From NCBI GenBank assembly GCA_964482725.1, contig CAYZYT010000001.1, forward strand, positions 186,061-250,060: a stretch of DNA of 64,000 bases, read 5' to 3'. The translations under genes and the position numbers were made by a program. Origin of the DNA: an uncultured bacterium (GTDB lineage Bacteria > Omnitrophota > Omnitrophia > Omnitrophales > Aquincolibacteriaceae). The notes beneath the pieces are model-generated. The model searched no databases and was not told where the DNA came from. It worked only from the letters and a program-made list of their open reading frames with translations. The number at the start of each line of letters is the position of its first letter. The first letter of the stretch is position 1. Of this stretch, positions 1-64,000 are shown piece after piece.

Positions 1-215
1 ACGGATCCGCTTTTTTTGATTCGACAGGAACTTTCGCCGGAGCAATCGAAGGAGGATCCGGTTTTCTCGATTCGACAGAGGTTTGCCATTTGACAGTCGA
101 AGACAGGACTGGTTTTTTCGATTCGGCAGGAGGTTGCGCTTGGGCCGCCGAAACCGGGTCAGTTTTTTTTGATTCGCCAGAAGTTTGCGGCTGGACCGCC
201 GAAGACGGGTAAGGA
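1..215. repeat. Tandem direct repeat, 4 units of about 51 bp. Each unit has a conserved TTTTTTYGATTCGNCAGRAR..TTTGC half and a more variable half.
   Basis: Units begin near positions 10, 62, 113 and 163. They lie in-frame inside the partial CDS above. Confidence 0.7.
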
Positions 216-403
216 ATATTTTTAACGAGAATATTTCTCGCAGAGGCTTCAAAACTCGGAGGATTTTTTTCGGACGAAAAACTCGATAAGACCCCGGTGC
301 TCTGCGTTGTCTTTGTGGGTTCGTTGCTTGCCGCGTCTTCGGATTGCGCCCAAGCAGCATTCGCCATCAATAATATCCCGATAAGGATCCAGGGCTTTTT
401 CAT
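1..403 (-). CDS. Partial CDS (continues past the window start). It encodes a secreted low-complexity repeat protein: signal peptide MKKPWILIGILLMANAAWA followed by about 17-aa repeats with an ESKK motif, encoded by the 51-bp tandem DNA repeats.
   Basis: Manual minus-strand translation from the ATG (rc of cat at 401-403) gives an open frame with no stop down to position 1. GGAG lies 7 nt upstream of the ATG. The ORF track misses it because there is no stop inside the window. Confidence 0.5.
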   Translation of the reverse strand, partial: MKKPWILIGILLMANAAWAQSEDAASNEPTKTTQSTGVLSSFSSEKNPPSFEASARNILVKNIPYPSSAVQPQTSGESKKTDPVSAAQAQPPAESKKPVLSSTVKWQTSVESRKPDPPSIAPAKVPVESKKADP

Positions 404-496
404 TAATTTTCTCCGCGCAATACTTAAAAATCTCTTAAATTCACGGCTAATCATCCAAGGAAGAGGCTGAGAGCCTACGACCTTCGGGCAATCCGC

Positions 497-679
497 TTAG
501 AACGAATAAGAATTGGGTCTCGCTCCATCCTGGCCGTCGTTCCCTGTCTGCCCTTGAGCCGGAGCTGACCTCGCCTCATAGGCGGTTATGTCATGGAAAC
601 CGGATGTTTCAGCTTCAGAATCCGTCGTGCATCCCGAAAAAACAACGGCAATCATTATGAGGAATAATATTTCCTTCAT
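497..679 (-). CDS. Small lipoprotein. The lipobox-like signal is MKEILFLIMIAVVFSGC. The ORF-track start at 745 is probably an N-terminal over-extension.
   Basis: ORF 497..745 has an internal Met followed by a hydrophobic stretch ending in a FSGC lipobox. No homology is recognised. Confidence 0.35.
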   Translation of the reverse strand: MKEILFLIMIAVVFSGCTTDSEAETSGFHDITAYEARSAPAQGQTGNDGQDGARPNSYSF

Positions 680-752
680 CGGGGTAACCCACTTCGTCCT
701 TTGAATAGGCTGGATCATGTCGCTTGATAATGGGAATCCGGTCATAGCTTTC

Positions 753-1175
753 TCACAGCTTTAACTTTCCATCTTTGCCATACACCTTAAACGTTCCCTC
801 TTGTTTTCCGTCCTTATAAAACGAATGACTCCTTAGCTGTCCATCTCCATAATAGGTCTTAAAGACCCCTTCTAGTTTTCCATCCCTGTAAGACTCCTCT
901 AAAACTAATTGCCCGTTTTCATGATAGGTCTTAAACGGTCCCTCTCGCTTCCCGCTCTTGAAGGCCCCCTCTTTTCTTAACTGCCCACTGTCGTAATACA
1001 CCTTAAACGCTCCCTCGAGCTTTCCGTCTCTGAAGGACTTCTCTGATTTCAGCTTTCCGTTTGCGTAATACTCTCTGAGAAGCTCCTCTCCCCACACGAT
1101 AGGACTCCCTATCAACCCTGAGAAAAGCGCAACTCCGATGAGACCGCGCATAAAAACACCCGCTTTAATATTCAT
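753..1175 (-). CDS. Secreted MORN-repeat protein (repeated YxxGxLxxEgxFKdGKxeG units).
   Basis: N-terminal signal peptide. At least 5 consecutive MORN-like repeats are visible in the translation. Confidence 0.6.
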   Translation of the reverse strand: MNIKAGVFMRGLIGVALFSGLIGSPIVWGEELLREYYANGKLKSEKSFRDGKLEGAFKVYYDSGQLRKEGAFKSGKREGPFKTYHENGQLVLEESYRDGKLEGVFKTYYGDGQLRSHSFYKDGKQEGTFKVYGKDGKLKL

Positions 1176-1486
1176 TTCCGTAGCCCCTCTTCAAAAATAC
1201 CTCGTTAAAATTGAATCGTGATAATTATACCCTTGCTTGAAGGAATTTGGCTAGGCGACTCTTTGCGCAGGCAACCCTTGAGCCTCTTCAAATAAAAACT
1301 CGAAAGTGCCCACAAGGGTATGGGACGAATCAAAAAACAAAAGAGCCACCAGCATCAACTGCGAGTGGCTCTCCGTATGACAAGGGGTACAGACATCGGA
1401 CGGGGCACTCCAAAAGCCCCACCGATGCAGTACCCATTCACACAAAAAAAGCCCTCTCCATTTCTGAAGAAGGCTTTTCGTGAATG

Positions 1487-1503
1487 GGTAGCGGGGGCAG
1501 GAT
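1487..1503. repeat. 17-bp exact direct duplicate (GGTAGCGGGGGCAGGAT) of the 3' end of the downstream tRNA-fMet gene. Reads as an att-like remnant.
   Basis: The identical 17-mer occurs at 1729..1745 inside the tRNA in the same orientation. Confidence 0.6.
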
Positions 1504-1625
1504 CGTGAGCGTAGACGGCTATCCTTATGTCGTCACGCGATCGCACTTGTGCATGGGCACAAGTGTTGAACCGAGCAGGATTTGGCGCCTTCCGCTTCGC
1601 TGCAGGTCGGCTACCCGCCCTATAA

Positions 1626-1648
1626 AAGCAACATCAGTTGCTTTTTTG
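1626..1648 (+). terminator. Rho-independent terminator-like hairpin: AAGCAAC-atcag-GTTGCTT followed by TTTTTTG.
   Basis: 7-bp stem followed by a T6 run on the plus strand. Confidence 0.4.
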
Positions 1649-1690
1649 TACAGGGCTCCCTTCAAATCCTGCCTCGCCCATGCACAAAAA

Positions 1691-1719
1691 ACCCGCCAAG
1701 GAATAAATCCCTGGCGGGT
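1691..1719 (-). terminator. Hairpin CCCGCCAAGG..CCTGGCGGG with a T-run on the minus strand, immediately 3' of tRNA-fMet.
   Basis: Read on the minus strand: AAACCCGCCAGGGATTTATTCCTTGGCGGGTTTTTTG. Confidence 0.5.
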
Positions 1720-1727
1720 TTCTTAAT

Positions 1728-1804
<77 letters not shown>

Positions 1805-2090
1805 ACGGTAATTCTAAAACTTGTCCGCGGGGCTAGCTTTGCTTCGCAGAATTGCCCCGCGACGACGAACATAAGACGGTACTGATTGCGGTATTGTATC
1901 AGCATTTCTTCAGGAATCAATCTTTCCCTTTTTTGTCCTTAAAACATACGCTCCCACCCCGGGCAGGAGGACTTCCCGACCATGGTATTTTTAATCTTGA
2001 GTTTTGGCCCGATTAGCCTAGAATCTTGGCTCTTTGTTGAGAATTTGATCCGAATCACACGTTATCATTTCACATTTAAAGGAGCCCCCC

Positions 2091-3044
2091 ATGTACCGAG
2101 AACAGATCAAAGTATTGGATTGCACGATCCGCGACGGCGGCCTGATGAATAACCATGATTTCGACGACCGCTTCGTCCGCGCCATTTACAAGGCGGTTTC
2201 TGAGGCCGGCATCGACTATATGGAGATCGGCTACAAGAACTCCAGGAAGCTTTTCCCGGGGGAAAAATACGGCGCCTGGAAATTCTGCTCTGACGAGGAT
2301 ATCCGGAAGGTCACGGAAGGGATCCCCTCCAAGACCAAGATCTCGGTCATGGTGGACGTGGACCGCGTGGATCTTGACGATATCAAGCCCAAAAAGGAAA
2401 GCCCCGTGACGATGATCCGCACGGCGTGCTATGTCAAAGACGTGGATAAAGCGATCTACCTCGCCAACCACTTCGCGGACAAAGGTTACGAGACCGCGGT
2501 AAACCTCATGGCGATCTCCAAAGTGCTCGAGGTGGAACTGACCGAATGTCTCCAGCAGCTTGAAAAGGAATGCAAATGCAACGTGGTGTATCTGGTCGAC
2601 TCGAACGGCTCGCTTTATCAGGAAACCGTGGAATACCTGATCAAGAAAGCCAAGAGCATCATCAAGACCAAGGAAGTCGGGATCCACGCGCATAACAATC
2701 AGCAGCTGGCCTTCGGCAACACGATCGAAGCCATCATCCATAACGCGAACTATCTGGACAGCACGATCTTCGGTATGGGACGCGCGGCCGGAAATTGCCC
2801 GACGGAACTGCTGCTGGGATTCCTGAAGAATCCCAAATTCGATATCCGTCCGATCCTGGACGTGATCTCCAAGGAAATGATCCCCCTGAGTAAAAAAGTC
2901 GAGTGGGGCTACGTGATCCCGTACGCCATCACCGGGATCCTGGATGAGCATCCCAAGTCCGCCCTGGAACTCCGCGAAAGCGACAAGAAAGATAATTACC
3001 GCGAATTTTATGACAGTTTCGCGGGGAGTTCCGAGGTCGAATAA
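2091..3044 (+). CDS. DRE-TIM metallolyase / HMGL-like aldolase family protein (pyruvate carboxyltransferase domain).
   Basis: Motifs LDCTIRDGG, GIHAHNN..A.GN and G.GRAAGNCPTE match HMG-CoA-lyase-like aldolases. It is co-directional and adjacent to eda. Confidence 0.6.
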   Translation: MYREQIKVLDCTIRDGGLMNNHDFDDRFVRAIYKAVSEAGIDYMEIGYKNSRKLFPGEKYGAWKFCSDEDIRKVTEGIPSKTKISVMVDVDRVDLDDIKPKKESPVTMIRTACYVKDVDKAIYLANHFADKGYETAVNLMAISKVLEVELTECLQQLEKECKCNVVYLVDSNGSLYQETVEYLIKKAKSIIKTKEVGIHAHNNQQLAFGNTIEAIIHNANYLDSTIFGMGRAAGNCPTELLLGFLKNPKFDIRPILDVISKEMIPLSKKVEWGYVIPYAITGILDEHPKSALELRESDKKDNYREFYDSFAGSSEVE

Positions 3045-3046
3045 AC

Positions 3047-3685
3047 GTGGAACTTCAGAGATTTCGCAAAACTCCCCTGCTCGGGATCTTGCGCGGGATC
3101 ACACCTGCGGAATTAACGCCTCTGTTTGAGACGATCGCCGCTAGCGGCCTCCAGGCTGTTGAGATCACGATGAACACCGAAGGCGCCGCCGGACTCATTC
3201 AAAAGGCGGTCAAGCAGTACGGCAAGAAGCTCATGATCGGAGCGGGAACTGTCCTGACCCTGAAGGATCTCAAGAGCGCACTTCATGCCGGCGCAACTTT
3301 TATCGTCAGCCCCGTCGTCGTCCCGTCCGTGATCAGCTACTGCGCTAAGCACAAGATCCCTGTTTTCCCGGGCGCGCTGGTCCCTCAGGATATTTATGAA
3401 GCGTGGCAAGCGGGGGCAACGATGGTCAAGGTCTTCCCTGCCGGATGTTTCGGACCCGATTATTTTAAGGAGATCAAGGGCCCGTTCCCCCAGATCGAAC
3501 TCCTGGCGTGCGGCGGAGTCACACCCGCAAACACGAAGGCTTATTTCCGGAATGGCGCCGGAGCGATCGCCGTAGGTTCCAGCATCTTCCGAAAGGAATG
3601 GATCGCCACCAAAAAATTTCATCTCATCCGCAACATGATCCAAACCTATCTCAAAGCACTACCCTCAAAAAGCTCGTCATCCTGA
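3047..3685 (+). CDS. eda: KDPG / 4-hydroxy-2-oxoglutarate aldolase (Eda family).
   Basis: The translation matches KDPG aldolase along its length (ILRGITP, VEITMNT, GAGTVLT, FIVSP, ACGGV). It starts 3 nt after the upstream stop. Confidence 0.8.
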   Translation: MELQRFRKTPLLGILRGITPAELTPLFETIAASGLQAVEITMNTEGAAGLIQKAVKQYGKKLMIGAGTVLTLKDLKSALHAGATFIVSPVVVPSVISYCAKHKIPVFPGALVPQDIYEAWQAGATMVKVFPAGCFGPDYFKEIKGPFPQIELLACGGVTPANTKAYFRNGAGAIAVGSSIFRKEWIATKKFHLIRNMIQTYLKALPSKSSSS

Positions 3686-3745
3686 GCACAGCGAAGGATC
3701 TCGAGCGAGATTCTTCTCCCGCCGTTGGCGGGATCAGAATGACGG
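3675..3745. repeat. Dispersed inverted-termini element, family F1 (CGTCATCCTGAGC...GATCAGAATGACGG), copy 1.
   Basis: The termini are inverted copies of each other. Related copies are at 14881, 25142 and 33538. It lies between the convergent eda and uvrB 3' ends. Confidence 0.55.
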
Positions 3746-3771
3746 GTATTTAAAAACCTTCGTTCGCTTCT

Positions 3772-5787
3772 TCAGCATTTCTTTCGTTTCGGTCGTGCGG
3801 CTTTTTTGAGGATGCTTTCTTTGGGATGTTCCCCTTCGATCCGGCGGATCTCGTCGCGATAACGGGCCGCCTTGTCGAACTCGAGAGCCCGGGCGCAAGC
3901 TTCCATGCGTGTTTTAAGGAACGCGAGGTAGTTCTTGGATTCGTATTCTTTCCCGGATTCATGGACCACGTCATGGACGAATTCCTCGGCTTTTTTCCAT
4001 TTTTCGATCCCGTCCTTGATCTCTTTTTGGATCGAGACCGGCGTGATATGGTGCGCGGTATTGTAATCCCCCTGGATCTTGCGGCGGCGCAAGGTCTCGT
4101 CGATCGCGCGTTTCATGGAATCCGTCACTTTATCGCCATACATGATGACCTTGCCGTTGATGTGCCGAGCCGCCCGGCCCGCGATCTGGATAAGCGAGAC
4201 GTCGCTCCGGAGAAAACCTTCCTTGTCCGCATCGAGCACGATCACCAGGGACACCTCCGGCAGATCCAGGCCTTCACGCAGGAGATTTACGCCGATCACA
4301 CAGTCGTATTTTTTGAGACGGAAATCGCGGAGGATCTCGACACGCTCGAACGCATCAAATTCGGAATGGATGTAATGGACCTTGATCCCGAGCTCCTTGA
4401 GATAGCGGCTCAGATCCTCGGCCATTTTCTTGGTAAGCGTCGTCACGATCGTCCGCTCGGATTTTTCCGCACGCGCCCGGACCTCGGCGATCAGATCATC
4501 GATCTGCCCTTCACTGGGGCGCACTTCGATCTCGGGATCCATGAGCCCCGTCGGGCGAATGACCTGCTCCGCCACGTCTTTCACGCGGCCCGTCTCGTAA
4601 GGCCCCGGCGTTGCAGAAACATAAAGACATTGGTTCAGTTTGGCTTCAAATTCCGGGAATCGAAGAGGCCGGTTATCCAGCGCGGACGGCAGCCGGAACC
4701 CATGATCGACCAGCACTTTCTTGCGCGAGGCGTCGCCGTTGAACATGCCGCGGATCTGCGGCACGCTTTGATGCGACTCGTCAATGATCACCAGAAAATC
4801 CTTGGGAAAATAGTCGATCAGCGTGTAAGGCGTAGAACCCGCAGCCCGGCCCGACAAATGGCGCGAATAATTCTCCACTCCGGAGCAATAGCCGACTTCT
4901 TTGAGCATCTCCAGATCATAGTAGGTGCGCGATTCCAGGCGCTTGGCCTCAAGATCCTGGCCCGCTTCGGTGAGCTTCTTGACATGCTCTTTCATTTCCG
5001 CTTCGATCGACACGATCGCGGCTTCGAGCCGCTCGCCCGGCGTCACAAAATGTTTGGCGGGATAGATCGCGAGCTTCTCGATCTCCCGGATCGCCGAAAG
5101 CTTCACGGGATCGAGAAGCGTGATCCGTTCAATGGATTCGGCTCCAAAATCTATTCGATACGGGTTCTGTCCATAAGAGGGTAAAAGGTCGATCCTGCCA
5201 CCCCTCACGCGAAACGTCCCGCGCCGAAGTTCCGTCTCCACTCTTTCATATTGAAGACTGATCAGACTTGAAAGGAATTTGTCCCGGTCCGCGATCTCGC
5301 CTTTCGTGATCGTGATGAGAAGTCCCTGCCAGTCCTCCGGGGCTCCGAGACCGTAGATACAGGAAACACTCGAGACGATGATGCAGTCTTTGCGCGAGAG
5401 GATGGAGCTGGTCGCGGAAAGGCGCAGGCGGTCGAGATCTTCATTGATCGATGCGTCTTTTTCAATGTAGGTGTCCGTGTGCGGGATATACGCTTCGGGC
5501 TGATAATAATCGTAATAGGACACGAAATATTCGACGGCATTTTCCGGGAAGAATTCCTTGAGCTCGGAATAAAGCTGTGCCGCGAGGGTTTTATTGTGCG
5601 AGATAAGAAGCGTGGGCTTGCCAAGTTGGGCGATCACATGCGCCATCGTGAACGTCTTGCCGGAACCGGTGACGCCTTTGAGGACCTGTTCTTTTTTCCC
5701 CGCCCGGAATCCTTCCACCAGCTGCCGGATCGCCTCGGGTTGATCGCCGCAGGGTTTCATAGAGGAAGTTAATTTAAAATCGCTCAT
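3772..5787 (-). CDS. uvrB: Excinuclease ABC subunit B.
   Basis: Full-length UvrB homology (GDQP, Walker A GVTGSGKT, helicase motifs, C-terminal UvrB/UvrC coiled coil). Start chosen at MSDFKL with AGAGG 7 nt upstream. The ORF-track start at 5802 is an extension. Confidence 0.9.
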   Translation of the reverse strand: MSDFKLTSSMKPCGDQPEAIRQLVEGFRAGKKEQVLKGVTGSGKTFTMAHVIAQLGKPTLLISHNKTLAAQLYSELKEFFPENAVEYFVSYYDYYQPEAYIPHTDTYIEKDASINEDLDRLRLSATSSILSRKDCIIVSSVSCIYGLGAPEDWQGLLITITKGEIADRDKFLSSLISLQYERVETELRRGTFRVRGGRIDLLPSYGQNPYRIDFGAESIERITLLDPVKLSAIREIEKLAIYPAKHFVTPGERLEAAIVSIEAEMKEHVKKLTEAGQDLEAKRLESRTYYDLEMLKEVGYCSGVENYSRHLSGRAAGSTPYTLIDYFPKDFLVIIDESHQSVPQIRGMFNGDASRKKVLVDHGFRLPSALDNRPLRFPEFEAKLNQCLYVSATPGPYETGRVKDVAEQVIRPTGLMDPEIEVRPSEGQIDDLIAEVRARAEKSERTIVTTLTKKMAEDLSRYLKELGIKVHYIHSEFDAFERVEILRDFRLKKYDCVIGVNLLREGLDLPEVSLVIVLDADKEGFLRSDVSLIQIAGRAARHINGKVIMYGDKVTDSMKRAIDETLRRRKIQGDYNTAHHITPVSIQKEIKDGIEKWKKAEEFVHDVVHESGKEYESKNYLAFLKTRMEACARALEFDKAARYRDEIRRIEGEHPKESILKKAARPKRKKC

Positions 5788-5797
5788 AAAACCTCTG

Positions 5798-5872
5798 GCC
5801 ACACGTCACAGGCCACATGCCACACGATGGTTTTTCGTGTGTCCTTGTAGCTTTGTGACATTCCTGTGACCT
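5798..5872. repeat. Structured element family F5 (CACATGCC.CACGA...TGTGTCCTTGT.GC.TTG), copy A, immediately upstream of the uvrB start.
   Basis: About 45 nt are alignable with copy B at 59806..59880, upstream of ispE. It contains an inverted repeat. Confidence 0.5.
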
Positions 5873-5874
5873 GT

Positions 5875-6765
5875 TCAATCGATCAAAAGAGAGAAATCGA
5901 CGGCTTTGACGGAATGGGTGAGAGACCCGACGGAGATAGTGTCCACCCCGGCGGCAGCGAACTTGCGGACATTCTCGAAGGTAATACCGCCCGAGGCTTC
6001 GAGGTTGACCCCGGGAGCTTCCTTGCGTACGATCTCCACCGCCCGCTTGGCTTCTTTAGGCGAAAAATTGTCGAGGAGAATAACCTTGGGACGCAACCCG
6101 ATCGCTTCCCAAAGCTCGCCGAGACTTCGCACTTCAATCTCGAAAGCGCCGGGATGGCGCCGGAGTTTTTTGAGGTCCCCGTGGATCCGGTGGTTCTCTT
6201 TGATAAAGATAAACTCATCAAGCCCCTGCCGGTGGTTCCGGCCGCCCCCCACCTGCACGGCCACCTTTTCCAGCTCACGCCAGATCGGGGTGGTCTTGCG
6301 GGTGTCCAGAATAAACGCCGGATATTTTTTGACACGGTTCACGAATTGACGCGTCTTGGTCGCGATCCCTGAAAGATGCCCGATAAAATTCACCATCGTC
6401 CGCTCGGTCTTGAGGATCGAGCGGATATTTCCTCGCATTTTAAAAACGATCTTCCCCGGTCGGAGCTTACCGCCGTTATGCACCCGGAATTCGAGCTTCA
6501 CTTGGGGGTCGACGATCTTAAAGATCTCCCGGACGAGACGCTCCCCGCAGAAAATGCCGTGTGCCTTGGCGATCACGCGGGCCGTTCCCCGAGCATGCGG
6601 GGGGATCAGCAAATTGGAAGTAACGTCTCCCTGCCCGATGTCCTCATGAAGCGCCTCCTTGAGAAAGCCAAGCGTCCGGCGCGACACCGGCAACGGATGG
6701 CCCGGGAAACCGCCTTTAGAAACTGGCGAGTTGGCTGTGGTAGGATACGAGAAGTTTTTTGGCAT
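5875..6765 (-). CDS. nadC: Nicotinate-nucleotide (quinolinate) pyrophosphorylase.
   Basis: A NadC domain is recognisable across the C-terminal 280 aa. The Met start at 6765 overlaps the valS 3' end by about 50 nt. The upstream part of the ORF-track frame is not NadC-like, and a GTG/TTG start further downstream is possible. Confidence 0.7.
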   Translation of the reverse strand: MPKNFSYPTTANSPVSKGGFPGHPLPVSRRTLGFLKEALHEDIGQGDVTSNLLIPPHARGTARVIAKAHGIFCGERLVREIFKIVDPQVKLEFRVHNGGKLRPGKIVFKMRGNIRSILKTERTMVNFIGHLSGIATKTRQFVNRVKKYPAFILDTRKTTPIWRELEKVAVQVGGGRNHRQGLDEFIFIKENHRIHGDLKKLRRHPGAFEIEVRSLGELWEAIGLRPKVILLDNFSPKEAKRAVEIVRKEAPGVNLEASGGITFENVRKFAAAGVDTISVGSLTHSVKAVDFSLLID

Positions 6766-9577
6766 CGGCAAGTTTCTCTTTCTCTTTTTCCAGGATCTCT
6801 TTCGGAGCTCTTTCGGCGAACGACGGGTTCTCAACTTTTTTACGGATAGTCTCGATCCACTGCTCTGTTTCCAGGATCTTTTTCTGGAGACGTTTTCTCT
6901 CCTCTTCCGGGTCCAGAACTCCCTCGAGCAGGATAAAGGCATCAAAGGCTGCAAAGGAGTTGGCCGCCACGGCGCCCTTTTTCTCGAATTCACGCACACA
7001 AGAAAGTTCCGCGAGCCGTCCCAGCACTTTTACCTCACGCTCGAAAGCGCGCAGGGTCTCCAACGTTCCCTGCTCCTTGCAAACAACGACCGCTTTGAGT
7101 TTATCGGTCGGAGAGATCTTGTAGCGGACCCGGAGATCCCGGAGACCGATCACCGCTTCCTGCAAGAGCCCGATGGCTTTCTGAGCTTCCCCATCGTGGA
7201 ATTTCATTTCCTCTTCGTGCGGCCACGGCGCGAGCATGATGGATTCGGGCCATGGACCCGATCCAACCTGGCAGGTCGAATTAATCCGACCTGCCAGGTT
7301 GGATGGGTGGGCTTTTTGCTTAAAGGTCTGCCAGATCTCTTCGGTGATGAACGGCATAAAAGGATGCAGAAGCCTCAGCATCCGCTCACAGACAAAGAAT
7401 AGGACCTTCTGCGTCTGCAATTTGAGAGCGGCATCCTCCGACAGGACCATGGGTTTCGCGAGCTCGATATACCAATCGCAGAAATCATCCCAGACAAAGT
7501 GATAAAGCTCGGTCGCCGCCTGGGCAAGGCCGAATTGGGAAAGATGCTTTTCGATCATCGCGGCTTTTGCCTCAAGCTGTGACAGGATCCAGCGGCTCGG
7601 AAGCGACAACTTGATGTTTTTGAATTGCGCCGGATCCGTGGAGGCTTCCTGAAACCCTTCGAGCTGCATCAGGACGAACCGGCAGGCGTTCCAGACCTTG
7701 GTGGCAAAATTGCGCCCCATCTCGAACTTCTCCCGGGAAAGATAAACATCCTGCGCGGAAAGCATCACGAGGCTGTAGCGGAGGGCGTCGGCCCCCATCT
7801 CCTCGATCACTTCAAGCGGATCGATGGAATTCCCGAGCGACTTCGACATCTTCAGCCCGCTCGCCGCGCGCACCGTGCCATGGATATTAATTTGGGTAAA
7901 CGGGACCTCCCCCATGAATTCGAGCCCGGCCATGATCATGCGCGCCACCCAGAAAAAGATGATCTCTGGAGCGGTGACAAGCGCCGAGGTCGGATAGAAT
8001 TTCTTCAGATCCTCGGTTTTCGCGGGCCAACCCAGCGTCGAGAACGGCCAGAGCCAGGACGAGAACCAGGTGTCGAGAACGTCCTCGTCGCGTTTGATGT
8101 CCTTTGAACCGCAGTGGGGACATTGAGTGATATCTTCACGAGACACAATCGCTCCGTCAGACTGGAGACTAGAGACTGGAGACTGGCGCTTCTGGTCTGT
8201 GGTCTTTCCAGTTTGCGACTGCGCGCATTTTGCGCAGTACCAAACTGGAAGCCGATGCCCCCACCAGATCTGGCGCGAGATGCACCAATCGCGGATCCCG
8301 TGAAGCCAGTTCAGATAAACCTTGGTCCAGCGGTCCGGAAAGAAAACTGTTTTCCCCTGTTCGTGGGCCTTCAGCGCCTTCTCGGCCAAAGGCTGCATCT
8401 TCACGAACCACTGTTTGGAAAGATACGGCTCCACGACGGTGTCGCAGCGATAGCAATGGCCGACCGCGTGCAGATGCGAGTCGCGCCGGACAAAAAGCCC
8501 CTGCGCTTCCAGGTCCTGAAGGATCTTTTTACGCGCTTCAAACCGGTCCATGCCTTGATACGGTCCGCCGTGCTCGTTGATCTTCGCGTCCGGCGTCATC
8601 ACATTGATCTGCTCGAGATTGTGCCGGTGCCCCATCGCAAAGTCATTGGGATCATGCGCCGGCGTCACTTTCACAATGCCGGTCCCGAATTCGGGGTCCA
8701 CAAAATCATCCGCGATCACCGGGATCTCGCGGTTCACAAGCGGCAGCAGGACTTTCTTCCCGATCAGGTGTTTGTAGCGGGGGTCGGTCGGATGCACTGC
8801 GACCGCGGTATCGCCCAACATGGTTTCGGGACGGGTCGTCGCGACCACAACGTGGTCGATGCCGAGTTTGTCGAGTACAGGGACAGGTCCGCTTTTGCTT
8901 GCAGGACCTGTCCCTGTGACGATCGGATACTTGAGGTGATAAAGCCCACCTTGCATGTCCTTGTGGGCGGCCTCTTCATCGGAAAGCGCTGTCTGGCAAC
9001 GAGGACACCAATTGATGATGTAGTTCCCGCGATAGATCAGTCCACGCTCGTAAAGCGTGACGAACGCCTCGCGCACCGCTTTGGAAAGGCCTTCATCCAT
9101 GGTGAACCGCTCACGGGTCCAGTCGCAGGAAGCGCCGAGCCGGCGGAGCTGGCGCGTGATGGTCGAGCCGTGCTCGTGCTTCCATTTCCAGACTTCTTCG
9201 AGGAATTTTTCGCGGCCGACATCCCAGCGAGTCTTTTTTTCTTTGGCGAGCTTCTTCTCAACCACATTCTGCGTCGCGATCCCCGCGTGATCGACCCCCG
9301 GCACCCAGAGCGTGTCCCGGCCCTTCATGCGGTTCCACCGGATGAGAATATCCTGGATGGAACTGTTGAGCGCGTGGCCCATATGCAGGATGCCTGTGAC
9401 ATTGGGCGGAGGGATGACGATAACATAAGACTTGGGACTTGAGACTTGAGACTTGAGCTTCGGATCTCTGGGCTCTGGGCTCTGGTCACTCGTCGGTTTG
9501 AAGTAGCCCTTCGCTTCCCAGAGGGTGTACCACTTCGTCTCGACTTCTTTGGAGTTGTATTGTTTGTCCAATTCCAT
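6716..9577 (-). CDS. valS: Valyl-tRNA synthetase, carrying three in-frame repeat/palindrome insertions.
   Basis: Class I motifs (PPPNVTG.LHMGHA, KMSKS), a zinc knuckle and a C-terminal coiled coil. It is 953 aa, slightly longer than typical. Confidence 0.9.
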   Translation of the reverse strand: MELDKQYNSKEVETKWYTLWEAKGYFKPTSDQSPEPRDPKLKSQVSSPKSYVIVIPPPNVTGILHMGHALNSSIQDILIRWNRMKGRDTLWVPGVDHAGIATQNVVEKKLAKEKKTRWDVGREKFLEEVWKWKHEHGSTITRQLRRLGASCDWTRERFTMDEGLSKAVREAFVTLYERGLIYRGNYIINWCPRCQTALSDEEAAHKDMQGGLYHLKYPIVTGTGPASKSGPVPVLDKLGIDHVVVATTRPETMLGDTAVAVHPTDPRYKHLIGKKVLLPLVNREIPVIADDFVDPEFGTGIVKVTPAHDPNDFAMGHRHNLEQINVMTPDAKINEHGGPYQGMDRFEARKKILQDLEAQGLFVRRDSHLHAVGHCYRCDTVVEPYLSKQWFVKMQPLAEKALKAHEQGKTVFFPDRWTKVYLNWLHGIRDWCISRQIWWGHRLPVWYCAKCAQSQTGKTTDQKRQSPVSSLQSDGAIVSREDITQCPHCGSKDIKRDEDVLDTWFSSWLWPFSTLGWPAKTEDLKKFYPTSALVTAPEIIFFWVARMIMAGLEFMGEVPFTQINIHGTVRAASGLKMSKSLGNSIDPLEVIEEMGADALRYSLVMLSAQDVYLSREKFEMGRNFATKVWNACRFVLMQLEGFQEASTDPAQFKNIKLSLPSRWILSQLEAKAAMIEKHLSQFGLAQAATELYHFVWDDFCDWYIELAKPMVLSEDAALKLQTQKVLFFVCERMLRLLHPFMPFITEEIWQTFKQKAHPSNLAGRINSTCQVGSGPWPESIMLAPWPHEEEMKFHDGEAQKAIGLLQEAVIGLRDLRVRYKISPTDKLKAVVVCKEQGTLETLRAFEREVKVLGRLAELSCVREFEKKGAVAANSFAAFDAFILLEGVLDPEEERKRLQKKILETEQWIETIRKKVENPSFAERAPKEILEKEKEKLADAKKLLVSYHSQLASF
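7263..7302. repeat. 40-bp near-perfect palindrome (CCAACCTGGCAGGTCGAATT|AATCCGACCTGCCAGGTTGG, one mismatch) inside valS coding sequence, in-frame.
   Basis: The reverse complement of the second half equals the first half except at one position. It encodes an extra peptide (..SNLAGRINSTCQVG..) near the conserved SIMLAPWP region. Confidence 0.7.
8158..8248. repeat. Composite insertion in valS: heptamer tandem repeats (GAGACTR x4, TGGTCTG x2) plus an imperfect palindrome of about 41 bp (CCAGTTTGCGACTGCGCGCATTTTGCGCAGTACCAAACTGG).
   Basis: It sits between the two Cys pairs of the ValRS zinc knuckle and encodes QSQTGKTTDQKRQSPVSSLQSDG. It is homologous to the element at 9428..9490. Confidence 0.6.
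9428..9490. repeat. Heptamer tandem-repeat insertion near the valS N-terminus (GACTTGR x4 then CTCTGGG x3).
   Basis: Encodes SDQSPEPRDPKLKSQVSSPKS between FKP and the PPPNVTG/HIGH region. It is the same repeat type as 8158..8248. Confidence 0.6.
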
Positions 9578-9586
9578 AAATACCGG

Positions 9587-9657
9587 AAGGAGGAGGGAGG
9601 ATGGCGGAGGGCGTCAAACCAGGCTTGTCGCCATCCTCCCTCCGCCTTCCGCCATCC
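9587..9657. repeat. GGATGG/CCATCC-rich hairpin element, family F2, copy 1. A 12-bp stem GGGAGGATGGCG / CGCCATCCTCCC flanks a loop of about 22 nt.
   Basis: Lies between the valS start and the cimA stop. Related copies are at 16449 and 23999. Confidence 0.55.
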
Positions 9658-11216
9658 TATCCTTTGTGTAATTTATATTCGATCGCTTCGACGAGGGCTT
9701 TCCAGCTGGCTTCGATGATGTTTTCGTGGACACCGACCGTGGTCCAGGTTTTTTGTTTATCCTGGAATTCGATAAAGACGCGTACCTTCGCCGCCGTTCC
9801 GGCCTCGGAATTGACGACGCGCACTTTATAATCCGTCAGGTGGATCTCATCGATCACGGGATACGTTTTGGCGAGCGCTTTCCGCAGCGCGGAATCGAGC
9901 GCGTTGACCGGCCCGTCCCCGTCCGCCGATTCAAAATGTTCGACGCCCTGAGCCGTGACTTGCACGTCTGCGATCGAGCGTGGGCTTCCGGCGCCGATCT
10001 CTTCGGTGCGCACGGAAACCGCGCCGGGTTGGAAGAACGGCTTGTATTTACCGAGGACCCGCTGCACGAGAAGCTCAAAACTCGCTTCCGCAGCTTCAAA
10101 TTGATACCCTTCGTATTCCAGGCGCTGGATCTCGGCGAGGATCTTCTTGGCCTCAGAAGAATCTTTCTGGAATTTCATTTCAAGTTCCTCGGCCTTGATC
10201 ATGATATTGGTCTTCCCCCCGAGCTCGGAGACAAGATACCGGCGGTAATTCCCGAGAGCTTTGGGCTCCACGTGCTCGTAGGTCTTGGCGTTCTTTACCA
10301 TGGCGTTGATGTGCACGCCGCCTTTGTGCGCGAACGCGGAGCGGCCCGTGAACGGCTGATTATTGACCAGAGGCATATTGCAAACCTCGGCCACATAATG
10401 CGAGAGCTGGGTCAGCTCCTTCATTTTCTTTGCGGGAAAGCACGGAACCTTCATCTTGAACTGGAGGTCCGGGATGATGCTTGCAAGGTTCGTGTTCCCG
10501 CAGCGCTCGCCGTAACCGTTGATCGTTCCCTGCACGAGAACGCATCCTTCGCCCACCGCCTGGATGGAATTGGCGACCGCAAGCTCGGAATCATTATGAC
10601 AGTGGATGCCGAGCGGCGTTTTCACGGAGCGCTTTACCTTCTGGATCGCGTGACGCACTTCATGCGGCAGGCTTCCGCCATTCGTATCACAGAGTGAAAG
10701 ATTGTTGGCGCCCGCTTTCGCGGCCTGCTGAAGCGTTTTCAGCGCGTATTCGGGATTCGCCTTGAACCCGTCAAAAAAATGTTCGGCATCATAGATCACT
10801 TCGATCTTCCGGTCCTTGAGGTACGCGACCGTTTCATAGATCATCAGGAGATTTTCTTTGAGCGTCGTCCGGAACACTTCAGTCACGTGCATGTCCCAGG
10901 ATTTCCCGAACACCGTCACGACCTTGGTGCCGGCTTCGAGCAGCGCTTTGATCTGCGAGTCTTCTTTGACTTTCATGTGGGCGCGGCGCGTGGAGCCGAA
11001 TGCCGCGATCTTGGAGTGTTTGATCCCGGCCTTCTTGACCGCGAGGAAGAATTCCATATCCTTCGGATTCGAACCCGGCCATCCGCCTTCGATGTAATGG
11101 ACACCGAACTGATCGAGCCGCTTCGCGATCAGCACCTTATCGTGGGAGGACAGACTGATCCCCTCAGCTTGTGAGCCATCACGGAGTGTTGTGTCGTAGA
11201 AAAGAATCTTCTTCAT
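9657..11216 (-). CDS. cimA: (R)-citramalate synthase (CimA clade of the LeuA/HMGL family).
   Basis: Motifs LRDGSQ, IEGGWPGSNPKD and HxH, plus a C-terminal LeuA-dimer regulatory domain. Start chosen at MKKILFYDTT. The ORF track extends to 11237. Confidence 0.7.
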   Translation of the reverse strand: MKKILFYDTTLRDGSQAEGISLSSHDKVLIAKRLDQFGVHYIEGGWPGSNPKDMEFFLAVKKAGIKHSKIAAFGSTRRAHMKVKEDSQIKALLEAGTKVVTVFGKSWDMHVTEVFRTTLKENLLMIYETVAYLKDRKIEVIYDAEHFFDGFKANPEYALKTLQQAAKAGANNLSLCDTNGGSLPHEVRHAIQKVKRSVKTPLGIHCHNDSELAVANSIQAVGEGCVLVQGTINGYGERCGNTNLASIIPDLQFKMKVPCFPAKKMKELTQLSHYVAEVCNMPLVNNQPFTGRSAFAHKGGVHINAMVKNAKTYEHVEPKALGNYRRYLVSELGGKTNIMIKAEELEMKFQKDSSEAKKILAEIQRLEYEGYQFEAAEASFELLVQRVLGKYKPFFQPGAVSVRTEEIGAGSPRSIADVQVTAQGVEHFESADGDGPVNALDSALRKALAKTYPVIDEIHLTDYKVRVVNSEAGTAAKVRVFIEFQDKQKTWTTVGVHENIIEASWKALVEAIEYKLHKG

Positions 11217-11244
11217 GTTTTCCCTATAACAACCCAATCAATTT

Positions 11245-11309
11245 GTGTCAGGGTGTCAAAGTATCAGAGTTTCAAAACTTTGACACTTTGATACTCTGAG
11301 ACTTTGATA
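11245..11309. repeat. Intergenic element family F3 (GTGTCAGGGTGTCAAAGTATCAGAGTTTCA...), copy X.
   Basis: A near-identical unit is present in inverted orientation at 61485..61544. It lies between lysC and cimA. Confidence 0.55.
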
Positions 11310-12527
11310 CTATCTTTTGCCGAGTCCGAATGCCTGGTGGATGGCGCGGGCGGCAAGCTTGCCTTTGTCGCCGGCGACGACGACCGAGATCTTGATCTCG
11401 GAAGTGGAGATCATATCGATATTGATCTTGTTCTTGGCCAGGGTCGAGAACATCTTGGACGCGATCCCGGAGTGCGAGCGCATGCCGATCCCGACGATCG
11501 AGACTTTCGCGACATTCTCGTCACAGACGACGTCTTTGACGCCGAGCTTCTTGGCGTTTGTCTTCACGACCTTCATAGCTTTCACAAGCTCGTTCTTGAA
11601 AACAGTGAAAGAAATGTCCGTGGAATTCGTGTTGGTCTTGTTCTGGATGATCATATCCACGTTCACGTTCGCGTCCGCCAGGGTCTGGAACACCTTGGCC
11701 GCCACGCCCGGACGGTCCGAAACCCCGAACAGGGTGATCTTGGCTTCATCTTCCGCTAACGCAACACCGCTGACGACGACTTCTTCCATTTTCTTGTTCT
11801 CCTTTGTAATAAGAGTTCCTTTGACTTCCTTATGGGAATTGCAGACCCAAATGGGCATGTTGAACTTTTTTCCGACTTCGATCGAGCGCGAGTGCATGAC
11901 CTTCGCCCCAAGCGACGCGAGCTCCAGGATCTCATCGTAAGTGGCGACATCCATCTTTGTCGCCTCCGGGATCACGCGAGGGTCTGCCGTATAGATGCCG
12001 TCCACGTCCGTATAGATCTCGCAATGTTTTGCCTTGAGCGCCACGGCAAGCGCCACGGCCGTCAGGTCGGAACCGCCGCGGCCGAGCGTTGTGATCTCGC
12101 CGGAGGGCGTCTGGCCCTGGAACCCGGCCACGATCACGATCTTCCCAGCAGCGAGGGCCTTTTTAATGCGATCCGCGCTGATATTCTGAATGCGGGCCTT
12201 GCTGTGAAATTCGTCGGTAATGATCCCCACCTGTGAACCTGTGAAAGAAACCGCCTCATGTCCCAATTTATGGACCGCCATCGCCAAAAGCGCGATCGAG
12301 ACCTGTTCCCCCGTAGAAAGAAGCATATCCATCTCACGTTCTTTGGGGTCCTTATTGATCTGATCGGCAAGCGTGATGAGATCATCGGTCATATCGCCCA
12401 TGGCGGAGACCACCACGACGACCTTGTTCCCGGCCTTTTTGGTTTTGATGACGCGCTGGGCCACTCTTAAGATTTTTTCCGCGTTGGCGACCGAAGAGCC
12501 GCCGTATTTTTGAACGATCAGTGACAT
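11310..12527 (-). CDS. lysC: Aspartate kinase (two C-terminal ACT domains).
   Basis: Motifs KYGGSSV and VVVVSAMG, with ACT repeats. Confidence 0.85.
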
Positions 12528-12576
12528 AATTAATTCCCCGTCTTTTAATTAGTTACATTTCAAAAACTTGTTATTT

Positions 12577-13776
12577 TTACTTACTCATAAAGAACGGCAT
12601 CAACTCCGTAGTTTTGCTAAATTTCACTTCCGAAGTCTTGGCCGCGATCTCCGAGAACCGCTCGATCTCATCGGCCACGATGTTCTTGCCGGTCACGGCA
12701 AACGGGACGCTGTCGCGGACGATCTCTTTCATTTTCCAAAGCGTCGCGTGCCCCGGAGTGACCAGCAGGCGCGAATCCTTGGCGCGTTCAAGATATTTCC
12801 GGATCTTCGAAAGCACAAAAAAATCGATCCCCTCGATCGCCGAGATCTTATTTTTTACTTCTCCGGTCCGCGCCGCTTCCTCAGGGGTGTGGAGATGAAG
12901 ACACACAAAATCTTTTTCTTCGAGCGCATCAATCGCCACCTTGGAGATCTTGTCATAAAAAGCCGCGGGCTCTTCGCCCTCCTCCTTGACCTCCATGACC
13001 GTAAGCCCCGCCACACGCCCCAGACCCTTGGCGTATTCGCGCGCGGCAACCATCGCGCCTCCCGAGACGTCAAAACATTCCCGAAAAGATTTTAAGACCG
13101 GCTTCATGCCCTGCCCCCAAAGCCAGACCATATTCGCCGGGTTCTCGCCGAGATCCACTCGCACTTGATTGATCTCATGGTCCTGTAAAAGAAGCCTGGC
13201 ATCGTACATCAGCTTGCGCATCAATTCTTCGCCCGGGCCCTTCGGCAGCACATCTTCGATCTTTTCGCCGATCACGCTCTCCGGCGCCTGCGTCTTCGCG
13301 GACAAGGCCTCAAATCCGTTCGCATCCTTGATCACCGCGATGTGCCGGTGCCCGGAGCCTGAGAAGAATCGGACAAAATCGCTCGCAACCTTTTTGTTCA
13401 AAAAATTGACAAGCGCTTTCGCTTCCTTGGTGGTCAGAGCCCCGGCGGTCGGATCGGCCAAGGTCCCGGCAGCTTCCGTGATAAAATTCATGCAGAACGC
13501 TACTTCCTTGTCATCGAGCGTCAATTCTTTGTCGGCGGCCTCAAGCGGCCCGCGACCCGTGTAAAGTTTCGCCGCGTCATAGCCTAAAAGATTGAACAGG
13601 CTTACATCTGCGCTAGGCGGCAGGCGATCGGACACAAGCTTTGCCGTCCCCACTTTGCCGTTTTTTGCAAAAAAGTTAAGGTTCGGCACCTTGGCCGCTT
13701 CCAGAGGAGTTTTTCCTCCGAGCTCTTCGGTCGGATGGTCCGCTGCGCCTGCAAGCACCACAACAATGGATTTCAT
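12577..13776 (-). CDS. apgM: Cofactor-independent phosphoglycerate mutase, archaeal type (ApgM family).
   Basis: N-terminus ([10 protein letters not shown]) and length match archaeal-type iPGM. Its start overlaps the thrC stop by 4 nt. Confidence 0.7.
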
Positions 13777-14843
13777 CGGATGACCTCCTTGACGGCATCA
13801 AGCGTGGACGAGACCTTCGTGACCGGATCTTCAAAACTGAGCGCGAAATCAGGGTCCTTCAACCCCGCCCCCGTAAGCGTGATCACGATGCGGGAGCCTT
13901 CTTTGAAAAATCCTTTTTTAGCAAGGTTGATAACCCCTGCCACCGGCGCAACGCTGGCCGGCTCCGCGAAAACGCCTTCGCGCTCCGCAATAAAACGGTA
14001 CGCCTTCGTGATCTCTTCATCCGTTACCATGTCGATCAAACCGCCCGATTCGTCACGAGCAGCCACCGCACCCTGCCAACTCGCGGGATTCCCGATACGG
14101 ATCGCGGTGGCAAGGGTCTCCGGCTTTTCCACCGGATGCCCCAGCACGATCGGCGCCGAACCCGCGGCCTGAAAACCGAGCATTTTGGGCAGCACCTCGG
14201 ACTTCCCTGCTTTTTTATATTCCTTGTAGCCTCTCCAATAAGCCGTGATATTACCGGCATTCCCGACCGGGATCGCGTGATATTCCGGAGCATCGCCAAG
14301 GTCGTCGACGATCTCGAACGCTGCCGTCTTCTGGCCTTCGATGCGATACGGATTGATAGAATTCACCAACGTGATCCTGCCATCCGCGGTCAGTTCCTTG
14401 ACCAACTCCAGCGCCTTATCGAAATTCCCCTCGATCATGATCACCTTCGCGCCGTAGCGATACGCCTGCAAAAGTTTTCCCTTCGCGATCTTCCCTTCCG
14501 GGATCAGCACAAAACACTTCAGGCCGCACCGGCACGCGTACGCCGCGGCCGAGGCGGACGTATTCCCGGTCGAGGCGCACATCACGGCCTTCGATCCGGC
14601 TTCGACGGCCTTGGAGATCGCCATCGTCATCCCGCGATCCTTGAACGACCCCGTCGGATTCAGGCCTTCGAACTTGTAATAGATCCGGATGTTCTTCAGC
14701 CCCAGTTCTACGGGAAGAGCTTCCGCAAGAATGAGCGGCGTATTGCCTTCATTGAGCGAAATGATCGGAGTCTTGTCCGTGACCGGGAGATATTCCTGGT
14801 AACGCTCGATGATCCCGATCTTCTTAACTGCGTATTTTCCCAT
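13773..14843 (-). CDS. thrC: Threonine synthase.
   Basis: PLP-lysine motif GSFKDRG and full-length ThrC homology. Confidence 0.85.
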
Positions 14844-14880
14844 AAAAACCGACTTTCTATTTTTTCGTTAAAATTTTATG

Positions 14881-14947
14881 GTCATCCCCGAATGTCTGAG
14901 TCGGAGGTCCCCTCTATGGATTCCCGCTTTCGTGGGAAGGACAGAAT
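14881..14947. repeat. Family F1 element, copy 2 (GTCATCCCCGAA...TGGATTCCCGCTT...GGGAAGGACAGAATG).
   Basis: Alignable with 25142..25219. Lies between the hom stop and the thrC start. Confidence 0.5.
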
Positions 14948-14953
14948 GCGCGC

Positions 14954-16249
14954 TTACGCTTCTTCGATCCGGATGACCTGGGTCTTCCCCTTGATGCAGG
15001 ACATACGGTCGATCTCGCGGACCGCGGCCCTCAGATTTTTTTCATGCGTGTCGTGCGTCAAAAGGATGAGCGGCACCGCGCGCCCGGCGCTGCGCTCGCG
15101 CTGCATGACATCCGAGATGCTGATCTTGTATTTCCCGAGGACCTTCGAAATATTCGCAAGGACACTGGGCTCGTCGATCACATAAAACCGCAAGTAATAG
15201 CGCGACAGGATCGAAAAAATGCTCTTCACCGCGATCGTTTTCCCGAGCGCCCGCACGATGAACCGGTCTTCCACGGGCCCGGCCGCGTTCGCTTTCGCGA
15301 TATCCACCAGATCCGCGATGACAGCACTTGCCGTCGGATGCGCCCCTGCCCCTCGCCCATAAAAGAGCACATCGCCCACTTCGTCGCCGCGCATCAGGAT
15401 CGCGTTGAACGATCCGCTGACGTTCGCGAGAATATGGGAGTTCGGCAAAAGCGTCGGCTGAACGCGTGCCTCCATGCCCGCGCCCGATCGCTTGGCGATC
15501 GCGAGCAATTTGATCGTGTACCCGAATTCCTTGGCGAAAGCGATATCATCGCTTGAGATCTCGGTGATGCCTTCGCAGTAAATGTCTTTGAACCGGACTT
15601 TGCCGCCAAATGCGAAACGTGCGAGGATCGCGAGCTTATGCGCGGCATCGTGGCCGCTCACATCGAGAAAGGGGTTCGCCTCCGCAAAACCCAATTTTTG
15701 GGCACCCCCCAGGGCTTCCGCGAAGCTCATGCCCTTGGCGGTCATCTGGGTCAGAATATAATTCGTGGTCCCGTTGATAATGGCATGCACCGAATCGATG
15801 CGGTTCGCCGCAAGACCTTCCCGGAGCGCCTTGATGCACGGGATGCCGCCGCCCACGCTCGCTTCAAAACAAAGCCAGCGCTTCATCCGGTGCGCGAGTT
15901 CGAAGATCTCATCACCGTACTCGGCCAAGAGAGCTTTATTCGCCGTCACAACGTGCTTGCCGTTCTTAAGGGCTTCCTTGATCAATTGCCGCGCGATCGT
16001 CGTGCCGCCGATCAGTTCGACCACCACATCAATGGACGGATCCCGCACCACGGCGAAAGCGTCCTTCGTCATGATGCTTTTGGGAGGATGGACCTTTTTA
16101 TTCCGCTCGGGATATTTCTCCGCGATCCGCGCGATCTCGAAAGACACCCCCAGCTGGCGGGCAAAAAGAGCCTTCTTCGCCGTAAGGATCTCATAGAGTC
16201 CCGTGCCGATCTGTCCCAACCCGAGAAGTCCAATTCTGATCTTTTTCAT
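14954..16249 (-). CDS. hom: Homoserine dehydrogenase (with C-terminal ACT domain).
   Basis: N-terminal NAD fold (IRIGLLGLGQIGTG) and full-length Hom homology. Start MKKIRIG with AGGAG 6 nt upstream. The ORF track over-extends to 16354. Confidence 0.85.
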   Translation of the reverse strand: MKKIRIGLLGLGQIGTGLYEILTAKKALFARQLGVSFEIARIAEKYPERNKKVHPPKSIMTKDAFAVVRDPSIDVVVELIGGTTIARQLIKEALKNGKHVVTANKALLAEYGDEIFELAHRMKRWLCFEASVGGGIPCIKALREGLAANRIDSVHAIINGTTNYILTQMTAKGMSFAEALGGAQKLGFAEANPFLDVSGHDAAHKLAILARFAFGGKVRFKDIYCEGITEISSDDIAFAKEFGYTIKLLAIAKRSGAGMEARVQPTLLPNSHILANVSGSFNAILMRGDEVGDVLFYGRGAGAHPTASAVIADLVDIAKANAAGPVEDRFIVRALGKTIAVKSIFSILSRYYLRFYVIDEPSVLANISKVLGKYKISISDVMQRERSAGRAVPLILLTHDTHEKNLRAAVREIDRMSCIKGKTQVIRIEEA

Positions 16250-16448
16250 ATGGCTCCTGCGCAAACGTCCTAAGTTCCGTAGTGATAAAACCTTAACAAA
16301 GACCGGATCGCCCTGATCTTCCATTTTTTGAAATAATAAGGTACTCGGGACCACCCAGACTTCCCTGTTAATTTCCCCAACAAAAGTCGGCGTAGTATAT
16401 CGTGCCCTTGATTAAAAATCAAACAGCCCTTGCGCCGGATATCGGATA

Positions 16449-16507
16449 ACGGATGGAGGATGGCGTAAAACTAAAGACCCGGCTCCATCCACCCTCCTCC
16501 ATCCGTC
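16449..16507. repeat. Family F2 element, copy 2 (CGGATGGAGGATGG ... CCATCCACCCTCCTCCATCCG).
   Basis: Inverted GGATGG-rich arms, upstream of hom. Confidence 0.5.
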
Positions 16508-16602
16508 ACCCCTTTGAAATTCTCGCTTTCTTTACTTTAAAACCTGTTTATGTATACTATCTTCGCTTGCACTCCTCAATGAGCTAAATAAGGGGCCTAC
16601 AA

Positions 16603-17031
16603 ATGGAAAAGAAAATTCTCGTTGTTCTTGTTCTCGTAATGGCTGTTTCTAGTGTTGGCATGGCGCGAAAATCGGACCAATACGATCAGGATGCGCGTGC
16701 TCAGGAAAAGGTCCAGAATGCCATGGATAAAGACGCCCAATCTCAAGAGAAAAGCCATCCGGCAAAGAATTTCGCCAAGGGCATCAAAGAAGTCACGTAT
16801 GATAATGTCCGGGATACTTTAAGTGACACGGGCGGATCCACGATGCATGAGAAACCGGTGGTCGGAACTTTGGACGGAACACAGCAGGCCGGAGAAAAAG
16901 TCGTCGATAACACCATCAAGGGCATCAAAAAGGTCGCGTCCCTCGGTTACGCAAAGAATGACAACTACGAGGTCCAGGAAGCCGAAAAAGGCTCCGGCGA
17001 CCCCGCCAAGATCAAACTCTTCCAGTTTTAG
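16603..17031 (+). CDS. Small secreted protein (signal peptide, Lys/Asp/Gln-rich), unknown function.
   Basis: N-terminal hydrophobic signal. Terminates at the hairpin at 17078. Confidence 0.5.
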   Translation: MEKKILVVLVLVMAVSSVGMARKSDQYDQDARAQEKVQNAMDKDAQSQEKSHPAKNFAKGIKEVTYDNVRDTLSDTGGSTMHEKPVVGTLDGTQQAGEKVVDNTIKGIKKVASLGYAKNDNYEVQEAEKGSGDPAKIKLFQF

Positions 17032-17077
17032 TCACACGATAGACTCCAGACTTCAGACCGAAGACTAAAATAAAAAG

Positions 17078-17106
17078 GCCAGGCTTAAAAAACCTGGCTT
17101 TTTTAT
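17078..17106. terminator. Bidirectional rho-independent terminator: GCCAGG-cttaaaaaa-CCTGGC followed by TTTTTTATT. It is flanked by an A-run on the other side.
   Basis: Lies between convergent genes, the 16603 plus-strand CDS and the giant minus-strand CDS. Confidence 0.6.
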
Positions 17107-17134
17107 TGTCCGGTTCTGATGACTGCAAGTCCGT

Positions 17135-20100
17135 TCAGTCCTGGCTGATGATACGCTCGGCGCCCAACAGGCAGAACGCGGTGCCTGCCAAAGAACCACC
17201 ACAGGCATTTGTCAAAACGAGGGCTTCCTGGACCGGAGCCGGGATCACTTTCCGTTTGAAGGATTCGCTGCGAAAAGGCAAGCGCCCCTTAGGAGAGCTT
17301 TTCTTGCGGGATTTTGAAGAAGACCCAAGCGACGGATCACTTCCCTTGTTATTACTTGGCGACAGGATCGCGGCCTCAAGCATCCCCGCGGTATCTTCTT
17401 TCTCCGCTTTTGCGGATTGATTCCGCCTCTGAGCCGCCCAGAAATCAGCGGCGGCAAACTTAAGCGATGGCTTCACGCTAACCCTCGGGGCAGAAGACGG
17501 AAGCGATACGGTCTGAGGCACTATCCCGGCGGCAGAAACGGCCGACGGTAATATTTCTTGCGCCATGATCGCAGGCTCCAGAGGGATCTCAACCGACGAT
17601 GCTATGAGAGGCGCAGCCTTTAACGCCACCGCCGCAAGAGGTGAAGGAACGCCTGCAGGCGCCACGATAATCCGTCTGATCTTAGCGGACGGGAAACCTT
17701 GGGCTTCCGGAAAGCTGACGACCATTTCTGAAATGTTCCAGTAAAGCGCGTCCGCCGGAATTGTAAAAATAAATTCCTTCGGAACGCCTCCCGTAGCCGG
17801 AAGAACGAATGGCTCCGAATAAACCGCCATGTTGTTGCTCCAGGAATGCTTCAGCTCGAACTTCGCACCCGTGATCGGCGTATCCGACTGGTAGGTGATC
17901 CGGATCTGGCGGTCCGACGCCCTGACGCTTTCGCTTAGTTTCCATGAAGTCGCTTTATACGCATCCCAATTAAAATTAGAAGCAGGCTTCTGCCCGATCA
18001 CAGACACGGGCGTTTGGGAATTCCAGATCGATTCGAGCTTCGCCGCTAACCCTTTATTCTCAAGATACCGGGTCATGTAATCCGGCCCCGTCCCAGTCAT
18101 CCCCAAGATGAACGTCGCGTTGTTATTGAAGACCTGGTCGGTGACCACCAAATTATTGTTCATGTTCTTGCCTTCCCAGAGGCCATGATCCGAAACCAGA
18201 TCTCGGTGGTTCGCGATAAGCTCCTGCAGAAGAGCTTCCACCTCCGCGGGACGGAACATATGCGCCGCACCCAAGTTGTAAACGGACGGCGTGGTTTCAA
18301 CGGAGAAAGACTGATCAAAGGCGATCTCCTTGATGCCCAGCGGGAAGTTGTAAACGATCTCGTAGCTACCATCCATGACATGAAAATTACGGATGGTCAT
18401 GTCCAAGGGTCCGCCGGCTTCACTGCCCGTTGCAAAAACAATTTCATCCAGATCGTTCAGAAAAGACTCCGCCGGGAGATTGATCGGCGCCGTACGCAAC
18501 GCCCCACCCGTATTCTCCAACGTTAAATTTATCGTGAGAACCGTTACGAGATCATTTCCGTATTTTTTCTTGAAATCGATCTTTGCCCCAAGAATCGGGG
18601 TGTGTGAAGAATAGTTCAATAGCAGGGTAAGGCCCGAAACGTCCATGCCCGATTCGACGAATGCCACGCCGATCCCTCGATTGTCCGTACTCGTGACATG
18701 CAACCGGGTCGCAGATTCCCGCTCCACAGTCATATCCCCGGCCCAATTGAACGTCACGACCGGACCTTGCAAAAGATCATGCGCCTGCACATCAAAACTT
18801 GCCGAAAGAAAACCCGGCTGTTCGTTCCGGTCCGCAAAATCGAGCTGAACATCCGTGTAGGTCTCGAGCATCTTTTTGAGATCCGGGTTCGTGAACTCCG
18901 GCATCAGAAGTGCGGGCCAATACATCTGGAAAGCCCCGCTGAACGGCGCCACGACTTGTCTCGTGGTGAGATCCTGCATGGTGTAGGAATGCGTCGAAAA
19001 ATTCAGTTTGGCGTAGGCGCTTGCCGGGAAGGTGTTGCCATACTGCAAGATAAGGAACAGAAGCGGCGCACTGCTTTCCGCTCCGAAATAATCGATCGTC
19101 CCTGACAAACTATGGTCCTGAATCTTCATGGTCCTGGAAAACGTATTCGTCGCGCCGTTATACATGGCCAGATAGCCGGCTCTTTGGTTTTCGATAAAGG
19201 TATTGATCTTGCCAAGGATGCCGCCGGCCCCGTGAATGGTCGTGTTGGTCGACAGAGACTCATCAAGCAGCGCGCCGTAGGCTACGGCCAGCGCATTGGT
19301 AAAATTCGTGTTGTCCTCAAAACTTACTTGCTGGCCGTAATCGCCACTCATCCGGATCCAATCGGATCCTGTATATTCAAACCATGGGAAAAGCCCCATA
19401 AAAGCAAGACTTTGATCCGCCTGGTCCACGAGAAGATGATCCATCATCGTATTCAAACGACTGATCGCTTCCGTTTTCGAGATCTTGGACGTGACAAGAT
19501 CCCCCGCCGCGATGGTCGCAAGCAAATACGCATAAAATCCGAAATTGGAAGGCTGGGTCTTTGCCTTCTGGAGCCATCCTTCCACGGGGTATTCGTGCGT
19601 CGTTTCGATCATGCCGAATGCGGGATCGAAATAAAGCAAGTTGATCTGCGTCAAAAGATCGGCGGCCGTCGTCATTTCCTGGGCTACGATCCGGTAATAA
19701 ACCGTGTTGCCGCGGTCGGCCATAGGATCCGGACAACTGATCTCGCCATATTGGTCGGCGACAAAAGAAAGCCCCTCCGGCTGCCAATCATTCGACATGA
19801 GACTCGTCCTGAACTGGACCTGATAACGCACGCCCTTCATCGCCCGGTCGAATTTGATCGTCCAGCTATTGGAAGAATTCGCGAATTGGGTGATCACGGG
19901 ACGCACGATCTCGATCGACGGCAGCGGATCTGTCGATCCGGCGGGCTCGATCGCCACGCGCTCAAGCGCTCCGTCTGCAGCATTAAAATAGCTCGTGATG
20001 TTCTTCGCGTTGGTCTTTGCGATAAGAACCCCGGAGGCATCGTATTCATAACGCATCAGCCGCTGAGTCCGGGCGACATCCGAGAATGCATCCTTGTATT

Positions 20101-21883
20101 GAACAACGCTTGTCCCGGGATGGTAGAAATAAGAGAACGCTATCTCACCCTCGGCGTTCGCGGTCTGCCGCTTCGCCCAGTCGCAAAGATTGGCAGCCGT
20201 ATCTTCGTAATGGTAATAAAAGTTCCCATCCGTATCCGCATTCAGAAGCGTTTTAGACTCGAGCCTTCCTGAGGCGTGGTAGGCATAGTTCGTCGTGTTC
20301 ACAAGAACGCCAGCGGCATTGTACTCGGACATTACAAGCAACACATCCGTCGCAGAGTAACTCTTGATGAACCTGGCCTGGTGGGTGTTCGGGAAATAGG
20401 ATTCAAAAATCTGATATGTCCCATCTTGATAGAAATTCTCCGTGAAGCCTTCGCTGTAGACAAAACGCCAGCCGGTCAGCTCTCCGTTCGAACGGATCTC
20501 TTCCACGGTGTAAGTCGCGCCCGACCGTTCATGAACGGAAAAAGCGCGATCCAGCGCAGAGATCAGCACCTCGGGCAGAAAAGCACCGCGGCCAAAAGCG
20601 GGTGAGGTTTCAGGCACTGAATAATCCTCGTTAGCGGCATCGACGAACTGAGGATCAGCAAGAACGTTCCCGCCGGTCCAGCCTTCCCCTGTTTTGGGGC
20701 TGATCGCCGGAGGAAGGTGCTGACCCGTAGCATCTCCTTTTTCCGTGTTATGAAAGAGGACATTCCCTTCCACCGCGAGTGCAGGCGTGGCGGTTTCTTC
20801 CCAGATCGACTGGACGATCTGGTGGGCCAAGATGTTGTTCCGCACCGCCGGGGCTTGCCCATTGAGGATCTGAATGCCGATCTTACTGGAAAAGCTTTCC
20901 GCAATTCTGACCCGGTACCACCTCCCGCTCACGTCAAAAGGCCCCGGGCTTGTCGCGGAGCCGTCATCCATCCAGAAGGTACTCGCCTCGGATCGATCCG
21001 CTAAAACAAGGAGATCTCCTAAAGGATCCTGAACCCGGGCACGGACCCAAGTCTTTCCACAATCATTGGAATATTCGATGTAGTAAGCATAGGCTCCCTG
21101 AGGATCCCGGATCTCGAGTTGGATCCCCTGCCCCGCCCTATAACGGAGCCCTGTGAGCTGGATGCTTTGCTCTGCCTCATAGCCTGTGATCGTGTTGTAG
21201 GCGATCGTATTTCCGGTTTTAGGTTCTTTGATGGCGATCGGATTCCCGCGGAAAAGATTTGCTTCGATCAGGATATCCGAGCCATTTCCGGAGACATAAA
21301 TCCCGGCACTTAAATTGAACAGGATCTTATTCTTGCGGACATGAACCTGGTCGCCTTCGATCTTGATCCCCGCCGCGGGGGTCTGCCCCAGCTCGTCGCG
21401 AGCGCCCGTCACGGTCAGATTTTCAATTGTGTTTTTCCCAAGCGCCCGGATCACGGAGGCGCCGGGCACATAATCGCCGTGAATGATCGTGGTCTCTGAA
21501 TTTTCTCCCCGGAGGTTCACCCCCTCCTTGAGCGTGATGCTTTCATGATAAGTTCCGGCATGAACATAAATAATATCTCCTGCCTCGGCCTGCTCGATGG
21601 CATCCTGGATCTTATCTCCTGGATGGACCTCAAGGGCTCCCTCAGGGATCGGATCGCCTTGGGCTTGAAGGTTCGGGGAGCCTAACGACAGAGGATTGGA
21701 GTTCTGGACCGCAACACCGGAGGGAATTTCATTCTGAGGAGCGGGTACGGTCTGTGCATTGGCCTGCTCCAGGGTAAGCGTCGGCACGGGTCGCTGAGCA
21801 TCGTTAAGGGTCAACTCGTTTGTGGCGGCAAGGCCGACGGGCACAGGGATGCTGCTGAAGATAAAAAAAACGGCTGTCCCCAT
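17135..21883 (-). CDS. Giant secreted multidomain protein (about 1583 aa). N-terminal right-handed beta-helix (pectate-lyase fold), then YD/RHS-like repeats, then a large (alpha/alpha)6 glycosidase-like (DUF3131-like) domain, with a C-terminal low-complexity tail.
   Basis: Signal peptide MGTAVFFIFSSIPVPVGLAA. Beta-helix-like repeats (NLTVTG, IYVSGNGSDILIEANLF). YD-like repeats. A sugar-hydrolase-like middle region. The ORF-track start at 22015 is an extension. Confidence 0.65.
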   Translation of the reverse strand: MGTAVFFIFSSIPVPVGLAATNELTLNDAQRPVPTLTLEQANAQTVPAPQNEIPSGVAVQNSNPLSLGSPNLQAQGDPIPEGALEVHPGDKIQDAIEQAEAGDIIYVHAGTYHESITLKEGVNLRGENSETTIIHGDYVPGASVIRALGKNTIENLTVTGARDELGQTPAAGIKIEGDQVHVRKNKILFNLSAGIYVSGNGSDILIEANLFRGNPIAIKEPKTGNTIAYNTITGYEAEQSIQLTGLRYRAGQGIQLEIRDPQGAYAYYIEYSNDCGKTWVRARVQDPLGDLLVLADRSEASTFWMDDGSATSPGPFDVSGRWYRVRIAESFSSKIGIQILNGQAPAVRNNILAHQIVQSIWEETATPALAVEGNVLFHNTEKGDATGQHLPPAISPKTGEGWTGGNVLADPQFVDAANEDYSVPETSPAFGRGAFLPEVLISALDRAFSVHERSGATYTVEEIRSNGELTGWRFVYSEGFTENFYQDGTYQIFESYFPNTHQARFIKSYSATDVLLVMSEYNAAGVLVNTTNYAYHASGRLESKTLLNADTDGNFYYHYEDTAANLCDWAKRQTANAEGEIAFSYFYHPGTSVVQYKDAFSDVARTQRLMRYEYDASGVLIAKTNAKNITSYFNAADGALERVAIEPAGSTDPLPSIEIVRPVITQFANSSNSWTIKFDRAMKGVRYQVQFRTSLMSNDWQPEGLSFVADQYGEISCPDPMADRGNTVYYRIVAQEMTTAADLLTQINLLYFDPAFGMIETTHEYPVEGWLQKAKTQPSNFGFYAYLLATIAAGDLVTSKISKTEAISRLNTMMDHLLVDQADQSLAFMGLFPWFEYTGSDWIRMSGDYGQQVSFEDNTNFTNALAVAYGALLDESLSTNTTIHGAGGILGKINTFIENQRAGYLAMYNGATNTFSRTMKIQDHSLSGTIDYFGAESSAPLLFLILQYGNTFPASAYAKLNFSTHSYTMQDLTTRQVVAPFSGAFQMYWPALLMPEFTNPDLKKMLETYTDVQLDFADRNEQPGFLSASFDVQAHDLLQGPVVTFNWAGDMTVERESATRLHVTSTDNRGIGVAFVESGMDVSGLTLLLNYSSHTPILGAKIDFKKKYGNDLVTVLTINLTLENTGGALRTAPINLPAESFLNDLDEIVFATGSEAGGPLDMTIRNFHVMDGSYEIVYNFPLGIKEIAFDQSFSVETTPSVYNLGAAHMFRPAEVEALLQELIANHRDLVSDHGLWEGKNMNNNLVVTDQVFNNNATFILGMTGTGPDYMTRYLENKGLAAKLESIWNSQTPVSVIGQKPASNFNWDAYKATSWKLSESVRASDRQIRITYQSDTPITGAKFELKHSWSNNMAVYSEPFVLPATGGVPKEFIFTIPADALYWNISEMVVSFPEAQGFPSAKIRRIIVAPAGVPSPLAAVALKAAPLIASSVEIPLEPAIMAQEILPSAVSAAGIVPQTVSLPSSAPRVSVKPSLKFAAADFWAAQRRNQSAKAEKEDTAGMLEAAILSPSNNKGSDPSLGSSSKSRKKSSPKGRLPFRSESFKRKVIPAPVQEALVLTNACGGSLAGTAFCLLGAERIISQD

Positions 21884-22219
21884 ACTTATCAATTTCAATT
21901 TATTGAAATGGGGGCGGCCCAAACTACATTTTTTGGAACAGAAATTAAAAGTTTGGGCGGTTAAAAGCGAAGTCATTTTACAGAAAAATCTTTTCAGCGA
22001 AGAAGGGGATCCCATGGAGTCTTTTTGTCACCTTTTCTCATCAGGAATATAGTTGCCGAAGGCTAACACACCGTCTGAAAAATGGCAAATAGCCCTCCCA
22101 GGAATCTTGGAAGGCAAGTCGCTCATTGTTTGAGATGATCCGTATCGCTATGAATTGCTAGAAGTGAATTCCTGGGACCTCAGGACAAAAATCGTTCTTT
22201 TGTATGGAGCGAAAGGAGA

Positions 22220-23983
22220 TCAGAGATTGAACTGCAGGTCGTAGAGTTTCTTGTACATCCCGCCCATGCGAAGGAGGAACTCGTTCGTTCCCTGCTGGAC
22301 GATACGTCCCTTGTCCATCACAAGAATGCGGTCAGCCTTCTGAATGGTGGAAAGACGATGGGCAATCACAAAAACCGTGCGGGCCTTCATGAGATTCTCC
22401 AAAGCGCCCTGCACTTCCTTTTCACTTTGCGTGTCAAGATGCGAGGTCGCTTCATCAAGGATCAGGATCGGAGGATCCTTAAGGAGTGCCCGGGCGATCG
22501 CGATCCGCTGGCGTTCGCCCCCTGAAAGCTTGAGTCCCCGGTCGCCGAGCGGCGTGTCATAACCTTGCGGCAGGGCTTCGATAAAATGATCGGCATACGC
22601 GATCTCCGCCGCGCGTTTAACATCTTCCAGACTCGCGTCCGGACGCCCGTATGCGATATTCTCCCGGATCGTACAATTGAACAAAACGGTCTCCTGCGAC
22701 ACGATCCCGATCTGCCTGCGCAAAGAATGGAGCGTCAGGTCCCGGACATCTCGACCATTGATCTTGATGACGCCCTCCACGGGATCATAGAAACGGAGAA
22801 GAAGGCTTACGAGCGTGCTCTTTCCGGAACCACTCGCCCCCACGAACGCGATCACTTCATTGTGCTTGGCCTTGATCTCAATATCCTTGAGCACCCACTT
22901 ATCGAATTCATAATAAAAACCGACGTGCTCATAGCTAATCTCGCGGATCGGCTCCGAAAAAATAATGGCATCGGACTTGTCATGGATCGTCGACTTGGCG
23001 TCCAGTATTTCAAAAATGCGCTGGCCCGAAGCGATCGATTGCTGGATGGTGCTGTTCACCCGGCTTATTTTTTTGAGAGGCTCGTAACAAACATAGAGCG
23101 CAATGAAAAAAGCGGCGAACCGTTCCGGCGACAGGTATTTCATCCCATACCACACCGCAAACGCGGCCCCAATCGCCCCGATCACTTCGATCAGAGGACG
23201 CTGGATGATCGTGATCTTGATGGTCCTTCGGAAAAATTCAAAAACGCTATTATTGATCTCCTCAAAACGGCGGATCTCCCCTTCTTCGCGGCCGAAGGCC
23301 TTCACGATATGGGCTCCGGCCAGGGTCTCGCCAATAAAGGAGGTGATGTCCCCGGTGCGCTCCTGCATCTTCTTCGTCAATTTGCGGAGCTGTTTTCCCA
23401 AAAGCACGATGGGGATCGCCACGACCGGGAAGATCACGATCGCGATAAGTGCGTACTTCCCGCCCCACATAAAAATAAAGGGGATGTTAAAAAGAAGGAC
23501 GAGCGGCTGCTTGATAAGATCGGTGATCACATCCGTGATCGCGCCCTGGATCTGACCGACGTCGTTAGTGATGCGGGAAAGAAAATCCCCGGTGCGACCT
23601 TTCGAGTAGAAATCATGCGAAAGATAAACCAGATGACGGTAGAGATCGTCCCGGACCTTGCGGACCGCAAGGATCCCCACATTGGCCATGTGATAGTTCG
23701 ACACGTAGTCAAAAAAACCGCGCAAAACGAAGACGCCGACCAAAATGATGGGGATCCAAATCATGGGCAACGCTACGGAGGTGATCTTGGGGAAATACTT
23801 CGAAAGAATGGGAATGTTATCAACAACGACCTGGTTCTTCTGAAAGAACCCTTTCGTGATCACATAGAGCGCGACCGAAACTAGCGAATTCGACAATGAA
23901 TATGCGAGCATGCAAAAAAAAGCGATGGCCATACGCCAGCGGTACGGCTTCACATAACCCAGCAGTCTTTTATAGATGTCCAT
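22220..23983 (-). CDS. msbA: ABC transporter permease/ATPase, MsbA-like lipid exporter.
   Basis: Six TM helices then an NBD with Walker A GASGSGKST, signature LSGGERQR and Walker B ILILDEAT. Start at MDIYKRL. Confidence 0.8.
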   Translation of the reverse strand: MDIYKRLLGYVKPYRWRMAIAFFCMLAYSLSNSLVSVALYVITKGFFQKNQVVVDNIPILSKYFPKITSVALPMIWIPIILVGVFVLRGFFDYVSNYHMANVGILAVRKVRDDLYRHLVYLSHDFYSKGRTGDFLSRITNDVGQIQGAITDVITDLIKQPLVLLFNIPFIFMWGGKYALIAIVIFPVVAIPIVLLGKQLRKLTKKMQERTGDITSFIGETLAGAHIVKAFGREEGEIRRFEEINNSVFEFFRRTIKITIIQRPLIEVIGAIGAAFAVWYGMKYLSPERFAAFFIALYVCYEPLKKISRVNSTIQQSIASGQRIFEILDAKSTIHDKSDAIIFSEPIREISYEHVGFYYEFDKWVLKDIEIKAKHNEVIAFVGASGSGKSTLVSLLLRFYDPVEGVIKINGRDVRDLTLHSLRRQIGIVSQETVLFNCTIRENIAYGRPDASLEDVKRAAEIAYADHFIEALPQGYDTPLGDRGLKLSGGERQRIAIARALLKDPPILILDEATSHLDTQSEKEVQGALENLMKARTVFVIAHRLSTIQKADRILVMDKGRIVQQGTNEFLLRMGGMYKKLYDLQFNL

Positions 23984-23998
23984 ACAAATACCCGTTCC

Positions 23999-24072
23999 CC
24001 GGATGGTGGATGGTGGATAATGCCCCTCAAAACAAAAAAACCGATCCGCCATCCGCCCTCCGCCATCCGACT
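23999..24072. repeat. Family F2 element, copy 3 (GGATGGTGGATGGTGG ... CCGCCATCCGCCCTCCGCCATCCG), in the msbA leader.
   Basis: Shares GGATGGCGGAGGGCG with copy 1. Confidence 0.5.
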
Positions 24073-24189
24073 CCCGGATCAGTTCGACCGTAACTGTAAC
24101 ATATCCGTTGACACTGCTCAAGGTTATGATTTAAGCTTCTTCGCAATTGCTCTTCTCCAAGATAACTCCTCTCATATGAAGGATTTAGG

Positions 24190-25131
24190 ATGACAAACTC
24201 TCTCAAAGTCGGCGTGGTCGGCGTAGGACATCTCGGCAAGGAACATGCGCGGATCTATCGCGACCTCCCTGAAGCGGAACTGGTCGGGATCTCAGACCTG
24301 GATCCCGCCAAAGAGGACAAAGCCAAGGAGCTCGGAACTACCTATTACAGAGATTTCCGGGATCTTATCGGAAAAGTCGATGCCGTGAGCATCGCGACGC
24401 CCACCTCCACCCATTACGCGGTCGCCAAGGAATTCCTGAAAGCCGGCATCCATACCCTCATTGAAAAACCGATCACCTTGAAGCTGACCGAAGCGGACGA
24501 GCTTCTCGAGCTTGCCCGTCAAAAAAATCTGTCCCTCCAGGTCGGGCATATCGAACGACACAATCCCGGATTCAAACGCGTCCGGGAGATCGCAAAAAAT
24601 ATCCGTTTCCTTGAGATCCACCGCCTCGGACCTTTTACGGGACGCATCAACGACTGTGGCGTCGTCCTTGATCTCATGATCCATGACCTGGATATTGTGA
24701 TGGGGCTCGTCGATTCCCCCGTTGCAGGCTTCGACGCCCTCGGCGTCAATGTCCTTACACCCTTCGAGGACATCGCGAACGTGCGCCTCAAGTTCAAGAA
24801 CGGCGCGGTCGCCAACATCACCGCCTCACGTCTGACATTCGAAAAGCAGCGAAAAATCCGCATTTTCCAGGAAGATGCTTACATTTCGCTCGATTATGGC
24901 GCTCAGACCGGCAAGATCATTCGTAAGTTCGGGAACGAAGTTATTCAGGAGGAGGTGTCGATCGAAAAAGCCGAACCTCTCAAAGAAGAGCTGAAGTCCT
25001 TCCTGAAGGGGATCAGCACGGGTCAGAGCATCGGAAAACCCGATACGGCAGCCCGCGACGCCCTTGCGATCGCGCTCGAGATCGCCCGCAAGATCCAGGC
25101 CGAGCATCCCAAACCAAGCGCGAAGGTCTGA
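24190..25131 (+). CDS. Gfo/Idh/MocA family NAD(P)-dependent oxidoreductase.
   Basis: N-terminal Rossmann motif VGVVGVGHLG and the EKP motif. Adjacent to lpxB. Confidence 0.8.
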   Translation: MTNSLKVGVVGVGHLGKEHARIYRDLPEAELVGISDLDPAKEDKAKELGTTYYRDFRDLIGKVDAVSIATPTSTHYAVAKEFLKAGIHTLIEKPITLKLTEADELLELARQKNLSLQVGHIERHNPGFKRVREIAKNIRFLEIHRLGPFTGRINDCGVVLDLMIHDLDIVMGLVDSPVAGFDALGVNVLTPFEDIANVRLKFKNGAVANITASRLTFEKQRKIRIFQEDAYISLDYGAQTGKIIRKFGNEVIQEEVSIEKAEPLKEELKSFLKGISTGQSIGKPDTAARDALAIALEIARKIQAEHPKPSAKV

Positions 25132-25141
25132 TTTTCCATTT

Positions 25142-25219
25142 GTCATCCCCGAAGGCTTCTATCGGGGATCCAGGATGAAACCCGCTCTGGATTCCCGCTT
25201 AAAACATGCGGGAATGACA
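25142..25219. repeat. Family F1 element, copy 3 (TGTCATCCCCGAAGG...CGGGAATGACAGC).
   Basis: Inverted termini GTCATCCC / GGGAATGAC. Lies between the oxidoreductase gene and the lpxB start. Confidence 0.5.
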
Positions 25220-25243
25220 GCACAAATAGGACGAATCACTGAA

Positions 25244-26383
25244 ATGTCTAAAAAAATCTTCCTCGTTGCCTGCGAAGCCTCGGGCGATCTTCACGGCGCT
25301 CATCTTATTTCTGAGATCCAAAAGCTTGCTCCGGATACATTTTTTTGCGGCGTCGGCGGTGCCAAGATGCAGGCGATGGGCATGCAGATCTTTAGCGACA
25401 TGACAAAGATCTCGGCGCTAGGCCTAGGCGACGTGCTCCGGAATTATTTCAAATATCTCAAGATCTTCAACGAAACTCTCAAAAACATCCGGAACGAAAA
25501 ACCGGACGCCGTGATCCTGATCGATTCTCCGGCTTTCAATCTCCGGCTCGCCAAAAAACTCCCCGCAGCCGCGCCTCTTCTCTATTATATCTCCCCGCAG
25601 CTTTGGGCCTGGGGAAAGCGACGGATCCATATCGTCAAGAAGCACATCCGTGAAATGCTCGTGATCCTTCCGTTCGAAAAAGATTTCTACGAAAAAGAAG
25701 GCGTGGCCGTGAAGTTCGTGGGGCATCCCTTACTTGACGCGATTCCCGAGCTTCCGGCGCCGGCGGTCCTCCGGGCGAAGATCGGCATCGCTCCGGATCA
25801 AAAAGCGATCGGCCTTTTTTCGGGTTCAAGGGAAAAAGAGGTGAAGCGCATCCTGCCGGTCATGCTCCGCGCGGCGGCTCATCTCCTGCAGGATTTTCCG
25901 GAAGCGGTCTTTTTTATTTCAAAATCCTCGAACGTGCGCCCCGAAGTCTATGAGGAACTGCTTCAGGCATCGCCTGTCAAAGTGGAATGTCCGTCCGCGC
26001 CGTTCTATGAACTTGTGAAGGCTATGGATTTTGCCTACGTTGCTTCCGGGACCGCGACGCTTGAGACCGCGCTCATCGGAACGCCGTTCTTTCTTCTTTA
26101 TAAGGCCAGCTGGTCCACCTATTTCCTGGGAAAGCACCTGATCAAAGTCCCCTACCTCGGGCTGGTGAACCTCCTTGCCGATACCCGCGTGATCCCGGAA
26201 TTCATCCAGCAAGACGCCCATCCCGAGACACTCGCCCACGAGGCCAGAGTCTTCCTCCGGAGCCCGGAACTTCAGGAGAAAATGAAAGCGGAATTCCGCG
26301 AAGTCAGAGAGAAACTCGGAGAAAAAGGCGCCAGTGCCCGCGCCGCGAAAGAAGTCTGCGATTTCTTGGCCCAAAGACCGTAA
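25244..26383 (+). CDS. lpxB: Lipid-A-disaccharide synthase.
   Basis: The N-terminus MSKKIFLVACEASGDLHG and full-length LpxB homology. The ORF track over-extends to 25064. Confidence 0.85.
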   Translation: MSKKIFLVACEASGDLHGAHLISEIQKLAPDTFFCGVGGAKMQAMGMQIFSDMTKISALGLGDVLRNYFKYLKIFNETLKNIRNEKPDAVILIDSPAFNLRLAKKLPAAAPLLYYISPQLWAWGKRRIHIVKKHIREMLVILPFEKDFYEKEGVAVKFVGHPLLDAIPELPAPAVLRAKIGIAPDQKAIGLFSGSREKEVKRILPVMLRAAAHLLQDFPEAVFFISKSSNVRPEVYEELLQASPVKVECPSAPFYELVKAMDFAYVASGTATLETALIGTPFFLLYKASWSTYFLGKHLIKVPYLGLVNLLADTRVIPEFIQQDAHPETLAHEARVFLRSPELQEKMKAEFREVREKLGEKGASARAAKEVCDFLAQRP

Positions 26384-26391
26384 ACTATAAA

Positions 26392-26432
26392 CCGGACGCC
26401 GTCCCGTTTTCGTTTTACGTTTTACTTTTTTC
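26392..26432. terminator. Short GGACG-C-CGTCC hairpin followed by a T-rich run, between the convergent lpxB and 26415..26798 genes.
   Basis: CCGGACGCCGTCCCGTTTTCGTTTTACGTTTTACTTTTTT. Confidence 0.3.
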
Positions 26433-26798
26433 AGAAGAGGGCAAGTGCTGCCAGGCAAATTCTGGCTGAAGGACAGGTTTGTAGTTCGCAGGATAAGGGA
26501 TCGCGAAGGTCACCATCTCGTAGACCCCCACCAAAGCGCGTCCCACCGCATAGATCGAACCGCGGCCTAACCCTGCCACCCAGCTGGGCGGCATCGTGTC
26601 CTTGCGAACTTCTTTGGAAAGCTCGTTGGAGATCTCGATGGGAGAAAGCGCGACATTGAGGAAACCACGCTGTGCCTTGCGCATCATGGTTCCTTCTCCC
26701 TGGATCTCCGCCTCCGGGGCCACTTCCGCGGCGATCAAAGGACAGGCAAAGGCGAGAAGGATAAAAAGCGCCACAAAAGCTCTAAAGGATTTTTGCAT
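26415..26798 (-). CDS. Small secreted protein, possibly of the exosortase-associated TIGR04073-like family.
   Basis: Signal peptide, about 100-aa mature part with RG..N and PYP motifs. The family assignment is from memory only. Confidence 0.45.
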   Translation of the reverse strand: MQKSFRAFVALFILLAFACPLIAAEVAPEAEIQGEGTMMRKAQRGFLNVALSPIEISNELSKEVRKDTMPPSWVAGLGRGSIYAVGRALVGVYEMVTFAIPYPANYKPVLQPEFAWQHLPSSEKSKT

Positions 26799-26849
26799 GG
26801 CCAGTAATTTAGCATCGAACTTTAATAAAAACCAGTCAAATCCATGCTG

Positions 26850-27386
26850 TCATGTTATCTGCTTTGGGGCAGGCCCCAGAGGAACTACGCTGACCCGGAT
26901 GAGTCCATGTTTTGTATCCGCGATCTCACGAAAAGAGGTTTGAGTAAGGTCGACCAGGCGTTTGAGCCTCTTGGCCGGGCCCCGGTCGTTCACCACGCAA
27001 ACAACAGAACGGCCGTTCTTCAAATTGGTGACCCGCACTCGGGTCCCAAGGGGGAAAAGCCAAGAAGCGCAGGTCTTCTTGGAATGATTAAAGATCGCGC
27101 CACTGGCTGTTCGCTTTTTGATACCGCGATCGGAGCGGCTATACCAGGAGGCGGTTCCAAAAAACACGGGTTCGGAGATCGTCGCGGGGAATCTTCCCAT
27201 CGAAACGGAAATACCCGGAAAAACGGACTCCGGGGACACCACGAGATCTTGTGAGAATGACACCGGCTGCGCGTACAGGAATGGGACGACGACAAGCATC
27301 AGAACCACGAAGGATCTTTTTAAACCCAGTTTCACGAGAGGACCCCTTCCCGGTAACCCAACTTCCCTCATTCGAACACATCTCAA
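26850..27386 (-). CDS. rlpA: RlpA-like septal ring lytic transglycosylase (DPBB domain) lipoprotein.
   Basis: Motifs GTASWYS, TASG, LPLGT.VRVTNL.NGRSVV..VNDRGP and a signal peptide. Confidence 0.65.
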   Translation of the reverse strand: MRCVRMREVGLPGRGPLVKLGLKRSFVVLMLVVVPFLYAQPVSFSQDLVVSPESVFPGISVSMGRFPATISEPVFFGTASWYSRSDRGIKKRTASGAIFNHSKKTCASWLFPLGTRVRVTNLKNGRSVVCVVNDRGPAKRLKRLVDLTQTSFREIADTKHGLIRVSVVPLGPAPKQIT

Positions 27387-27586
27387 ACTTTCGAATGTTC
27401 GGGATTGTGGTTTTGCCCGCAGAGCACTCTGCGGGTCCGCCGCACGATGCGGCGAACGTCACCTGATCTCTCAGGTTTTGCCCTTACAAAAAAGCTAACA
27501 TATGTATTTCAGATTGGCAAATGAGAGGGGCTCCATTCTTAAAAACAGAGACTTCCGGAGAAGGGTATGTCCTCAGAGAAAGCGAA

Positions 27587-30163
27587 CTAGCCGAAGTAGC
27601 AGACGACTTTTTGGGAGAGGATGTCAGCGGCGATCTTGAGTTCGTTCTTTTTTACGTCAAAAACCTTAACCACATGTTCGTATTTTTTATATTCCGGGGC
27701 CAGTTTTTTGAGCGTCTTGGGGATCGCATCAAAGAATTTCTGGTCCACCGAAACCCCTGCATCGCCCGGGAAAAGAGCTACATAGAAGATCCCCGTTTCC
27801 ACAAGGTCCTGGAAGAAATGCGTCCCGAACGAGATCTCAGGGGATGCGTTCTCCGTCACAAACGCGATCTCTCCAAGCACGGTAATGTGGTTGATCTCGG
27901 CAAAAGAGACCGGCACCCCCAAAGACGGCGTGGTGGTTCCCCACCGGCCCGGGCCCAAAAGCATGACAGCTGTTTTCTCTTTATTCTCGATCTTGCGATT
28001 GAGTTCTCCCACAGCGCGCGCAATATCATAACGCTCCGATTGTGTCTCCAGCCCGCAATAAGCCTCGGGATCTACGTAGATGATCCTGTCGATCGCCTGC
28101 AAAATGTTCCCGCCCAGAAAATTCCCCTTCGACTGAAAGAGAATTTTGTCCTTGGGGATCGTTTTCGGGATCTTGACGCGCTGCCCCAGTCCCTTGGTCT
28201 GCATCGGCCGGCATTGAAGCAGGTTCACCTGAAATTCCCCGTTCTTTTTAAAATTGACCGTGAATTCGATGTCCACAGGATAGCCATAAGCCGTTTCCAA
28301 TGTTTTCAGGATCTTTTGCATGATCTGGCCAAACTCGGTTTTGGAGACCAGGTTGTCGAAGGTAATGATCCAAGGCTCTTCCTCCGATCCCATCGCCCGC
28401 AACTTTTCCGCAACCTCATGATCTTTGATCGCGAGCAGCTCCAGGGGCATCTCCACCTTTTGTTTCAGTAATTCCCTAAAAGAGATCGTTTGCAGCACAT
28501 TTTCTTTGACGTTCAGGACATCCACATCGTGCTGGGAAAACCTTTGCGTCGCTGCCATCCCCGCATACGCCTTGAGAAGGGGCTCATCGAGCGCTACGAC
28601 CCTCGGATAATCCCCTTCGACACGGTTGACCGCGCGCGTCCCGAGCCCGAGAACGAGACGCAGCATCCCGGCCTTGGGATCCAACCCGTTTTTCCAGACA
28701 AAAACGTTTTGCGAGATCCCGACGCCGGCAGCATCCGGAAAAAAATAATCCTGATGATAAGCGCCGGAGACCCGCTGGACCAAAAGCGCCATTTGTTCGT
28801 CCATCTGATCCAACCCGCGCTGCAGCCGATAGGCCAAGGCATCCGGGTTCATGGTGGAGGCATAGATCCGGCGAACCGCCTCGACGAACTTCGCATACCG
28901 CTCGTCCGGTGTCCCCTGATTGACGAGAAAAACACTTTCATACTTCCCGGCGAAGGCATTCCCGTAACTATCTTCGAGCAAACTGCTGGAGCGGACGATG
29001 ATCGGCGACTGCCCGAAATATTCGATCATCTGAAGGAACTGGTCCTTGATCTCCTCGGGGAAAACGCCCCGGGACAATTCCTCATGGAGTTTCCCCGCCA
29101 CTTCAAAATAACCCTCGGGGGTCCTCTGCGTCATATGGTCTTTCCACAAGCCATTTTCAACGATGTAGGTATAGAACACATCGGAGCCAATGTAGAAAGA
29201 ATCGTGAGGCTCGAAAAGCTTCCCCACCTCCAGAGATTTTTCTTTTAACAAGATGCTCCGGGCGATCAACATCCCCACGGATTTACCGCCGATAAATCCG
29301 GTCCCGATCATCCTCGATTTGATGTTCAATAGATCCTCAAGCGCAAAATTCCCTTTGGCGAGAGCCAGCATTTTTTCATCTCGGGCTAGCACGATCCTGC
29401 ACAACTGGTCCATCATCTGTTCTTTCACTTCACGCGAACCGCTCTTCTGGCCCGCAAGATCCTCCGCCTTCATGAACAGCTGATCCCAATAGTCCAGATT
29501 CCGCTTGGCGCTCTTGGCTCCTTTTTTAAAGATCTCGGAAAAAACCTTGGCCGTGTCGGCGCTATTGGCGATCGGGATGAATTTGTCCTTCTGCCGGACA
29601 TGGGGCAGGAACATCGTCGGAGAATACCGGTTCCAAACTTTCAGGAGATGGATGTAACAATCCCCGTGGTAATAATACACATCGATCAAAAGCTGGGTGG
29701 TATCCCGGATGCGCGCCACGGTCTTGAACGAATGCCGGTTCCTCAAAAGAGCAAAATAGGCGATCGTATTTAATTCATAGAGGTAAGGACAAGTGATCTT
29801 GAAAAAATTTCCGATCATGAGGTCATTGGCCCAGGCGGAGAGCAGGTCGGAGAGGCAATCAAAAACATAAAAAACGCCTTCCCCCTCTTTTTTCGCGATA
29901 CTGTGGATCTCGGCGGAAAAAGGTTCAAAGCCCATATGCGGGTCGAGATGGTAGACCGTGATGTTCTTGTCCGCCTTCAAGAGGGGTTCGTGATTGGCAA
30001 AGCGGATGTAGACGAGTTTTCTTTTTTCCTCGAGGGCTTTTTGGACAAACGGGGTAACGAATTCCACATAATGATGGATCGCGTCGACTTGCCAGACCAC
30101 ATTGTCGCCCAACCGCAATCCTGTGGTTACTTTATCGAGACCCTTCACGCCTGAGCTGATCAA
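27587..30163 (-). CDS. PEP/pyruvate-binding domain protein (pyruvate phosphate dikinase N-terminal-like). It has a KaiC/RecA-like N-terminal region that lacks a Walker A motif.
   Basis: The central region (GTGFIGGKSVGMLIA, IVRSSSLLEDSYGNAFAGKYESV) matches the PPDK_N ATP-grasp-like fold. The N-terminus (GVKGLDKVTTGLRLGDNVVW) resembles KaiC-type domains. Confidence 0.55.
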   Translation of the reverse strand: MISSGVKGLDKVTTGLRLGDNVVWQVDAIHHYVEFVTPFVQKALEEKRKLVYIRFANHEPLLKADKNITVYHLDPHMGFEPFSAEIHSIAKKEGEGVFYVFDCLSDLLSAWANDLMIGNFFKITCPYLYELNTIAYFALLRNRHSFKTVARIRDTTQLLIDVYYYHGDCYIHLLKVWNRYSPTMFLPHVRQKDKFIPIANSADTAKVFSEIFKKGAKSAKRNLDYWDQLFMKAEDLAGQKSGSREVKEQMMDQLCRIVLARDEKMLALAKGNFALEDLLNIKSRMIGTGFIGGKSVGMLIARSILLKEKSLEVGKLFEPHDSFYIGSDVFYTYIVENGLWKDHMTQRTPEGYFEVAGKLHEELSRGVFPEEIKDQFLQMIEYFGQSPIIVRSSSLLEDSYGNAFAGKYESVFLVNQGTPDERYAKFVEAVRRIYASTMNPDALAYRLQRGLDQMDEQMALLVQRVSGAYHQDYFFPDAAGVGISQNVFVWKNGLDPKAGMLRLVLGLGTRAVNRVEGDYPRVVALDEPLLKAYAGMAATQRFSQHDVDVLNVKENVLQTISFRELLKQKVEMPLELLAIKDHEVAEKLRAMGSEEEPWIITFDNLVSKTEFGQIMQKILKTLETAYGYPVDIEFTVNFKKNGEFQVNLLQCRPMQTKGLGQRVKIPKTIPKDKILFQSKGNFLGGNILQAIDRIIYVDPEAYCGLETQSERYDIARAVGELNRKIENKEKTAVMLLGPGRWGTTTPSLGVPVSFAEINHITVLGEIAFVTENASPEISFGTHFFQDLVETGIFYVALFPGDAGVSVDQKFFDAIPKTLKKLAPEYKKYEHVVKVFDVKKNELKIAADILSQKVVCYFG

Positions 30164-30233
30164 AAAAAACTCTCCTTTTTATTCCTTTTAAAATGCGTGT
30201 CTCTGCCGGACCGCGTCCTCAAAGCCGAACCTT

Positions 30234-33200
30234 CTACTTACTCTTCAGGCCTTGATAATCCTGGATCGACCGGACATCCAGTTCATTATCCTTGACGGCC
30301 TGGAGTCCCCGGAGCGCCGCGCGCGCGGCGCTTAGCGTGGTAATACACGGGATACTGAAGGCGACCGCGAGGGACCGGATCTTTCCTTCATCTAGCATCG
30401 GACCTTTCCCGCTCGGCGTATTGATAATGAGGTCCATTTTCTTATTCCGGACCCAATCCCCGATATTCGGGCTCCCTTCCGTGATCTTCAAGATCTCCTG
30501 GACGGGCACCCGGTGATCTTTCAGCACCTGGGTGGTCCCCCGGGTCGACACGACCTTGAACCCGAGGCGATGGAATTCCCTGGCGATTTCGGCAATCTTG
30601 GATTTGTCGGAATCCTTCACGCTGATAAAAACCGTACCCTTCCGCGGGATGCAGCTCATCGCCGCATCCTGGGATTTATAGAAGGCCCTCCCGAAATCCT
30701 TGTCGATCCCCATCACCTCTCCGGTGGATTTCATTTCCGGAGAAAGAATGATATCGACCCCCGGGAACTTCACGAACGGAAAGACGGATTCTTTGACGGC
30801 GACATGTTTCGGAATGATCTCTTCCGTGAATTTCAATTCTTTAAGCGTTTTACCTGCCATAAGCTGGGCGGCAAGTTTCGCCAGCGGGACCCCGATCGTT
30901 TTACTCACGAACGGCACCGTCCGCGATGCGCGGGGGTTCACTTCCAGACAAAAGATCTGGTCCTTCTGGATCGCATATTGAACATTCATAAGCCCCACCA
31001 CGCCGAGTTCCTTCGCGATCTGCTTGGTCTTCTGAACGATCTCTTCCACGATCTCACGCGAAATGGAGAACGGAGGAATGACGGACGCGCTGTCCCCGGA
31101 ATGAATACCGGCTTCCTCGATATGTTCCATGACAGAGCCGACGACCGAGATCTTTCCGTCCGAAATAAGATCGACATCCATTTCGGTCGCATCTTCCAGG
31201 AACTTATCGATCAACACAGGATGGTCGCCACTGGCCTCCACCGCCTGTTTCATGTATTTTTTGAGCGAAGTCTGGTCGTAGGCGATCTCCATAGCGCGTC
31301 CCCCCAATACATAGGACGGCCGGACCACGACCGGGTAACCGATCCGTTTGGCAACCTCGCAGGCCTCCTCGAGACTTTTGGCGATCCCGTTCGCAGGCTG
31401 GGATAAGCGTATTTTCTTTAAAAGTTTTTTGAATTTGTCCCGGTCTTCCGCCCGATCGATCGCCTCCACGGAAGTTCCGAGGATCCGCACACCGTTCGCC
31501 TTTAGCGCCTTGGCAAGATTAAGCGGCGTTTGGCCGCCGAGCTGCAAGATAACCCCCAACGGTTTTTCGTTCTCATAGATATTGAGGACATCTTCCAGCG
31601 TAAGCGGTTCGAAGAAAAGTTTATCCGAGGTGTCATAATCCGTACTCACGGTCTCAGGGTTGGAGTTGACCATGATCGTTTCATAGCCCATTTTCTTGAG
31701 CGCCAGCACCGCGTGGACACAACAATAATCGAATTCGATCCCCTGTCCGATGCGGTTCGGCCCGCCCCCGAGGATCATGATCTTCTTTTTCCGGCTGGGG
31801 TTCGATTCGTCCTCGTCTTCATAAGTCGAATAAAAGTACGGGGTGTACGCCTTGAATTCAGCGGCGCAGGTATCCACCAATTTATAGACCGGTTTAATAC
31901 CCAAAGCCTTACGCTTTTTCCTCACGTCTTTTTCCTGAAGTCCCCAAAAGAAAGCCAGCTGCCGGTCGGAGAATCCATATTGCTTAGCCTTGCGCATGAG
32001 CGCATCCTGCTGCTTCGGTTTTCCCTGCGCTGCAAGCAATTCCCCTTCAAGATCAATGATCTGCTTGAGTTGCGCCAGGAACCACGGATCGACCCCTGTT
32101 TTTTCATAGATCTCCTCGGTGGTGTACCCGGCCAGATAAGCATATTTCAGATAAAAGATCCTGTCTTCCCGTGGGACCTTCGCACACGCAAAGATCTTCT
32201 CACGAAGGGTCTTGTCCAGCGGGACGGTCTTGAGAAATTGAAGATAAGATTCGCGCGTTTTAAGCGTGAGGTCGAAGATCTTATCCTTGCCGTCGCCCCC
32301 GAACCCGAAGCGCTTCGTTTCAAGCGATCGCAAGCCCTTTTGAAACGCCTCCTTGAACGTGCGGCCGATGGACATTACCTCGCCCACGGACTTCATTTGG
32401 GTCGATAAGCGGTCATCCACGCCCTCGAATTTTTCAAAGGCAAAGCGCGGGATCTTGACCACGCAGTAGTCGATCGAAGGTTCGAACGAGGCCGGAGTGT
32501 ATTTGGTAATATCGTTGGGGATCTCATCCAACGTCAACCCGACCGCGAGTTTGGCCGCGAATTTTGCGATCGGAAATCCCGTCGCCTTGGAGGCAAGGGC
32601 TGAAGATCTGGAAACGCGCGGATTCATCTCAATGATGACCATGCGACCCGTTTTGGGGTCAACCGCGAACTGAACGTTCGAACCCCCGGTCTCGATCCCG
32701 ATCTCGGACATGACTTTGCGTGCGGCATCGCGCATCCGCTGGTACTCCCGGTCCGTCAAGGTCTGGGCCGGCGCCACGGTAATGGAATCACCGGTATGAA
32801 CTCCCATCGGATCCAGATTCTCGATCGAACAAATGACCACAAAGTTGTCGTTCGTGTCACGCATCACTTCCAGCTCATACTCTTTCCATCCGACGATCGA
32901 TTCTTCGATCAAGATCTCATGCACACGGCTGTAATCCAGCCCTGTGCGCGCCGTAGTCCGGAGCTCTTCAATATTATGGCAAACTCCGCTCCCGGAACCT
33001 CCCAGCGTAAAACTCGCCCGAACGATCACCGGATAGCCGATCTTTTCGGCCACCTTCTCGGCTTCCTCCAGAGAGTAGGCAAAATCACTTTTAGGGAGAT
33101 CCAGGCCGATCTTTTGCATGGCCCGCTTGAACTCCTCACGATTCTCGGCTTTTTTGATCGCCTCGTATTTCGCGCCGATCATTTCGACATGATGGCGCTG

Positions 33201-33524
33201 GAACACTCCCGCTTCATAGGCCTCGACCGCAAGGTTCAGTCCGGTCTGCCCGCCCATGGTCGGCAGCACCGCGTCGGGTTTTTCTTTGATGATCACTTTT
33301 TCAAGAAATTCCACGGTGAGCGGCTCGATGTAGGTCGCGTCCGCGAGATCCGGGTCGGTCATAATGGTCGCAGGATTTGAATTGATGAGCGCCACCTTGT
33401 AGCCCTCTTCCTTCAAGGCCTTCACGGCTTGAGCGCCCGAATAATCAAACTCGCAGGCCTGACCGATGATGATCGGCCCGGACCCGATGATGAGGATTTT
33501 TTTGATGTCGGTTCTTTTAGGCAT
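30234..33524 (-). CDS. carB: Carbamoyl-phosphate synthase large subunit.
   Basis: Two ATP-grasp halves, an oligomerisation domain and an MGS-like C-terminal domain. Homology along the whole length. Confidence 0.95.
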
Positions 33525-33537
33525 AATTAAATTTTTC

Positions 33538-33602
33538 CCGTCATTCTGAGGGCAAAGCCCGAAGAATCTCGTGTAAGATCCTTCGCTACGCTCAGGATGA
33601 CG
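33538..33602. repeat. Family F1 element, copy 4 (CCGTCATTCTGAGGGCAAAGCCCGAAGAATCTC ... GATCCTTCGCTACGCTCAGGATGACG), between carA and carB.
   Basis: The two halves are inverted copies of the unit CGTCATYCTGAG..AGCGAAGRATC. Confidence 0.55.
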
Positions 33603-33605
33603 CTG

Positions 33606-34724
33606 TTAAACATTTTTTTCGATCAGGTCATAAAAACGGGTAAAGAGATAGTCGCTGTCATGCGGCCCCGGAGCATTCTCGGGGTGATATTGCACGCTGA
33701 AGAGCGGGTGTTTCTTGTGCTGCAGCCCCTCAAGTGTTTTATCATTCAAATTGATATGGGTGATCTCGACCTCGCCCTTGGGAAGCGTATCGACATTCAC
33801 CACAAAGTTATGGTTCTGGGAGGTGATCTCGATCTTCCGCGTCTTGAGGTCCATGACCGGCTGGTTATTGCCATGATGCCCGAACTTGAGCTTCGAGGTC
33901 TTCCCGCCGAGCGCCTGCCCGATCATCTGATGCCCGAGGCAGATCCCGAACATGGGCTTTTTCCCGATAAGTTTGCGGACCGTTTCAACCAGATACTTCA
34001 CCACCGAAGGATCGCCGGGACCGTTCGAGAGAAAGATCCCGTCCGGCTGGTAGGCCAGAATCTCGTCGGCCATCGCGGTCGCGGGAACGACTTGAACATG
34101 AAAGCCGTGCTGGTTGAGTTTCCGGAGGATATTCCATTTCGTTCCGCTATCCACAGCCACGACCTTGAATCTTCTCTTTTTTTGTTCACCCCAGGCGAAT
34201 TCTGCGGGCATGACCTCGTCGAACACAAAAGGTTTCTGGCACATCACCTCTTTGACAAGATCGACGCCTTCGATACCGGGAGATCTTTTGGCTTTCTGGA
34301 TGAGTTTTTTGGGATCCAGTTCCTGCGTGGAGATAACCGCTTTCTTCGCGCCGACGGTCCTGAGGTGCTTCACAAGCTTGCGGGTGTCGATCCCTTGGAT
34401 ACCGAGGATATTGTATTTTTTGAGGTATTGGTCGAGCGTCATCTCGGAGCGATAATTACTCACGATCGGGCTCAATTCCTTGATGATAAACCCTTCGACC
34501 CACGGCCGGGAGGACTCTCCATCCGCCGCATTGATGCCATAATTGCCGATATGCGGGTAGGTCATGCAGACCATCTGACCTTTATAGGAAGGATCGGTCA
34601 GGATCTCTTGATAGCCGCTCAAGCCGGTATTAAAAACCACTTCCCCGAAAGTTTCGCCCTCGGCGCCGAAACCTTCGCCTTCAAACCACACACCATCCTC
34701 GAGCGCTAGTATTGCTTTCTTCAT
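33606..34724 (-). CDS. carA: Carbamoyl-phosphate synthase small (glutaminase) subunit.
   Basis: CarA N-terminal domain plus a class-I glutamine amidotransferase domain (GICLGHQ). Start at MKKAILALEDG. Confidence 0.9.
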   Translation of the reverse strand: MKKAILALEDGVWFEGEGFGAEGETFGEVVFNTGLSGYQEILTDPSYKGQMVCMTYPHIGNYGINAADGESSRPWVEGFIIKELSPIVSNYRSEMTLDQYLKKYNILGIQGIDTRKLVKHLRTVGAKKAVISTQELDPKKLIQKAKRSPGIEGVDLVKEVMCQKPFVFDEVMPAEFAWGEQKKRRFKVVAVDSGTKWNILRKLNQHGFHVQVVPATAMADEILAYQPDGIFLSNGPGDPSVVKYLVETVRKLIGKKPMFGICLGHQMIGQALGGKTSKLKFGHHGNNQPVMDLKTRKIEITSQNHNFVVNVDTLPKGEVEITHINLNDKTLEGLQHKKHPLFSVQYHPENAPGPHDSDYLFTRFYDLIEKNV

Positions 34725-35018
34725 GGTATTTACCTGGGGTAAGTGCATCCGTGGGCTTCCGTACGTACTATCAGAAGGCCTTCATTTCGGCGCATAGAAT
34801 ACTTCAGGTTCTCATAACTGTCCAGCGCGGCGGATCCTCCGAAAAATTATGAAATCCCGTTCGCTGGGTGTTGAAAAGTCCCGGCCCTGCCCCAGCCTTC
34901 CCGAGAGCTAATGGGTTGGCTGGAACAATCACCAGGGGAGGTGATCTTGGGCCGGGATGAAATTTATTAAACTGGAACAGATCTGCTTTGCTTTCCAAGA
35001 CCTGTCCCTCAGGGTCTC

Positions 35019-36350
35019 CTAGAATAGATAGCTTAACTGCCCGCCTAGCGTGTTTTGCTGATTTTTTCCTCCAAACACATTTCCATCGCCGGCATGGGCA
35101 TAATCGATCCGATATTCCGCTCGGGCGATCACGTTCTCCCACGGCTTATACTCAAGCGTCAGGGTATTGGCAACGTCCCTGGCAGCTCCCGCGGTGCCAG
35201 CTCCGGTCCAATTCCGGTAACGCTCGCTATCATCGAAATATTCGAAACGGTAAGCCGCCGCGATCTTCTCGGTGAATTGGTACCGCGCATAGGCCGCATA
35301 ATCGAACCACTGCGCCGTTTGGAAATTGTCGTCCATCGCAATATCCACGCGCGGTTGATTCCCGATATCGAATTCTCCGGCGAAAGCGAGCTTCGGGGTC
35401 GCGTTCCAGCTGAGAACGTTTGTGGCCAAAAAGCGCTTCCCGCCACTTGCAGCGTTGTTCTCAGGCCCAAAATAGGTCGCCGTGGTCCATTTGACGTCCT
35501 TGAGCGGGCTGAAGCTGAACGCGTTTTCAAACGTCTTGTACGAGTTGTTGTCGATATCGTTATCCCAACCGTTATTGATACCTTGATAGAGGGTCAGGTA
35601 ATCGTTAAACAGAGCATACGTCGCCCGAACCCCGGTATGCGTAAAAGGGATCGCATAACCGAACGACACCGAACGGCTGATATTCCAGTTGAACGGACCC
35701 TCGATCACTTCATTTCCCGCCAAAGTGACCATCCGACCGGCTTTGATATCTACGGTGTGCGGCAGAACATCGTTATTGGCCCAAAAACCAAGCGGCGCGA
35801 TGATTTGGACATAGGCCTGCTCGACGGCAAAAGGTGAGTTGCCGCTGCTCCCACCATTCGGTGTCCCGAGATTATCCTTCTGGAAATTATTAAAGTAATA
35901 GCGAGCGTCGCTCCCCATCATCATATCAATGCGGAATCCGGCGCCGCCTTCAGGGTTCGCGACTTTCTCGAACCAGAGCTTGGCCGCATTCATGGAAAAA
36001 GTGTCAGCGGCCTTATCCGTAAGCGAACGCCCCACATTTCCATTTTGCTGCGGCGCCCCAACCTTATTTTGGAATTGGGTTTCCACATAACCGCCCATAT
36101 GGATATCCTCCATGGCCCGGAGAAAACCTTTCTTCTCATCGGCCACCGGCGGGATATAAGTCGTCTGGGCGCCCGGCGCTGGCTTTTCCAGGGTCATCAT
36201 TTTGCTGTCCATGACCTCCAGTTTCCGGCTCAGCGCATCGATCTGCGCTTTGAGCGCCGCAACCTCACTGTCCTCGGCGAAGCCAAGCGCAGACCCCATA
36301 CACATCCCGATCAAGCAAAACCCTGAAAAACCACGGAATAGCCTGTTCAT
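35019..36350 (-). CDS. Outer-membrane beta-barrel porin with an N-terminal coiled-coil segment (OprO/P-like or DcaP-like). It ends in ...LSYLF.
   Basis: Signal peptide. Coiled coil DSEVAALKAQIDALSRKLEVMD. Alternating amphipathic strands. C-terminal Phe. Start MNRLF with AGGAG upstream. It lies 41 bp downstream of glnK in the same orientation. Confidence 0.6.
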   Translation of the reverse strand: MNRLFRGFSGFCLIGMCMGSALGFAEDSEVAALKAQIDALSRKLEVMDSKMMTLEKPAPGAQTTYIPPVADEKKGFLRAMEDIHMGGYVETQFQNKVGAPQQNGNVGRSLTDKAADTFSMNAAKLWFEKVANPEGGAGFRIDMMMGSDARYYFNNFQKDNLGTPNGGSSGNSPFAVEQAYVQIIAPLGFWANNDVLPHTVDIKAGRMVTLAGNEVIEGPFNWNISRSVSFGYAIPFTHTGVRATYALFNDYLTLYQGINNGWDNDIDNNSYKTFENAFSFSPLKDVKWTTATYFGPENNAASGGKRFLATNVLSWNATPKLAFAGEFDIGNQPRVDIAMDDNFQTAQWFDYAAYARYQFTEKIAAAYRFEYFDDSERYRNWTGAGTAGAARDVANTLTLEYKPWENVIARAEYRIDYAHAGDGNVFGGKNQQNTLGGQLSYLF

Positions 36351-36391
36351 AAGCTTCTCCTTTTCTGTGCTCGTATTGAAATCGACCGGGA

Positions 36392-36733
36392 TCACCCGAT
36401 CGCCACTTCGCCTACTTCGCCAGTACGAATGCGAAAACACTCTTTGAGATCGAGAACAAAGATCTTGCCGTCCCCGATATGCCCCGTCCGCGAGCCTTCC
36501 TTGATCGCATCCACCGTCGCTTTCACGAAGGCTTCATTGACCGCGATCTCAAGTTTCACTTTTCGGAGGAGCCTTCCTGCTTCTTTATGGCCCCGGTAGA
36601 CCTCCGAAATGCCCTTCTGACGCCCGCGCCCCAAAACACTTGTGACCGTCACGAGATGGATCTCTTTTTCTTCAAGGATCCGAAGCACTTCATCCACCCG
36701 GTCCGGTTGGATCACTGCAATGATATATTTCAT
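36392..36733 (-). CDS. glnK: Nitrogen regulatory protein P-II.
   Basis: P-II fold motifs (GRGRQKG T-loop region, DGKIFV, IRTGE). Directly downstream of amtB. Confidence 0.85.
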   Translation of the reverse strand: MKYIIAVIQPDRVDEVLRILEEKEIHLVTVTSVLGRGRQKGISEVYRGHKEAGRLLRKVKLEIAVNEAFVKATVDAIKEGSRTGHIGDGKIFVLDLKECFRIRTGEVGEVAIG

Positions 36734-36754
36734 GATACGCCTCCCTTTTTCTCG

Positions 36755-38083
36755 TTAGTCTAAGATGGTGTAGCCGGATTCACGATGTTGCGTGAGATCC
36801 AACCCGATGCGTTCTTCATCCTCAGAAACTCGCAAACCCATCAGGGCATCCACGATCTTCAGAAGGACAAAAGAGACGATGAATGAATAAACAATGGTAA
36901 TGACCACAGCCTTGAGCTGGATCAGAAAAAGTCCCGGGTTCCCATAAAAGAGCCCATTATTCCCAGCCGGGTTGACCTCTTTTGTCGCCCAAAGACCTGT
37001 GGCTAAGGCGCCCCAGATTCCGCCAACGCCATGCACACCAAAAGCATCGAGCGAATCGTCATAGCCGAATTTTGTTTTCACTACGGCGACGAAGAAATAG
37101 CAGATCAACGAAACCCCGACCCCGATCCAGATGGCATCCATGGGGCCCACAAACCCTGCGGCGGGCGTAATGGCGACAAGGCCGGCGACAGCACCCGTGA
37201 TCATGCCAAGCATGGTGGGCTTCTTGCTGATCTTCCATTCCAAGAAAGACCAGGTGAGGCCTGCAGCGGCCGCAGCGACATGCGTCACCACGAGGGCGCT
37301 TGTTGCAAGGCCATTGGCGCCCAGAGCACTTCCCCCATTAAATCCGAACCAACCGAACCATAGAATGCCCGCGCCAAGCACGGCAAACGGTAGGTTGTGC
37401 GGAGGCGACATATGGCTCGGGTAACCTTTCCTTTTCCCCAGCACGATGGCGCAGACCAGGGCCGCGACCCCCGCGTTTATATGCACCACAGTACCGCCGG
37501 CAAAATCCAGAGCGCCTGAATTTCTCAAAAATCCACCCACGCCCCACACCCAGTGGCAAACAGGGTCATAAACGAACGTGGCCCAAAGGAGCGAGAAGAC
37601 GACGAACGCAGAAAATTTCATGCGCTCCGCGAAAGCTCCCAGGATAAGACCCGGCGTGATGATGGCGAACATCGCTTGATAGATCATGAAGGCTTGATGC
37701 GGAACGGTTGCTGAATAATCCACGAAAGGCTCAAGGCCGACGCCGTGCAGGCCCGCCCAGCTCAAGCTCCCAATCATCCCTTTGATGTCCGGCCCAAACG
37801 AAAGGCTGTAACCAAAGATCACCCATTGAAGCGTGATAATGCACATCAACATAAAACATTGCATGAGCACGGAGAGCATGTTCTTCTTGCGGACCAAACC
37901 GCCGTAGAAGAACGCAAGTCCCGGCGTCATCAAAAAAACCAGGGCTGCCGAGAGCAACACCCAAGCCGTATCGCCTGTATTGATGATGGGCACAACCGCA
38001 TCCGCGGCCAGCGCCAGTTTCGAGATCCCCATGAGGACAAGAAATCCTGTCACTCCGAAAAGCCACCCCGTAAATCTTCTCAT
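36755..38083 (-). CDS. amtB: Ammonium transporter.
   Basis: About 11 TM helices and Amt signatures (D..GG.VVH, FGFNGGSA). Confidence 0.9.
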   Translation of the reverse strand: MRRFTGWLFGVTGFLVLMGISKLALAADAVVPIINTGDTAWVLLSAALVFLMTPGLAFFYGGLVRKKNMLSVLMQCFMLMCIITLQWVIFGYSLSFGPDIKGMIGSLSWAGLHGVGLEPFVDYSATVPHQAFMIYQAMFAIITPGLILGAFAERMKFSAFVVFSLLWATFVYDPVCHWVWGVGGFLRNSGALDFAGGTVVHINAGVAALVCAIVLGKRKGYPSHMSPPHNLPFAVLGAGILWFGWFGFNGGSALGANGLATSALVVTHVAAAAAGLTWSFLEWKISKKPTMLGMITGAVAGLVAITPAAGFVGPMDAIWIGVGVSLICYFFVAVVKTKFGYDDSLDAFGVHGVGGIWGALATGLWATKEVNPAGNNGLFYGNPGLFLIQLKAVVITIVYSFIVSFVLLKIVDALMGLRVSEDEERIGLDLTQHRESGYTILD

Positions 38084-38193
38084 TGTGTGATCCTCCTTTT
38101 TTATATTGGAACTCTCGCTCTACGAATTCGTCTGACATTTTTGTATTTTTTGAAGCCATAAAACCCTTCGCATCCATGAACACCTGTAGATGA

Positions 38194-38209
38194 TGCAAAA
38201 GACGTGCCA
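38194..38209 (-). promoter_or_regulatory. Sigma-54 (-24/-12) promoter for amtB-glnK-porin. The minus strand reads TGGCAC-GTCTT-TTGCA.
   Basis: Perfect consensus elements with 5-nt spacing, about 110 nt upstream of the amtB ATG. Confidence 0.7.
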
Positions 38210-38242
38210 ACTTTGGGAGATAGGACAAAAGAGGTGCAGATA

Positions 38243-38262
38243 TTTTTTTTGGGGGGGGGGGG
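38243..38262. repeat. Homopolymer tract T8 G12, about 35 bp upstream of the amtB sigma-54 promoter.
   Basis: TTTTTTTTGGGGGGGGGGGG is seen directly in the sequence. Confidence 0.8.
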
Positions 38263-38541
38263 ATTTTCATGAGAGATCAGAATGATCCCGATGCAACAAA
38301 CGCATGAAGCAGACTCGCCACGCAGCGTGGCGGGTTCGTCCTCACCCAAACTTCGGGTGAGGCGAAAAAGGCGAGCCCCTCAGGGGATGAGGAAGCCCGC
38401 CTGCCTTGCCCTATTCGCGATTAATCAGAAGAAAATAGAGGACCATAGGACTATCCTTGTCTCCAATTTCATTTCTTGAATGGTGACAAGGATTGCCCCA
38501 ATCTCAGCACCGCTTCGACTGATTGGTATTGGGACTAACCC

Positions 38542-38571
38542 GGCTTTTCATCAAAAATCTGATGAAAAGCC
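38542..38571 (-). terminator. 11-bp perfect stem hairpin GGCTTTTCATC-aaaaatct-GATGAAAAGCC immediately 3' of glnN.
   Basis: Lies 24 nt downstream of the glnN stop. No clean U-tract follows. Confidence 0.45.
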
Positions 38572-38594
38572 AGGGATTGCCCTATTTGAAAAAC

Positions 38595-40709
38595 TTACAG
38601 TTTGAAAAGCATTTCGGCATAGGTGGGGACCGGCCAAAGGTTTGCCGGCATCAATCCTTCCACAGCATCAATATCCTTGCGCAGATCACTGGCCGCAACC
38701 ACCACTTTGTCGCGGAAGGCTTCAGCGCGTTTGATCAGATCCTTCGCCGCATGCGCTTTTTCGATCGCGTTCTCGAGCACCGTCAGCTTCTCATCGGCTG
38801 ATTCCAAAAGGTCGCTGACTTTCCCCAGCAATTCCTTCTGAACTTTAGAAGAAACAGCGACCGATTTGAGTTTTGAAACCGTCTTCGCAAGATCCTTCGT
38901 GAACTCGATGACGGCGGGAATGTACTGACGCTTCACCATGTGGACCGCGGCCCGGGCTTCAATGTTGACGTGTTTCACATAAGCCTCGAGATAGATCTCA
39001 TAGCGTGAGTGCAACTCCCCGGCCGAAAGCACTTTATACTTTTCAAAAAGCTTCACGGCTTCCGGCGTTGCCATTGAGGCGAGCGCTTCGACGCCTGTTT
39101 TAACGTTCGGCAAGCCGCGTTTCTTGGCTTCCGCGACCCACTCCTCCGAATAGTTATTCCCGTTAAAAATAATCCGCCCATGCTTTTTCATGGCATCCCG
39201 GATGATCGCGGTCGCTTCCTTGTGGAGGCCGCTTTTTCCGGCCTTTTCAAGACGCGTCGCGATCTCATCCAGCGCTTCCGCCGCGATCACATTGATCACA
39301 ATGTTGGGACCGGAAATCGAGGCTGAAGACCCGACCATGCGGAATTCAAACTTGTTGCCTGTAAACGCGAAGGGCGATGTGCGATTCCGGTCCGTATTAT
39401 CCTTCGGGAGTTGAGGCAAAGAATCAACACCGACCTGGACAAAATGCTGTCCGCGATTTTCGACCTTCTTGCCTTTGGCGATCCCTTCTAGGATCTCCGT
39501 AAATTCATCCCCCATAAAAATAGAGATAATGGCCGGAGGAGCTTCGTTGGCGCCGAGCCGAAGATCGTTCCCGGGATTCCCGCAGCTTGCGCGCAATTTT
39601 TCCGCGTGACGGTCCACCGCCATAATCATCGCGCTCACAAAGATCAGGAACTGTTCATTCTCAGCCGGCGTTCTCCCCGGCTCAAGCAGGTTCTGCCCGT
39701 CATCGGTCGAAAGCGACCAGTTGTTGTGCTTGCCGGAACCGTTCACACCCGCAAACGGTTTCTCATGAAGGAGACACACAAGATCATGGCGAAGAGCCAC
39801 TTTCTGCATGGTTTCCATGACCAGCTGGTTGTGATCCGCAGCAATGTTGGTCGTCGAAAAAATCGGCGCCATCTCGTATTGCGCGGGCGCGACCTCATTG
39901 TGTTTCGTTTTGGAGGAAATGCCCATCTTCCACAATTCGATATCAAGGTCCCTCATAAAATCGGCAATACGGTCCTTGATCGCACCGAAATACTGGTCTT
40001 CTAGCTCCTGCCCCTTCGGAGCCGGCGCGCCAAAAAGAGCTCGCCCGGAGACGATCAGGTCGAGACGTTTTTCATAGCATGTTTTATCGATCAAAAAATA
40101 TTCCTGCTCGGGACCGACTGTCGAGGTCACACGCTTGACGGTTTTATTACCCAGAGCCTTCACAACCCGAACCGCCTGTTTTGAGACCGCTTCCATGGAA
40201 CGAAGAAGTGGGGTTTTCTTATCCAGGGCTTCACTCGTGTAGGAACAGAAGGCCGTCGGGATACAAAGCGTCACGTTACTCGACGCATCGGTCTTAAGAA
40301 ACGCCGGCGAGGTGCAATCCCAGGCGGTATAGCCTCGCGCTTCGAACGTAGACCTCAGCCCGCCGCTCGGAAAGGACGAAGCATCCGGTTCTCCCTGTGT
40401 CAGCTGCTTGCCGGAAAACTCCATGATCACACTGCCGTCTTCGGTCGGCGCAATAAAGGAATCATGCTTTTCCGCGGTCCGTCCGGTCAAAGGCTGGAAC
40501 CAGTGCGTATAATGCGTTGCGCCCTTCTCGATCGCCCAGTCTTTCATCGCGCTGGCAACGACGTTGGCGACCTCCAGAGAAAGAGGCAACCCCTCCTGGA
40601 TCGTCTTTCTCAAAGCCTTGTAGGTATCTCTCGGGAGCCTTTCCTTCATCACCCGGTCGTTAAAAACATTACTTCCGAAAATTTCCGTTACATCGATCTG
40701 CTTGTGCAT
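38595..40709 (-). CDS. glnN: Glutamine synthetase type III.
   Basis: Length and motifs ([11 protein letters not shown] at the N-terminus, GS catalytic domain) match GSIII. Start MHKQIDV with GGAGG upstream. The ORF track over-extends to 40775. Confidence 0.85.
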
Positions 40710-40742
40710 AGCAACCTCCCCTTTTTTGTGTAATGTATGAAA

Positions 40743-40759
40743 AGCAAGTTCTATGCCAA
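40743..40759 (-). promoter_or_regulatory. Sigma-54 promoter for glnN. The minus strand reads TGGCAT-AGAAC-TTGCT.
   Basis: Correct GG/GC spacing. About 35 nt upstream of the glnN ATG. Confidence 0.6.
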
Positions 40760-40809
40760 CTTCCAAATTAATCACTCAGAGGAATTATAGCCCGAAAGGG
40801 AACGTGGAT

Positions 40810-40854
40810 ATACAAAATTGTATGCGCCTTTTTTTCGAGTATACAAAAATGTAT
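40810..40854. promoter_or_regulatory. Two 14-bp palindromes ATACA-N4-TGTAT (40810..40823 and 40841..40854), centred 31 bp apart. Candidate enhancer (UAS) for the glnN sigma-54 promoter.
   Basis: They sit about 50 to 110 bp upstream of the -24/-12 element. Spacing is three helical turns. Confidence 0.45.
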
Positions 40855-40863
40855 CTTATCCAG

Positions 40864-40904
40864 GGTCTGATTCTCATTAGTCTGGAATCAAAGGTATCCA
40901 GGAC
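40864..40904 (+). repeat. Bipartite inverted-repeat element, family F4, copy 3 (GGTCTGATTCTCATTA-N13-GGTATCCAGGAC).
   Basis: Same architecture as the copies at 42665 and 50324. Confidence 0.5.
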
Positions 40905-40959
40905 TAGCCCCAAGACTTATCCGCCTCACTAAGATAAAAGGGGGCTTTTCCCGACCCCC

Positions 40960-40997
40960 TTCGAGGAAAAGAAAATAAAAGTCAGGACCGTCCTGTC
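40960..40997 (-). terminator. Terminator of the NifA-like gene: hairpin CAGGAC/GTCCTG followed by a U-rich run on the minus strand.
   Basis: The minus strand reads GACAGGACGGTCCTGACTTTTATTTTCTTTTCC directly after the stop codon. Confidence 0.5.
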
Positions 40998-41010
40998 GAC
41001 CTTTGCATTT

Positions 41011-42609
41011 TTAACGAAGGCAGGATAGACCGTAGATCTTGACCTTATACCCCAGGATCCGCTCCGTAACCCCAAGGATCTTAGCCGCTTTCCGTTGGCT
41101 CCCGCCTGTTTTTTGGAACGCCGCCTGAATCAACTTCTTTTCGAGTTTCTCAACTGCACCCGAAAGATCCCCGCAAGATTCTTCGCTTTCCTTCTCGCCG
41201 GCAGGAGACTCGCGCTCCTTAAGCTGGATCGTAACCGGATGGCCTTTGGGCCCCGGGATCGGGAAGAGATCGGCTTCAAGCGTATCGGTCTTGCAATGGA
41301 TCACGGCCCTCTCGATCGCGTTCTCGAGCTCACGAATATTGCCGGGCCAGGCATAACCCATGAGATATTTCATGGCTTCATCGGAAACATACTTCACTTT
41401 CTTCCCGTTCTCCAGGGTCGCTTTTTTCAAAAAATGCGCGACAAGAAGCGGAACATCTTCCCGCCTCTCCCGCAAAGAAGGCAAAAGGATCGGCACCACA
41501 TTGAGCCGATAATAGAGGTCTTCCCGGAACTGCTTTTCCTGAATGGCCTTCTCAAGATCGCGATTGGTCGCCGCGATCACCCGCACATCGACGTGGATCG
41601 TCTGGGTCCCCCCCACACGCTCGAACTCCCGCTCTTGGAGCGCGCGCAAGAGCTTGACCTGCATCGACGCCGAAATATCCCCGATCTCATCGAGAAAAAG
41701 CGTTCCGCCGTCCGCCATTTCAAAACGCCCTAATTTCTTTGCCGCCGCACCGGTAAAGGCGCCCTTTTCGTACCCGAAGAGTTCGCTCTCCAGAAGCGTT
41801 TCCGGCAATGCCGCACAGGACACTTTCACGAAAGGGCCTTTGGCGCGATGGCTTCCATAATGGATCGCATGCGCCACCAGCTCTTTTCCTGTTCCTGTTT
41901 CGCCCCGCAAGAGCACGGTCGAACGCGTCCGGCTCACCATGTCGATGGCTTCATAAACTTCTTCCATTCGCTTGCTTTTGCCGATGATGTTGGCGGGATG
42001 GAATTTTTTGGCAAGTTCCCGTTTCAGCTCAACATTCTCGAACTGGAGCTTTGCTTTTTCCTTTTCACGGAGCCGGTAACTGGCAACGGTTTGCGCGAGG
42101 ATGGAACTGATAATGGTCAAAAGCCTCAGATCCTCGTCCAAGGAGACATTCCCCTCGAAAAGGCGGTCCACACTCAGCGCCCCGATGGTTTCCTGATCGA
42201 TCTTGATGGGAACACAAATGAAAGCGATCCGGTTACGACGAAAATCCTTCCGCGCACCGGTTCGATTAAGAAAAAGCGGCTCTTCTCCGATATTCGGAAC
42301 GGCGATCGGCTCTCCCGCCTCTACGACCTTCCCGGTAATCCCTTCCCCGACCTTATAGCGGCCTTTCTTTTTAGCCTGATCGTCCAGGCCATGGGCGATC
42401 TCGATCGTAAGACTTTCCCCGTCAGCGTCGAGAAGCGTCAGCGTTCCCCGGTGCATCCCCATTTTCTCCTGGAGAACATCCAGCGCCTTCCTCATACGTT
42501 CCTCGATCGGGAGCGGAGATGTCATGTGCCGGGTGATCTCATAGAGCACACTCAGCTCCTGGATCTCACGCTGAAGTCCTACGGAAGGTTTCATTTTTTC
42601 GGTGCCCAT
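41011..42609 (-). CDS. Sigma-54-dependent transcriptional activator with an N-terminal GAF domain (NifA-like, no receiver domain) and a C-terminal Fis-type HTH.
   Basis: GAF region, AAA+ sigma-54 interaction domain ([21 protein letters not shown]) and HTH ([16 protein letters not shown]). Confidence 0.8.
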
Positions 42610-42664
42610 AGATTATTTCACGGCCTGACCCGCCCAAATGACAGACTTTAAAGGTTGGCGGGAC

Positions 42665-42708
42665 GGGTCCTGATTACCTTTATTTTAAAATTAATGAGAA
42701 TCAGGGCC
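42665..42708 (-). repeat. Family F4 element, copy 1 (minus strand: GGCCCTGATTCTCATTAATTTTAAAATAAAGGTAATCAGGACCC). It overlaps the lpxI stop codon.
   Basis: The lpxI TGA is the TGA inside CCCTGATTCTC. The element ends about 50 nt upstream of the NifA-like start. Confidence 0.55.
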
Positions 42709-43516
42709 TGTCACTAACGCCATAAAGGACAATACCGGCACGATTCGCTTTTTCCACAAAGATGTCCTTACCGATAAAAAGCGTCTTATGCGCCTCGAAA
42801 GCAAAAGCCTCGGCATGCACTGCCATAAGGACCTCCAGCGTCTTCAAACCTACCGCCGGCACATCAAAACGCATGTCCTGGTTCGGCTTGGCTATTTTCA
42901 CCACGATGATCTTACCCCGCCCGAGCGCCCCGCCTCGGCGTATCGCTTCGTCGGTACCTTCAATAGCTTCGACCGCGAGCACCGCTTTATTTTTGACGAC
43001 CACCGTCTGTCCGATGTCTGCGCCGGAGATCTTCTGTGCCATTTCAAAACCGAAATCGATATTGTCCATGATCGACTTGGAGGGCTTCTTCTTGCCGAGC
43101 AGTCCCGGCCCCGGCATCATGTCTTTGAGAAGACAGGTGGAGTCCTGGAGCACGATGCCTTTTTTAAAGAGATAATCGGCAATCCCGCTTAGGAGAGAGT
43201 CGTCTTTATGGTCCTTCAGCGTCACCAAGACCGCCATCATGTCGAGGTCAAGACGCACGTTCTCTTTAAAAAAGCGAACCTTCTCGACCTTCCCGGCCAT
43301 GATCGCTTCGTGAGCACCTTCATCTTTGAGGAATTTCGAAAGCTTTTTGAGCTCGCCAACTTTTACCCAAGAAAAAGCATCCGAAATCTTTTCCAGAGAG
43401 GGTTCGGCTTCTTGTTCGATTGCGCAAGTTACAACCCGGTATCCCGCCCTTTTAGCCTCTTCGGCCACCAGGATGGGAAAACGGCCGTTCCCTGCGATGA
43501 TCCCCATGGTTTTCAT
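42701..43516 (-). CDS. lpxI: UDP-2,3-diacylglucosamine hydrolase LpxI (DUF1009 family).
   Basis: N-terminus MGIIAGNGRFP and overall LpxI-family similarity. Co-located with lpxA and lpxC. Confidence 0.7.
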   Translation of the reverse strand: MKTMGIIAGNGRFPILVAEEAKRAGYRVVTCAIEQEAEPSLEKISDAFSWVKVGELKKLSKFLKDEGAHEAIMAGKVEKVRFFKENVRLDLDMMAVLVTLKDHKDDSLLSGIADYLFKKGIVLQDSTCLLKDMMPGPGLLGKKKPSKSIMDNIDFGFEMAQKISGADIGQTVVVKNKAVLAVEAIEGTDEAIRRGGALGRGKIIVVKIAKPNQDMRFDVPAVGLKTLEVLMAVHAEAFAFEAHKTLFIGKDIFVEKANRAGIVLYGVSDRP

Positions 43517-43648
43517 GTTTTACCCCGTTCAAGAGAGGGAGCGATGGCGTACATGAGAGGAAACCTACGCTCCAAATTCTCGATTTCTTTTTATTGATGC
43601 CCAGCAGGATGGCTCATCCCGCCAAAGGCAGGATGATAGAGAATAAAA

Positions 43649-44416
43649 CTATCCGCAAATACCCCGCTCGGACTTCTCCAAAAATGAAAGAATCGTCTGA
43701 ATGGAAGGACTGAGGGGGATGTCTTGCTGGATCTGCTTGATAACGTTCTTTAAAATAAGACCCGACTTGAAGATGATCTTGAAGGCTTTTTTGATCGCCG
43801 ATTTTTCTGCTTGGGAAAATCCCGCGCGATCCAAACCCACGGCATTAATGCCGAAGGCATGCGCCGGATGACCGTCGACCATCATAAAAGGAGGGATGTC
43901 TTGCACGACCTTGGAACATCCGCCCGTAATCGACAATTTCCCGATCCGGACGAACTGGTGAACCGCAGAGAGGCCTCCGATGATCGCTTGGTCCTCCACG
44001 ATCACGTGCCCCGCAAGCGTCGCGTTATTGGCAAGCGTTGCACCATTATGGATGATGCAATCGTGAGCGACGTGCGCGTAAGCCATCAGGAGGTTGTCGC
44101 TGCCGATTACGGTCTCGGTACCGTTTAGGGTCCCAGGATTCAAGGTTGCGTATTCACGGATCGTGTTGCGATCGCCGATCTTGAGATAACTCACACCGCC
44201 ATCGGCTTTTTTGTCCTGTGTAAGGCTACCGACCACCGCGCCGGTGAAGATCTCATTATCTTCCCCGAGGGTGGTGTGCCCTTCGATCGTCACACGCGGC
44301 CCGACTTTTGTACGCGCCCCGATCTTTACCGTAGCCGCGATGATGGCCCAAGGACCGATCTCCACCCCTTCACCCAGGATGGCATCCGGATGGACGATCG
44401 CGGAAGGATGGATCAT
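43649..44416 (-). CDS. lpxA: Acyl-ACP--UDP-N-acetylglucosamine O-acyltransferase.
   Basis: Left-handed beta-helix hexapeptide repeats. Start MIHPSAIVHP. The ATGA overlap with the upstream stop is typical of operon coupling. Confidence 0.85.
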   Translation of the reverse strand: MIHPSAIVHPDAILGEGVEIGPWAIIAATVKIGARTKVGPRVTIEGHTTLGEDNEIFTGAVVGSLTQDKKADGGVSYLKIGDRNTIREYATLNPGTLNGTETVIGSDNLLMAYAHVAHDCIIHNGATLANNATLAGHVIVEDQAIIGGLSAVHQFVRIGKLSITGGCSKVVQDIPPFMMVDGHPAHAFGINAVGLDRAGFSQAEKSAIKKAFKIIFKSGLILKNVIKQIQQDIPLSPSIQTILSFLEKSERGICG

Positions 44417-45696
44417 TCCCGGTCGACCACGGCGAACTTCACATCCGCTTCGCATACAAGTTTTTCCCCCACATAGGCCTTTCCGGAACATTGACCGAAC
44501 TTGGCACGTTTCTTTAGGACCTCAACCTCCATCCGAAGCGTATCCCCCGGAAGAACCGGACTGCGCCATTTGACGGCGTCCACGCTCATGAAATAGGCGA
44601 TCTTGCCCCGGTTCTCGGGCTCGCCCAACATGATCACCCCGCCTACCTGCGCCATCGCTTCCACGATCAGCACCCCCGGCATCACCGGATGCCCGGGGAA
44701 ATGTCCCTGAAAAAAATAATCGTTCATGGTGACCTGTTTGAAACCCGTCGCGCGTGTCCCCGGCTCGAAATTCTCGATCCTATCCACAAAAAGGAATGGG
44801 TATCGGTGCGGAATGATCTTCTGGATCTCTTCGACATTCAGTGTTTTGGAGAGTGGTTTCGGTTCAGCGGGAACGTTCATCATTAATTTCCTCACAAGTT
44901 CGACGTTAAGGGCGTGGCCACTCCGGGAAGCGATGACATGCCCCCGAATAAATTTCCCACACAAAAAAAGATCCCCCAGAATATCCATCATTTTGTGACG
45001 ACAAGCTTCGTTTTCAAACCGCAAAGTGTTCTGGAGCGGCTTGTTCTTCTCAAAAATGAGTGTATTGGAAGCATTCGCTCCCTTGCCAAATCCTTGGGAG
45101 AGCAAGAGCTCCGCCTCCTTTTTAAGGCAAAAGGTGCGAGCCGAAGACAACTCCCGCTCAAAGATTTCCGGCAAGATCGGAAGCGATAGGTACTGGTCCA
45201 GAAGGTTCACATCCCGATAACTGAGCATGTAGGAGATCGAGAAAGAATCCGCCGGCAAGATCACGATCGACTGATCCCCCTGATCGATGTACACAGCCTC
45301 CTTGACCTCAAGGAACTTCCGCTCCGCCATCTGTTCCTCGAGGCCCGCGGCGATCAAGGCCTTCGTGAACTCTTGGGCACTCCCATCCATCCCGGGGACT
45401 TCTTCTCCGTCGATCTCCACCAGAGCGTTATCGATCCCGAGCCCGTGAAAAGAAGCCATAAGATGTTCGATCGTCCGAACGCGCCCCGTCCCCACCGAAA
45501 TCGCGGTTTGGCGCATCTCATCGGAACAGACATTCTCGATCGAGGCCTTCACCTTAAGGTCAGGGGCCAGATCCACGCGGCAAAAAAGTATGCCGGCATT
45601 TTCCGAAGCGGGACGCACACACACCGTGACCTTGCGACCGGTATGGAGCCCCGCACCTTCGAAAACGGCCTGGCTTTTGAGAGTCCTTTGCTTCAT
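44413..45696 (-). CDS. lpxC-fabZ: Bifunctional UDP-3-O-acyl-GlcNAc deacetylase / 3-hydroxyacyl-ACP dehydratase (LpxC-FabZ fusion).
   Basis: N-terminal LpxC domain (HTGRKVTV, zinc ligands) fused to a C-terminal hotdog FabZ domain (HFPGHPVMPGVLIVEAMAQ). Confidence 0.85.
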   Translation of the reverse strand: MKQRTLKSQAVFEGAGLHTGRKVTVCVRPASENAGILFCRVDLAPDLKVKASIENVCSDEMRQTAISVGTGRVRTIEHLMASFHGLGIDNALVEIDGEEVPGMDGSAQEFTKALIAAGLEEQMAERKFLEVKEAVYIDQGDQSIVILPADSFSISYMLSYRDVNLLDQYLSLPILPEIFERELSSARTFCLKKEAELLLSQGFGKGANASNTLIFEKNKPLQNTLRFENEACRHKMMDILGDLFLCGKFIRGHVIASRSGHALNVELVRKLMMNVPAEPKPLSKTLNVEEIQKIIPHRYPFLFVDRIENFEPGTRATGFKQVTMNDYFFQGHFPGHPVMPGVLIVEAMAQVGGVIMLGEPENRGKIAYFMSVDAVKWRSPVLPGDTLRMEVEVLKKRAKFGQCSGKAYVGEKLVCEADVKFAVVDRE

Positions 45697-45708
45697 CGTT
45701 CTCGGGAC

Positions 45709-46221
45709 TTAAGCTTTCTTATATTTCTTCGCGAGCTCCGCAGAGACCTGCGCCGTGACATCAAAAGACTTTTTCTGGGCGAGAAGCACGCGTTTATTGA
45801 AGATCATGTCATAACCGCCTTTGGCCGAAAGGTCCTGGACGATCACATCGATCTCCTGGAAGATCTCACGAACCACCTTATCGCGCTGCTCCGCGAGTTG
45901 CTGACGGACGCCGCGATCAAAATCCTCGAGCTGACGTTTCTTCTCGATCAATTGTTCCTGCTTGGCGGCACGGGCATCCGCCGCGAGAAGGGCCAATTCA
46001 TCTTCCATCGAACGGATCTTGGCCATCATATCATTACGTTCTTTTTCCTTGGCTTCTCCCGCGGTCTTAAGCACCAGGTCCTGATCCTTAGTCTTTTGGT
46101 AATTGTCAAAAACCTCGCCCACATCCACATACGCAACCTTCATCTCAACCGCGAAGGCCGGAAGGCTCATGCCCAACATCATCAATAGGGTTAGAAAACC
46201 CGCTGTCATTTTACGGCTCAT
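45709..46221 (-). CDS. skp: Periplasmic chaperone Skp (OmpH).
   Basis: Signal peptide, then a coiled-coil-rich 150-aa protein. Located between bamA and the lpx genes. Confidence 0.75.
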   Translation of the reverse strand: MSRKMTAGFLTLLMMLGMSLPAFAVEMKVAYVDVGEVFDNYQKTKDQDLVLKTAGEAKEKERNDMMAKIRSMEDELALLAADARAAKQEQLIEKKRQLEDFDRGVRQQLAEQRDKVVREIFQEIDVIVQDLSAKGGYDMIFNKRVLLAQKKSFDVTAQVSAELAKKYKKA

Positions 46222-46263
46222 GGTAGTTCTCCTTTGTTAGAATGGAACGGTGGTTGAAACTTT

Positions 46264-48804
46264 TTAAAAACTACGGCTCAAACTAAATTCAAAACGTCCG
46301 TTTTTGTTTTTGGTATCCCGGTTCGAAATGGGAAGACCATAATAAAAAGCCAAAGGCCCGATCGGTGTCTTGACCTTGATCCCGGGGCCGACGCTCACGG
46401 CGAATTTCCCGAAATCGATATTGTAAGAATCCTTGCTAACATTACCCGCGTCAATAAAAAACACCCCGCGGAATGCGTCAAGATACGGCAGCGGAAAAGT
46501 GTAGTCCAGGTTCACGATGGCCATGGTCTGACCGCCCACAGCTTCCCCGCCCTCCTGAGGCCCCACGCGACGGTAATTGAAACCACGCACGGTGCCGAGA
46601 CCGCCCGCAAAGAATCGGTCGTAGGCGGGGGTCGTCGAAGTTTTCCCGAAGGATTGCGCGGAAGCCAAACGGGCCTGAAATTCGATCTGATGCTTTTTAT
46701 GGAACGTAAGATATTCCGTGTACCCGGATCTCAGGATATAATACTCCTGGTCGCCTCCAAGGAAACTCCCGATCAGCTCACCGGCAAGATTGATCACGCG
46801 CCCCTTGGTGGGGTTGAACACATTGTCACGATTGTCAAAAGTCGTGAACGCGCGAAGTCTTGAGAGCCAATCCGGTCCTTCAAACTCCGTGACAGAAACA
46901 GGCGCGCTGCTCGAGACGTCCCGAAGTTCCACACGTTCCAACGTATACCCGCCGCCCGCCCGGAGGACATCTTTAAAGAGGCGTGACAACGTCGTGGAAG
47001 CCCCCATTCGCCGCTGACCAAAATCGGTGTTCTTATTGTCTTGGGAAGTGGCAAAGAGATTTGTGCCCCAGGAAATCGGTTTATTGAAAAGGTACGGCTC
47101 CACGAAGCTGACGTCATATTCCTGATTGATCGTTCCCATTTGCCCGCGGATCGAAAGCGACTGCCCGCCGCCCGTGAAACGGGGCCAGTTGAGGATATCG
47201 AAATTCCTCTGGGAGATCTCGGCAAAACCCATGAAGGTATCAATGGAACTGACACCGCCCCCGAAGGAAAGTTCCCCGGTGCGTTTTTCTTTCACTCGGA
47301 AAATGAGGTCCTTGCGGTTCGCCCCGGCGTCCGTGGGTTCGGTATCATACGTGATCTCTTCAAAATAGTTCAGATTCTGGAGACGCTCCTTGGACTTCTC
47401 GATCTTCTTGCCGTCAAAGCGCTCGCCCGGTCGAATGCGTAGTTCGCGACGAATGACCTTGTCACGGGTCTTGGTGTTCCCGCGGATCTGGACCTTCTCG
47501 ACAAAATAGAGGTCCCCTTCTTGGATCTCGTACATGATATCCACTTTACCGCTATCGCGATTCAGTTTTACGTCAGGCACCACGCGAGCTTCAATATAGC
47601 CTTCACTGGCGTAGAACTGACGTATCTTTTCAATATCCTGAGCGACGTAGAATTGAGAATAGGTCAGGCCGGGGAGCATTTCAAGCTGCTGCCAAAGTTC
47701 GGACTCGGGGAAAATCGTGTTCCCTTTGAACTTGATCTCGCCGGTGAGATAGTGTTGCCCCTCATCAATCTTGATCAGGATCTTGATCGTGTTCTGGTCC
47801 TTGTTATAATCGAATTCGGGAAGCACCTTGACGTCCAGATAACCTTCTTTCTGGTAGAAAAAGCTGATCTTCTCAAGGTCTTTCTCAAAGTCACCCTCCT
47901 TGAATGTCCCGAAGAGGAACCACTTCTTTTCTTTCGTCTTCATGAGCCTTTGAAGCTGCTTGACCTTGAAGGCTTGCACCCCTTCAAAAGAGATCTTGGT
48001 GATCTTAAACTTTTTCCCCTCGAAGACCTTGATCGTAATCACAGCCTCTTTGGTCTGAGGATCCACGTTCACCGTCGTCTGAAGATCTACGAACCGGAAG
48101 CCCTTGTCCGCGTAAAGCTTGCGGATCTCTTCTTCGCCCTTTTTGACGGCCTTGCGATCCAGGATCTGCCCTTCGATCACGCCAAGCGTCTTGCGGAGCT
48201 TATCTTCTTTAAAGGAAGTGGCCCCTTCGATCGTAATCTGCTTAACGATCGGCTTCTCCTCCACCTCCACGATCAATTTATACCCTTCAGGGAGTTCTTC
48301 CACCTCGAGCTTCACATCCTCAAAAAATCCAGTCGCATAGAGCCGTTTGATATCCTCGTTAACGGTCTGCTGCTTGAGAGCAAGACCCTGCTTCGTTTGG
48401 ATCTTACTTAAAATAGTATTCGTGCTCACGATGCGATTCCCACGAACATCCATCGCCACGACTGTTTTGGGCGTTGGCTGGGGCTCCGGAGCGGAAGCCG
48501 CGGGTTGGGAATTAGAACTTGAAGCGAGAGCCTCGGGCGCTGCAACCGGAGCCACCTCTTCCTTCGTATCGGAGGGAACTGTCTCAGCCGCCGGTGGGAC
48601 AGCAGGACTTGAAACAGAAGACTCTGTCGCTGGAGCCCCTGCAGAGGGGGCTGTCGCATTTTCATTCGCAGGTGCCGAGGCCGTTGCCGAAGAAGCCCCA
48701 ACAGCCTCAGGCATTGTTTTCTCAGCCGCATCTTCGGCAAGAACCGGAAAAGCATGGAACGCGCAAAAAGATATCCCTAAAAAAAGCACTATCAAACGCT
48801 TCAT
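46264..48804 (-). CDS. bamA: Outer membrane protein assembly factor BamA. A roughly 100-aa Ala/Pro/Ser-rich low-complexity linker follows the signal peptide.
   Basis: POTRA repeats and a C-terminal Omp85 barrel ending RFEFSLSRSF. Confidence 0.9.
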   Translation of the reverse strand: MKRLIVLFLGISFCAFHAFPVLAEDAAEKTMPEAVGASSATASAPANENATAPSAGAPATESSVSSPAVPPAAETVPSDTKEEVAPVAAPEALASSSNSQPAASAPEPQPTPKTVVAMDVRGNRIVSTNTILSKIQTKQGLALKQQTVNEDIKRLYATGFFEDVKLEVEELPEGYKLIVEVEEKPIVKQITIEGATSFKEDKLRKTLGVIEGQILDRKAVKKGEEEIRKLYADKGFRFVDLQTTVNVDPQTKEAVITIKVFEGKKFKITKISFEGVQAFKVKQLQRLMKTKEKKWFLFGTFKEGDFEKDLEKISFFYQKEGYLDVKVLPEFDYNKDQNTIKILIKIDEGQHYLTGEIKFKGNTIFPESELWQQLEMLPGLTYSQFYVAQDIEKIRQFYASEGYIEARVVPDVKLNRDSGKVDIMYEIQEGDLYFVEKVQIRGNTKTRDKVIRRELRIRPGERFDGKKIEKSKERLQNLNYFEEITYDTEPTDAGANRKDLIFRVKEKRTGELSFGGGVSSIDTFMGFAEISQRNFDILNWPRFTGGGQSLSIRGQMGTINQEYDVSFVEPYLFNKPISWGTNLFATSQDNKNTDFGQRRMGASTTLSRLFKDVLRAGGGYTLERVELRDVSSSAPVSVTEFEGPDWLSRLRAFTTFDNRDNVFNPTKGRVINLAGELIGSFLGGDQEYYILRSGYTEYLTFHKKHQIEFQARLASAQSFGKTSTTPAYDRFFAGGLGTVRGFNYRRVGPQEGGEAVGGQTMAIVNLDYTFPLPYLDAFRGVFFIDAGNVSKDSYNIDFGKFAVSVGPGIKVKTPIGPLAFYYGLPISNRDTKNKNGRFEFSLSRSF

Positions 48805-50165
48805 GCAGATTCCTCCGATCTGAAAAATTCGGGATTATCGAAACGCGTCCATTCTTTGAGAAACACCAGCGGGATCACCCCCGTGGGGCCGTTGCGCTGT
48901 TTCGCAATGATCGCCTCGGCCTTGTTCTTGTTCTCTTCAGATGGCTGATAATACTCTTCTCGGAAAAGAAATACAACCACGTCCGCATCCTGTTCGATGG
49001 CTCCGGACTCACGAAGATCGGAAAGTTGAGGACGATTACCGGTTCTTGACTCCACCGCGCGGGAAAGCTGGCTCACCGCGATAACGGGAACCCGGATCTC
49101 GCGCGCAAGAGCCTTAAGGGATCTGGAAATTTCGGAGATCTCCTGCTGACGGTTCTCAGAGGACTTCGACCCCTGCATGAGCTGTAAATAATCGATTACG
49201 ATCAGCGAAATATCGTGCTTCATTTTGAGACGGCGGGCCTTGGCACGGATCTCGAGCACGGTCTGGCCCGGCGAATCGTCGATAAAGATCGGAGCCTCGG
49301 AGAGTTTCCCGGCAGCGTTTGTCAGCTTCGGCCAATCCTGATGAGAAAGATACCCCGTACGAACTTTTTGCGCGTCCACACGCGCGTGAGAGCAGAGCAT
49401 CCTCTGCACAAGTTGCTCTTTGCTCATTTCAAGCGAAAAAATAACCACGGGTTTCTTCAGGTTGATGCCCGCGTGCTCGCAAATCGCGGTAGCAAAAGCG
49501 GATTTCCCCATCGAGGGACGGCCGGCCACGATCACCAGGTCCGAAGGCTGCAGCCCGGCTGTCTTCATATCAAATTCGTGAAAGCCGGTCGCAATGCCGG
49601 TAATGTGTTCTTTGCGCTGGAAAAGCTGGTCGATCGTTTCCATGCTCTCATGAATGATGTCCTTGATCTGGACGGTCTTATTTTCGATCTGGGATTGTCC
49701 GATATCAAAGATCATTTTCTCCGCGCTATCGATCATCTCACGGGCGTTCCCTTCGGCCTCCAGGCTGTTCTGAACGATCTGCGTCCCCGATTGGATAAGC
49801 TTGCGAAGAAGGGCTTTGTCTTTGACGATCCTGGCGTAATGCTCAATGTTCGCCGCAGTCGGAACGATCGTGGTCAATTGTGTGAGGTAGCTGATCCCGC
49901 CCAGGTCCTCAAGCTGCTTGCGTTTCTTGAGCTCTTCGGAGACCGTAATGAGATCCACAGGGTGATTGCGGGAAAAAAGAGTCGTCATCGCACTAAAAAT
50001 GTTTTGATGACGTTGATCGTAGAAAAAATCAGGGGTCAAGACTTCGATGGCTTTTGCGAGTGCGATCTCGTCAAAAAACATCGCACCCAGAACGCTCATT
50101 TCAGCTTCGCGATTCTGGGGCGGAAGTTTTTCGTAAAGATTGACCGTTGTCTTCAGTTCAACCAC
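48801..50165 (-). CDS. dnaB: Replicative DNA helicase.
   Basis: N-terminal DnaB domain, then a RecA-like domain with Walker A GRPSMGKSAFA. Confidence 0.9.
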   Translation of the reverse strand: MVELKTTVNLYEKLPPQNREAEMSVLGAMFFDEIALAKAIEVLTPDFFYDQRHQNIFSAMTTLFSRNHPVDLITVSEELKKRKQLEDLGGISYLTQLTTIVPTAANIEHYARIVKDKALLRKLIQSGTQIVQNSLEAEGNAREMIDSAEKMIFDIGQSQIENKTVQIKDIIHESMETIDQLFQRKEHITGIATGFHEFDMKTAGLQPSDLVIVAGRPSMGKSAFATAICEHAGINLKKPVVIFSLEMSKEQLVQRMLCSHARVDAQKVRTGYLSHQDWPKLTNAAGKLSEAPIFIDDSPGQTVLEIRAKARRLKMKHDISLIVIDYLQLMQGSKSSENRQQEISEISRSLKALAREIRVPVIAVSQLSRAVESRTGNRPQLSDLRESGAIEQDADVVVFLFREEYYQPSEENKNKAEAIIAKQRNGPTGVIPLVFLKEWTRFDNPEFFRSEESA

Positions 50166-50323
50166 AAATGGCCTCTAAAGAGGTTTAAGACGTTCGCCCA
50201 ATTCCCCTTCGTCTTTTCTTGAAAGAGGAACTGGACTACCCAAGTCTTCTTGTTTCAATTCCACATCGGCTGACTTAGACCGCCCCAATCTCCACCGTGT
50301 AAAAAGGATGTTTTCTGGGGCGG

Positions 50324-50367
50324 TCCTGATTACCCGTTGATCTGTAATTAATGAGAATCTGGGCCGC
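50324..50367 (-). repeat. Family F4 element, copy 2 (minus strand: GGCCCAGATTCTCATTAATTACAGATCAACGGGTAATCAGGACC). It overlaps the rplI stop codon.
   Basis: The rplI terminal codons CAT TAA lie inside CTCATTAA. The element sits upstream of dnaB. Confidence 0.55.
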
Positions 50368-50803
50368 GAACAAGTTCGACCGTCAGACGCGTCTTGACCT
50401 GCGGGTAGATCTCAAGATCGACCTGGTGCGTGCCGAGGGTCTTTAGCGGATCCTTGATCCGGACCTGTTTTTTCTCGAAGCTGTGCCCTTGCTTTTCAAG
50501 CGCCACGCGGAGATCTTCCGCCGTCACAGAGCCATAAAGCTTGTCACCTTCACCCGCACGAACCTCGAGCGTGATCGTAAGATCCTTCATCTCTTTAGCG
50601 CGTTTCTCCGCAGCCTCTTTTTCTTTGGCTTTTCGGACCACGTTGCGAGCGCGCTTTTCTGCGAAGAATTGCTTGTTAGCGCGGGTCGCCGGGATCGCAA
50701 GCTCCTGAGGCATCAAGAAATTTCTTGCGAATCCGTCACGCACACGCACAACATCGCCTTTTTTGCCAACGTCGACTACATCTTTCAAAAGCAATAACTC
50801 CAT
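50348..50803 (-). CDS. rplI: 50S ribosomal protein L9.
   Basis: Full-length L9 homology. Confidence 0.9.
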   Translation of the reverse strand: MELLLLKDVVDVGKKGDVVRVRDGFARNFLMPQELAIPATRANKQFFAEKRARNVVRKAKEKEAAEKRAKEMKDLTITLEVRAGEGDKLYGSVTAEDLRVALEKQGHSFEKKQVRIKDPLKTLGTHQVDLEIYPQVKTRLTVELVRGPDSH

Positions 50804-50846
50804 GGATCAATTCCTCTTTTTTCTTTTTTTAAAATGGCCCCGGCGA

Positions 50847-51167
50847 TCAGTTCGCCTGGAATGCTAAAAGCCCCGAGTGGCGTGACTTTTTAATGAGACG
50901 TGTGAGCGTCCGCTGGTCCTTAGAGCTCAAACGCGTGATACGCCGCGGCAGGATCTTGCCTTTCTCGGTAATGTATTTCCCGAGAGCTTCCACATCTTTG
51001 TAATCCATGAGCGGCAGGACGCGACGCATACGCTTGCGCACGGGCCGGGAAGGACTCCGGCTCGGAGAACCATAACCCTTTTCGCCTTTTTTGGGACCAC
51101 GCGCATTCTTATCAAAAGGCTTTTTCTTTTCGAATTTTCCAAACTTTGAAGAAGATCTCGGTTTCAT
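50847..51167 (-). CDS. rpsR: 30S ribosomal protein S18 (with a basic N-terminal extension).
   Basis: [19 protein letters not shown]18 core. Confidence 0.85.
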
Positions 51168-51187
51168 ATTTTTTACACCTGGCTGAT

Positions 51188-51673
51188 TTAGAAGGGAATT
51201 TCTTCGTCGGGTTTAAGTTCGTCCTTTGAAAGGGAGACGGAATCCTTTTTGGAAGGCATGCCGCCCTCCGGGGCTTCAAAAATACTGTCATCCACATCCA
51301 TGACCGGGACATCCGCTCCCTCGCCCTTCCCGCCTCCGGGCTTCGAGCCGAGGAACTGGACGTTGTCGGCAACCACTTCGGTGGAATATCGTTTATTACC
51401 ATCCGGGCCATCCCAACTTCGTGTCTGAATTCTTCCCTCCACAAAAACGGGGCGGCCTTTTTTTAAATATTCATTGCAGATCTCGGCAAGACGCGCCCAA
51501 ACCACGATCCGGATAAAACAGACTTCTTCTTTTTTTTCCCCCGCCTTGGAATTGTACGTGCGGTTGACAGCGATCGTAAACGTCGTCACGGCCTGTCCCG
51601 AAGGGATATACCGAAGTTCCGGATCCCGAGTAAGATTCCCGATCAACATGACTTTATTCAAACTTACGGCCAT
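51188..51673 (-). CDS. ssb: Single-stranded DNA-binding protein.
   Basis: OB fold and the acidic tail DEEIPF. Confidence 0.9.
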
Positions 51674-51704
51674 AGGTCACCCGATATTTTGCACGTTGGA
51701 TTGA

Positions 51705-52046
51705 TTATGCCTTTGGGGTCGCAGCGGGAGCACTCGGAAGAGGCGGTAACGTAGGCTTCTTCGCGGGGATGCTCACCATATATCTCAAAAGATTTTCCTG
51801 AAGTTCCAGTTCCTTGCGGAAATCCTGCGCCCGGGACGGATCCATTTCAAACTCAAAAACAAAAGTTCTGCCGTCTTTGTATTTTCGGATCATATGTCCG
51901 AGCGCCTTTTTCCCGAGATCGGTCTTCTGAATCACTTTCCCCTGAAACTTCTCGATCCACTTCACAACCTCTGAGGCAGGATCCTTGTGCCCCTCCCCCG
52001 TAATCTCCGGCGGAAAAATAAACAAACCTTCGTATTTTTTCATCAC
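51705..52046 (-). CDS. rpsF: 30S ribosomal protein S6.
   Basis: S6 homology. First gene of the rpsF-ssb-rpsR-rplI-dnaB array. Confidence 0.9.
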   Translation of the reverse strand: MMKKYEGLFIFPPEITGEGHKDPASEVVKWIEKFQGKVIQKTDLGKKALGHMIRKYKDGRTFVFEFEMDPSRAQDFRKELELQENLLRYMVSIPAKKPTLPPLPSAPAATPKA

Positions 52047-52472
52047 ACACTCCCTCGGCGTCTAGCACCGTTCTCCATATATTTTAAATGGTTGAACGGT
52101 ACAGCACTGCGAACCTTTTCAAATCAACCGCAACGCAGTGCTAGATTAAAATGATAACTCTTCCCGTAAGTTTCATAAACAGAAGCTACAGAAGCAGTTA
52201 TGAAGTTTTTAGGCCTTCGAAAAGGCTAAAAGAGGAGACAATGTAACATAAATGCCGCTCTTGAGCAACCCTGACTTTTATTTTCTTTTATGGCTAGTGA
52301 GTCAGAACCTACGCGCTGCGTAGGGACTTGATTCTCATTGAATAAAAAACTTACGCGTCATCCGCACGGAACAGCCCTTACGGCTTTAAAGGCAGATCCG
52401 TGCAGTCCTAAACACTCTTTTTAAAAAGAACCAAAGATGAGAGCCGGATAGTCCAAAAGCCTATCCCTCAAA

Positions 52473-53075
52473 CTACAATTCCGCGGCATTGACCCGATTC
52501 ATCGCCTTCGCCAAAGGCTCCAGGACCCAGGAGCGGCATGCTTCCATCCCTCTTCCAAGGAGCTCTTTCATCCCCTTCTCTTCCGCGGTATTAAAAGCGG
52601 AAAGGACATAATCCCGCAGCGACGACTCAGACCCTACGGACGCTGCGTTTGTTTTGTTGTCGCGACGACCGATCCCGATCCGAAGCCTCGGATATTCACG
52701 ACTTCCAAGATGTTCTTCGATCGAGGCTAGGCCATTATGCCCGCCCGAACTTCCCTCACTTCGCAAGCGAAACTTTCCAAAAGGCAACGCAACGTCATCG
52801 ACCACGACCAAGAGCTCTTTGTTTGCCGCTATTTTCCAATATCGCACAAGCGCCGCAATCGCTTCGCCGGAAAGATTCATATAGGTCAACGGGTGCGCCA
52901 AATGGAGGGTCTCTTCATCCCATAAGATCGTCGCCAGGGCCGCCTTCTTGGATTTTTGGGAAGTGAACTTTACCCCTTCAACTCCCGCAATGAACTCCAT
53001 AAGCCGCCGCCCAACGTTATGCCGTGTGTGGGCGTATTCATCTCCGGGATTCCCAAGTCCCACGATGAGTTTCAT
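52473..53075 (-). CDS. pth: Peptidyl-tRNA hydrolase.
   Basis: Begins MKLIVGLGNPG and contains HNVG. Confidence 0.85.
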   Translation of the reverse strand: MKLIVGLGNPGDEYAHTRHNVGRRLMEFIAGVEGVKFTSQKSKKAALATILWDEETLHLAHPLTYMNLSGEAIAALVRYWKIAANKELLVVVDDVALPFGKFRLRSEGSSGGHNGLASIEEHLGSREYPRLRIGIGRRDNKTNAASVGSESSLRDYVLSAFNTAEEKGMKELLGRGMEACRSWVLEPLAKAMNRVNAAEL

Positions 53076-53204
53076 CAGAGCCCTCAATTACTGCTTGAAT
53101 ATTCATTCTAGGGGTCCTCCGAGCTGTATCGTTAGACCCATAAAAATATAAACCCGGCACAAGATCCTCCCAGGAATGTTTCCACAACTCCTGAGCGGTC
53201 GGTC

Positions 53205-53948
53205 TTACTTGCCTTCTTTCCCCGGAGCTGCGGCAGTTTTTCCTGCAGCAGGTGCGGCAGGTTTGGCTCCGGCAGGCGCGGCCTTCGCGGGAGAGCCTTC
53301 TTCGCCTTCTTTATCCTTCTTGCCCTTCTCCATCACCTCGGGCTCAGCAGCGCCCTCTTCAGCAGGCTTCACTTCCTCCTCCCGAGGAGGATGGATTGCA
53401 AGAACCACGTCCTCCGGCGAAAGCATGCACTTGATCCCCGCAGGGAGGGTCAAGTCCTTCACCTGGACGGCGTCGTTGATCTTCATGGCCTTTGTTTCGA
53501 TCTCAATCTTTTCCGGGATCTGCGTCGGCAAACACTCCACCTCGATCTCGCGATGGACCAGATCGAGCGACCCGCCCTCCTTGATACCAGGCGCCTCTTC
53601 AGGATGAAGAAGGACCACCGGCACTTTGACCTTGATCTTTTCGGTCAGCGAGATGACCATGAAATCAATGTGATCGATCTTGTCGGTGACGGGATTATTC
53701 TGGATCGCCTTGATGCGACACGTTGATTCCTTCAGCTTTACGCCTTCGACCTGAAGCGTGATCAGAACGTTGGCGCCGGCCTTGGTGTGGATCGCCTTAA
53801 GAAATGCGCGATCCGGCACTTCGATGGCAAGAGGTTTCATGCCATGGCCGTAGACCACCGCAGGAAACATTTCGTTACGACGGACCGCGCGCGCCTTGCT
53901 GGTCCCGTCCGGAGTGCGTGCCTTAGCTTGCAGTTCAAAAGTTTGCAT
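53205..53948 (-). CDS. rplY: 50S ribosomal protein L25 / general stress protein Ctc (long form).
   Basis: L25 N-terminal and beta-barrel domains, then an A/P/K/E-rich tail. Confidence 0.85.
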   Translation of the reverse strand: MQTFELQAKARTPDGTSKARAVRRNEMFPAVVYGHGMKPLAIEVPDRAFLKAIHTKAGANVLITLQVEGVKLKESTCRIKAIQNNPVTDKIDHIDFMVISLTEKIKVKVPVVLLHPEEAPGIKEGGSLDLVHREIEVECLPTQIPEKIEIETKAMKINDAVQVKDLTLPAGIKCMLSPEDVVLAIHPPREEEVKPAEEGAAEPEVMEKGKKDKEGEEGSPAKAAPAGAKPAAPAAGKTAAAPGKEGK

Positions 53949-54195
53949 TGAAAAATCCTCCCTTGCCTCGTTAGAGGCTTAATTGATTAAAACGATGACA
54001 ATGAACAAAAACTATTTGTCTTATCATCGATGAAATGGTCCCACTCTAAAATAGACCTGTAACGGGGCAAGCCCGCGCTAGAGATCCACGAATTCCAAAC
54101 AAATGGCTTTGTTAAATCCGTTCTACTTTTTAAAACAGTTAAAGTCCGTTAAATCCCTACTGGGTAAAATGCTTAACGCTCCCCCAGCATTGTTT

Positions 54196-55173
54196 TTATG
54201 CTTCAACGCCTGCGCGTGAAAAAAGGGTGCTGATCGATTCATTATAGTGGATCCGGCAAATCGCGTCCGCGAGAAGTGAAGCGATCGAAAGCTGTGTGAT
54301 CTTCTTGATCTGCTTCTCCTTGCCCATCGGGATGCTGTCCGTCACAATAAGTTCTTTGATCACGGAGTTCTGGATCCTCTCCACGGCGCTCCCGGCCAGG
54401 ACAGGATGCACAATGTTAGCATAGATGTCCAATGCGCCCGCGTTCTTGAGAGCCTTGGCGGCTTCCACGAGCGATCCCCCCGTCGAGATCATATCATCGA
54501 TAATGATGACATTTTTCCCCGCCACGGAACCGATAATGTGCATCACATGCGTCTGGGACGCGCTTTCACGGCGTTTGTCGACGATCGCAAAATCGCAATC
54601 AAAAAGTTTGGCATATCCGCGCGCCATCTTGATTCCGCCTACGTCCGGCGAAACGACCACGAGGTCCTTGATCTTTTTCTTCTTAAAATAGGTCCCCATC
54701 ACGGTGATCGAATAGAGATGGTCCACCGGGATGTCGAAAAATCCCTGGATCTGCCCCGCGTGAAGGTCCATCGTCAGCACCCGGTTCGCGCCGGCGCTCA
54801 CGATCAGGTTTGCCACAAGCTTCGCGGTGATCGGAACGCGCGGTTTGTCTTTGCGGTCCTGACGGGCATAGCCAAAGAACGGCAGCACGGCCGTGATCCG
54901 CTTGGCCGAGGCACGGCGCGCGGCATCGATCAGGATCAAAAGCTCCATCAAACTTTCATTGGGAGGCGTGCAGGTCGGCTGGACGATAAAAACATCCTTC
55001 CCCCGGATATTATCGCGGATCTGGAGTTGAATCTCCCCCTCCGGAAATCGGCCGAGCATCACATCCCCGAGAGGAATGCCGAGATGCTTCGCAATCGCTT
55101 TGGCGAGCTCCGGATGAGAGCTCCCTGTCAAAAGGACCATATCGCCACTGTGCTTCTTCTTCATTTTCGTCAT
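54196..55173 (-). CDS. prs: Ribose-phosphate pyrophosphokinase.
   Basis: PRPP synthetase motifs (VDHLY, DLHAGQIQGFF, PRPP-binding loop). Confidence 0.9.
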   Translation of the reverse strand: MTKMKKKHSGDMVLLTGSSHPELAKAIAKHLGIPLGDVMLGRFPEGEIQLQIRDNIRGKDVFIVQPTCTPPNESLMELLILIDAARRASAKRITAVLPFFGYARQDRKDKPRVPITAKLVANLIVSAGANRVLTMDLHAGQIQGFFDIPVDHLYSITVMGTYFKKKKIKDLVVVSPDVGGIKMARGYAKLFDCDFAIVDKRRESASQTHVMHIIGSVAGKNVIIIDDMISTGGSLVEAAKALKNAGALDIYANIVHPVLAGSAVERIQNSVIKELIVTDSIPMGKEKQIKKITQLSIASLLADAICRIHYNESISTLFSRAGVEA

Positions 55174-55182
55174 AAGGACACC

Positions 55183-56433
55183 TTACCTTTTCTTCTTTGA
55201 GATGGGCCGCGCGGGAACGCCGACGACCACATCGCCTTTTTTAATTTTTGTCTTCGGGATCACCACCGACCCCGCACCGGTCTTCGCCCCGTCCGGGATC
55301 CGGACAGGCGCCACGAAAACCGTATTGGACCCGACCATCACGTTCTTTCCGATTACCGTGGAATGCTTTTTATTTCCGTCAAAATTAGCCGTGATGGTCC
55401 CAGCCCCGATATTCACGCCGTCACCAATGACGGCATCCCCCAAATAGGTCAAGTGCTTGGCCGAAACCTTTTTTCCGAGACGGCTCCGGTTCACTTCCAC
55501 GAAACTTCCGATCACCGAACTGTCCCCGATCACCGTGCCGCGGCGAAGTTTTGCGAATGGCCCGATCTCACAATTCGCACCGATCTCGACAGCCGCCTCG
55601 ATAAAACACCACGGATAGATCGTGGTGCCTTTGCCGATCTTCACGCCCGGAGCGACAAAGGTTTGATCCGGCGCCATGAACGTCACGCCTTTTTCCTGAT
55701 GCTTCGCGATCTCCCGCTCATTGATCTTTTTTGTCACGGTGGCCAGATCTTTCTGGGAATTGATCCCTTGCCCTTCTTCCGCGCTCGCTAAGAGGAACGC
55801 CTCCACACAATATCCTTCACGCCGGAGAATTTCAATGGTGTCGGTCAGATAATACTCGCCCTTTTGATTCCCCCGCCCGACCTTCTCCAGAGATTCAAAC
55901 AAAACTTTTTTATCAAAAAGATAAATCCCCGTGTTCACTTCCCGGAGCGTACGCTCCTCCGGAGTAGCATCCAGCTCTTCGCGGATCGCCGCGAAACGGC
56001 CTTCGTCCCGCACGATCCTCCCATATCCGGTCGGATCTTCTTGGTCACAGGAGAGCACGCTGACGTGGGCCTGCGATTTTTTGTGCGCCGCCAAAAATTT
56101 CTCGAGCGTCTCCGACTTCACGAGAGGCATATCGCCCGGCCAGATCAACACAGGGCCCTGCGCAGCCTTAAGCGCCGTTTGAGCCATCATCACTGCATGA
56201 CCGGTCCCTTTTTGCTCGCTCTGAAGCACCGGGATCGCACCAAACGCCTTGGAAAAAGAACGCACAGCATCGGCTTGATGACCCACGACCACATAAAGAT
56301 CTTTCATGCCGGCCCCGGCCAACACTTCAAGCACATAGCCGAGCACGGGCTTGCCGAACACCGGTTGAAGGACCTTCGGCAATTCCGAACACATCCGCGT
56401 CCCTTTTCCTGCGGCGAGTACTATCGCTTCCAT
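55183..56433 (-). CDS. glmU: Bifunctional GlcNAc-1-P uridyltransferase / GlcN-1-P acetyltransferase.
   Basis: N-terminal nucleotidyltransferase (LAAGKGTRM) plus a C-terminal left-handed beta-helix. Confidence 0.85.
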   Translation of the reverse strand: MEAIVLAAGKGTRMCSELPKVLQPVFGKPVLGYVLEVLAGAGMKDLYVVVGHQADAVRSFSKAFGAIPVLQSEQKGTGHAVMMAQTALKAAQGPVLIWPGDMPLVKSETLEKFLAAHKKSQAHVSVLSCDQEDPTGYGRIVRDEGRFAAIREELDATPEERTLREVNTGIYLFDKKVLFESLEKVGRGNQKGEYYLTDTIEILRREGYCVEAFLLASAEEGQGINSQKDLATVTKKINEREIAKHQEKGVTFMAPDQTFVAPGVKIGKGTTIYPWCFIEAAVEIGANCEIGPFAKLRRGTVIGDSSVIGSFVEVNRSRLGKKVSAKHLTYLGDAVIGDGVNIGAGTITANFDGNKKHSTVIGKNVMVGSNTVFVAPVRIPDGAKTGAGSVVIPKTKIKKGDVVVGVPARPISKKKR

Positions 56434-56435
56434 CT

Positions 56436-57392
56436 TTAACCCTTGATCCCCGTTAATTTGATACCTTCAACAAAGAACCGCTGATTGAATATAAAGACGA
56501 TCAAGATCGGCAGGATCATCATCATCGACGCCGCCATAAGAAGCGTCCAATCCGTGTTGTGAACCCCCTGAAAATAGGCGAGTCCAACCGGCAACGTGTA
56601 CTTCTTGGGAGTATTGATCACAATCAAAGGCCACATCAAGTTCATCCACGACCCCATAAAGGTAAAAGTTGTCAAAGTCGCCAGGGCCGGCTTCGACAGC
56701 GGCAGAATGATGTGCCAAAAGATCCGAAGATAAGAGCAGCCGTCGATCTTCGCCGCATCTTCCAGATCCTTCGGCAACGTCAAAAAAAATTGCCGCAGCA
56801 TGAATGTCCCGTAGGCCGAAAAAATGCCGGGGAGAATCATCGCCTTATACGAATCGATCCATCCAAAATACCGGAGCAAGATGAAAACCGGGATCATCGT
56901 TACCGCGCCCGGGATCATCATCGTCGCAAGGTAACCAAAAAAAAGTTTGTTGCGCCCTGGGAACTCAAGCCTTGCGAACGCATACGCGGCCATCGCGCTC
57001 GTAGCCACTTGTCCAAACGTAATGAATACGCTGACAAAAAAAGAATTGAGATACCACCTGGCGAATGGCACCACTTGCCAAACCTTCCAGTAATTTTGCC
57101 AAACGAACGTGGTGGGAAGCCATTCCTGCCACCACGGACGATTCTCCGCGAAAACCTGCCCCGCTTCAGCAAGCGATGTCGAGACCATCCAGAGGAATGG
57201 CGCTGCCATGCTCACCGCACCCGCGAACAAAGCCAAAAAAAGCACCGCGCGCTGCAACCGGACTTTCAAAGGAGATTTTTCCTTCAGCTCGGTCATCACC
57301 TTCACAGGTATTTTTCTTTTAGAACGGGAGACAGCTGCCGCCATCTCCTGTTTCATTTCTTCCTGGATCAGCGAATCAATGTGGTTGCCCAT
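56436..57392 (-). CDS. Carbohydrate ABC transporter permease (CUT1, MalG/UgpE-like).
   Basis: Six TM helices and an EAA loop (EDAAKIDGCSYLRIFWHIILP). Confidence 0.8.
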   Translation of the reverse strand: MGNHIDSLIQEEMKQEMAAAVSRSKRKIPVKVMTELKEKSPLKVRLQRAVLFLALFAGAVSMAAPFLWMVSTSLAEAGQVFAENRPWWQEWLPTTFVWQNYWKVWQVVPFARWYLNSFFVSVFITFGQVATSAMAAYAFARLEFPGRNKLFFGYLATMMIPGAVTMIPVFILLRYFGWIDSYKAMILPGIFSAYGTFMLRQFFLTLPKDLEDAAKIDGCSYLRIFWHIILPLSKPALATLTTFTFMGSWMNLMWPLIVINTPKKYTLPVGLAYFQGVHNTDWTLLMAASMMMILPILIVFIFNQRFFVEGIKLTGIKG

Positions 57393-57424
57393 AACGCCCT
57401 CTTAAGAACTTGCTATCAGTCAGA

Positions 57425-57450
57425 GACGGTTCTCTTTGAAGAGAACCGTC
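57425..57450. repeat. Perfect 12-bp-arm palindrome GACGGTTCTCTT-tg-AAGAGAACCGTC between the two permease genes.
   Basis: Seen directly in the sequence. An intercistronic hairpin. Confidence 0.6.
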
Positions 57451-57477
57451 CCTAAAAGCCTGATATTCGGACAGGCT

Positions 57478-58392
57478 CTAAGTGTAGTGAACGATCTTTC
57501 CAAAAAAGCGCCATTTCACGACGGTGACGGCAAAAATGATCAGGAACAGGACCCAAGAAATAGCCGCTGCGTATCCCATTTTGAACCAGACGAATGCATA
57601 ATTGTAAATATAGTAAACAATGGTCGTCGTAGATCCATTCGGTCCGCCGCCCGTCATAATGTAAGCCTGATCGAACCCCGCCTGAAATCCACCGATTAAA
57701 CTCATGGTCGCGATGAAGAAAGTCGTCGGCGAGATCTGCGGCCAAGTAACATTCCAGAACTTCTGCCAGCTACTAGCGCCATCGATTTCCGCTGCTTCAT
57801 AAAGATCCCGCGGCACACCCTGCAACGCCGCAAGATAAAGGATCATATTGTAGCCGCCGATCGATTGCCATACACTCATAATGATAAACGCCGGCTTTGC
57901 CCACGCCTCATCCGTCAGCCAATTCGGCCCGATCAATCGAAGACCGAGCATATCCCCGAATTGAGCGATCATTGAATTAAAAAGCCCGAAATTCGGATTG
58001 TAGATCAAACGCCAAAGCATAAAGATCGCAACGCCCGAACAGATCGTCGGGAGAAAATAGAGCGTCCTGAAAATGACCGTTCCTTTGAGCTTCTGGTTAA
58101 GGGCGATCGCCAGGAGAAGCGATCCTGCCATACTGATCGGAATGGCCGCTATCAGGTAAAGCGTATTCCAGCAATACTTCCCGAAGAAAGGATCTTTCGC
58201 TAACTCGATAAAGTTTTTGAGCCCTGCGAACGCGGGCCCCGAATCGGACAAGAGATCCCATTTCATAAAACTCAGCCAAAGCGACGCCAGCACCGGGATC
58301 GATGTGAAGAGAAGAAATCCCAACAGGTTCGGCATGAGGAACCCGTAGGCCGCGATCGTCTCTTTCGTTTTATCTTTCAGTCCGTTTTTCAT
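57478..58392 (-). CDS. Carbohydrate ABC transporter permease (CUT1, MalF/UgpA-like).
   Basis: Six TM helices and an EAA loop (EAAEIDGASSWQKFWNVTWP). Confidence 0.8.
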   Translation of the reverse strand: MKNGLKDKTKETIAAYGFLMPNLLGFLLFTSIPVLASLWLSFMKWDLLSDSGPAFAGLKNFIELAKDPFFGKYCWNTLYLIAAIPISMAGSLLLAIALNQKLKGTVIFRTLYFLPTICSGVAIFMLWRLIYNPNFGLFNSMIAQFGDMLGLRLIGPNWLTDEAWAKPAFIIMSVWQSIGGYNMILYLAALQGVPRDLYEAAEIDGASSWQKFWNVTWPQISPTTFFIATMSLIGGFQAGFDQAYIMTGGGPNGSTTTIVYYIYNYAFVWFKMGYAAAISWVLFLIIFAVTVVKWRFFGKIVHYT

Positions 58393-58488
58393 GGCTTCAG
58401 ATTTTCAATTCTCATTTTTTCATGAACTGCGACGCGGGAGAGAGCCGTCTTTGAGCTCTCCCAGCGTCGTAGTTTTGCACTGGCAAAA

Positions 58489-58559
58489 CTGCCCGGCCTG
58501 GGCTCGAACCAGGAATCTTGCCTCCAAAGGGCAGTGTGATACCATTTCACCACCGGGCA
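58489..58559 (-). tRNA. tRNA-Gln (anticodon TTG), 71 nt, CCA not encoded.
   Basis: Reverse complement TGCCCGG-TG-GTGA-AATGGTA-TCAC-A-CTGCC-CTTTGGA-GGCAA-GATT-CCTGG-TTCGAGC-CCAGG-CCGGGCA-G. It folds as a cloverleaf with a T-loop TTCGAGC and one A.C mismatch in the anticodon stem. Confidence 0.8.
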
Positions 58560-58581
58560 ATAATCTATTTATTTCAAAAGA

Positions 58582-58890
58582 TCAGCGTTCGAACGGATCA
58601 TCATCATTCAAGGCCTGCGCCTGGGGCTGATGCTCAATGAAGAGCTCGTAGGCATTCAAGACCTCCTGCTGGATATAATTTTTAAACTCCGCTGTGATGG
58701 GATGCGCCACATCCCGGTAATCGTCGCCCTTGACCTTCCGGGACGGCATCACCACAAAAAGGCCCTTCGTCCCCTCAAGCACCTTCAGCCCGCGCACCAC
58801 GAAACAGCCATCAAAAGTGATATTGGCGAAGGCACACAACTTGTTTTCTTTATTGGCTTGGGGAAAAACACGAATTTCTGTGATCTTCAC
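58582..58890 (-). CDS. spoVG: Septation protein SpoVG.
   Basis: The N-terminus MKITEIRV and the block FDGCFVVRGLKVLEGTKGLFVVMPSRK... are SpoVG-like. Confidence 0.85.
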   Translation of the reverse strand: MKITEIRVFPQANKENKLCAFANITFDGCFVVRGLKVLEGTKGLFVVMPSRKVKGDDYRDVAHPITAEFKNYIQQEVLNAYELFIEHQPQAQALNDDDPFER

Positions 58891-58914
58891 TTTCCGACCT
58901 CAGCACCTTATGTA

Positions 58915-59790
58915 CTACAATGAGTGACAAATCACCTTGCGAAAAGGAAAGGGTACTTCTTTCAATCTCTTCGATAGGCCTAAAGCTTCTTCCCGGTTGG
59001 AGAACGCTGCAAAGACCGTGGCCCCGCTTCCACTCATCAGAGCGAAGGGAGCTCCAAGATCTTTAAGGGCCGCGATGGCTCTGGGGATGGCTGGCATCAA
59101 GCGAAACGCCGGAGATTCCAGATCATTTCGCGCAAATTCCGAAGCTTCCCGGACCCTCTTTTTTTCGAGAAAAGAGCGCAGGATTCTAGCAATACGCTTT
59201 TCCTTTGTCAAGGAAAGGGGCCGTCCGGTCCAGGCAAGCGCCTGATAGACCTTTTTTGTGTTCAGCCCCTGGTCCGTCACGAGTAAAAGGAACCCCAGAC
59301 GACGGGTGCAGGGCACTTTTTGAAGCTTATCCCCAATCCCCCAAGCCATGGCCTGCCGGGTGTCCGAAAGAAAGAACGGCACATCCGCACCGAGCGTTTT
59401 TCCTATAGCGCTAAGCTCTTTGGAAGAGATCTTGAGCTTGTAGAGTTTTTTCATGCCGAGTAAAAAGAATGCCGCATTGCTGGAACCCCCTCCCAACCCG
59501 GCACCCAGGGGAATACGCTTGGTGAGCCGCACCGAGACCCCCCCCAGCGCAGGAAATTTCTTCTGAAGCGCTCGATAGGCCTTGGTGATGAGATTATCTT
59601 CTCCGGTCTCAAGCGAGGGAATGTTCGTGGTAAGTTTAAAACCACTTGGTTTTTTTTGGATAGTGATCCTATCCGCGAGCGAGATGCGGTGGAAAAGCGT
59701 CAGTAGCTTATGATATCCGTCCGACCGCTTCCCGAGAATACGCAGATGGAGATTGAGTTTGGCGGGACTCTTCAGAGTGAGCGCTTGCAT
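58915..59790 (-). CDS. ispE: 4-diphosphocytidyl-2-C-methyl-D-erythritol kinase.
   Basis: GHMP kinase motifs (PAKLNLHL, PLGAGLGGGSSNAA). Confidence 0.85.
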   Translation of the reverse strand: MQALTLKSPAKLNLHLRILGKRSDGYHKLLTLFHRISLADRITIQKKPSGFKLTTNIPSLETGEDNLITKAYRALQKKFPALGGVSVRLTKRIPLGAGLGGGSSNAAFFLLGMKKLYKLKISSKELSAIGKTLGADVPFFLSDTRQAMAWGIGDKLQKVPCTRRLGFLLLVTDQGLNTKKVYQALAWTGRPLSLTKEKRIARILRSFLEKKRVREASEFARNDLESPAFRLMPAIPRAIAALKDLGAPFALMSGSGATVFAAFSNREEALGLSKRLKEVPFPFRKVICHSL

Positions 59791-59793
59791 GGA

Positions 59794-59802
59794 CCCCCCC
59801 CC
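59794..59802. repeat. Homopolymer tract C9 (G9 on the coding strand), located 3 nt upstream of the ispE ATG and forming its presumptive RBS.
   Basis: The minus strand reads TTAAGGGGGGGGGTCCATG. Confidence 0.8.
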
Positions 59803-59805
59803 TTA

Positions 59806-59880
59806 AAGACACAAAGCCACAAGGACACATGCCCCACGAGCATTTCTTTTGTGTCCTTGTGGCCTTGCAACTTTGTGAAC
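59806..59880. repeat. Family F5 element, copy B. A 14-bp perfect stem GCCACAAGGACACA / TGTGTCCTTGTGGC sits upstream of ispE.
   Basis: Alignable with 5798..5872 upstream of uvrB. Confidence 0.55.
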
Positions 59881-59885
59881 TAAAA

Positions 59886-59984
59886 CTAGGACCAGTCTTT
59901 TTTCTTGTGACGGTTCCGGCGCAACTTCTTCTTGCGCTTATGCTTGTTCATCTTCTTCTTGCGCTGTTTGCGAGCCCAGGGCAT
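59886..59984 (-). CDS. Small basic ribosomal-protein-like peptide (32 aa, MPWARKQRKKKMNKHKRKKKLRRNRHKKKDWS), resembling bacterial bS22.
   Basis: Found by manual translation. GGAGG lies 5 nt upstream of the ATG. Below the ORF-track length cutoff. Confidence 0.5.
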   Translation of the reverse strand: MPWARKQRKKKMNKHKRKKKLRRNRHKKKDWS

Positions 59985-60055
59985 TGTTTCCTCCGGTTGT
60001 AAATCGTCAGTAGTAAGTTTCTTTACGGCTTACCACCTACTGCTTATCACTGCTG

Positions 60056-60937
60056 TTATGGAATAACTTTATTGAGCGGATATTCGATGATACCTGAGGC
60101 GCCAGCCTTCTTGAGCGCCGGGATCAGTTCGCGAACCACAGACTCATCAATGATCGTCTCGACGTCCAGCCAATTCTTGTCCGTAAGATTCGCAATCGTC
60201 GGTTTTTTCATAGCCGGGAGAAGGCTTAGAACCCTCTGGAGATTCTTCTTCTCGACATTCATCTTAAGGCCCACTTTTTCTTGAGCACGCATCGCGCCAT
60301 CAAGAAGCATGATCAGGTTATCCATCTTCTGCTTCTTCCAGGGATCTTTGACGCTTTTTTTGTTGGCGATGAACTTCGGAATGGAAACGATCACGGTATC
60401 GATGATCTTGAGTTTGTTCGCACGAAGACTGGATCCGGTCTCGGTCGCCTCCACGATAGCATCCGCAAGGCGTGGCGGCTTGGCTTCCGTGGCACCCCAC
60501 GAGAATTCCACTTCCGCGTTCACTTTATGCTTTTTAAGATAACGCTTCGTCACACTTACAAGCTCGGTCACAACCTTCTTTCCATTCAGGTCCTTGACGC
60601 TTTCAAAAGGCGACGACTCATGCACCGCCAGGACCCAACGCACAGGGTTGGAAGTGCGCTTCGAGTATTGCAACTCACAAAGCTCCACCACATCAGATTC
60701 ATTCTCCACGATCCAGTCATGCCCCGTCAGGCCACAATCCACGATACCCTCTTCAACATAACGGGACATTTCCTGAGGGCGGAACAGTACGACCTCGATC
60801 TCGGGATCGTCAATGGAAGGGATATAAGAACGGGAACTGACATTGATCTTGAAGCCGGCCCGCTTGAAGAGATTATAGGTCGCTTCTTCAAGGCTGCCTT
60901 TGGGTAATGCGATTTTGAGCTTGTTCACTGTCGTCAT
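60056..60937 (-). CDS. hisG: ATP phosphoribosyltransferase, long form with C-terminal regulatory domain.
   Basis: Begins [10 protein letters not shown] and contains the PRPP-binding loop, with HisG C-terminal similarity. Confidence 0.85.
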
Positions 60938-60995
60938 AGGGAGCGGATTCTATCTTTTTGCTCTCAGGGTGTCAATCTTGGAAATATTCATCCGC

Positions 60996-61475
60996 TTAAG
61001 CTGTATGGTGCGGCTTCTTCTTAGGAAGAATATCTTGTTCGAATTTCTGGAAGAGGACCAACACGATAAGTACCAGGAGTGTTGTGAATATTGCAGGTTT
61101 GAAAAGCCCGATGCCGCACGCCAAACCGATGCCGCAAACAGCCCAGATCCCGGCCGCCGTCGTCAGCCCCCGGACTCCCTGATCGCCACGGATGATCGCC
61201 CCCGCCCCCAAAAATCCGATACCGGTCACGACCTGCGCCGCAATACGCGAAGGATCGACCACCGCCAGCCCCCTGTAGATCAAAAAAATGTCCGCGGAAA
61301 TGATCATCATCAGCGCTGATCCCAAGCAGACGAGCGTATAAGTTTTGAAACCGGCTTCTTTGCCGTTGTATTCCCTTTCTAAACCGATCAAAGCCCCAAG
61401 CCCCGTGGCGGTTAAGAGCCGGATAAAATTCTCAACATCATGCGGTGTCAAACCCAACATAAAACCTCCTCTCAA
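60996..61475 (-). CDS. mgtC: MgtC/SapB family membrane protein.
   Basis: MgtC N-domain signature (GLEREY..K.AG.RT) and 4 to 5 TM helices. Confidence 0.7.
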   Translation of the reverse strand: MRGGFMLGLTPHDVENFIRLLTATGLGALIGLEREYNGKEAGFKTYTLVCLGSALMMIISADIFLIYRGLAVVDPSRIAAQVVTGIGFLGAGAIIRGDQGVRGLTTAAGIWAVCGIGLACGIGLFKPAIFTTLLVLIVLVLFQKFEQDILPKKKPHHTA

Positions 61476-61484
61476 AAAAAATGC

Positions 61485-61544
61485 GTGTCAAAGTATCAAC
61501 GTTTCAACGCATCATGAAACTCTGATACTTTGATACCCTGACAC
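61485..61544. repeat. Family F3 element, copy Y. The palindrome is built from two inverted copies of GTGTCA(GGGTAT)CAAAGTATCA..GTTTCA.
   Basis: The reverse complement of the right arm, GTGTCAGGGTATCAAAGTATCAGAGTTTCA, matches 11247..11276 almost exactly. Confidence 0.55.
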
Positions 61545-62546
61545 TTACTTTATTTGCAGCGCGGGATCGCCTGTCATATTAAGTTTCGACCGTTTTCCTT
61601 GTTTGTAAAGCTCAAACCCTCGGCGCGCGATCATGGCTGCGTTGTCGGTCGAAAGAACAAACGGCGGGAACCAGACCTTGATCCCCTTTGCTGCGCCGTC
61701 CCGCGTCAGTTTTTCGCGAAGATACGAATTCGCGCTCACGCCCCCGCCGACCACAATATCGGAAGCGCCTTTAAATTCGCAGGCATCAAGCGCCTTCTCG
61801 ACAAGCCACCCGATGGCAGCATGCTGAAAACTTGCGGCCATATCTTTTTGAGACAACGCGTCAGGGTTCGGCCTCCCGGTCTTCGGATCCTGATAATGAT
61901 AAAGCACGGCCGTTTTTACGCCACTAAAACTAAAGCTGAAGCGCCCCTCTTGTTTCGGTCTTGTGAATTGAAAAGCCCGCGGGTTTCCTTCTCGCGCCAG
62001 CTTATCCAGGATCGGCCCGCCGGGATAACTGAGCCCCATGATCTTCGCGACCTTGTCGTAGGCCTCGCCCACAGCGTCATCCACCGTCTCGCCCAGAATA
62101 TGGATCTTCCCTTTTTCGCAGAACGTGAGCATCGTGTGTCCGCCGGAAACCAAAAGACCGATGTAACGCTTGGGTTCCGGCGCCCCAAAAAAATTCGCCA
62201 CGAGATGAGCTTCCATATGATTTACGCCGACCAGCGGGATCTCGAGCTGATACGCGAGCGCCTTGGCGAACGCGACGCCGACAAGGAGTGAGCCCATGAG
62301 ACCGGGACCCTGGGTCACGGCAATGAGATCAAGGTCCTTGGCTTTGATCTTGGCTTCATGAAGCGCTTCCTCGAACACGCATTGGATCTGTTCCATGCAA
62401 TGCCGCGAGGCGATCTCGGGCACCACCCCGCCGAATTTCTTGTGCCGGAACAAACTGGAGGACACGACATTGGAAAGGATCGTATCTTTACCTTTTAGTA
62501 TCGAACACGACGTTTCGTCGCAGGAGGTTTCTATCCCGAGCGTCAA
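61545..62546 (-). CDS. tsaD: tRNA N6-adenosine threonylcarbamoyltransferase. The probable start is a TTG that gives MLTLGIETSCDETS. The ORF-track Met at 62618 is an extension.
   Basis: Kae1/TsaD motifs throughout. The canonical N-terminus begins at LLTLGIETSCDE. Confidence 0.8.
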   Translation of the reverse strand: MTLGIETSCDETSCSILKGKDTILSNVVSSSLFRHKKFGGVVPEIASRHCMEQIQCVFEEALHEAKIKAKDLDLIAVTQGPGLMGSLLVGVAFAKALAYQLEIPLVGVNHMEAHLVANFFGAPEPKRYIGLLVSGGHTMLTFCEKGKIHILGETVDDAVGEAYDKVAKIMGLSYPGGPILDKLAREGNPRAFQFTRPKQEGRFSFSFSGVKTAVLYHYQDPKTGRPNPDALSQKDMAASFQHAAIGWLVEKALDACEFKGASDIVVGGGVSANSYLREKLTRDGAAKGIKVWFPPFVLSTDNAAMIARRGFELYKQGKRSKLNMTGDPALQIK

Positions 62547-62626
62547 CAAAGCTGACGCTCGCGTGGAACGGCTAACGGTTAACGTTGAACGCTTTAGTTT
62601 TTTCGTTCCCCGTTCCACGTTACCCG

Positions 62627-64000
62627 TTACCCGTTAACGAGCTTCTGCATTAGAAGCTCGTTAACTATTTTTGGATTCGCTTTTCCGCCAGTTTCTTTCA
62701 TCACCGCGCCGACGAGAGCGCCGAGGGCCTTTTGTTTTCCGGCCTTGAATTCCGCGACCGCAGTCGGGTTCGCCGCGATGGATTTTTCGACCGCTTTTTC
62801 GATCAAGCCGGTGTCCGAAACCTGTGTCAGGCCTTTTTCTTTGACGATGCTATCAGCATCTTTCCCGGTCTCGAACATCATTCCAAGCACGTCCTTTGCG
62901 GTCTTCCCGGAGACGGTCCCGTTGTCGATCAGCTTGAGAAGTCCGGCAAAAGCTTTCGCCGTGACGAGGCAGTGTTCGATCCCAAGACCTTTACTGTTCA
63001 GGACCGCAAGCAGTTCAGTCAGGACCCAGTTGCTGGCAAGTTTTGCCAGGGACAGGTCCTCTTTTTTCAGGACCTGTCCCTGAGTGACAACCGCCTCAAA
63101 ATATTCCGCGAGTTTTTTATCTTCCACAAGCGTATACGCGTCATATTCAGAGAGAGCGAATTCCTTTATGAACCGCTTCGCGCGTTCGAGCGGAAGTTCG
63201 GGTAAAGTTTTTCTAATTTCCTCGACCACCTCACGGGACAAGGTGAACGGCACCAGATCCGGCTCCGGGAAATACCGGTAATCATGGGCTTCTTCCTTTG
63301 AGCGCATGGAAAAAGTCGTACCCTTAGTGTCATTCCAAAGCCGCGTCTCCTGCACGATCGTCTCCCCGGCTTCGCAGGCTTCGGTTTGCCGTTCGATCTC
63401 GTACTGGATCGCTTTCTGAACCATCTTGAAAGAATTCAGATTCTTGATCTCAACCTTGGTCCCGAGTTTTTCCTGGCCTACGGGTCGCACCGACACGTTC
63501 GCGTCGCAGCGGAGGCTTCCCTTTTCCATATCGCAGTCGCTTACCTCCACATATTGGAGGATCGCTTTGAGCGCGGTGAGGTAATCATAAGCTTCCTGCG
63601 GGCTGCGAAGGTCGGGCTCAGAGACGATCTCAAGAAGCGGAATACCGCCGCGGTTGTAATCCACCAGGCTTCCGTCCGTGATCCCTTCATGCAGAAGTTT
63701 CCCGGCATCTTCTTCCAGGTGCGCGCGCGTGATGCCGATCCTCTTGACGACGAACAACTCAGGGACAGGTCCTCTTTTTTCAGGACCTGTCCCTGTCTCG
63801 ATATCAAGCCACCCTTTCCCATTCACGGGCATGTCAAACTGCGAGATCTGGTAGGCCTTGGGAAGATCCGGATAAAAATAATTTTTCCGATCAAATTTGA
63901 GCCGCTCTGCCACTTTACAATTAAGAGCGAGCCCCACCCGAATCCCGAGTTTCAAGGCCGCCTCGTTTAAGACGGGCAACGACCCCGGCCAACCGAGACA
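62627..64000 (-). CDS. gatB: Asp/Glu-tRNA amidotransferase subunit B, partial. The N-terminus lies beyond the window end. It carries two identical in-frame 36-bp palindromic insertions.
   Basis: GatB homology starts at about residue 50 and continues in-frame through the last base of the window. Confidence 0.9.
   Translation of the reverse strand, partial: CLGWPGSLPVLNEAALKLGIRVGLALNCKVAERLKFDRKNYFYPDLPKAYQISQFDMPVNGKGWLDIETGTGPEKRGPVPELFVVKRIGITRAHLEEDAGKLLHEGITDGSLVDYNRGGIPLLEIVSEPDLRSPQEAYDYLTALKAILQYVEVSDCDMEKGSLRCDANVSVRPVGQEKLGTKVEIKNLNSFKMVQKAIQYEIERQTEACEAGETIVQETRLWNDTKGTTFSMRSKEEAHDYRYFPEPDLVPFTLSREVVEEIRKTLPELPLERAKRFIKEFALSEYDAYTLVEDKKLAEYFEAVVTQGQVLKKEDLSLAKLASNWVLTELLAVLNSKGLGIEHCLVTAKAFAGLLKLIDNGTVSGKTAKDVLGMMFETGKDADSIVKEKGLTQVSDTGLIEKAVEKSIAANPTAVAEFKAGKQKALGALVGAVMKETGGKANPKIVNELLMQKLVNG
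63047..63082. repeat. 36-bp perfect palindrome CAGGGACAGGTCCT-cttttttc-AGGACCTGTCCCTG inside gatB, in-frame. It encodes QGQVLKKEDLSL.
   Basis: 14-bp perfect arms. Identical to 63760..63795. Confidence 0.8.
63760..63795. repeat. Second identical 36-bp palindrome inside gatB, in a different frame. It encodes TGTGPEKRGPVP.
   Basis: Exact 36/36 match to 63047..63082. Confidence 0.8.

Follow-up and report, generated by a model that had tools for sequence, protein, structure and literature searches.

A predicted envelope-associated protein of Candidatus Omnitrophota with a split (α/α)6 barrel related to glycoside hydrolase family GH192

Results and Discussion

We found that a long gene on the minus strand of the DNA analyzed here (a stretch of 64,000 nt from a Candidatus Omnitrophota bacterium, hereafter the window) encodes a modular protein, in which an (α/α)6 barrel split by an inserted β-sandwich retains the catalytic and clan-defining residues of the endo-β-1,2-glucanase EeSGL1. 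On profile and model evidence, this barrel belongs to glycoside hydrolase clan GH-S (the "SGL clan") and is nearest to family GH192. We consider it fairly probable that the protein is exported and envelope-associated, that its barrel is a divergent relative of GH192, and that the likeliest substrate would be β-1,2-glucan or a close β-glucan. We regard the protein as a variant within an enzyme class already known, of interest but no radical departure from it.

Gene and domain organization

The open reading frame (ORF) runs uninterrupted from 22015 to 17135 on the minus strand and is real and intact. The database call of the ORF (P0001) begins at the ATG at 21883 and comprises 1582 aa; the initial annotation, which had described a 1583-aa ORF at 17135-21883, was right about the ORF and differed trivially in its length. 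An identical 1582-aa protein is recorded in NCBI on a 356-kb contig, and the Logan assembly of run SRR12261223, made independently, contains it as well. Colinearity of the window protein with P0004 extends over aa 332-1425, and >15 further members of its sub-clade are also colinear with it. Because relatives have N-termini homologous to the 44 aa upstream of the called start, the true start is probably the ATG at 22015, which would give 1626 aa. Residues are numbered here according to the 1582-aa form (ATG 21883), from the signal peptide onward. The features of the gene and its surroundings are as follows.

17135..22015, minus strand: full ORF, 1626 aa from the first ATG, stop codon 17135-17137 included
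21884..22015, minus strand: probable N-terminal extension of 44 aa (homology to relatives' N-termini)
21824..21883, minus strand: signal-peptide h-region and predicted cleavage site between …PVPVGLA and ATNE (hydropathy and alignment to homologs)
21644..21823, minus strand: conserved leader, aa 21-80, NELTLNDAQRPVPTLTLEQANAQ…IPSGVAVQNSNPLS (homolog alignment)
20519..21643, minus strand: right-handed parallel β-helix, aa 81-455 (HMM, AlphaFold2, Foldseek)
20894..21187, minus strand: β-sandwich nested in the β-helix, aa ~233-330 (presence or absence among relatives; model)
19919..20518, minus strand: helix followed by a short YD-like β-hairpin stretch, aa 456-655, with about 5-6 YD-like units (TIGR01643, homology)
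19673..19918, minus strand: Ig/Fn3-like β-sandwich directly before the barrel, aa 656-737 (model strands, sub-clade conservation)
18794..19672, minus strand: first part of the split (α/α)6 barrel, with D857, E936, F985 and a PGFLSAS motif
18368..18793, minus strand: CBM-like jelly-roll β-sandwich in a barrel loop, aa 1031-1172, 142 aa (model, Foldseek, relatives)
18008..18367, minus strand: second part of the split (α/α)6 barrel, with Y1178 (codon 18350-18352)
17648..18007, minus strand: second β-sandwich, aa 1293-1412, a paralog of the inserted one (local hmmsearch, alignment, model)
17138..17647, minus strand: conserved low-complexity Ser/Lys/Ala-rich tail, aa 1413-1582 (homolog conservation, hydropathy)
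17078..17098, no strand: GC-rich hairpin with an A-run on one side and a T-run on the other, serving as terminator for both this gene and the convergent small gene
16603-17031, plus strand: small convergent gene

The barrel and its clan residues

The barrel spans aa 738-1292, with about 400-420 aa of barrel proper interrupted by the 142-aa β-sandwich. In an AlphaFold2 model of aa 655-1425 (pLDDT 85.9, pTM 0.81), it forms an (α/α)6 barrel superimposable on members of clan GH-S, and all of the characterized enzymes among its top eight structural neighbors act on β-1,2-glucan. A profile of the barrel module, compared with PDB, gave EeSGL1 (PDB 8XUJ, GH192) as its sole match, with an E-value of 8.6e-18. 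A more diverse profile of 22 sequences matched residues 46-440 of the 447-residue chain of 8XUJ at E 2.1e-49, followed by GH189 (8.7e-13) and the cyclic β-1,2-glucan synthases (~6e-4), and did not detect GH144, GH162 or GH194; the closeness to GH192 rests on these relative HMM E-values. Pairwise identity between the window barrel and EeSGL1 is 21% (E 3e-9), near the level seen between families of the clan, and intermediates of the barrel family are 25-37% identical to EeSGL1 (E 1e-20 to 1e-88). Only profiles succeeded in these comparisons: a phmmer search of PDB with the whole protein gave no match, and when the whole protein and eight hand-cut segments were scanned with Pfam and NCBIfam, no hit fell on the barrel, the sandwiches or the tail.

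The initial annotation had likened a region of roughly 400 aa to DUF3131 or six-hairpin glycoside hydrolases. Structure prediction and fold search upheld the (α/α)6 glycosidase-type fold, but neither the contiguity of the region nor the DUF3131 identity, the latter being rejected as PF11329 gave no match at E ≤ 10, whether in the complete protein, in segments of it or among homologs. PF10091 ("Glycoamylase", GH144-type) did not reach its gathering threshold either, and was marginal in distant relatives only (E 0.0058 in one member of alignment A1; E 4.6e-6 and 26.7 bits, against a cutoff of 27, in P0164).

Family GH192 dates from 2025, when it was established on three small endo-β-1,2-glucanases from two marine bacteria: EeSGL1 (PDB 8XUJ) of Endozoicomonas elysicola, and PgSGL1 and PgSGL2 of Photobacterium gaetbulicola (Nakajima et al. 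2025, PMC12102758). In EeSGL1, D149 and E221 are catalytic, and its clan-defining residues E221, F274 and Y324 correspond to E239, F286 and Y367 of XcSGL; the EeSGL1 motifs AVDNGN and ANESR are confirmed by the mutagenesis primers in the supplement (PMC12102758). We found that D149, E221, F274 and Y324 align to D857 (codon 19313-19315, within FEDNTN), E936 (codon 19076-19078, within FGAESS), F985 (codon 18929-18931) and Y1178 of the window protein, and that these four residues are invariant in 22/22 diverse family members. The protein thus has the Glu, Phe and Tyr of clan GH-S in E936, F985 and Y1178, and shares with GH192 both the similarity to 8XUJ across the domain and the equivalents of the acid E221 and the base candidate D149. 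By analogy with EeSGL1, E936 would serve as the general acid and D857 as the general base of an anomer-inverting, endo-acting hydrolysis, F985 would line subsite -1, and Y1178 would stack on the sugar in subsite -3. The conservation of all catalytic residues, read through this analogy, narrows the function to that of a probable endo-acting, inverting glycoside hydrolase.

Comparison with known members of the clan places the protein next to, and apart from, the GH192 enzymes. The profile match extends across the domain (E 2e-49), the equivalents of D149, E221, F274 and Y324 are kept, and an N-terminal signal peptide is present as in EeSGL1. In contrast, the characterized GH192 enzymes are single-domain proteins of ~440 aa, whereas the barrel described here takes up aa 738-1292 of a ~1600-aa protein, is split by a 142-aa β-sandwich, shows ~21% pairwise identity, and falls in a subfamily that is nearly exclusive to Omnitrophota. 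The Glu/Phe/Tyr set is also shared with GH144 (CpSGL, XcSGL), GH162 (TfSGL), GH189 (the TiCGS transglycosylation domain, Cgs) and GH194 (PgSGL3), but the sequence relationship to these families is much weaker (GH189 at E 9e-13, the others undetected by the profile), and in GH162 and GH189 the catalytic base or nucleophile is placed differently.

PgSGL4, of clan GH-S "Group 4", is a 1142-aa protein consisting of a β-propeller, a barrel and two putative CBMs (PMC12102758). Like the window protein, it is a multidomain clan member with a signal peptide and C-terminal carbohydrate-binding-like domains; its accessory domains are different, however, its barrel has no insertion, and, unlike Group 4, the window protein retains an acidic residue as the base candidate. 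Group 4 keeps the clan residues and yet has no activity on β-1,2-glucan, nor was a substrate found for PgSGL4 (PMC12102758), and therefore substrate specificity is not safely transferable within the clan.

Accessory modules and termini

Of the modules around the barrel, the initial annotation had named a signal peptide, a pectate-lyase-fold β-helix, YD-like repeats, and β-rich C-terminal domains before a Ser/Lys-rich tail with a hydrophobic end and no canonical PEP-CTERM or LPXTG, and all of these were borne out. No other 19-aa stretch of the ORF is as hydrophobic as the h-region of the signal peptide (Kyte-Doolittle 1.86), and cleavage is predicted at a position aligned with the site after SFA in homologs. 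The N-terminal extension contains the ancestral n-region SLKRFFCK, as well as a 28-aa insertion, shared only with P0029, that interrupts the ancestral h-region; this 84-nt insertion was considered as a repeated mobile element and rejected as such, no further copy being present in the window or the compared loci. The leader is 47-72% identical across ~20 proteins that otherwise differ in architecture.

The β-helix gave weak HMM matches, to Pfam Beta_helix PF13229 (E 1.9e-5; 24.8 bits, just under the gathering cutoff of 25.9) and to the NosD-type TIGR04247 (E 1.4e-13; 50 bits against a cutoff of 300), and was modeled by AlphaFold2 with a pLDDT >90. Foldseek gave generic matches only, to PL31, PL6, GH87 and CE8 helices (probability 1.0) and to phage tailspike β-helices. 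Model and fold search place it in the pectate-lyase-like right-handed β-helix superfamily; HMM searches gave no family-level assignment to PL1/3/6/9/31, GH28/87, CE8 or NosD, the best Pectinesterase HMM match had an E-value of 0.082, and a β-helix profile against PDB yielded E ≥ 0.067 throughout. The β-sandwich nested in the β-helix (model pLDDT ~50-70) is present in P0051, P0028, P0007, P0002, P0008 and P0009, and absent from P0003, P0004, P0010, P0024, P0041, P0050 and P0053.

In the YD-like stretch, aa 605-632 scored 24.3 bits with TIGR01643 (cutoff 15.8), and Pfam RHS_repeat gave E 0.09 at best. This stretch was modeled with low confidence; homology links it to the YD regions located ahead of the barrel in P0037, P0055 and P0063. 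The Ig-like domain that follows shows β strands in the model (pLDDT 54-77) and is conserved within the sub-clade; the Pfam and NCBIfam scans, run on the complete protein and on eight hand-cut segments, returned nothing for it.

The β-sandwich inserted into the barrel (model pLDDT ~87-96) sits directly ahead of Y1178, the subsite -3 Tyr. It is missing from the barrel in P0009 and most relatives, in which the same domain comes after the barrel, and it shares 39% identity with the C-terminal domain of P0005. Foldseek retrieved CBM22, CBM11 and Cry-toxin jelly rolls. A β-sandwich profile found no significant family in PDB or Pfam (CBM_6 at E 0.051 in one member), and the domain may be called CBM-like by its modeled fold only. 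Its position beside the subsite -3 Tyr could mean that the cleft is remodeled or occluded. The second sandwich matches the insert portion of the profile over aa 1324-1390 (local hmmsearch), is 26% identical to the inserted one (alignment A5), and likewise shows β strands in the model.

The tail is conserved in P0021, P0024, P0027, P0007, P0025 and P0004. It terminates in a basic cluster followed by LVLTNACGGSLAGTAFCLLGAERIISQD, and its terminal segment has a hydropathy of 1.55. No sorting-signal HMM of NCBIfam or Pfam matched it, and it lacks the characteristics of PEP-CTERM, LPXTG, GlyGly-CTERM and T9SS CTD signals; the order of basic cluster, hydrophobic segment and acidic end is the reverse of the usual sorting signals, in which a motif and a transmembrane segment precede the basic residues. 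The conserved leader and the conserved tail are probably export or retention signals.

Proposed function and alternatives

We propose that the window protein would be a modular carbohydrate-active protein delivered by Sec-type export to the cell envelope of the bacterium. The inserted and post-barrel sandwiches would probably widen or gate the glycan-binding surface, and the β-helix, YD-like strip and Ig-like domain may be extra polysaccharide-binding or spacer modules. The substrate glucan might be on, or released from, other cells, or might lie in the organism's own envelope. Polysaccharide processing at the surface, one of two roles suggested in the initial annotation, is the best reading, and the function that it called unknown is narrowed by the conserved catalytic residues.

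A rather unlikely alternative is that the barrel is a clan GH-S enzyme with a substrate other than β-1,2-glucan (another β-glucan, a prey or host wall glycan, or an exopolysaccharide), or a GH189-like transglycosylase. The 21% identity to EeSGL1 would be compatible with such a shift, as would the example of Group 4 and an insert that, lying next to the subsite -3 Tyr, could reshape the cleft, and passages of the Omnitrophota literature connect long proteins with cell-wall degradation (West-Roberts et al. 2023 preprint; 2026 preprint). However, the characterized enzymes among the top eight structural neighbors all share activity on β-1,2-glucan, the profile prefers GH192 (2e-49) to GH189 (9e-13), and the GH192 acid/base pair, Phe and Tyr are invariant.

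It appears distinctly unlikely, as a more far-reaching possibility, that the GH192-like barrel with its nested CBM-like domain is an Omnitrophota-specific, surface-displayed enzyme with which these ultra-small and putatively predatory or host-dependent bacteria cut prey or host β-1,2-glucans (such as osmoregulated periplasmic or cyclic ones) or related envelope glycans, with the leader and the Cys-containing tail acting as an undescribed export/anchoring pair or as recombination handles for cassette swapping at hypervariable loci.

We consider it very unlikely that the protein is a non-catalytic adhesin or lectin-like surface protein, whose barrel, β-helix and sandwiches would bind host or prey glycans for attachment. 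Its many binding-type modules (β-helix, YD-like strip, Ig-like domain and two CBM-like sandwiches) and the position of the gene outside any catabolic operon are consistent with attachment, and giant proteins bearing Ig-like repeats are among its relatives, the annotation of some reading "Ig-like domain repeat protein". However, the catalytic Asp/Glu and the pocket Phe/Tyr are invariant among sequences only 22-40% identical, which argues for selection on catalysis and not on binding alone.

It is extremely unlikely that the protein is a polymorphic toxin of the RHS/YD type or that separate genes were fused by misassembly or a frameshift, despite the few YD-type β-hairpin repeats, the one YD-repeat HMM match, the unusual length and the mosaic architecture. 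Both readings are refuted as far as sequence data allow: the YD-like stretch of ~150-200 aa is far below the length of an RHS shell, no RHS core, PAAR or toxin-domain match was found in Pfam or NCBIfam, the ORF is identical in two independent assemblies, and relatives are colinear with it.

Family distribution

An exhaustive HMMER search returned 294 representatives of the barrel family at E ≤ 1e-3 (~290 clusters at 50% identity), many within proteins of 2-8 kaa; a word-indexed search with alignment A1 had given three fragments. The barrel subfamily occurs almost entirely in Omnitrophota MAGs and is often preceded by YD repeats. Omnitrophota or Omnitrophica appears in the titles of 45 of the 69 genomic loci, and copy number reaches 2-3 in at least 13 MAGs. 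The order of YD repeats, barrel and the same β-sandwich is also found in P0037, P0055, P0063, P0040 and P0036, and the β-helix module, leader and tail are cassettes common to long proteins of Omnitrophota. Since this order recurs in relatives, the domain combination, initially described as unusual, is recurrent in the lineage and not unique.

The protein shares its phylum, signal peptide and possible membrane segment with the giant or long surface proteins of Omnitrophota (West-Roberts et al. 2023 preprint; 2026 complete-genome preprint), as well as a mosaic of β-helix, Ig-like and lectin-like modules; relatives of the barrel occur in proteins of up to 7976 aa, whereas the window protein, at ~1.6 kaa, is well under the "giant" range. 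A term search of these two preprints gave no mention of GH-S/GH192 β-1,2-glucanase-type domains.

The subfamily represents a large divergent branch of the GH192 relatives, concentrated in Candidatus Omnitrophota and typically embedded in long surface proteins, with one sub-clade nesting a binding-type domain inside the catalytic barrel, beside the predicted substrate-stacking Tyr. It is a concrete candidate subfamily for CAZy curators, and the ~420-aa barrel with its named catalytic residues offers a testable biochemical handle on the targets of the large exported proteins of this phylum. In other bacteria, β-1,2-glucans occur as periplasmic or symbiosis glycans. A β-1,2-glucan target would fit the predatory or host-dependent lifestyle proposed for Omnitrophota.

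Gene neighborhood

The neighbors of the gene are housekeeping genes, whose products fall into 90%-identity clusters shared with proteins of Omnitrophota MAGs, and the neighborhood is not conserved among homologs. Genes for β-1,2-glucan utilization (a sophorose-type transporter, β-glucosidase or phosphorylase) were not found in the flanks. As the gene contexts of P0001, P0005 and P0003 have nothing in common, inference of function from an operon was dropped. Both the small ORF on the opposite strand and the shared terminator hairpin noted initially are present (16603-17031 and 17078-17098). A functional tie between this small secreted neighbor and the big gene is not supported; in a related genome (L011), the small secreted protein adjoins MsbA with no big gene in between. 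Genes for BamA, an OmpL-like porin, LpxB and MsbA also lie in the window, and the bacterium therefore has a two-membrane envelope.

A GH192-like Barrel

The window protein (P0001) is a modular exported protein that combines a GH192-like (alpha/alpha)6 barrel of clan GH-S with a nested CBM-like domain. Residues are numbered on its 1582-aa form.

Domain layout of the window protein
aa 21-80 (window 21644-21823, minus strand): conserved leader, 'NELTLNEAQRPVPTLTLEQANAQ…IPSGVAVQNSNPLS'
aa 81-455: beta-helix, from weak HMM matches and AlphaFold2
aa ~233-330 (window 20894-21187, minus strand): beta-sandwich of ~100 aa nested inside the beta-helix
aa 456-655: helix and YD-like stretch
aa 656-737: Ig-like domain
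aa 738-1030 and 1173-1292: (alpha/alpha)6 barrel, in two parts
aa 1031-1172: beta-sandwich of 142 aa inserted in the barrel
aa 1293-1412: second sandwich, paralog of the inserted one
aa 1413-1582 (window 17138-17647, minus strand): Ser/Lys/Ala-rich tail, ending 'KSRKKSSPKGRLPFRSESFKRK…LVLTNACGGSLAGTAFCLLGAERIISQD'

The barrel and its homologs matched no Pfam model, DUF3131 included, and the DUF3131-like assignment of the initial annotation gives way to a GH192-like one. A profile from seven homologs matched only one PDB sequence, 8XUJ (E 8.6e-18), and a 22-sequence profile matched it with E 2.1e-49, spanning chain residues 46-440 of 447; lower-ranked matches of the latter were GH189 (E 8.7e-13) and the cyclic beta-1,2-glucan synthases (E ~6e-4). 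8XUJ belongs to EeSGL1, an enzyme of Endozoicomonas elysicola and one of those characterised in GH192, which is a new family of anomer-inverting endo-beta-1,2-glucanases (PMC12102758). The AlphaFold2 model of aa 655-1425 had a pLDDT of 85.9 and a pTM of 0.81. The next matches in the structural comparison were GH189 (43.4), Cgs (40.1), GH144 (37.2, 36.8, 36.4), GH162 (37.0) and GH194 (32.6), and Foldseek agreed with these neighbours. EeSGL1 shares 25-29% identity with many family members over its full length and 37% with the homolog P0164, but only 21% with the window barrel. We filed the barrel as a divergent, Omnitrophota-expanded branch attached to GH192 in clan GH-S, with a place either within or beside that family. 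The polysaccharide-processing role proposed in the initial annotation is probably right. The GH192 paper (PMC12102758) does not mention Omnitrophota, and a term search of two papers on Omnitrophota long proteins found no mention of such barrel domains.

In EeSGL1, E221 is the general acid and D149 the base candidate, both verified by mutation, and F274, Y324 and E221 define the clan (PMC12102758, including Table S3). The equivalent residues were read from HMM and BLAST alignments of the window protein with EeSGL1.

Residues equivalent to those of EeSGL1
EeSGL1 D149: window D857, motif FEDNTN
EeSGL1 E221: window E936, motif FGAESS
EeSGL1 F274: window F985, motif GAFQMYWP
EeSGL1 Y324: window Y1178, motif IVYNFPLG

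Since these four columns are invariant in 22 of 22 family members, at identities as low as 22%, the alignments provide good evidence for a catalytically competent barrel. By analogy with GH192 and clan GH-S chemistry, the barrel would hydrolyse its substrate in an endo-acting, inverting manner, the Glu serving as acid and the Asp as base. It is possible, though rather unlikely, that the barrel has a different substrate or works by transglycosylation, as might be suggested by the low identity to the characterised enzyme, by GH189 being nearly as close in structure, and by the presence in the clan of a Group 4 without beta-1,2-glucanase activity. A purely adhesive role for the protein is improbable, being disfavoured by the invariant catalytic residues.

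Nested Domains and Modular Architecture

The distant homolog P0009 and most of the best 150 representatives have an uninterrupted barrel, with one to four beta-sandwiches of ~130 aa on its C-terminal side. A sandwich within the barrel is limited to 18 of the best 150 (P0001-P0006, P0022-P0032 and P0038). In the window protein, this inserted sandwich shares 39% identity with the C-terminal one of the homolog P0005 and 26% with the second sandwich at aa 1293-1412. The point of insertion is flanked by the conserved PGFLSAS motif and by Y1178, which is equivalent to the Tyr stacking on the subsite -3 sugar; because it adjoins this residue, the sandwich may be in a position to extend the substrate cleft or to gate it. 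In Foldseek the sandwich fold resembled CBM22, CBM11 and other jelly rolls; profile searches with it assigned no sequence family.

The HMM matches of the beta-helix were weak (Pfam Beta_helix, E 1.9e-5; NosD-type TIGR04247, E 1.4e-13; both below the family cutoffs), and its AlphaFold2 model had a pLDDT above 90. Foldseek returned generic matches only, to the helices of PL31, PL6, GH87, CE8 and phage tailspikes. The sandwich nested in the beta-helix is carried by a subset of homologs and missing in others; together with the one in the barrel, it indicates that domain-in-domain insertion happened twice in this protein.

The YD-like stretch exceeded the TIGR01643 cutoff, reached only E 0.09 with Pfam RHS_repeat and was modelled with low confidence. 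It is homologous to the YD regions just N-terminal of this barrel in P0037 (aa 41-860), P0055, P0063, P0040 and P0036. An RHS toxin or an artefact, both hardly credible, were rejected, since the YD stretch spans ~200 aa or less, neither a core nor a toxin domain is present, and the sequence does not differ between independent assemblies; in this respect the reading of the initial annotation holds.

The leader shows 47-72% identity across ~20 long proteins with otherwise differing downstream architectures. Since the leader, the beta-helix module and the tail are found in barrel-less proteins too, P0007 for one, we regard the long proteins as mosaics of shared cassettes. The combination of domains, initially described as unusual, recurs in Omnitrophota.

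The tail is conserved at the C-termini of P0021, P0024, P0027, P0007, P0025 and P0004, on barrel-bearing and barrel-less proteins alike, with the consensus end '…LPFRSE..KR…LVLTNACGG…GTAFCxLGAExIxGQD'. In it, a basic cluster is followed by 21 residues of weak hydrophobicity (hydropathy 1.55, two conserved Cys) and an acidic end. As initially noted, the tail carries no canonical sorting signal: sorting-signal HMMs gave no match, and its layout is unlike known sorting signals. Possibly the tail acts in anchoring or sorting, as a signal specific to this lineage.

Reading Frame and Start Codon

On the minus strand, a single unbroken ORF begins at 22015 and ends with the stop codon at 17135-17137; read from the initially annotated ATG at 21883, it gives 1582 aa. 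The identical 1582-aa sequence is recorded in NCBI on a 356-kb contig, and was recovered in an independent Logan assembly (run SRR12261223). Since the ORF is identical in these assemblies and colinear with more than 15 homologs, a frameshift or an assembly fusion, raised as a concern in the initial annotation, is ruled out, and the large multidomain ORF described there is intact.

Relatives have N-termini homologous to the 44 codons 5' of 21883 ('SIKRFFCK…' versus 'SLKRFFCK…' here), which makes the ATG at 22015 the probable start and would give 1626 aa. After this homology, a 28-aa (84-nt) insertion, 'TAQTFNFCSKKCSLGRPHFNKLKLISMG', interrupts the ancestral signal-peptide h-region (window 21884-22015, minus strand), and database gene calls begin past it, at the ATG at 21883. 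The insertion was found in one further protein, P0029, where it is conserved at the amino-acid level; no further copy of the 84 nt was found in the window or the fetched loci. No other 19-aa window of the ORF is as hydrophobic as the h-region (Kyte-Doolittle 1.86), and cleavage probably follows 'GLA', which aligns with the 'SFA' site of the homologs.

Distribution and Genomic Setting

When 1.84 billion representatives were searched exhaustively with HMMER, 294 clusters matched with E <= 1e-3 and 136 clusters with E <= 1e-30; many of the matches lie in proteins of 2,000-7,976 aa. When GTDB species genomes were scanned with the subfamily motif GAFQ[MIL][YLF]WPx[LI], 69 loci were found, titled Omnitrophota or Omnitrophica (45/69), 'uncultured bacterium' (19/69) or otherwise (5/69). 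At least 13 MAGs hold two to three copies of the motif locus.

Neighbouring features in the window
16603-17031, plus strand: small secreted protein
17078-17098: GC-rich hairpin common to the two convergent genes, with flanking A- and T-runs
22220-24121, minus strand: MsbA-type ABC exporter
25064-26383, plus strand: LpxB
35019-36440, minus strand: OmpL-like porin
46264-48804, minus strand: BamA, with five POTRA domains and Omp85

As BamA, the OmpL-like porin, LpxB and MsbA are all encoded in the window, the cell has a two-membrane envelope with lipid A in the outer membrane, a point relevant to the final location of the large protein. The flanking aspartate kinase, threonine synthase, homoserine dehydrogenase and MsbA share 90%-identity clusters with Candidatus Omnitrophota MAG proteins, e.g., of RIFOXYB12_FULL_50_7.

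The large gene converges on that of the small secreted protein, and the opposite-strand neighbour and shared terminator of the initial annotation are both present. The small protein (142 aa) starts with a signal peptide, is rich in Lys, Asp and Glu in its body, ends in '…KIKLFQF' and belongs to no Pfam family. In related genomes it is kept (~70% identity) beside MsbA or homoserine dehydrogenase, with or without the large gene. We compared the slot (window 16603-24121) with those of two related genomes, L016:1574-8226 (RIFOXYB12_FULL_50_7) and L011:11867-14301 (MAG JAZDJU01), in which the same flanking genes are kept at 84-95% identity, whereas the large proteins share only 38-58%. In the former, a 1293-aa homolog with a contiguous barrel, 38% identity and a different architecture lies between MsbA and the small protein; in the latter the slot is empty, and a 2461-aa homolog is located past LpxB. 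Given these differences in content, the large gene occupies a variable slot in a conserved core region, and since the slot varies while the flanking genes stay, the small protein has no specific link to the large gene. Nothing was conserved among the compared neighbourhoods of homologs.

Immediately upstream of the gene of P0005, a 2163-aa homolog, is a phage-type integrase gene, and an AbiEi/AbiEii toxin-antitoxin pair is nearby (L002:6612-7706 and L002:17665-19112), which hints that some long-protein genes travel on mobile DNA.

Follow-up and report, generated by a model that had tools for sequence, protein, structure and literature searches.

Textbook accounts of nitrogen uptake assume that ammonium passes the outer membrane freely. 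The locus considered here consists of five adjoining minus-strand genes (35019-42609) of an uncultured Omnitrophota bacterium and lies within a 64-kb stretch of DNA, analysed as a whole and referred to here as the window (Table 1). The original prediction had described a NifA-like GAF-domain activator without a receiver domain, glnN and amtB-glnK, sigma-54 promoters before amtB and glnN, and, across a 41-bp gap with its own ribosome-binding site, a 443-residue beta-barrel with an N-terminal coiled coil and a C-terminal Phe; all of these elements were found at their predicted places, in agreement with Pfam and NCBIfam for the regulatory, glnN and amtB-glnK genes. The reading that we favour, with a probability of about 0.6, is that the five genes form one nitrogen regulon with two sigma-54 units, glnN alone and an amtB-glnK-porin operon, which would provide a three-layer uptake path in which the porin lets ammonium pass the outer membrane more readily.

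Table 1. Genes and predicted regulatory elements of the locus, in window coordinates
Feature	Position	Strand	Evidence
GAF / sigma-54 AAA+ / HTH_8 enhancer-binding protein, 532 aa	41011..42609	-	Pfam, NCBIfam
glnN, type III glutamine synthetase (GSIII), 704 aa	38595..40709	-	Pfam
amtB, ammonium transporter, 442 aa	36755..38083	-	Pfam, NCBIfam
PII-family signal protein (GlnK by context), 113 aa	36392..36733	-	Pfam
BBP2-family outer-membrane porin, 443 aa	35019..36350	-	Pfam PF07642
Two perfect palindromes ATACA-N4-TGTAT, presumed activator sites	40810-40823, 40841-40854		Motif search, conservation
Predicted sigma-54 -24/-12 promoter of glnN, TGGCATAGAACTTGCT	40743..40758	-	Consensus match, ortholog conservation
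Predicted sigma-54 -24/-12 promoter of amtB-glnK-porin, TGGCACGTCTTTTGCA; leader about 100 nt	38194..38209	-	Exact consensus match
amtB leader element TACAAAAATGTC (38134-38145) with adjoining degenerate palindrome GACGAATTCGTA (38121-38132)	38121..38145	-	Leader alignment
16-bp perfect hairpin directly 3' of the glnN stop codon, terminator-like	38539..38574	-	Fold
Second hairpin, rich in G+C and with a T-run behind it as in intrinsic terminators; TAGGGCAAGGCAG lies before it	38364..38402	-	Fold
glnK-porin spacer, 41 nt, with ribosome-binding site AAGGAGAA 6 nt before the porin ATG	36351..36391	-	Sequence

The assignment of the glnN product as a GSIII enzyme was supported by three Pfam domains (GSIII_N, 7.8e-80; Gln-synt_C-ter, 7.6e-45; Gln-synt_C, 1.9e-21), and the true start of the gene is the ATG at 40709, preceded by a GGGGAGG ribosome-binding site, rather than the GTG at 40775 of the mechanical ORF list. 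AmtB matched Ammonium_transp (E 4.4e-134) and scored 486.9 bits with TIGR00836 amt (cutoff 343.3). The PII protein matched P-II (E 7.5e-24, 84.5 bits) and scored below both NCBIfam PII equivalog cutoffs; its gene follows amtB after a 21-nt spacer, and this adjacency of an Amt-family transporter and a PII gene identifies an AmtB-GlnK pair. When the T-loop of the PII protein (EVYRGHKEAG) was read, Glu was found at position 51 in place of Tyr51, the uridylylation site of enterobacterial GlnK. The locus shares with the E. coli-type glnK-amtB arrangement the pairing of AmtB with a PII protein and a sigma-54 promoter, and it differs from it in the gene order (amtB-glnK instead of glnK-amtB), in the porin as third gene, in the lack of Tyr51, in a one-component GAF protein as candidate activator in place of the NtrB/NtrC two-component system, and in a candidate binding motif that lies in the amtB leader instead of upstream.

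A search of both strands of the whole window for TGGCAC-N5-TTGCW with at most one mismatch retrieved just the two promoter sequences of Table 1, TGGCACGTCTTTTGCA and TGGCATAGAACTTGCT, a number that is by itself not beyond chance (1.43 expected); both have the correct orientation and lie shortly before amtB and glnN, respectively. The glnN promoter is kept at an equal distance from glnN in seven orthologous loci (L003, L006, L007, L008, L013, L016 and L019), and the amtB promoter is kept in L003, L004, L005 (twice), L006, L007, L008, L012, L013, L014 and L016. With elements 10 bp apart, the proper strand and conservation in orthologs, both sites have the sequence properties of sigma-54-dependent promoters and are predicted to function as such. 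No rpoN gene was found among the annotated ORFs of the window.

Several observations bear on whether the porin gene is transcribed together with amtB-glnK. The spacer between glnK and the porin gene contains no match to a sigma-70 or sigma-54 promoter and none to a terminator, and it has no stable fold (z -0.02). In eight orthologous loci in which the porin gene directly follows glnK, the junction spans 26-78 nt, and a sigma-54 promoter was never found within it. The glnN and amtB units, in turn, are separated by two hairpins, one of -29.5 kcal/mol (z -5.4; equalled in stability by none of 200 shuffles) and the other of -29.1 kcal/mol (z -2.1), the second of which is kept between glnN and amtB in L003, L005, L006, L007, L013 and L016. 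Within the 510-bp glnN-amtB spacer, an Rfam search (33000-45000) for riboswitches and small RNAs gave a chance snoRNA match only (E 0.25), and the search for an intrinsic terminator 3' of the porin gene gave only a weak hairpin (z 0.09). A separate promoter inside glnK may drive the porin gene; nevertheless, we infer that amtB, glnK and the porin gene are co-transcribed, under nitrogen control and functionally linked to nitrogen uptake, all of which is well supported in silico.

The most probable regulator of both promoters is the product of the adjacent gene, which contains GAF (residues 35-174), Sigma54_activat (208-374), AAA_lid_14 and HTH_8 (486-524) domains and no receiver domain (Pfam), and which passes the TIGR01817 nifA equivalog model with 547.4 bits (cutoff 528.85). 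Its gene is also found upstream of glnN in L003, L006, L007, L013, L016 and L019 and on the P0023 contig. The annotated ORFs of the window include no nif genes. The canonical NifA upstream activator sequence, TGT-N10-ACA, was not found at the target promoters, where palindromes with an ACA-N4-TGT core are present instead. The activator is NifA-like by score, yet the canonical NifA upstream site appears, from the promoter sequences, not to be used.

These palindromes follow the pattern YTACA-N4-TGTAR. The two copies upstream of glnN, which start 64 and 95 bp before the -24 element begins and are 31 bp apart from centre to centre, are the only perfect matches to ATACA-N4-TGTAT in the window, and none of 100 shuffles gave three matches with at most one mismatch. 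The pair occupies equal positions upstream of glnN in L003, L006, L007 and L016 and lies farther upstream in L019; there are also two sites upstream of glnN in L008, and L013 carries one perfect palindrome and one with a single mismatch. Around the amtB promoters, the 12-mer whose position is most conserved is the leader element, which shares its motif family with the glnN sites but is located downstream of the promoter (CTACAAAAATGTAG / TACGAATTTGTA in the aligned leaders of L004, L005, L005b, L012 and others). No copy was found in the 400 bp that precede the amtB promoter, and the motif lies at +50 to +86 in 10 of 12 amtB-type promoters, where it could mediate repression rather than activation. 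Within -200 to +100, YTACA-N4-TGTAR accompanies 25 of the 34 sigma-54-like promoters in the loci, against a background of 0.1 per kb. Three lone porin genes (L041, L043 and L047) likewise have it ahead of their sigma-54 promoters, and it stands upstream of the operon of an APC-permease/PII fusion as well. Because glnN, the amtB leader, the lone porins and the APC/PII operon have this motif in common, they are likely to constitute one regulon, and the shared palindrome, as a predicted binding site, supports the view of the five genes as one regulated module.

The porin itself is a full-length member of Pfam PF07642, BBP2 (E 3.6e-65, 220.9 bits, cutoff 26.2; profile positions 2-339 of 339 over residues 83-443), a family of unknown function listed as TCDB 1.B.66, and it is the only BBP2 protein encoded in the window, which also encodes bamA, skp and lpx genes. 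Its sequence reads as a signal peptide with a hydrophobic leader, a coiled coil (about 30-54) with 3-4-3-4 heptad spacing (V30, L33, I37, L40, L44, M47, M51, L54), a Pro-rich linker and a 16-strand barrel (84-442) that ends in SYLF; the signal peptide and the C-terminal aromatic residue are those expected of a BBP2 outer-membrane barrel. The structural model, of medium confidence (pLDDT 66), contains a helix at 27-52 and 16 strands, and in the comparison with OprO/OprP and DcaP that the original prediction had proposed, its fold was closest to OprP, with DcaP second. The modelled barrel thus has the 16-strand trimeric porin fold of OprO/OprP, and with its N-terminal coiled coil it is also DcaP-like. 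The likeness is one of predicted fold, since the window porin is 18% identical to OprP and gave no Porin_O_P (PF07396) match at E values up to 0.01, and its relatives gave sub-threshold matches only. A PDB sequence search with the family profile found no solved BBP2 structure; it returned a partial match to NanC (E 5e-6) and insignificant coiled-coil matches.

To the original prediction, a lack of conserved linkage between this porin family and amtB would have been fatal; the comparison of 80 BBP2 loci showed instead that the linkage recurs across clades, gene orders and phyla. In 33 of them, amtB, a PII gene or glnN adjoins the porin gene or lies within about 3.5 kb of it, where roughly 1 would be expected by chance, a rough estimate that supposes each genome, a few Mb in size, to carry a few of these genes. 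These linked loci show at least four gene arrangements and come from Omnitrophota, Planctomycetia, Nitrospirota, Gammaproteobacteria and Verrucomicrobia. Among the 18 assessable loci of the clade that includes the window porin, amtB-PII is directly upstream of the porin gene in 12, a PII gene is upstream in three (an APC-PII fusion in L002 and L004; the third locus, L015, is cut off by the end of its contig), nifA-glnN is upstream in one, and two have none of these neighbours. On the P0023 contig, independent gene calls with Pfam recovered the order lpxI, GAF enhancer-binding protein, GSIII, Amt, PII and BBP2. Distant clades (28-36% identity), whose tested members all belong to PF07642, showed the order porin-amtB-glnK in 10 loci, including Planctomycetia and Nitrospirota metagenome-assembled genomes; the order is porin-amtB-glnK-glnN in L064, and L069 and L071 have a divergent glnK-amtB-glnK cluster, with a perfect sigma-54 promoter some 95 bp ahead of the porin gene. 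No sigma-54 promoter was found before the porin gene in the porin-amtB-glnK clade, which suggests that the operons there are regulated differently. A large clade of Omnitrophota BBP2 paralogs (about 40% identity, 27 loci) was never linked.

The recurrent pairing with amtB suggests that BBP2 pores help scarce nitrogen across the outer membrane, and the solute need not be ammonium above all. The porin could be a nitrogen-regulated scavenging channel, either non-specific or with another specificity (amino acids, polyamines, urea, nitrite or other small nitrogen compounds), for which ammonium is one solute of several or not the main one. In four loci (L002, L004, L048 and L054) a BBP2 porin gene directly follows an APC-permease/PII fusion and not amtB, which suggests a wider part in nitrogen uptake, although the substrate of the fusion could itself be ammonium-related. 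Adjacency to glnN without amtB (L019 and L050) and the lone sigma-54-driven paralogs with the same upstream motif are also in agreement with scavenging, as is the nearest solved fold, OprP, which is an anion-selective channel. Moreover, no signature of cation selectivity was found in either the barrel charge or the clade-distinguishing residues. Whether a clade is linked or not, its net barrel charge is negative, so that charge is uninformative as a proxy, and the only residues that set the linked clades of Omnitrophota apart from the unlinked clade are E177 and Y232, A243 passing the same filter but being common to an unlinked Burkholderiales group. Since none of the three is shared by the linked porins of Nitrospirota or Gammaproteobacteria, linkage-specific residues were rejected as too weak a selectivity signature. 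AmtB-PII is nevertheless by far the commonest neighbour, in three gene orders and several phyla, and we consider a channel mainly for other nitrogen compounds, or for many alike, to be rather unlikely, if the most serious of the competing explanations.

It is improbable that the porin is an ordinary general porin, or one of several, left behind glnK for historical reasons and with no specific part in nitrogen uptake. Such a history would have to account for a linkage that survives the change from amtB-glnK-porin to porin-amtB-glnK and divergent orders, that extends to the distant clades and to other phyla, and that greatly exceeds its rough chance estimate, and also for the sigma-54 promoters and the shared motif; what speaks for it is that BBP2 is the common porin type in Omnitrophota, with many paralogs in housekeeping contexts (e.g. 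P0101, after rpoD), and that the window has a single BBP2 gene. Still less credit can be given to a mainly structural role, in which the coiled-coil stalk would serve as a tether for the outer membrane or as a dock that seats a porin trimer on the AmtB trimer to give a trans-envelope conduit. The clear heptad repeat and the predicted helix with its Pro-rich linker, the coiled coil of DcaP and the weak, not significant profile matches of the segment, mostly to trimeric coiled-coil peptides, would be compatible with such a role, but alignment showed the coiled coil equally in the paralogs never linked to amtB, and the amtB-linked porins of Nitrospirota (L078, L079), as well as those of L069 and L071, lack it. 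The coiled coil therefore does not track linkage, and its function as an AmtB-docking device was rejected.

Returning to the nitrogen regulon as the preferred reading, we envisage that when fixed nitrogen is scarce, an enhancer-binding protein, most likely the adjacent NifA-like protein, would activate both sigma-54 promoters. Its GAF domain would sense 2-oxoglutarate or the PII status, and the protein would bind YTACA-N4-TGTAR ahead of glnN and within the leader of amtB. The 16-strand BBP2 barrel, of the trimeric porin type, would make the outer membrane more permeable to ammonium and perhaps to further small nitrogen solutes, AmtB would move ammonium over the inner membrane under gating by the PII protein, and GSIII would fix the incoming ammonium into glutamine. 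In the original prediction, the barrel was a dedicated ammonium channel; its genes, promoters, tight junction and conserved linkage have held up, and its dedication to ammonium is the inferred part, for which the APC-PII loci hint at a broader role.

OprP and OprO of Pseudomonas and PhoE of E. coli are phosphate-starvation porins of the Pho regulon, and the present locus is a variation on this known theme of starvation-inducible porins; by analogy, we propose that the window porin may be the nitrogen counterpart of PhoE and OprP. It differs from those porins in its predicted control by a nitrogen regulon (sigma-54 and an enhancer-binding protein) in place of PhoB, in the location of its gene inside an amtB-glnK operon, in its N-terminal coiled coil and in its substrate, presumed to be a cation instead of phosphate. 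DcaP of Acinetobacter baumannii (PDB 6eus), which is 10% identical to the window porin, is an anion-preferring (dicarboxylate) channel and is not known to be linked to nitrogen genes.

The association of BBP2 with amtB-glnK, under a common promoter type and regulator site, offers a concrete and testable function for a family of unknown function. It suggests that the outer membrane becomes the limiting barrier to uptake when ammonium is in the nanomolar to micromolar range, in parallel with phosphate (PhoE, OprP), and the linkage in Nitrospirota and Planctomycetia relatives bears on substrate affinity in nitrogen-cycle bacteria. The Omnitrophota, known almost only from metagenomes, gain a defined regulon with promoter, motif and candidate activator. 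A more far-reaching proposal, which we advance tentatively and with rather more doubt than confidence, is that BBP2 porins, or subclades of them, are the first outer-membrane channel family dedicated to the acquisition of ammonium or nitrogen, deployed with AmtB/PII in Omnitrophota, Planctomycetota (including anammox bacteria), Nitrospirota and some Proteobacteria, and that they help to set the apparent ammonium affinity of these diderm bacteria, which are of environmental importance; in Omnitrophota, they would be part of a compact regulon whose one-component NifA-like activator recognises YTACA-N4-TGTAR, also at sites on the downstream side of the amtB promoter.

In the literature, we found only passing remarks on amtB-linked porins. 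The BBP2-domain protein KSMBR1_3177 of Kuenenia stuttgartiensis is strongly upregulated under ammonium limitation, and its authors suggest an increased ammonium influx; it is of the same Pfam family as the window porin, a likeness by description and not by sequence, and was reported as a lone hypothetical gene with no amtB linkage, promoter or regulator described (PMC7438415). PorA (EQU24_19165) of Methylotuvimicrobium buryatense 5GB1C, a 16-strand porin that likewise resembles the window porin by description only, its family not being stated and no amtB/glnK context being mentioned, was shown genetically to speed ammonium uptake and aids growth at 0.2 mM NH4+; according to its authors, no ammonium-specific porin had been characterised before (bioRxiv 10.1101/2025.01.28.635327). 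The NtrC regulon of Methylomonas also includes a porin (PMC12799797).

The five minus-strand genes of the module were found in the predicted order, activator, glnN, amtB, glnK and porin, spanning 35019-42609. Pfam and NCBIfam assigned to the sigma-54 activator a GAF, a sigma-54 AAA+ and an HTH_8 domain but, as anticipated, no receiver domain, and they identified glnN as a type III glutamine synthetase (its true start being the ATG at 40709), amtB as an Amt-family transporter, and glnK as a PII protein. At position 51 of its T-loop this PII carries Glu in place of Tyr, and it reaches neither of the two NCBIfam PII equivalog cutoffs; therefore, any covalent modification must differ from the enterobacterial GlnD scheme. 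BBP2, amtB and the PII gene occur once each in the window, and rpoN is absent among its genes (64 kb). The module is flanked by carA-carB on one side and by bamA-skp-lpxC/fabZ-lpxA-lpxI on the other, from which it follows that the outer membrane of this cell contains lipopolysaccharide. Within the latter cluster LpxC and FabZ (FabA-like dehydratase) form one fused protein, and elsewhere in the window a long ORF gave no hit to Pfam (E up to 1e-5).

Coordinates of the features (window positions unless prefixed; L-numbers are BBP2-porin loci from other genomes)
Feature	Coordinates	Remarks
Activator	41011-42609	minus strand
glnN	38595-40709	minus strand
amtB	36755-38083	minus strand
PII gene (glnK)	36392-36733	minus strand
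Porin	35019-36350	minus strand; last of five; 443 aa; PF07642 (BBP2) match spanning whole profile
glnN sigma-54 promoter	40743-40758	minus strand
amtB-glnK-porin sigma-54 promoter	38194-38209	minus strand
glnN palindromes	40810-40823; 40841-40854	
amtB leader element	38121-38145	
GGCTATAAT / GTATAAT box	40775-40800	minus strand
glnN-amtB spacer	38084-38594	510 bp
C12-A8 tract	38243-38262	
LpxC-FabZ fusion	44413-45696	minus strand; 427 aa
ORF without Pfam match	17135-22015	minus strand; 1626 aa
APC-PII fusion	L004:4437-6326; L002:4439-6319; L048:5027-6895; L054:4535-6448	622-637 aa
Stand-alone HTH_8 gene	L004:6685-6969	~85-94 aa
glnK-porin gap with hairpin	L006:6923-7000	
P0101 (BBP2 paralog)	L081:8001-9290	

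A genome scan with one genome per species yielded 80 BBP2 loci, in which relatives of the window AmtB, PII, GSIII and activator were located and mapped onto the porin tree. In 33 of them amtB, a PII gene or glnN lay beside the porin or within ~3.5 kb of it, against about one in 80 expected by our rough estimate for few-Mb genomes with a handful of such genes. More telling than this count is that the association outlasts gene-order changes and very deep porin divergence. Within the window clade (porin identity 51-85%, 18 assessable loci), amtB-PII is directly upstream of the porin in 12 loci, some with amtB-glnK present in two or three tandem copies and some with a small HTH_8 gene in between; a PII gene precedes the porin in three (L002 and L004, where an APC-permease/PII fusion lies ahead of it, and L015, cut by the contig end), activator-glnN-porin occurs in one, and two lack linkage to amtB, PII or activator-glnN. 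A distant clade (32-36% identity; Omnitrophota and two Planctomycetia MAGs) has the porin ahead of amtB-glnK instead of behind it, the gaps measuring 14-96 bp, and in L064 glnN follows as the last gene; the order porin-amtB-glnK recurs in two Nitrospirota MAGs (L078, order Troglogloeales, and L079). In L069 (Spongiibacteraceae) and L071 (labelled Verrucomicrobiaceae), glnK-amtB-glnK is divergent from the porin, which is preceded by a perfect sigma-54 promoter at ~95 bp. All distant porins tested belong to PF07642, and independent gene calls with precomputed Pfam labels on another contig read lpxI, GAF-EBP, GSIII, Amt, PII, BBP2. No linkage was observed in the 27 loci of a large Omnitrophota BBP2 clade of ~40% identity. 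The linkage with amtB on which the original prediction had been staked beforehand is kept across several other clades, gene orders and deep divergence. The unlinked paralog P0101 (42% identity), a member of that large Omnitrophota clade, has rpoD immediately ahead of it and a small TPR protein gene plus pyr/carAB genes behind it, and it looks like a constitutive general porin.

The two proposed sigma-54 promoters are the sole TGGCAC-N5-TTGCW matches in the window at up to one mismatch; this count is not above chance for 64 kb, and their credibility comes from their position, strand and conservation in orthologous loci. The distance from the glnK stop to the porin ATG is indeed 41 nt, with the RBS AAGGAGAA inside. 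In the eight orthologous loci with the porin directly behind glnK, this gap measures 26-78 nt and always contains an RBS and never a sigma-54 site, and the window gap has no sigma-70-like site, terminator-like site or stable fold. Co-transcription of amtB, glnK and the porin is well supported as a prediction from these sequences. Two strong hairpins, the second one conserved, follow glnN, which accordingly constitutes a separate unit.

The glnN-amtB spacer is full of hairpins without any Rfam match, and ahead of them the word TAGGGCAA(GGCAG) recurs near 38580 and 38410; word and hairpin are also present in L003, L006, L013 and L016, and these elements are either REP-like elements or stacked terminators. 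A C12-A8 homopolymer tract located ~35-55 bp ahead of the -24 element of amtB is not conserved, the orthologs being A/T-rich at that place, and it could be prone to misassembly or slippage. In L006, one hairpin (GGGGACAGGCA...TGCCTGTCCCC) occurs twice, once within the glnK-porin gap and once some 200 bp ahead of the amtB promoter, and this repeated extragenic palindrome might attenuate read-through into the porin.

Two perfect ATACA-N4-TGTAT palindromes, the sole perfect copies in the window, are located upstream of the glnN promoter. L003, L006, L007 and L016 carry this pair in matching positions, and in L019 it is shifted further upstream. Two sites precede glnN in L008 as well, and in L013 one site is perfect and the other deviates by one mismatch. 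The motif is missing from the 400 bp ahead of the amtB promoter; a search for position-conserved words located it instead in the amtB leader, as TACAAAAATGTC with a degenerate second palindrome behind it, an element kept in L003, L004, L005 (both amtB copies), L006, L008, L012, L013 and L014. Over all loci, the motif YTACA-N4-TGTAR is present within -200 to +100 of 25 of the 34 sigma-54-like promoters (background, 0.1 per kb), at -51 to -98 in glnN-type promoters (-195 in L019), at +50 to +86 in amtB-type promoters, and also ahead of the promoters that drive three lone BBP2 paralogs (L041, L043 and L047). Since glnN, amtB, APC-PII and lone-porin promoters share it, these genes look like one regulon. 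The activator gene ends just before the glnN palindromes, and the adjacent NifA-like activator would most simply be the protein that binds them. Enhancer sites of sigma-54 activators can work from downstream positions, as in the NtrC/glnA literature; the sites in the amtB leader could just as well serve repression.

The activator scores 547 bits against the NifA model TIGR01817 (cutoff, 529), but because the motif differs from the canonical NifA site, an identity as NifA was not adopted and the protein is named NifA-like. Most orthologs conserve the GGCTATAAT / GTATAAT box in the interval that separates the palindromes from the sigma-54 promoter of glnN. This box could serve basal glnN transcription as a sigma-70 -10 element, or be recognised by a bending protein. 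In L002, L004, L005, L007 and L011, the PII gene and the porin are separated by a stand-alone HTH_8 (Fis-type) gene that is absent from the window; at the palindromes, its product could be either a competitor or a helper of the activator.

The closest homologs of the porin (up to 87% identity) are from Candidatus Omnitrophota MAGs, NCBIfam has no model for it, and a profile search of PDB sequences found no solved BBP2 member; TCDB, where the family is 1.B.66, lists both its structure and its function as unknown (PMC4827864). The C-terminal Phe was read from the sequence, and the N-terminal coiled coil was recovered as a clean 3-4-3-4 hydrophobic repeat at residues 30-54, matching a modelled helix at 27-52. 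An AlphaFold2 model of medium confidence (pLDDT 66, pTM 0.64; 22-sequence alignment) places 16 strands behind this helix. A docking or tethering role of the coil does not fit, because the coil occurs in unlinked paralogs and is missing from linked Nitrospirota and gammaproteobacterial porins.

The evidence fits best with a nitrogen-limitation regulon whose porin would, under such limitation, raise ammonium flux across the outer membrane toward AmtB. A purely accidental location of the porin is unlikely, given that its linkage with amtB, PII or glnN recurs across loci. The main rival is a porin with a broader or different nitrogen substrate, which is favored by the APC-PII fusion neighbors and by the lack of any selectivity signal in our analysis. 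Linkage, promoters and the tight junction speak for the co-regulated porin of the original prediction, and we regard the finding as real and that interpretation as largely upheld, ammonium selectivity aside. The porin would then represent a known theme, in which nutrient starvation induces a porin together with the matching transporter of the inner membrane, being analogous to PhoE and OprP, whose role is for phosphate rather than the ammonium proposed here.

In Kuenenia, a BBP2 porin is induced by ammonium limitation, and the authors likewise suggest that it increases ammonium influx (PMC7438415); a porin belongs to the Methylomonas NtrC regulon (PMC12799797); and in M. buryatense a 16-strand porin aids ammonium uptake at low concentration, according to a 2025 preprint that mentions neither amtB nor glnK and states that no ammonium-specific porin has been characterised so far (bioRxiv 10.1101/2025.01.28.635327). 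Our literature search, whose coverage excluded subscription journals, returned no description of an amtB-linked porin, and an earlier mention is possible. These results provide a functional lead for the uncharacterised BBP2 family and a defined sigma-54 regulon for Omnitrophota.

We know of no description of an APC-permease/PII fusion. In the four loci that carry it, the APC-family amino-acid permease bears the PII domain at its C terminus, and in L002 and L004 the operon has a sigma-54 promoter with a YTACA-N4-TGTAR-family palindrome upstream. The fusion is followed by a separate PII gene and the BBP2 porin in L002, L004 and L054, and in L048 the porin is directly behind the fusion and the PII gene comes after it.

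Follow-up and report, generated by a model that had tools for sequence, protein, structure and literature searches.

A two-hairpin modular repeat dispersed in the gene spacers of an Omnitrophota lineage

The REP/BIME elements and REPINs of Proteobacteria, which are linked to RAYT Y1 HUH transposases, are short (~40 nt) imperfect palindromes flanked by a brief conserved motif. Their numerous copies lie outside genes, as a rule just past a stop codon or separating two cistrons, singly or in clusters and facing either way; sequence conservation exceeds neutral expectation, and the copies are transcribed within mRNAs. The pneumococcal BOX elements (boxA-boxB(n)-boxC) and the NIME/RIME elements of Neisseria and Rhizobium combine a conserved head with a variable number of ~45-nt internal modules; these intergenic elements fold into stable stem-loops, and their copy number differs among strains. 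The IS200/IS605-derived PATEs and other MITEs are non-autonomous sequences of ~80-90 nt that carry hairpins at both ends, and show precise presence or absence at orthologous sites. The two-hairpin repeat described here, from the uncultured Omnitrophota, shares these features, and by analogy appears much like the REP, BOX or MITE elements of other bacteria. No description of Omnitrophota repeats was found in the searchable literature.

The stretch of DNA analysed, hereafter the window, is 64 kb long. The original prediction described an inverted-repeat motif, F4, made of two boxes at fixed spacing that overlap stop codons and precede regulatory and replication genes, and considered it compatible with a promoter or an operator. 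The motif was found where it had been placed, as two strong copies, one degenerate copy and one remnant with box 1 only. The copies of this hairpin, termed H1, are as follows.

42666..42708, minus strand: c1 H1 (F4 copy 1), intact head hairpin; R1 score 73.2 bits for 42625-42711
50322..50365, minus strand: c2 H1 (F4 copy 2), head hairpin; 69.4 bits
40863..40904, plus strand: c3 H1, degenerate head hairpin, antisense to the nifA-like and GS-III genes
52323..52350, plus strand: c4, box-1 half of an antisense H1

The c1 copy reads GGCCCTGATTCTCATTA-N13-GGTAATCAGGACC and the c2 copy GGCCCAGATTCTCATTA-N14-GGTAATCAGGACC, the latter with one stem pair broken by a T>A change; box 2 of c3 reads GGTATCCAGGAC, which amounts to two changes. 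This is far beyond chance: the exact 13-mer is expected 0.002 times per window, and with up to two mismatches box 1 has 5 matches (1.45 expected) and box 2 has 4 (0.99 expected). The neighbouring genes at the lpxI/NifA-like and rplI/dnaB spacers had been named correctly, encoding LpxI, a NifA-type sigma-54 activator, L9 and DnaB. As predicted, the lpxI stop TGA (42701-42703) lies inside c1 H1, within CCCTGATT, and the rplI CAT-TAA (50348-50353) inside c2 H1, within CTCATTAA; the distance from the end of H1 to the next start is 56 nt for the NifA-like gene and 156 nt for dnaB. Stop codons had also been claimed for all three frames, but in gene direction they occur in two of three frames in c1 and in one of three in c2.

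The F4 motif is the first module (H1) of a longer, two-hairpin element. The element had been drawn too short, as at least one further hairpin continues 3'. The basic unit of ~80-90 nt consists of two stem-loops and has a hairpin at each end, a head (H1 or H3) at 5' and the tail H2 at 3'; the unit termini share only TCC...GGA. The head consensus is TCCTGATT-CTCATT...GGGT-AATCAGGR for H1 (length ~43 nt) and TCCCAAT...ATTGGGG for the alternative H3, while that of H2 is TCCnnnTC...GAnnnGGR. H2 sits directly 3' of H1 in every copy, and further hairpin units may follow it, with 3-nt junctions (CAG, TAG or CGG) at the borders of the hairpins and between them. Both helices were recovered by RNAalifold. 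The 8-bp stem of H2 differs among loci through compensatory substitutions: in a MAFFT-only alignment, 6 of its 8 pairs show changes on both sides, 92.3% of cells pair as opposed to 29-52% in slid controls, and the covariation score was reached by none of 500 shuffles. Compensation also maintains the stem of diverged H1 copies (CCTTGGTT/AACCAGGG at locus L007 and CTGGCTT/AAGCCAG at L010). On the element top strand there are 54 G-U pairs versus 10 A-C mismatches overall, and 20 versus 9 in H2. H2 stems that differ among loci yet stay paired are not predicted by simple copy-and-decay; such a pattern would need pairing selection or template-switch repair.

A search of the window with CM R1 found 8 arrays, and at least 19 units are present. 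In addition to the H1 copies given above, the following features were located.

42625..42665, minus strand: c1 H2 tail hairpin, GTCCCGCC...GGGCGGGTC-AG, directly 3' of H1
50280..50321, minus strand: c2 degenerate H3-type hairpin (GCCCCAG...ATTGGGGC)
50236..50279, minus strand: c2 H2b hairpin, TCTAAGTC...GACTTGGG-TAG
50194..50235, minus strand: c2 H2c hairpin, TCCAGTTC...GAATTGGG-CGA
40905..40990, plus strand: c3 extra segment between H1 and H2
40991..41028, plus strand: c3 H2 tail hairpin, overlapping the nifA-like stop (41011-41013) in antisense
52062..52144, plus strand: two-hairpin unit, H1-like hairpin and H2; 32.1 bits
38405..38582, minus strand: four-hairpin array in the GS-III 3' UTR, including an H3+H2 pair at 38451-38537; 39.1 bits
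43565..43651, minus strand: degenerate H3+H2 pair in the lpxA/lpxI spacer
21874..21960, plus strand: H3+H2 pair, antisense to neighbouring minus-strand genes; 42.9 bits
16310..16395, plus strand: degenerate H1+H2 pair, antisense to neighbouring genes; 26.1 bits

The H3-type hairpin and H2b of c2 make up a two-hairpin insert absent from L016, L050 and L063, and c2 H2c is orthologous to the lone H2 of these three loci. The extra segment of c3 contains the nifA-like intrinsic terminator (minus strand, 40934-40961), and the H1-like stem of the unit at 52062 is fully compensated (CACCGTTC/GAACGGT). As the GS-III 3' UTR array lies upstream of a canonical terminator, it is transcribed. Six of the 8 arrays start on a stop codon or within ~25 nt of one. 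Array orientation in the window is 4 sense and 5 antisense, with 4 on the minus and 5 on the plus strand, and GC skew is uniformly negative throughout.

A scan of genome contigs retrieved the full element with flanks from ~20 contigs of closely related Candidatus Omnitrophota MAGs, while the other 66 matches are approximately at chance level (about 74 expected, by estimate). A metagenome scan yielded 23 further loci, and the window L9 is 95% identical to an Omnitrophota protein. The element is dispersed over gene spacers within one Omnitrophota lineage. Both orientations occur, and the neighbouring genes are diverse and lack a shared functional theme: rsmB, a PstS-like protein, AsmA, enolase, an ion channel, a SWIB protein and a tRNA follow the element in relatives. 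The association with regulatory and replication genes therefore does not extend to relatives, where unrelated genes adjoin the element, and is an accident of this window. A co-oriented gene lies 40-280 nt downstream of most copies, and intact H1 is sense in 12 of 16 loci (12:4; p ~0.08, an estimate); the L052 and L088 copies lie in divergent spacers, H1 points into the 3' end of a convergent gene at four loci, and at two further loci the element is antisense to both neighbours. The c3 site carries an intact H1 in L056 and L062, and the c4 site a full H1 in L063 and L050 and only the half in L016 and L091. In the window, only two tRNAs reached the Rfam gathering score, and E-value scans of both regions against Rfam returned nothing credible.

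The H1 boxes appear to be under constraint. Fourfold-site identity to relatives is 0.58-0.69. Among copies outside the search-pattern selection, 22 of 23 box positions are kept in window c2 and L094, and for antisense copies 23 of 25 in window c3 and 21 of 23 in L003 c3; the loops differ in all of these. The asymmetric boxes are kept equally well in antisense copies (L056, L062, L063, L081, L083 and window c3). That conservation goes well beyond the ~60% identity of fourfold sites, whichever way a copy faces, indicates recognition at the level of the DNA or the element. Host function is an equally possible source of conservation at orthologous sites over saturated synonymous divergence.

A comparison of orthologous spacers reveals precise presence or absence of two-hairpin units, with matching 3-4-nt flanking repeats and often at stop codons; such direct repeats were seen in 6 filled/empty pairs. 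At pth/rpsF, the window has CTAG[83 nt]CTAG, with the 52062..52144 unit between the repeats, versus CTAG alone at the empty orthologous site of L016 and L063. At ssb/rpsR, L016 has CTAA[77 nt]CTAA versus TTCTAAATCAGCC in L026, L050 and L063. The L25/pth spacer is filled in L016, the lpxA/lpxI spacer is empty in L003 (in the window, the lpxA stop TAG is the junction triplet of the 43565..43651 pair), and L078 versus L080 provides a further filled/empty comparison. The flanking triplets vary among insertions (TAG, TAA, CGG, CTG, CAG) yet match on both sides of each. Flanking repeats of this kind could arise from microhomology. The clean cases involve either H3+H2 units or units whose stems are of the TAC..GTA and CAC..GTG types, and none of the orthologous spacers compared gave a clean filled/empty pair with flanking repeats in which the unit itself is headed by H1. 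Copy number also changes: rplI/dnaB has H1+1 unit versus H1+3 units, and L062/L068 show an 82-nt tandem duplication of H1+H2. Decayed copies are present as well, and close relatives gain or lose units with no visible replacement. Intergenic DNA has thus gained and lost units or seen them multiply in tandem, very frequently at a stop codon or directly on one; the units leave matching 3-4-nt repeats to either side, and later decay or persist. At rplI, the ancestral L9 has 148 aa and ends VRQP*, whereas that of the H1 clade has 151 aa and ends VRGPDSH*. Here, c2 H1 encodes the final 5 codons and the TAA stop, and the L9 C-terminus has been rewritten by H1.

With regard to the known families, H1 (~43 nt, with CAG/TAG junctions) matches the REP/BIME palindrome of 20-45 nt with a flanking motif and many extragenic copies. 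Its stem is conserved among copies, as in REP/BIME, but the H2 stem covaries instead, so that the tail is conserved in structure and not in sequence. The Omnitrophota units further differ from REP/BIME in being arranged head-to-tail, as opposed to alternating in orientation, and in having insertions bordered on both sides by matching repeats of 3-4 nt. The window yielded no transposase or RAYT-like gene (Y1 HUH, PF01797), nor was there a match in ~374 kb of related loci, using approximate query sequences of weak sensitivity. In contrast to BOX and NIME/RIME, with which there is no sequence similarity, the modules are individual hairpins with 3-nt junctions, and no distinct terminal module akin to boxC was identified. 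As in PATEs, hairpins lie subterminally at the two ends, and terminal inverted repeats are lacking. IS200/IS605 elements, however, have fixed end sequences and make no target duplication, unlike the Omnitrophota units. Insertion 3' of a fixed tetra- or pentanucleotide, as for IS200/IS605-type PATEs, is not seen, since flanking triplets differ among insertions, and orientation does not follow the replication strand, given uniform GC skew and arrays on both strands. The flanking CTAG/CTAA repeats resemble the YTAR duplications of IS5-type elements (IS5-family MITEs), but the terminal inverted repeats of DDE-type MITEs (at least ~10 nt) are longer than TCC...GGA, and the element has no known autonomous partner.

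We conclude that F4 is probably H1, the head hairpin in a dispersed and modular repeat that is specific to the lineage and of the same kind as REP/BIME, BOX and MITE elements. A trans-acting enzyme would recognise the hairpin, most likely in the form of folded single-stranded DNA or of a cruciform. Such recognition would explain why the H1 stem and loop-proximal boxes are conserved beyond neutral expectation, why the distal loop and loop length vary freely, and why conservation is independent of orientation to transcription. Where a unit is transcribed within an operon or 3' UTR, the RNA stem-loop may act like REP, in 3'-end protection or the decoupling of cistrons. As a side effect, the unit provides the stop codon at rplI and lpxI and, at rplI, also a short C-terminal tail.

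Alternatively, H1 (with H2) might be a host cis-acting mRNA stem-loop for a specific RNA-binding protein or RNase, marking cistron boundaries for processing, 3'-end protection or the decoupling of highly and weakly expressed neighbours, with dispersal being secondary. This reading, which partly overlaps with the repeat-family explanation, is in our view unlikely. It is consistent with H1 boxes and H2 stems that are conserved or compensated at orthologous sites where fourfold sites are only ~60% identical, with the proximity of most window arrays to stop codons, the transcribed GS-III array, the excess of G-U pairs over A-C mismatches and the predominantly sense orientation of intact H1. However, a function in sense mRNA does not predict asymmetric boxes kept equally well in antisense copies, window arrays are nearly evenly split in orientation, units come and go between close relatives with nothing visible in replacement, and there is no Rfam match. 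It is distinctly unlikely that the two-hairpin units constitute an undescribed class of hairpin-ended mobile element, with an enzyme not yet linked to such ends, or else a domesticated element in which a host protein binds H1 sequence-specifically, in the form of a folded single strand of nucleic acid. Either would explain why conservation is strong over saturated synonymous divergence whatever the orientation, why arrays grow head-to-tail at 3-nt junctions and why stop codons are preferentially captured.

A sigma-70-type promoter of the downstream gene (-35 TTCTCA, -10 GGTAAT or GTAATC), whose transcript would carry H2 as a stem-loop at its 5' end, would suit the 16-18 nt between hexamers in c1 and c2, the co-oriented downstream genes and the copies in divergent spacers, where a promoter is needed. 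It is nonetheless very improbable: the fixed box spacing holds for the two window copies only, and in relatives the GATTCTCATT-to-GGTA gap ranges from 11 to 20 nt, varying by 9 nt; H1 was not flagged in a sigma-70 scan; diverged copies (including L090) retain the stem without the hexamers; four loci point into a convergent gene; and head-to-tail duplicates and H1-less arrays exist. Palindromic half-sites (CCTGATT, AATCAGG) conserved in sequence and in either orientation could suggest the operator of a dimeric regulator with a regulon including nifA-like, dnaB and GS-III, to which we attach very little credence. Half-sites lie anywhere from ~24 to 33 nt apart, which does not preserve helical phasing. 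In diverged copies the stems show covariation, no functional theme unites the neighbouring genes, the physical coupling of H1 to H2 and to array growth holds throughout, and some copies fall within coding ends. An intrinsic terminator of the upstream gene (lpxI, rplI) would be in line with a hairpin at or just past the stop codon, but is equally hard to credit, as there is no U-tract and H2 follows directly, the stem is A/U-rich with a loop of 20-30 nt, folding in the mRNA sense is weak (-13 to -14 kcal/mol, z -1 to -2.3), canonical terminators with GC stem and U-tract occur elsewhere (after nifA-like and GS-III), and some copies lie in divergent spacers. The original interpretation thus stands as regards the inverted repeat (hairpin), stop-codon overlap and conservation, but not promoter or operator function; the element is, moreover, one module of an array with insertion/deletion polymorphism. 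Variable spacing, stem covariation, unrelated neighbours and the lack of a U-tract leave the promoter, operator and terminator readings of F4 unsupported.

The repeat family accounts for the assembly breaks at L017 and L062, whose contigs end within the repeat, as well as for variable gene ends (the L9 tail and the lpxI and lpxA stop codons), and offers markers of strain-level variation. For annotation, F4 motifs should not be taken as operators of adjacent genes. As the H1 boxes are intact while neutral sites are saturated, some protein that recognises the hairpin should exist, and its discovery would uncover either the enzyme that mobilises the element or a use made of the element by the host.

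All genes between 36.7 and 55.2 kb of the window lie on the minus strand, in the transcription order prs, L25, pth, rpsF, ssb, rpsR, rplI, dnaB, bamA, skp-like, lpxC/fabZ, lpxA, lpxI, a NifA-type sigma-54 activator, a GS-III-like glutamine synthetase and amt. The two-box inverted-repeat motif F4 occurs here in four copies:

42666-42708, minus strand: F4 copy c1, at the end of lpxI
50322-50365, minus strand: F4 copy c2, at the end of rplI, with one stem pair broken by a T>A change in box 1
40863-40904, plus strand: degenerate F4 copy c3, antisense between the nifA-like and GS-III-like genes
52323-52350, plus strand: remnant c4, with box 1 only

Chance alone predicts 0.002 occurrences of the exact 13-mer per window. 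The original prediction was largely right as an observation, and both the lpxI TGA and the rplI CAT-TAA were indeed found within box 1 at their respective copies. Stop codons do not occur in all three frames, and the supposedly fixed box spacing dissolves once relatives are added (gap 11 to 20 nt). The proposed function, as a promoter or operator, proved wrong in kind.

F4 corresponds to a head hairpin, H1, comprising a 7-bp stem CCUGAUU/AAUCAGG, a C-U mismatch, U-G and C-G pairs and an A/U-rich loop of free length. Alignment of the copies with their flanks revealed a second hairpin, H2, directly 3' of box 2, of the form TCCnnnTC, a loop of roughly RCCnTT...GAAAAGAAnAnAnn, GAnnnGGR and CAG. 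Both helices are recovered by RNAalifold. The H2 stem varies by locus with pairing kept (TCCAGATC/GATCTGGA, TCCAATTC/GAATTGGA, GTCCTGCC/GGCAGGAC, TCCTTGTC/GACAAGGG). Counted on an alignment not fitted to the structure, both-sided changes occur at 6 of the 8 H2 pairs, pairing is present in 92.3% of cells as opposed to 29-52% when partners are slid, and none of 500 shuffles reached the covariation score. H1 copies that have diverged beyond the reach of the text pattern likewise keep the stem by compensation, with CCTTGGTT/AACCAGGG in L007 and CTGGCTT/AAGCCAG in L010 (L-numbers denote related loci or contigs), and CACCGTTC/GAACGGT at window position 52062. H2 also follows a second head type, H3 (TCCCAAT-ACCnATCAAT-inner hairpin-ATTGGGG). 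Unit length ranges from 38 to 48 nt, and between one unit and the next stands a 3-nt junction, for example CAG, TAG, CAA, CGG or CTG.

As a generic 'NCC...GGN' hairpin finder was uninformative (61 matches versus about 50 in shuffles), an H1+H2 covariance model was built and run on the window. It identified eight arrays, namely c1 to c4 and the first four below; the fifth entry was added by inspection.

52062-52144, plus strand: array
38405-38582, minus strand: array
21874-21960, plus strand: array
16310-16395, plus strand: array
43565-43651, minus strand: degenerate pair

When one genome per species was scanned with a degenerate pattern, 66 loci matched, with about 74 expected by chance on our estimate. 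Approximately 20 of these are Candidatus Omnitrophota MAG contigs, where the match far exceeds the pattern and includes the flanks; they encode proteins that match the window's at 81-98% identity, gene order is common to both, and the best L9 homologue carries the name Omnitrophota. A metagenome scan contributed 23 further loci, and an H1 scan of viral contigs gave 0 matches. No matching family was found in Rfam, using the gathering score over the whole window and E-value scans of both regions, and a search of the literature on intergenic or palindromic repeats in Omnitrophota/Omnitrophica found nothing relevant.

Synteny enabled spacers to be compared one by one across genomes. At pth|rpsF, the window reads AATCTAG, an 83-nt two-hairpin unit and CTAG-ACGCC, where L016 and L063 have AATCTAGACGCC / AATCTAGATGCT; given that L090 and L091 also carry this unit, it is equally likely that L016/L063 lost it and that the window gained it. 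At ssb|rpsR, L016 has 77 nt between TTCTAA and CTAA-ATCAGCC, with TTCTAAATCAGCC in L026, L050 and L063. An H3+H2 pair lies between CGG...CGG at L25|pth in L016 (absent in L050, L063, L090 and the window), between CTG...CTG in L078 (L080 is without it) and between TAG...TAG at lpxA|lpxI in L056, the first TAG being the lpxA stop codon; the same spacer in L003 is 34 nt. The rplI|dnaB spacer contains H1 and one H2 in L016, L050 and L063; in the window and L026, one more H3+H2 pair has been inserted where the CAG junction lies. The flanking triplet differs from site to site and is identical on both sides of each insert, behaving like a 3-4-nt target duplication, with microhomology as the alternative. 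H1+H2 also forms 82-nt tandem copies in L062/L068, and contigs L017 and L062 terminate within such copies. Decay is seen in window c3 (23/25 box positions kept, plus an 86-nt insert), in L093, where box 2 is gone at rplI|dnaB, and in window c4, L016 and L091, in which only half remains of the H1 that is whole in L063 and L050.

Further hairpin families, with TAC...GTA and CAC...GTG stems and CTG junctions, are inserted directly 3' of stop codons (L008 and L056 at bamA|skp; L090 and L093 at ssb|rpsR; L081-L087). In L081 an inverted H1-like unit comes after H1, a REPIN-like arrangement, and a four-unit array adjoins a tRNA gene in L087.

The element also reaches into coding sequence. Omnitrophota L9 usually has 148 aa, ending ...VRQP* (or QA/QQ), and that of the H1-bearing clade has 151 aa, ending ...VR-GPDSH*, with box 1 supplying the TAA stop and the five codons before it. 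L090 (L9 90% identical) has CAA CCC TGA and then an H1-like hairpin without the CTCATT/GGTAAT boxes; H1 is absent at this gene in L091/L092.

Fourfold-degenerate sites in dnaB, rplI and ssb show 58-69% identity between the window and L016, L026, L050 and L063. Box conservation was judged on copies not picked by the search pattern:

Window c2: 22/23 box positions kept
L094: 22/23 box positions kept
Window c3, antisense: 23/25 box positions kept
L003 c3, antisense: 21/23 box positions kept

Loops vary freely at sites where the boxes are kept. We estimate the probability of at least 22/23 matches at 65% per-site identity to be about 7e-4. The H1 stem and loop-proximal boxes are thus constrained, whichever way the copy is oriented to transcription. 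Counted by locus, intact H1 is sense at 12 and antisense at 4, and all window arrays divide into 4 sense and 5 antisense despite uniform GC skew. On the element top strand, G-U pairs outnumber A-C mismatches by 54 to 10, one invariant pair supplying most of them (20 versus 9 for H2 alone). Strand assignment via the outermost H1 pair was rejected, all four Y x R combinations being present.

A sigma-70-type promoter is contradicted by variable spacing, hexamers gone in compensated copies, the convergent placement of some copies and the lack of any scan match; sigma-70 and terminator consensus scans did not flag H1, with counts at shuffle level. A dimeric operator is rejected on the variable half-site distances, covarying stems and unrelated neighbour genes (dnaB, nifA-like, rsmB, pstS-like, asmA, eno, an ion channel, a SWIB protein and tRNA). 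An intrinsic terminator is rejected on the absent U-tract and weak sense fold; canonical terminators near the elements lie at 40934-40961 and 38365-38401. Also rejected were a CsrA/GGA decoy (GGA is in the stem, not the loop), a K-turn in H2 (tandem G-A pairs absent), an anticodon-loop mimic (CUCAUUA; the loop has an extra 10-20 nt), a DNA uptake sequence (boxes are never found alone) and attC (R'/R'' cores absent).

Two sigma-54 promoter matches, at 38194-38209 and 40743-40758 (both minus strand), fit the adjacent NifA-type activator. One, TGGCACGTCTTTTGCA, is 111 nt upstream of amt; the other, TGGCATAGAACTTGCT, falls just within the GS-III-like gene as annotated from its GTG start (L056 keeps TTGGCATGGAACTTGCAT), and this start is therefore probably mis-set. 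Two near-palindromes, ATACAAAATTGTAT and TATACAAAAATGTAT, at 40810-40823 and 40840-40854 (plus strand), precede the GS-III sigma-54 promoter by some 60-100 nt and are kept in L003 and L056 (CTACAATTTTGTAG, ATACAATTTTGTAT); as candidate enhancers at which the NifA-like activator would act, they make a better case for an operator than F4 does. The GS-III|amt spacer also contains a C12-A8 homopolymer pair (38243-38262, minus strand), whose length differs in L003.

Hairpin CCTCTTTAGAGG (50163-50185, minus strand) pairs the dnaB Shine-Dalgarno AGAGG, which precedes the GTG start by 7 nt; the hairpin is kept in all relatives, including the H1-less L090 and L091, and has the look of a translational control on dnaB. 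Upstream of rpsF, a 115-nt segment (52141-52255, minus strand) is near-invariant in the window, L016, L050, L063, L090 and L091, compared with about 60% fourfold-site identity. This segment, for which Rfam gave no match, is probably the rpsF promoter and a structured leader, raising the question of S6/S18 autoregulation.

Elsewhere in the window, a separate family of long near-perfect hairpins (stem CAGGGACAGGTCC...GGACCTGTCCCTG) occupies 63047-63082, 63760-63795, 8877-8915 and 34971-35009, with two identical copies 713 nt apart. Runs of an 8-nt unit (TTTGAYAC-like: GTGTCAAAGTATCAGAGTTTCAAAACTTTGACAC...) at 11245-11312 and 61485-61546 form an inverted pair, 97% complementary and 50 kb apart. 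A 42-nt inverted pair, CGTCATCCTGAGCACAGCGAAGGATCTCGAGCGAGATTCTTC (3675-3716 and 33561-33602; 86% complementary), has each copy at a gene end and probably represents a further small family of repeats; the bamA|skp insert of L008 contains a similar sequence, ATCATCCTGAGCGAC. Tandem repeats with periods of 51 and 72 nt (60-77% identity) lie within ORFs at 1-204 and 761-1028 that look like genes for repeat-containing proteins.

The element is best fitted by a REP/BIME/BOX/MITE-like dispersed hairpin repeat, with the head hairpin recognised as a folded structure, and we infer a mobilising or binding protein. Across 374 kb of loci, no Y1/RAYT-like ORF scored below E = 0.1, a lead-level test of weak sensitivity with IS608 TnpA and E. 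coli RAYT queries. Of the 50 window ORFs of at least 90 aa, about 45 were searched against Pfam and NCBIfam, which returned housekeeping genes only, with no transposase. The main rival, compatible with the repeat reading, gives the element a role for the host as RNA at cistron boundaries; the GS-III array is upstream of its terminator, hence transcription carries arrays into 3'-UTR or intercistronic RNA. As a dispersed repeat, the element adds a new family to a familiar class, in an unstudied phylum, and the strong orientation-independent conservation of H1 is the one feature that stands out as interesting.
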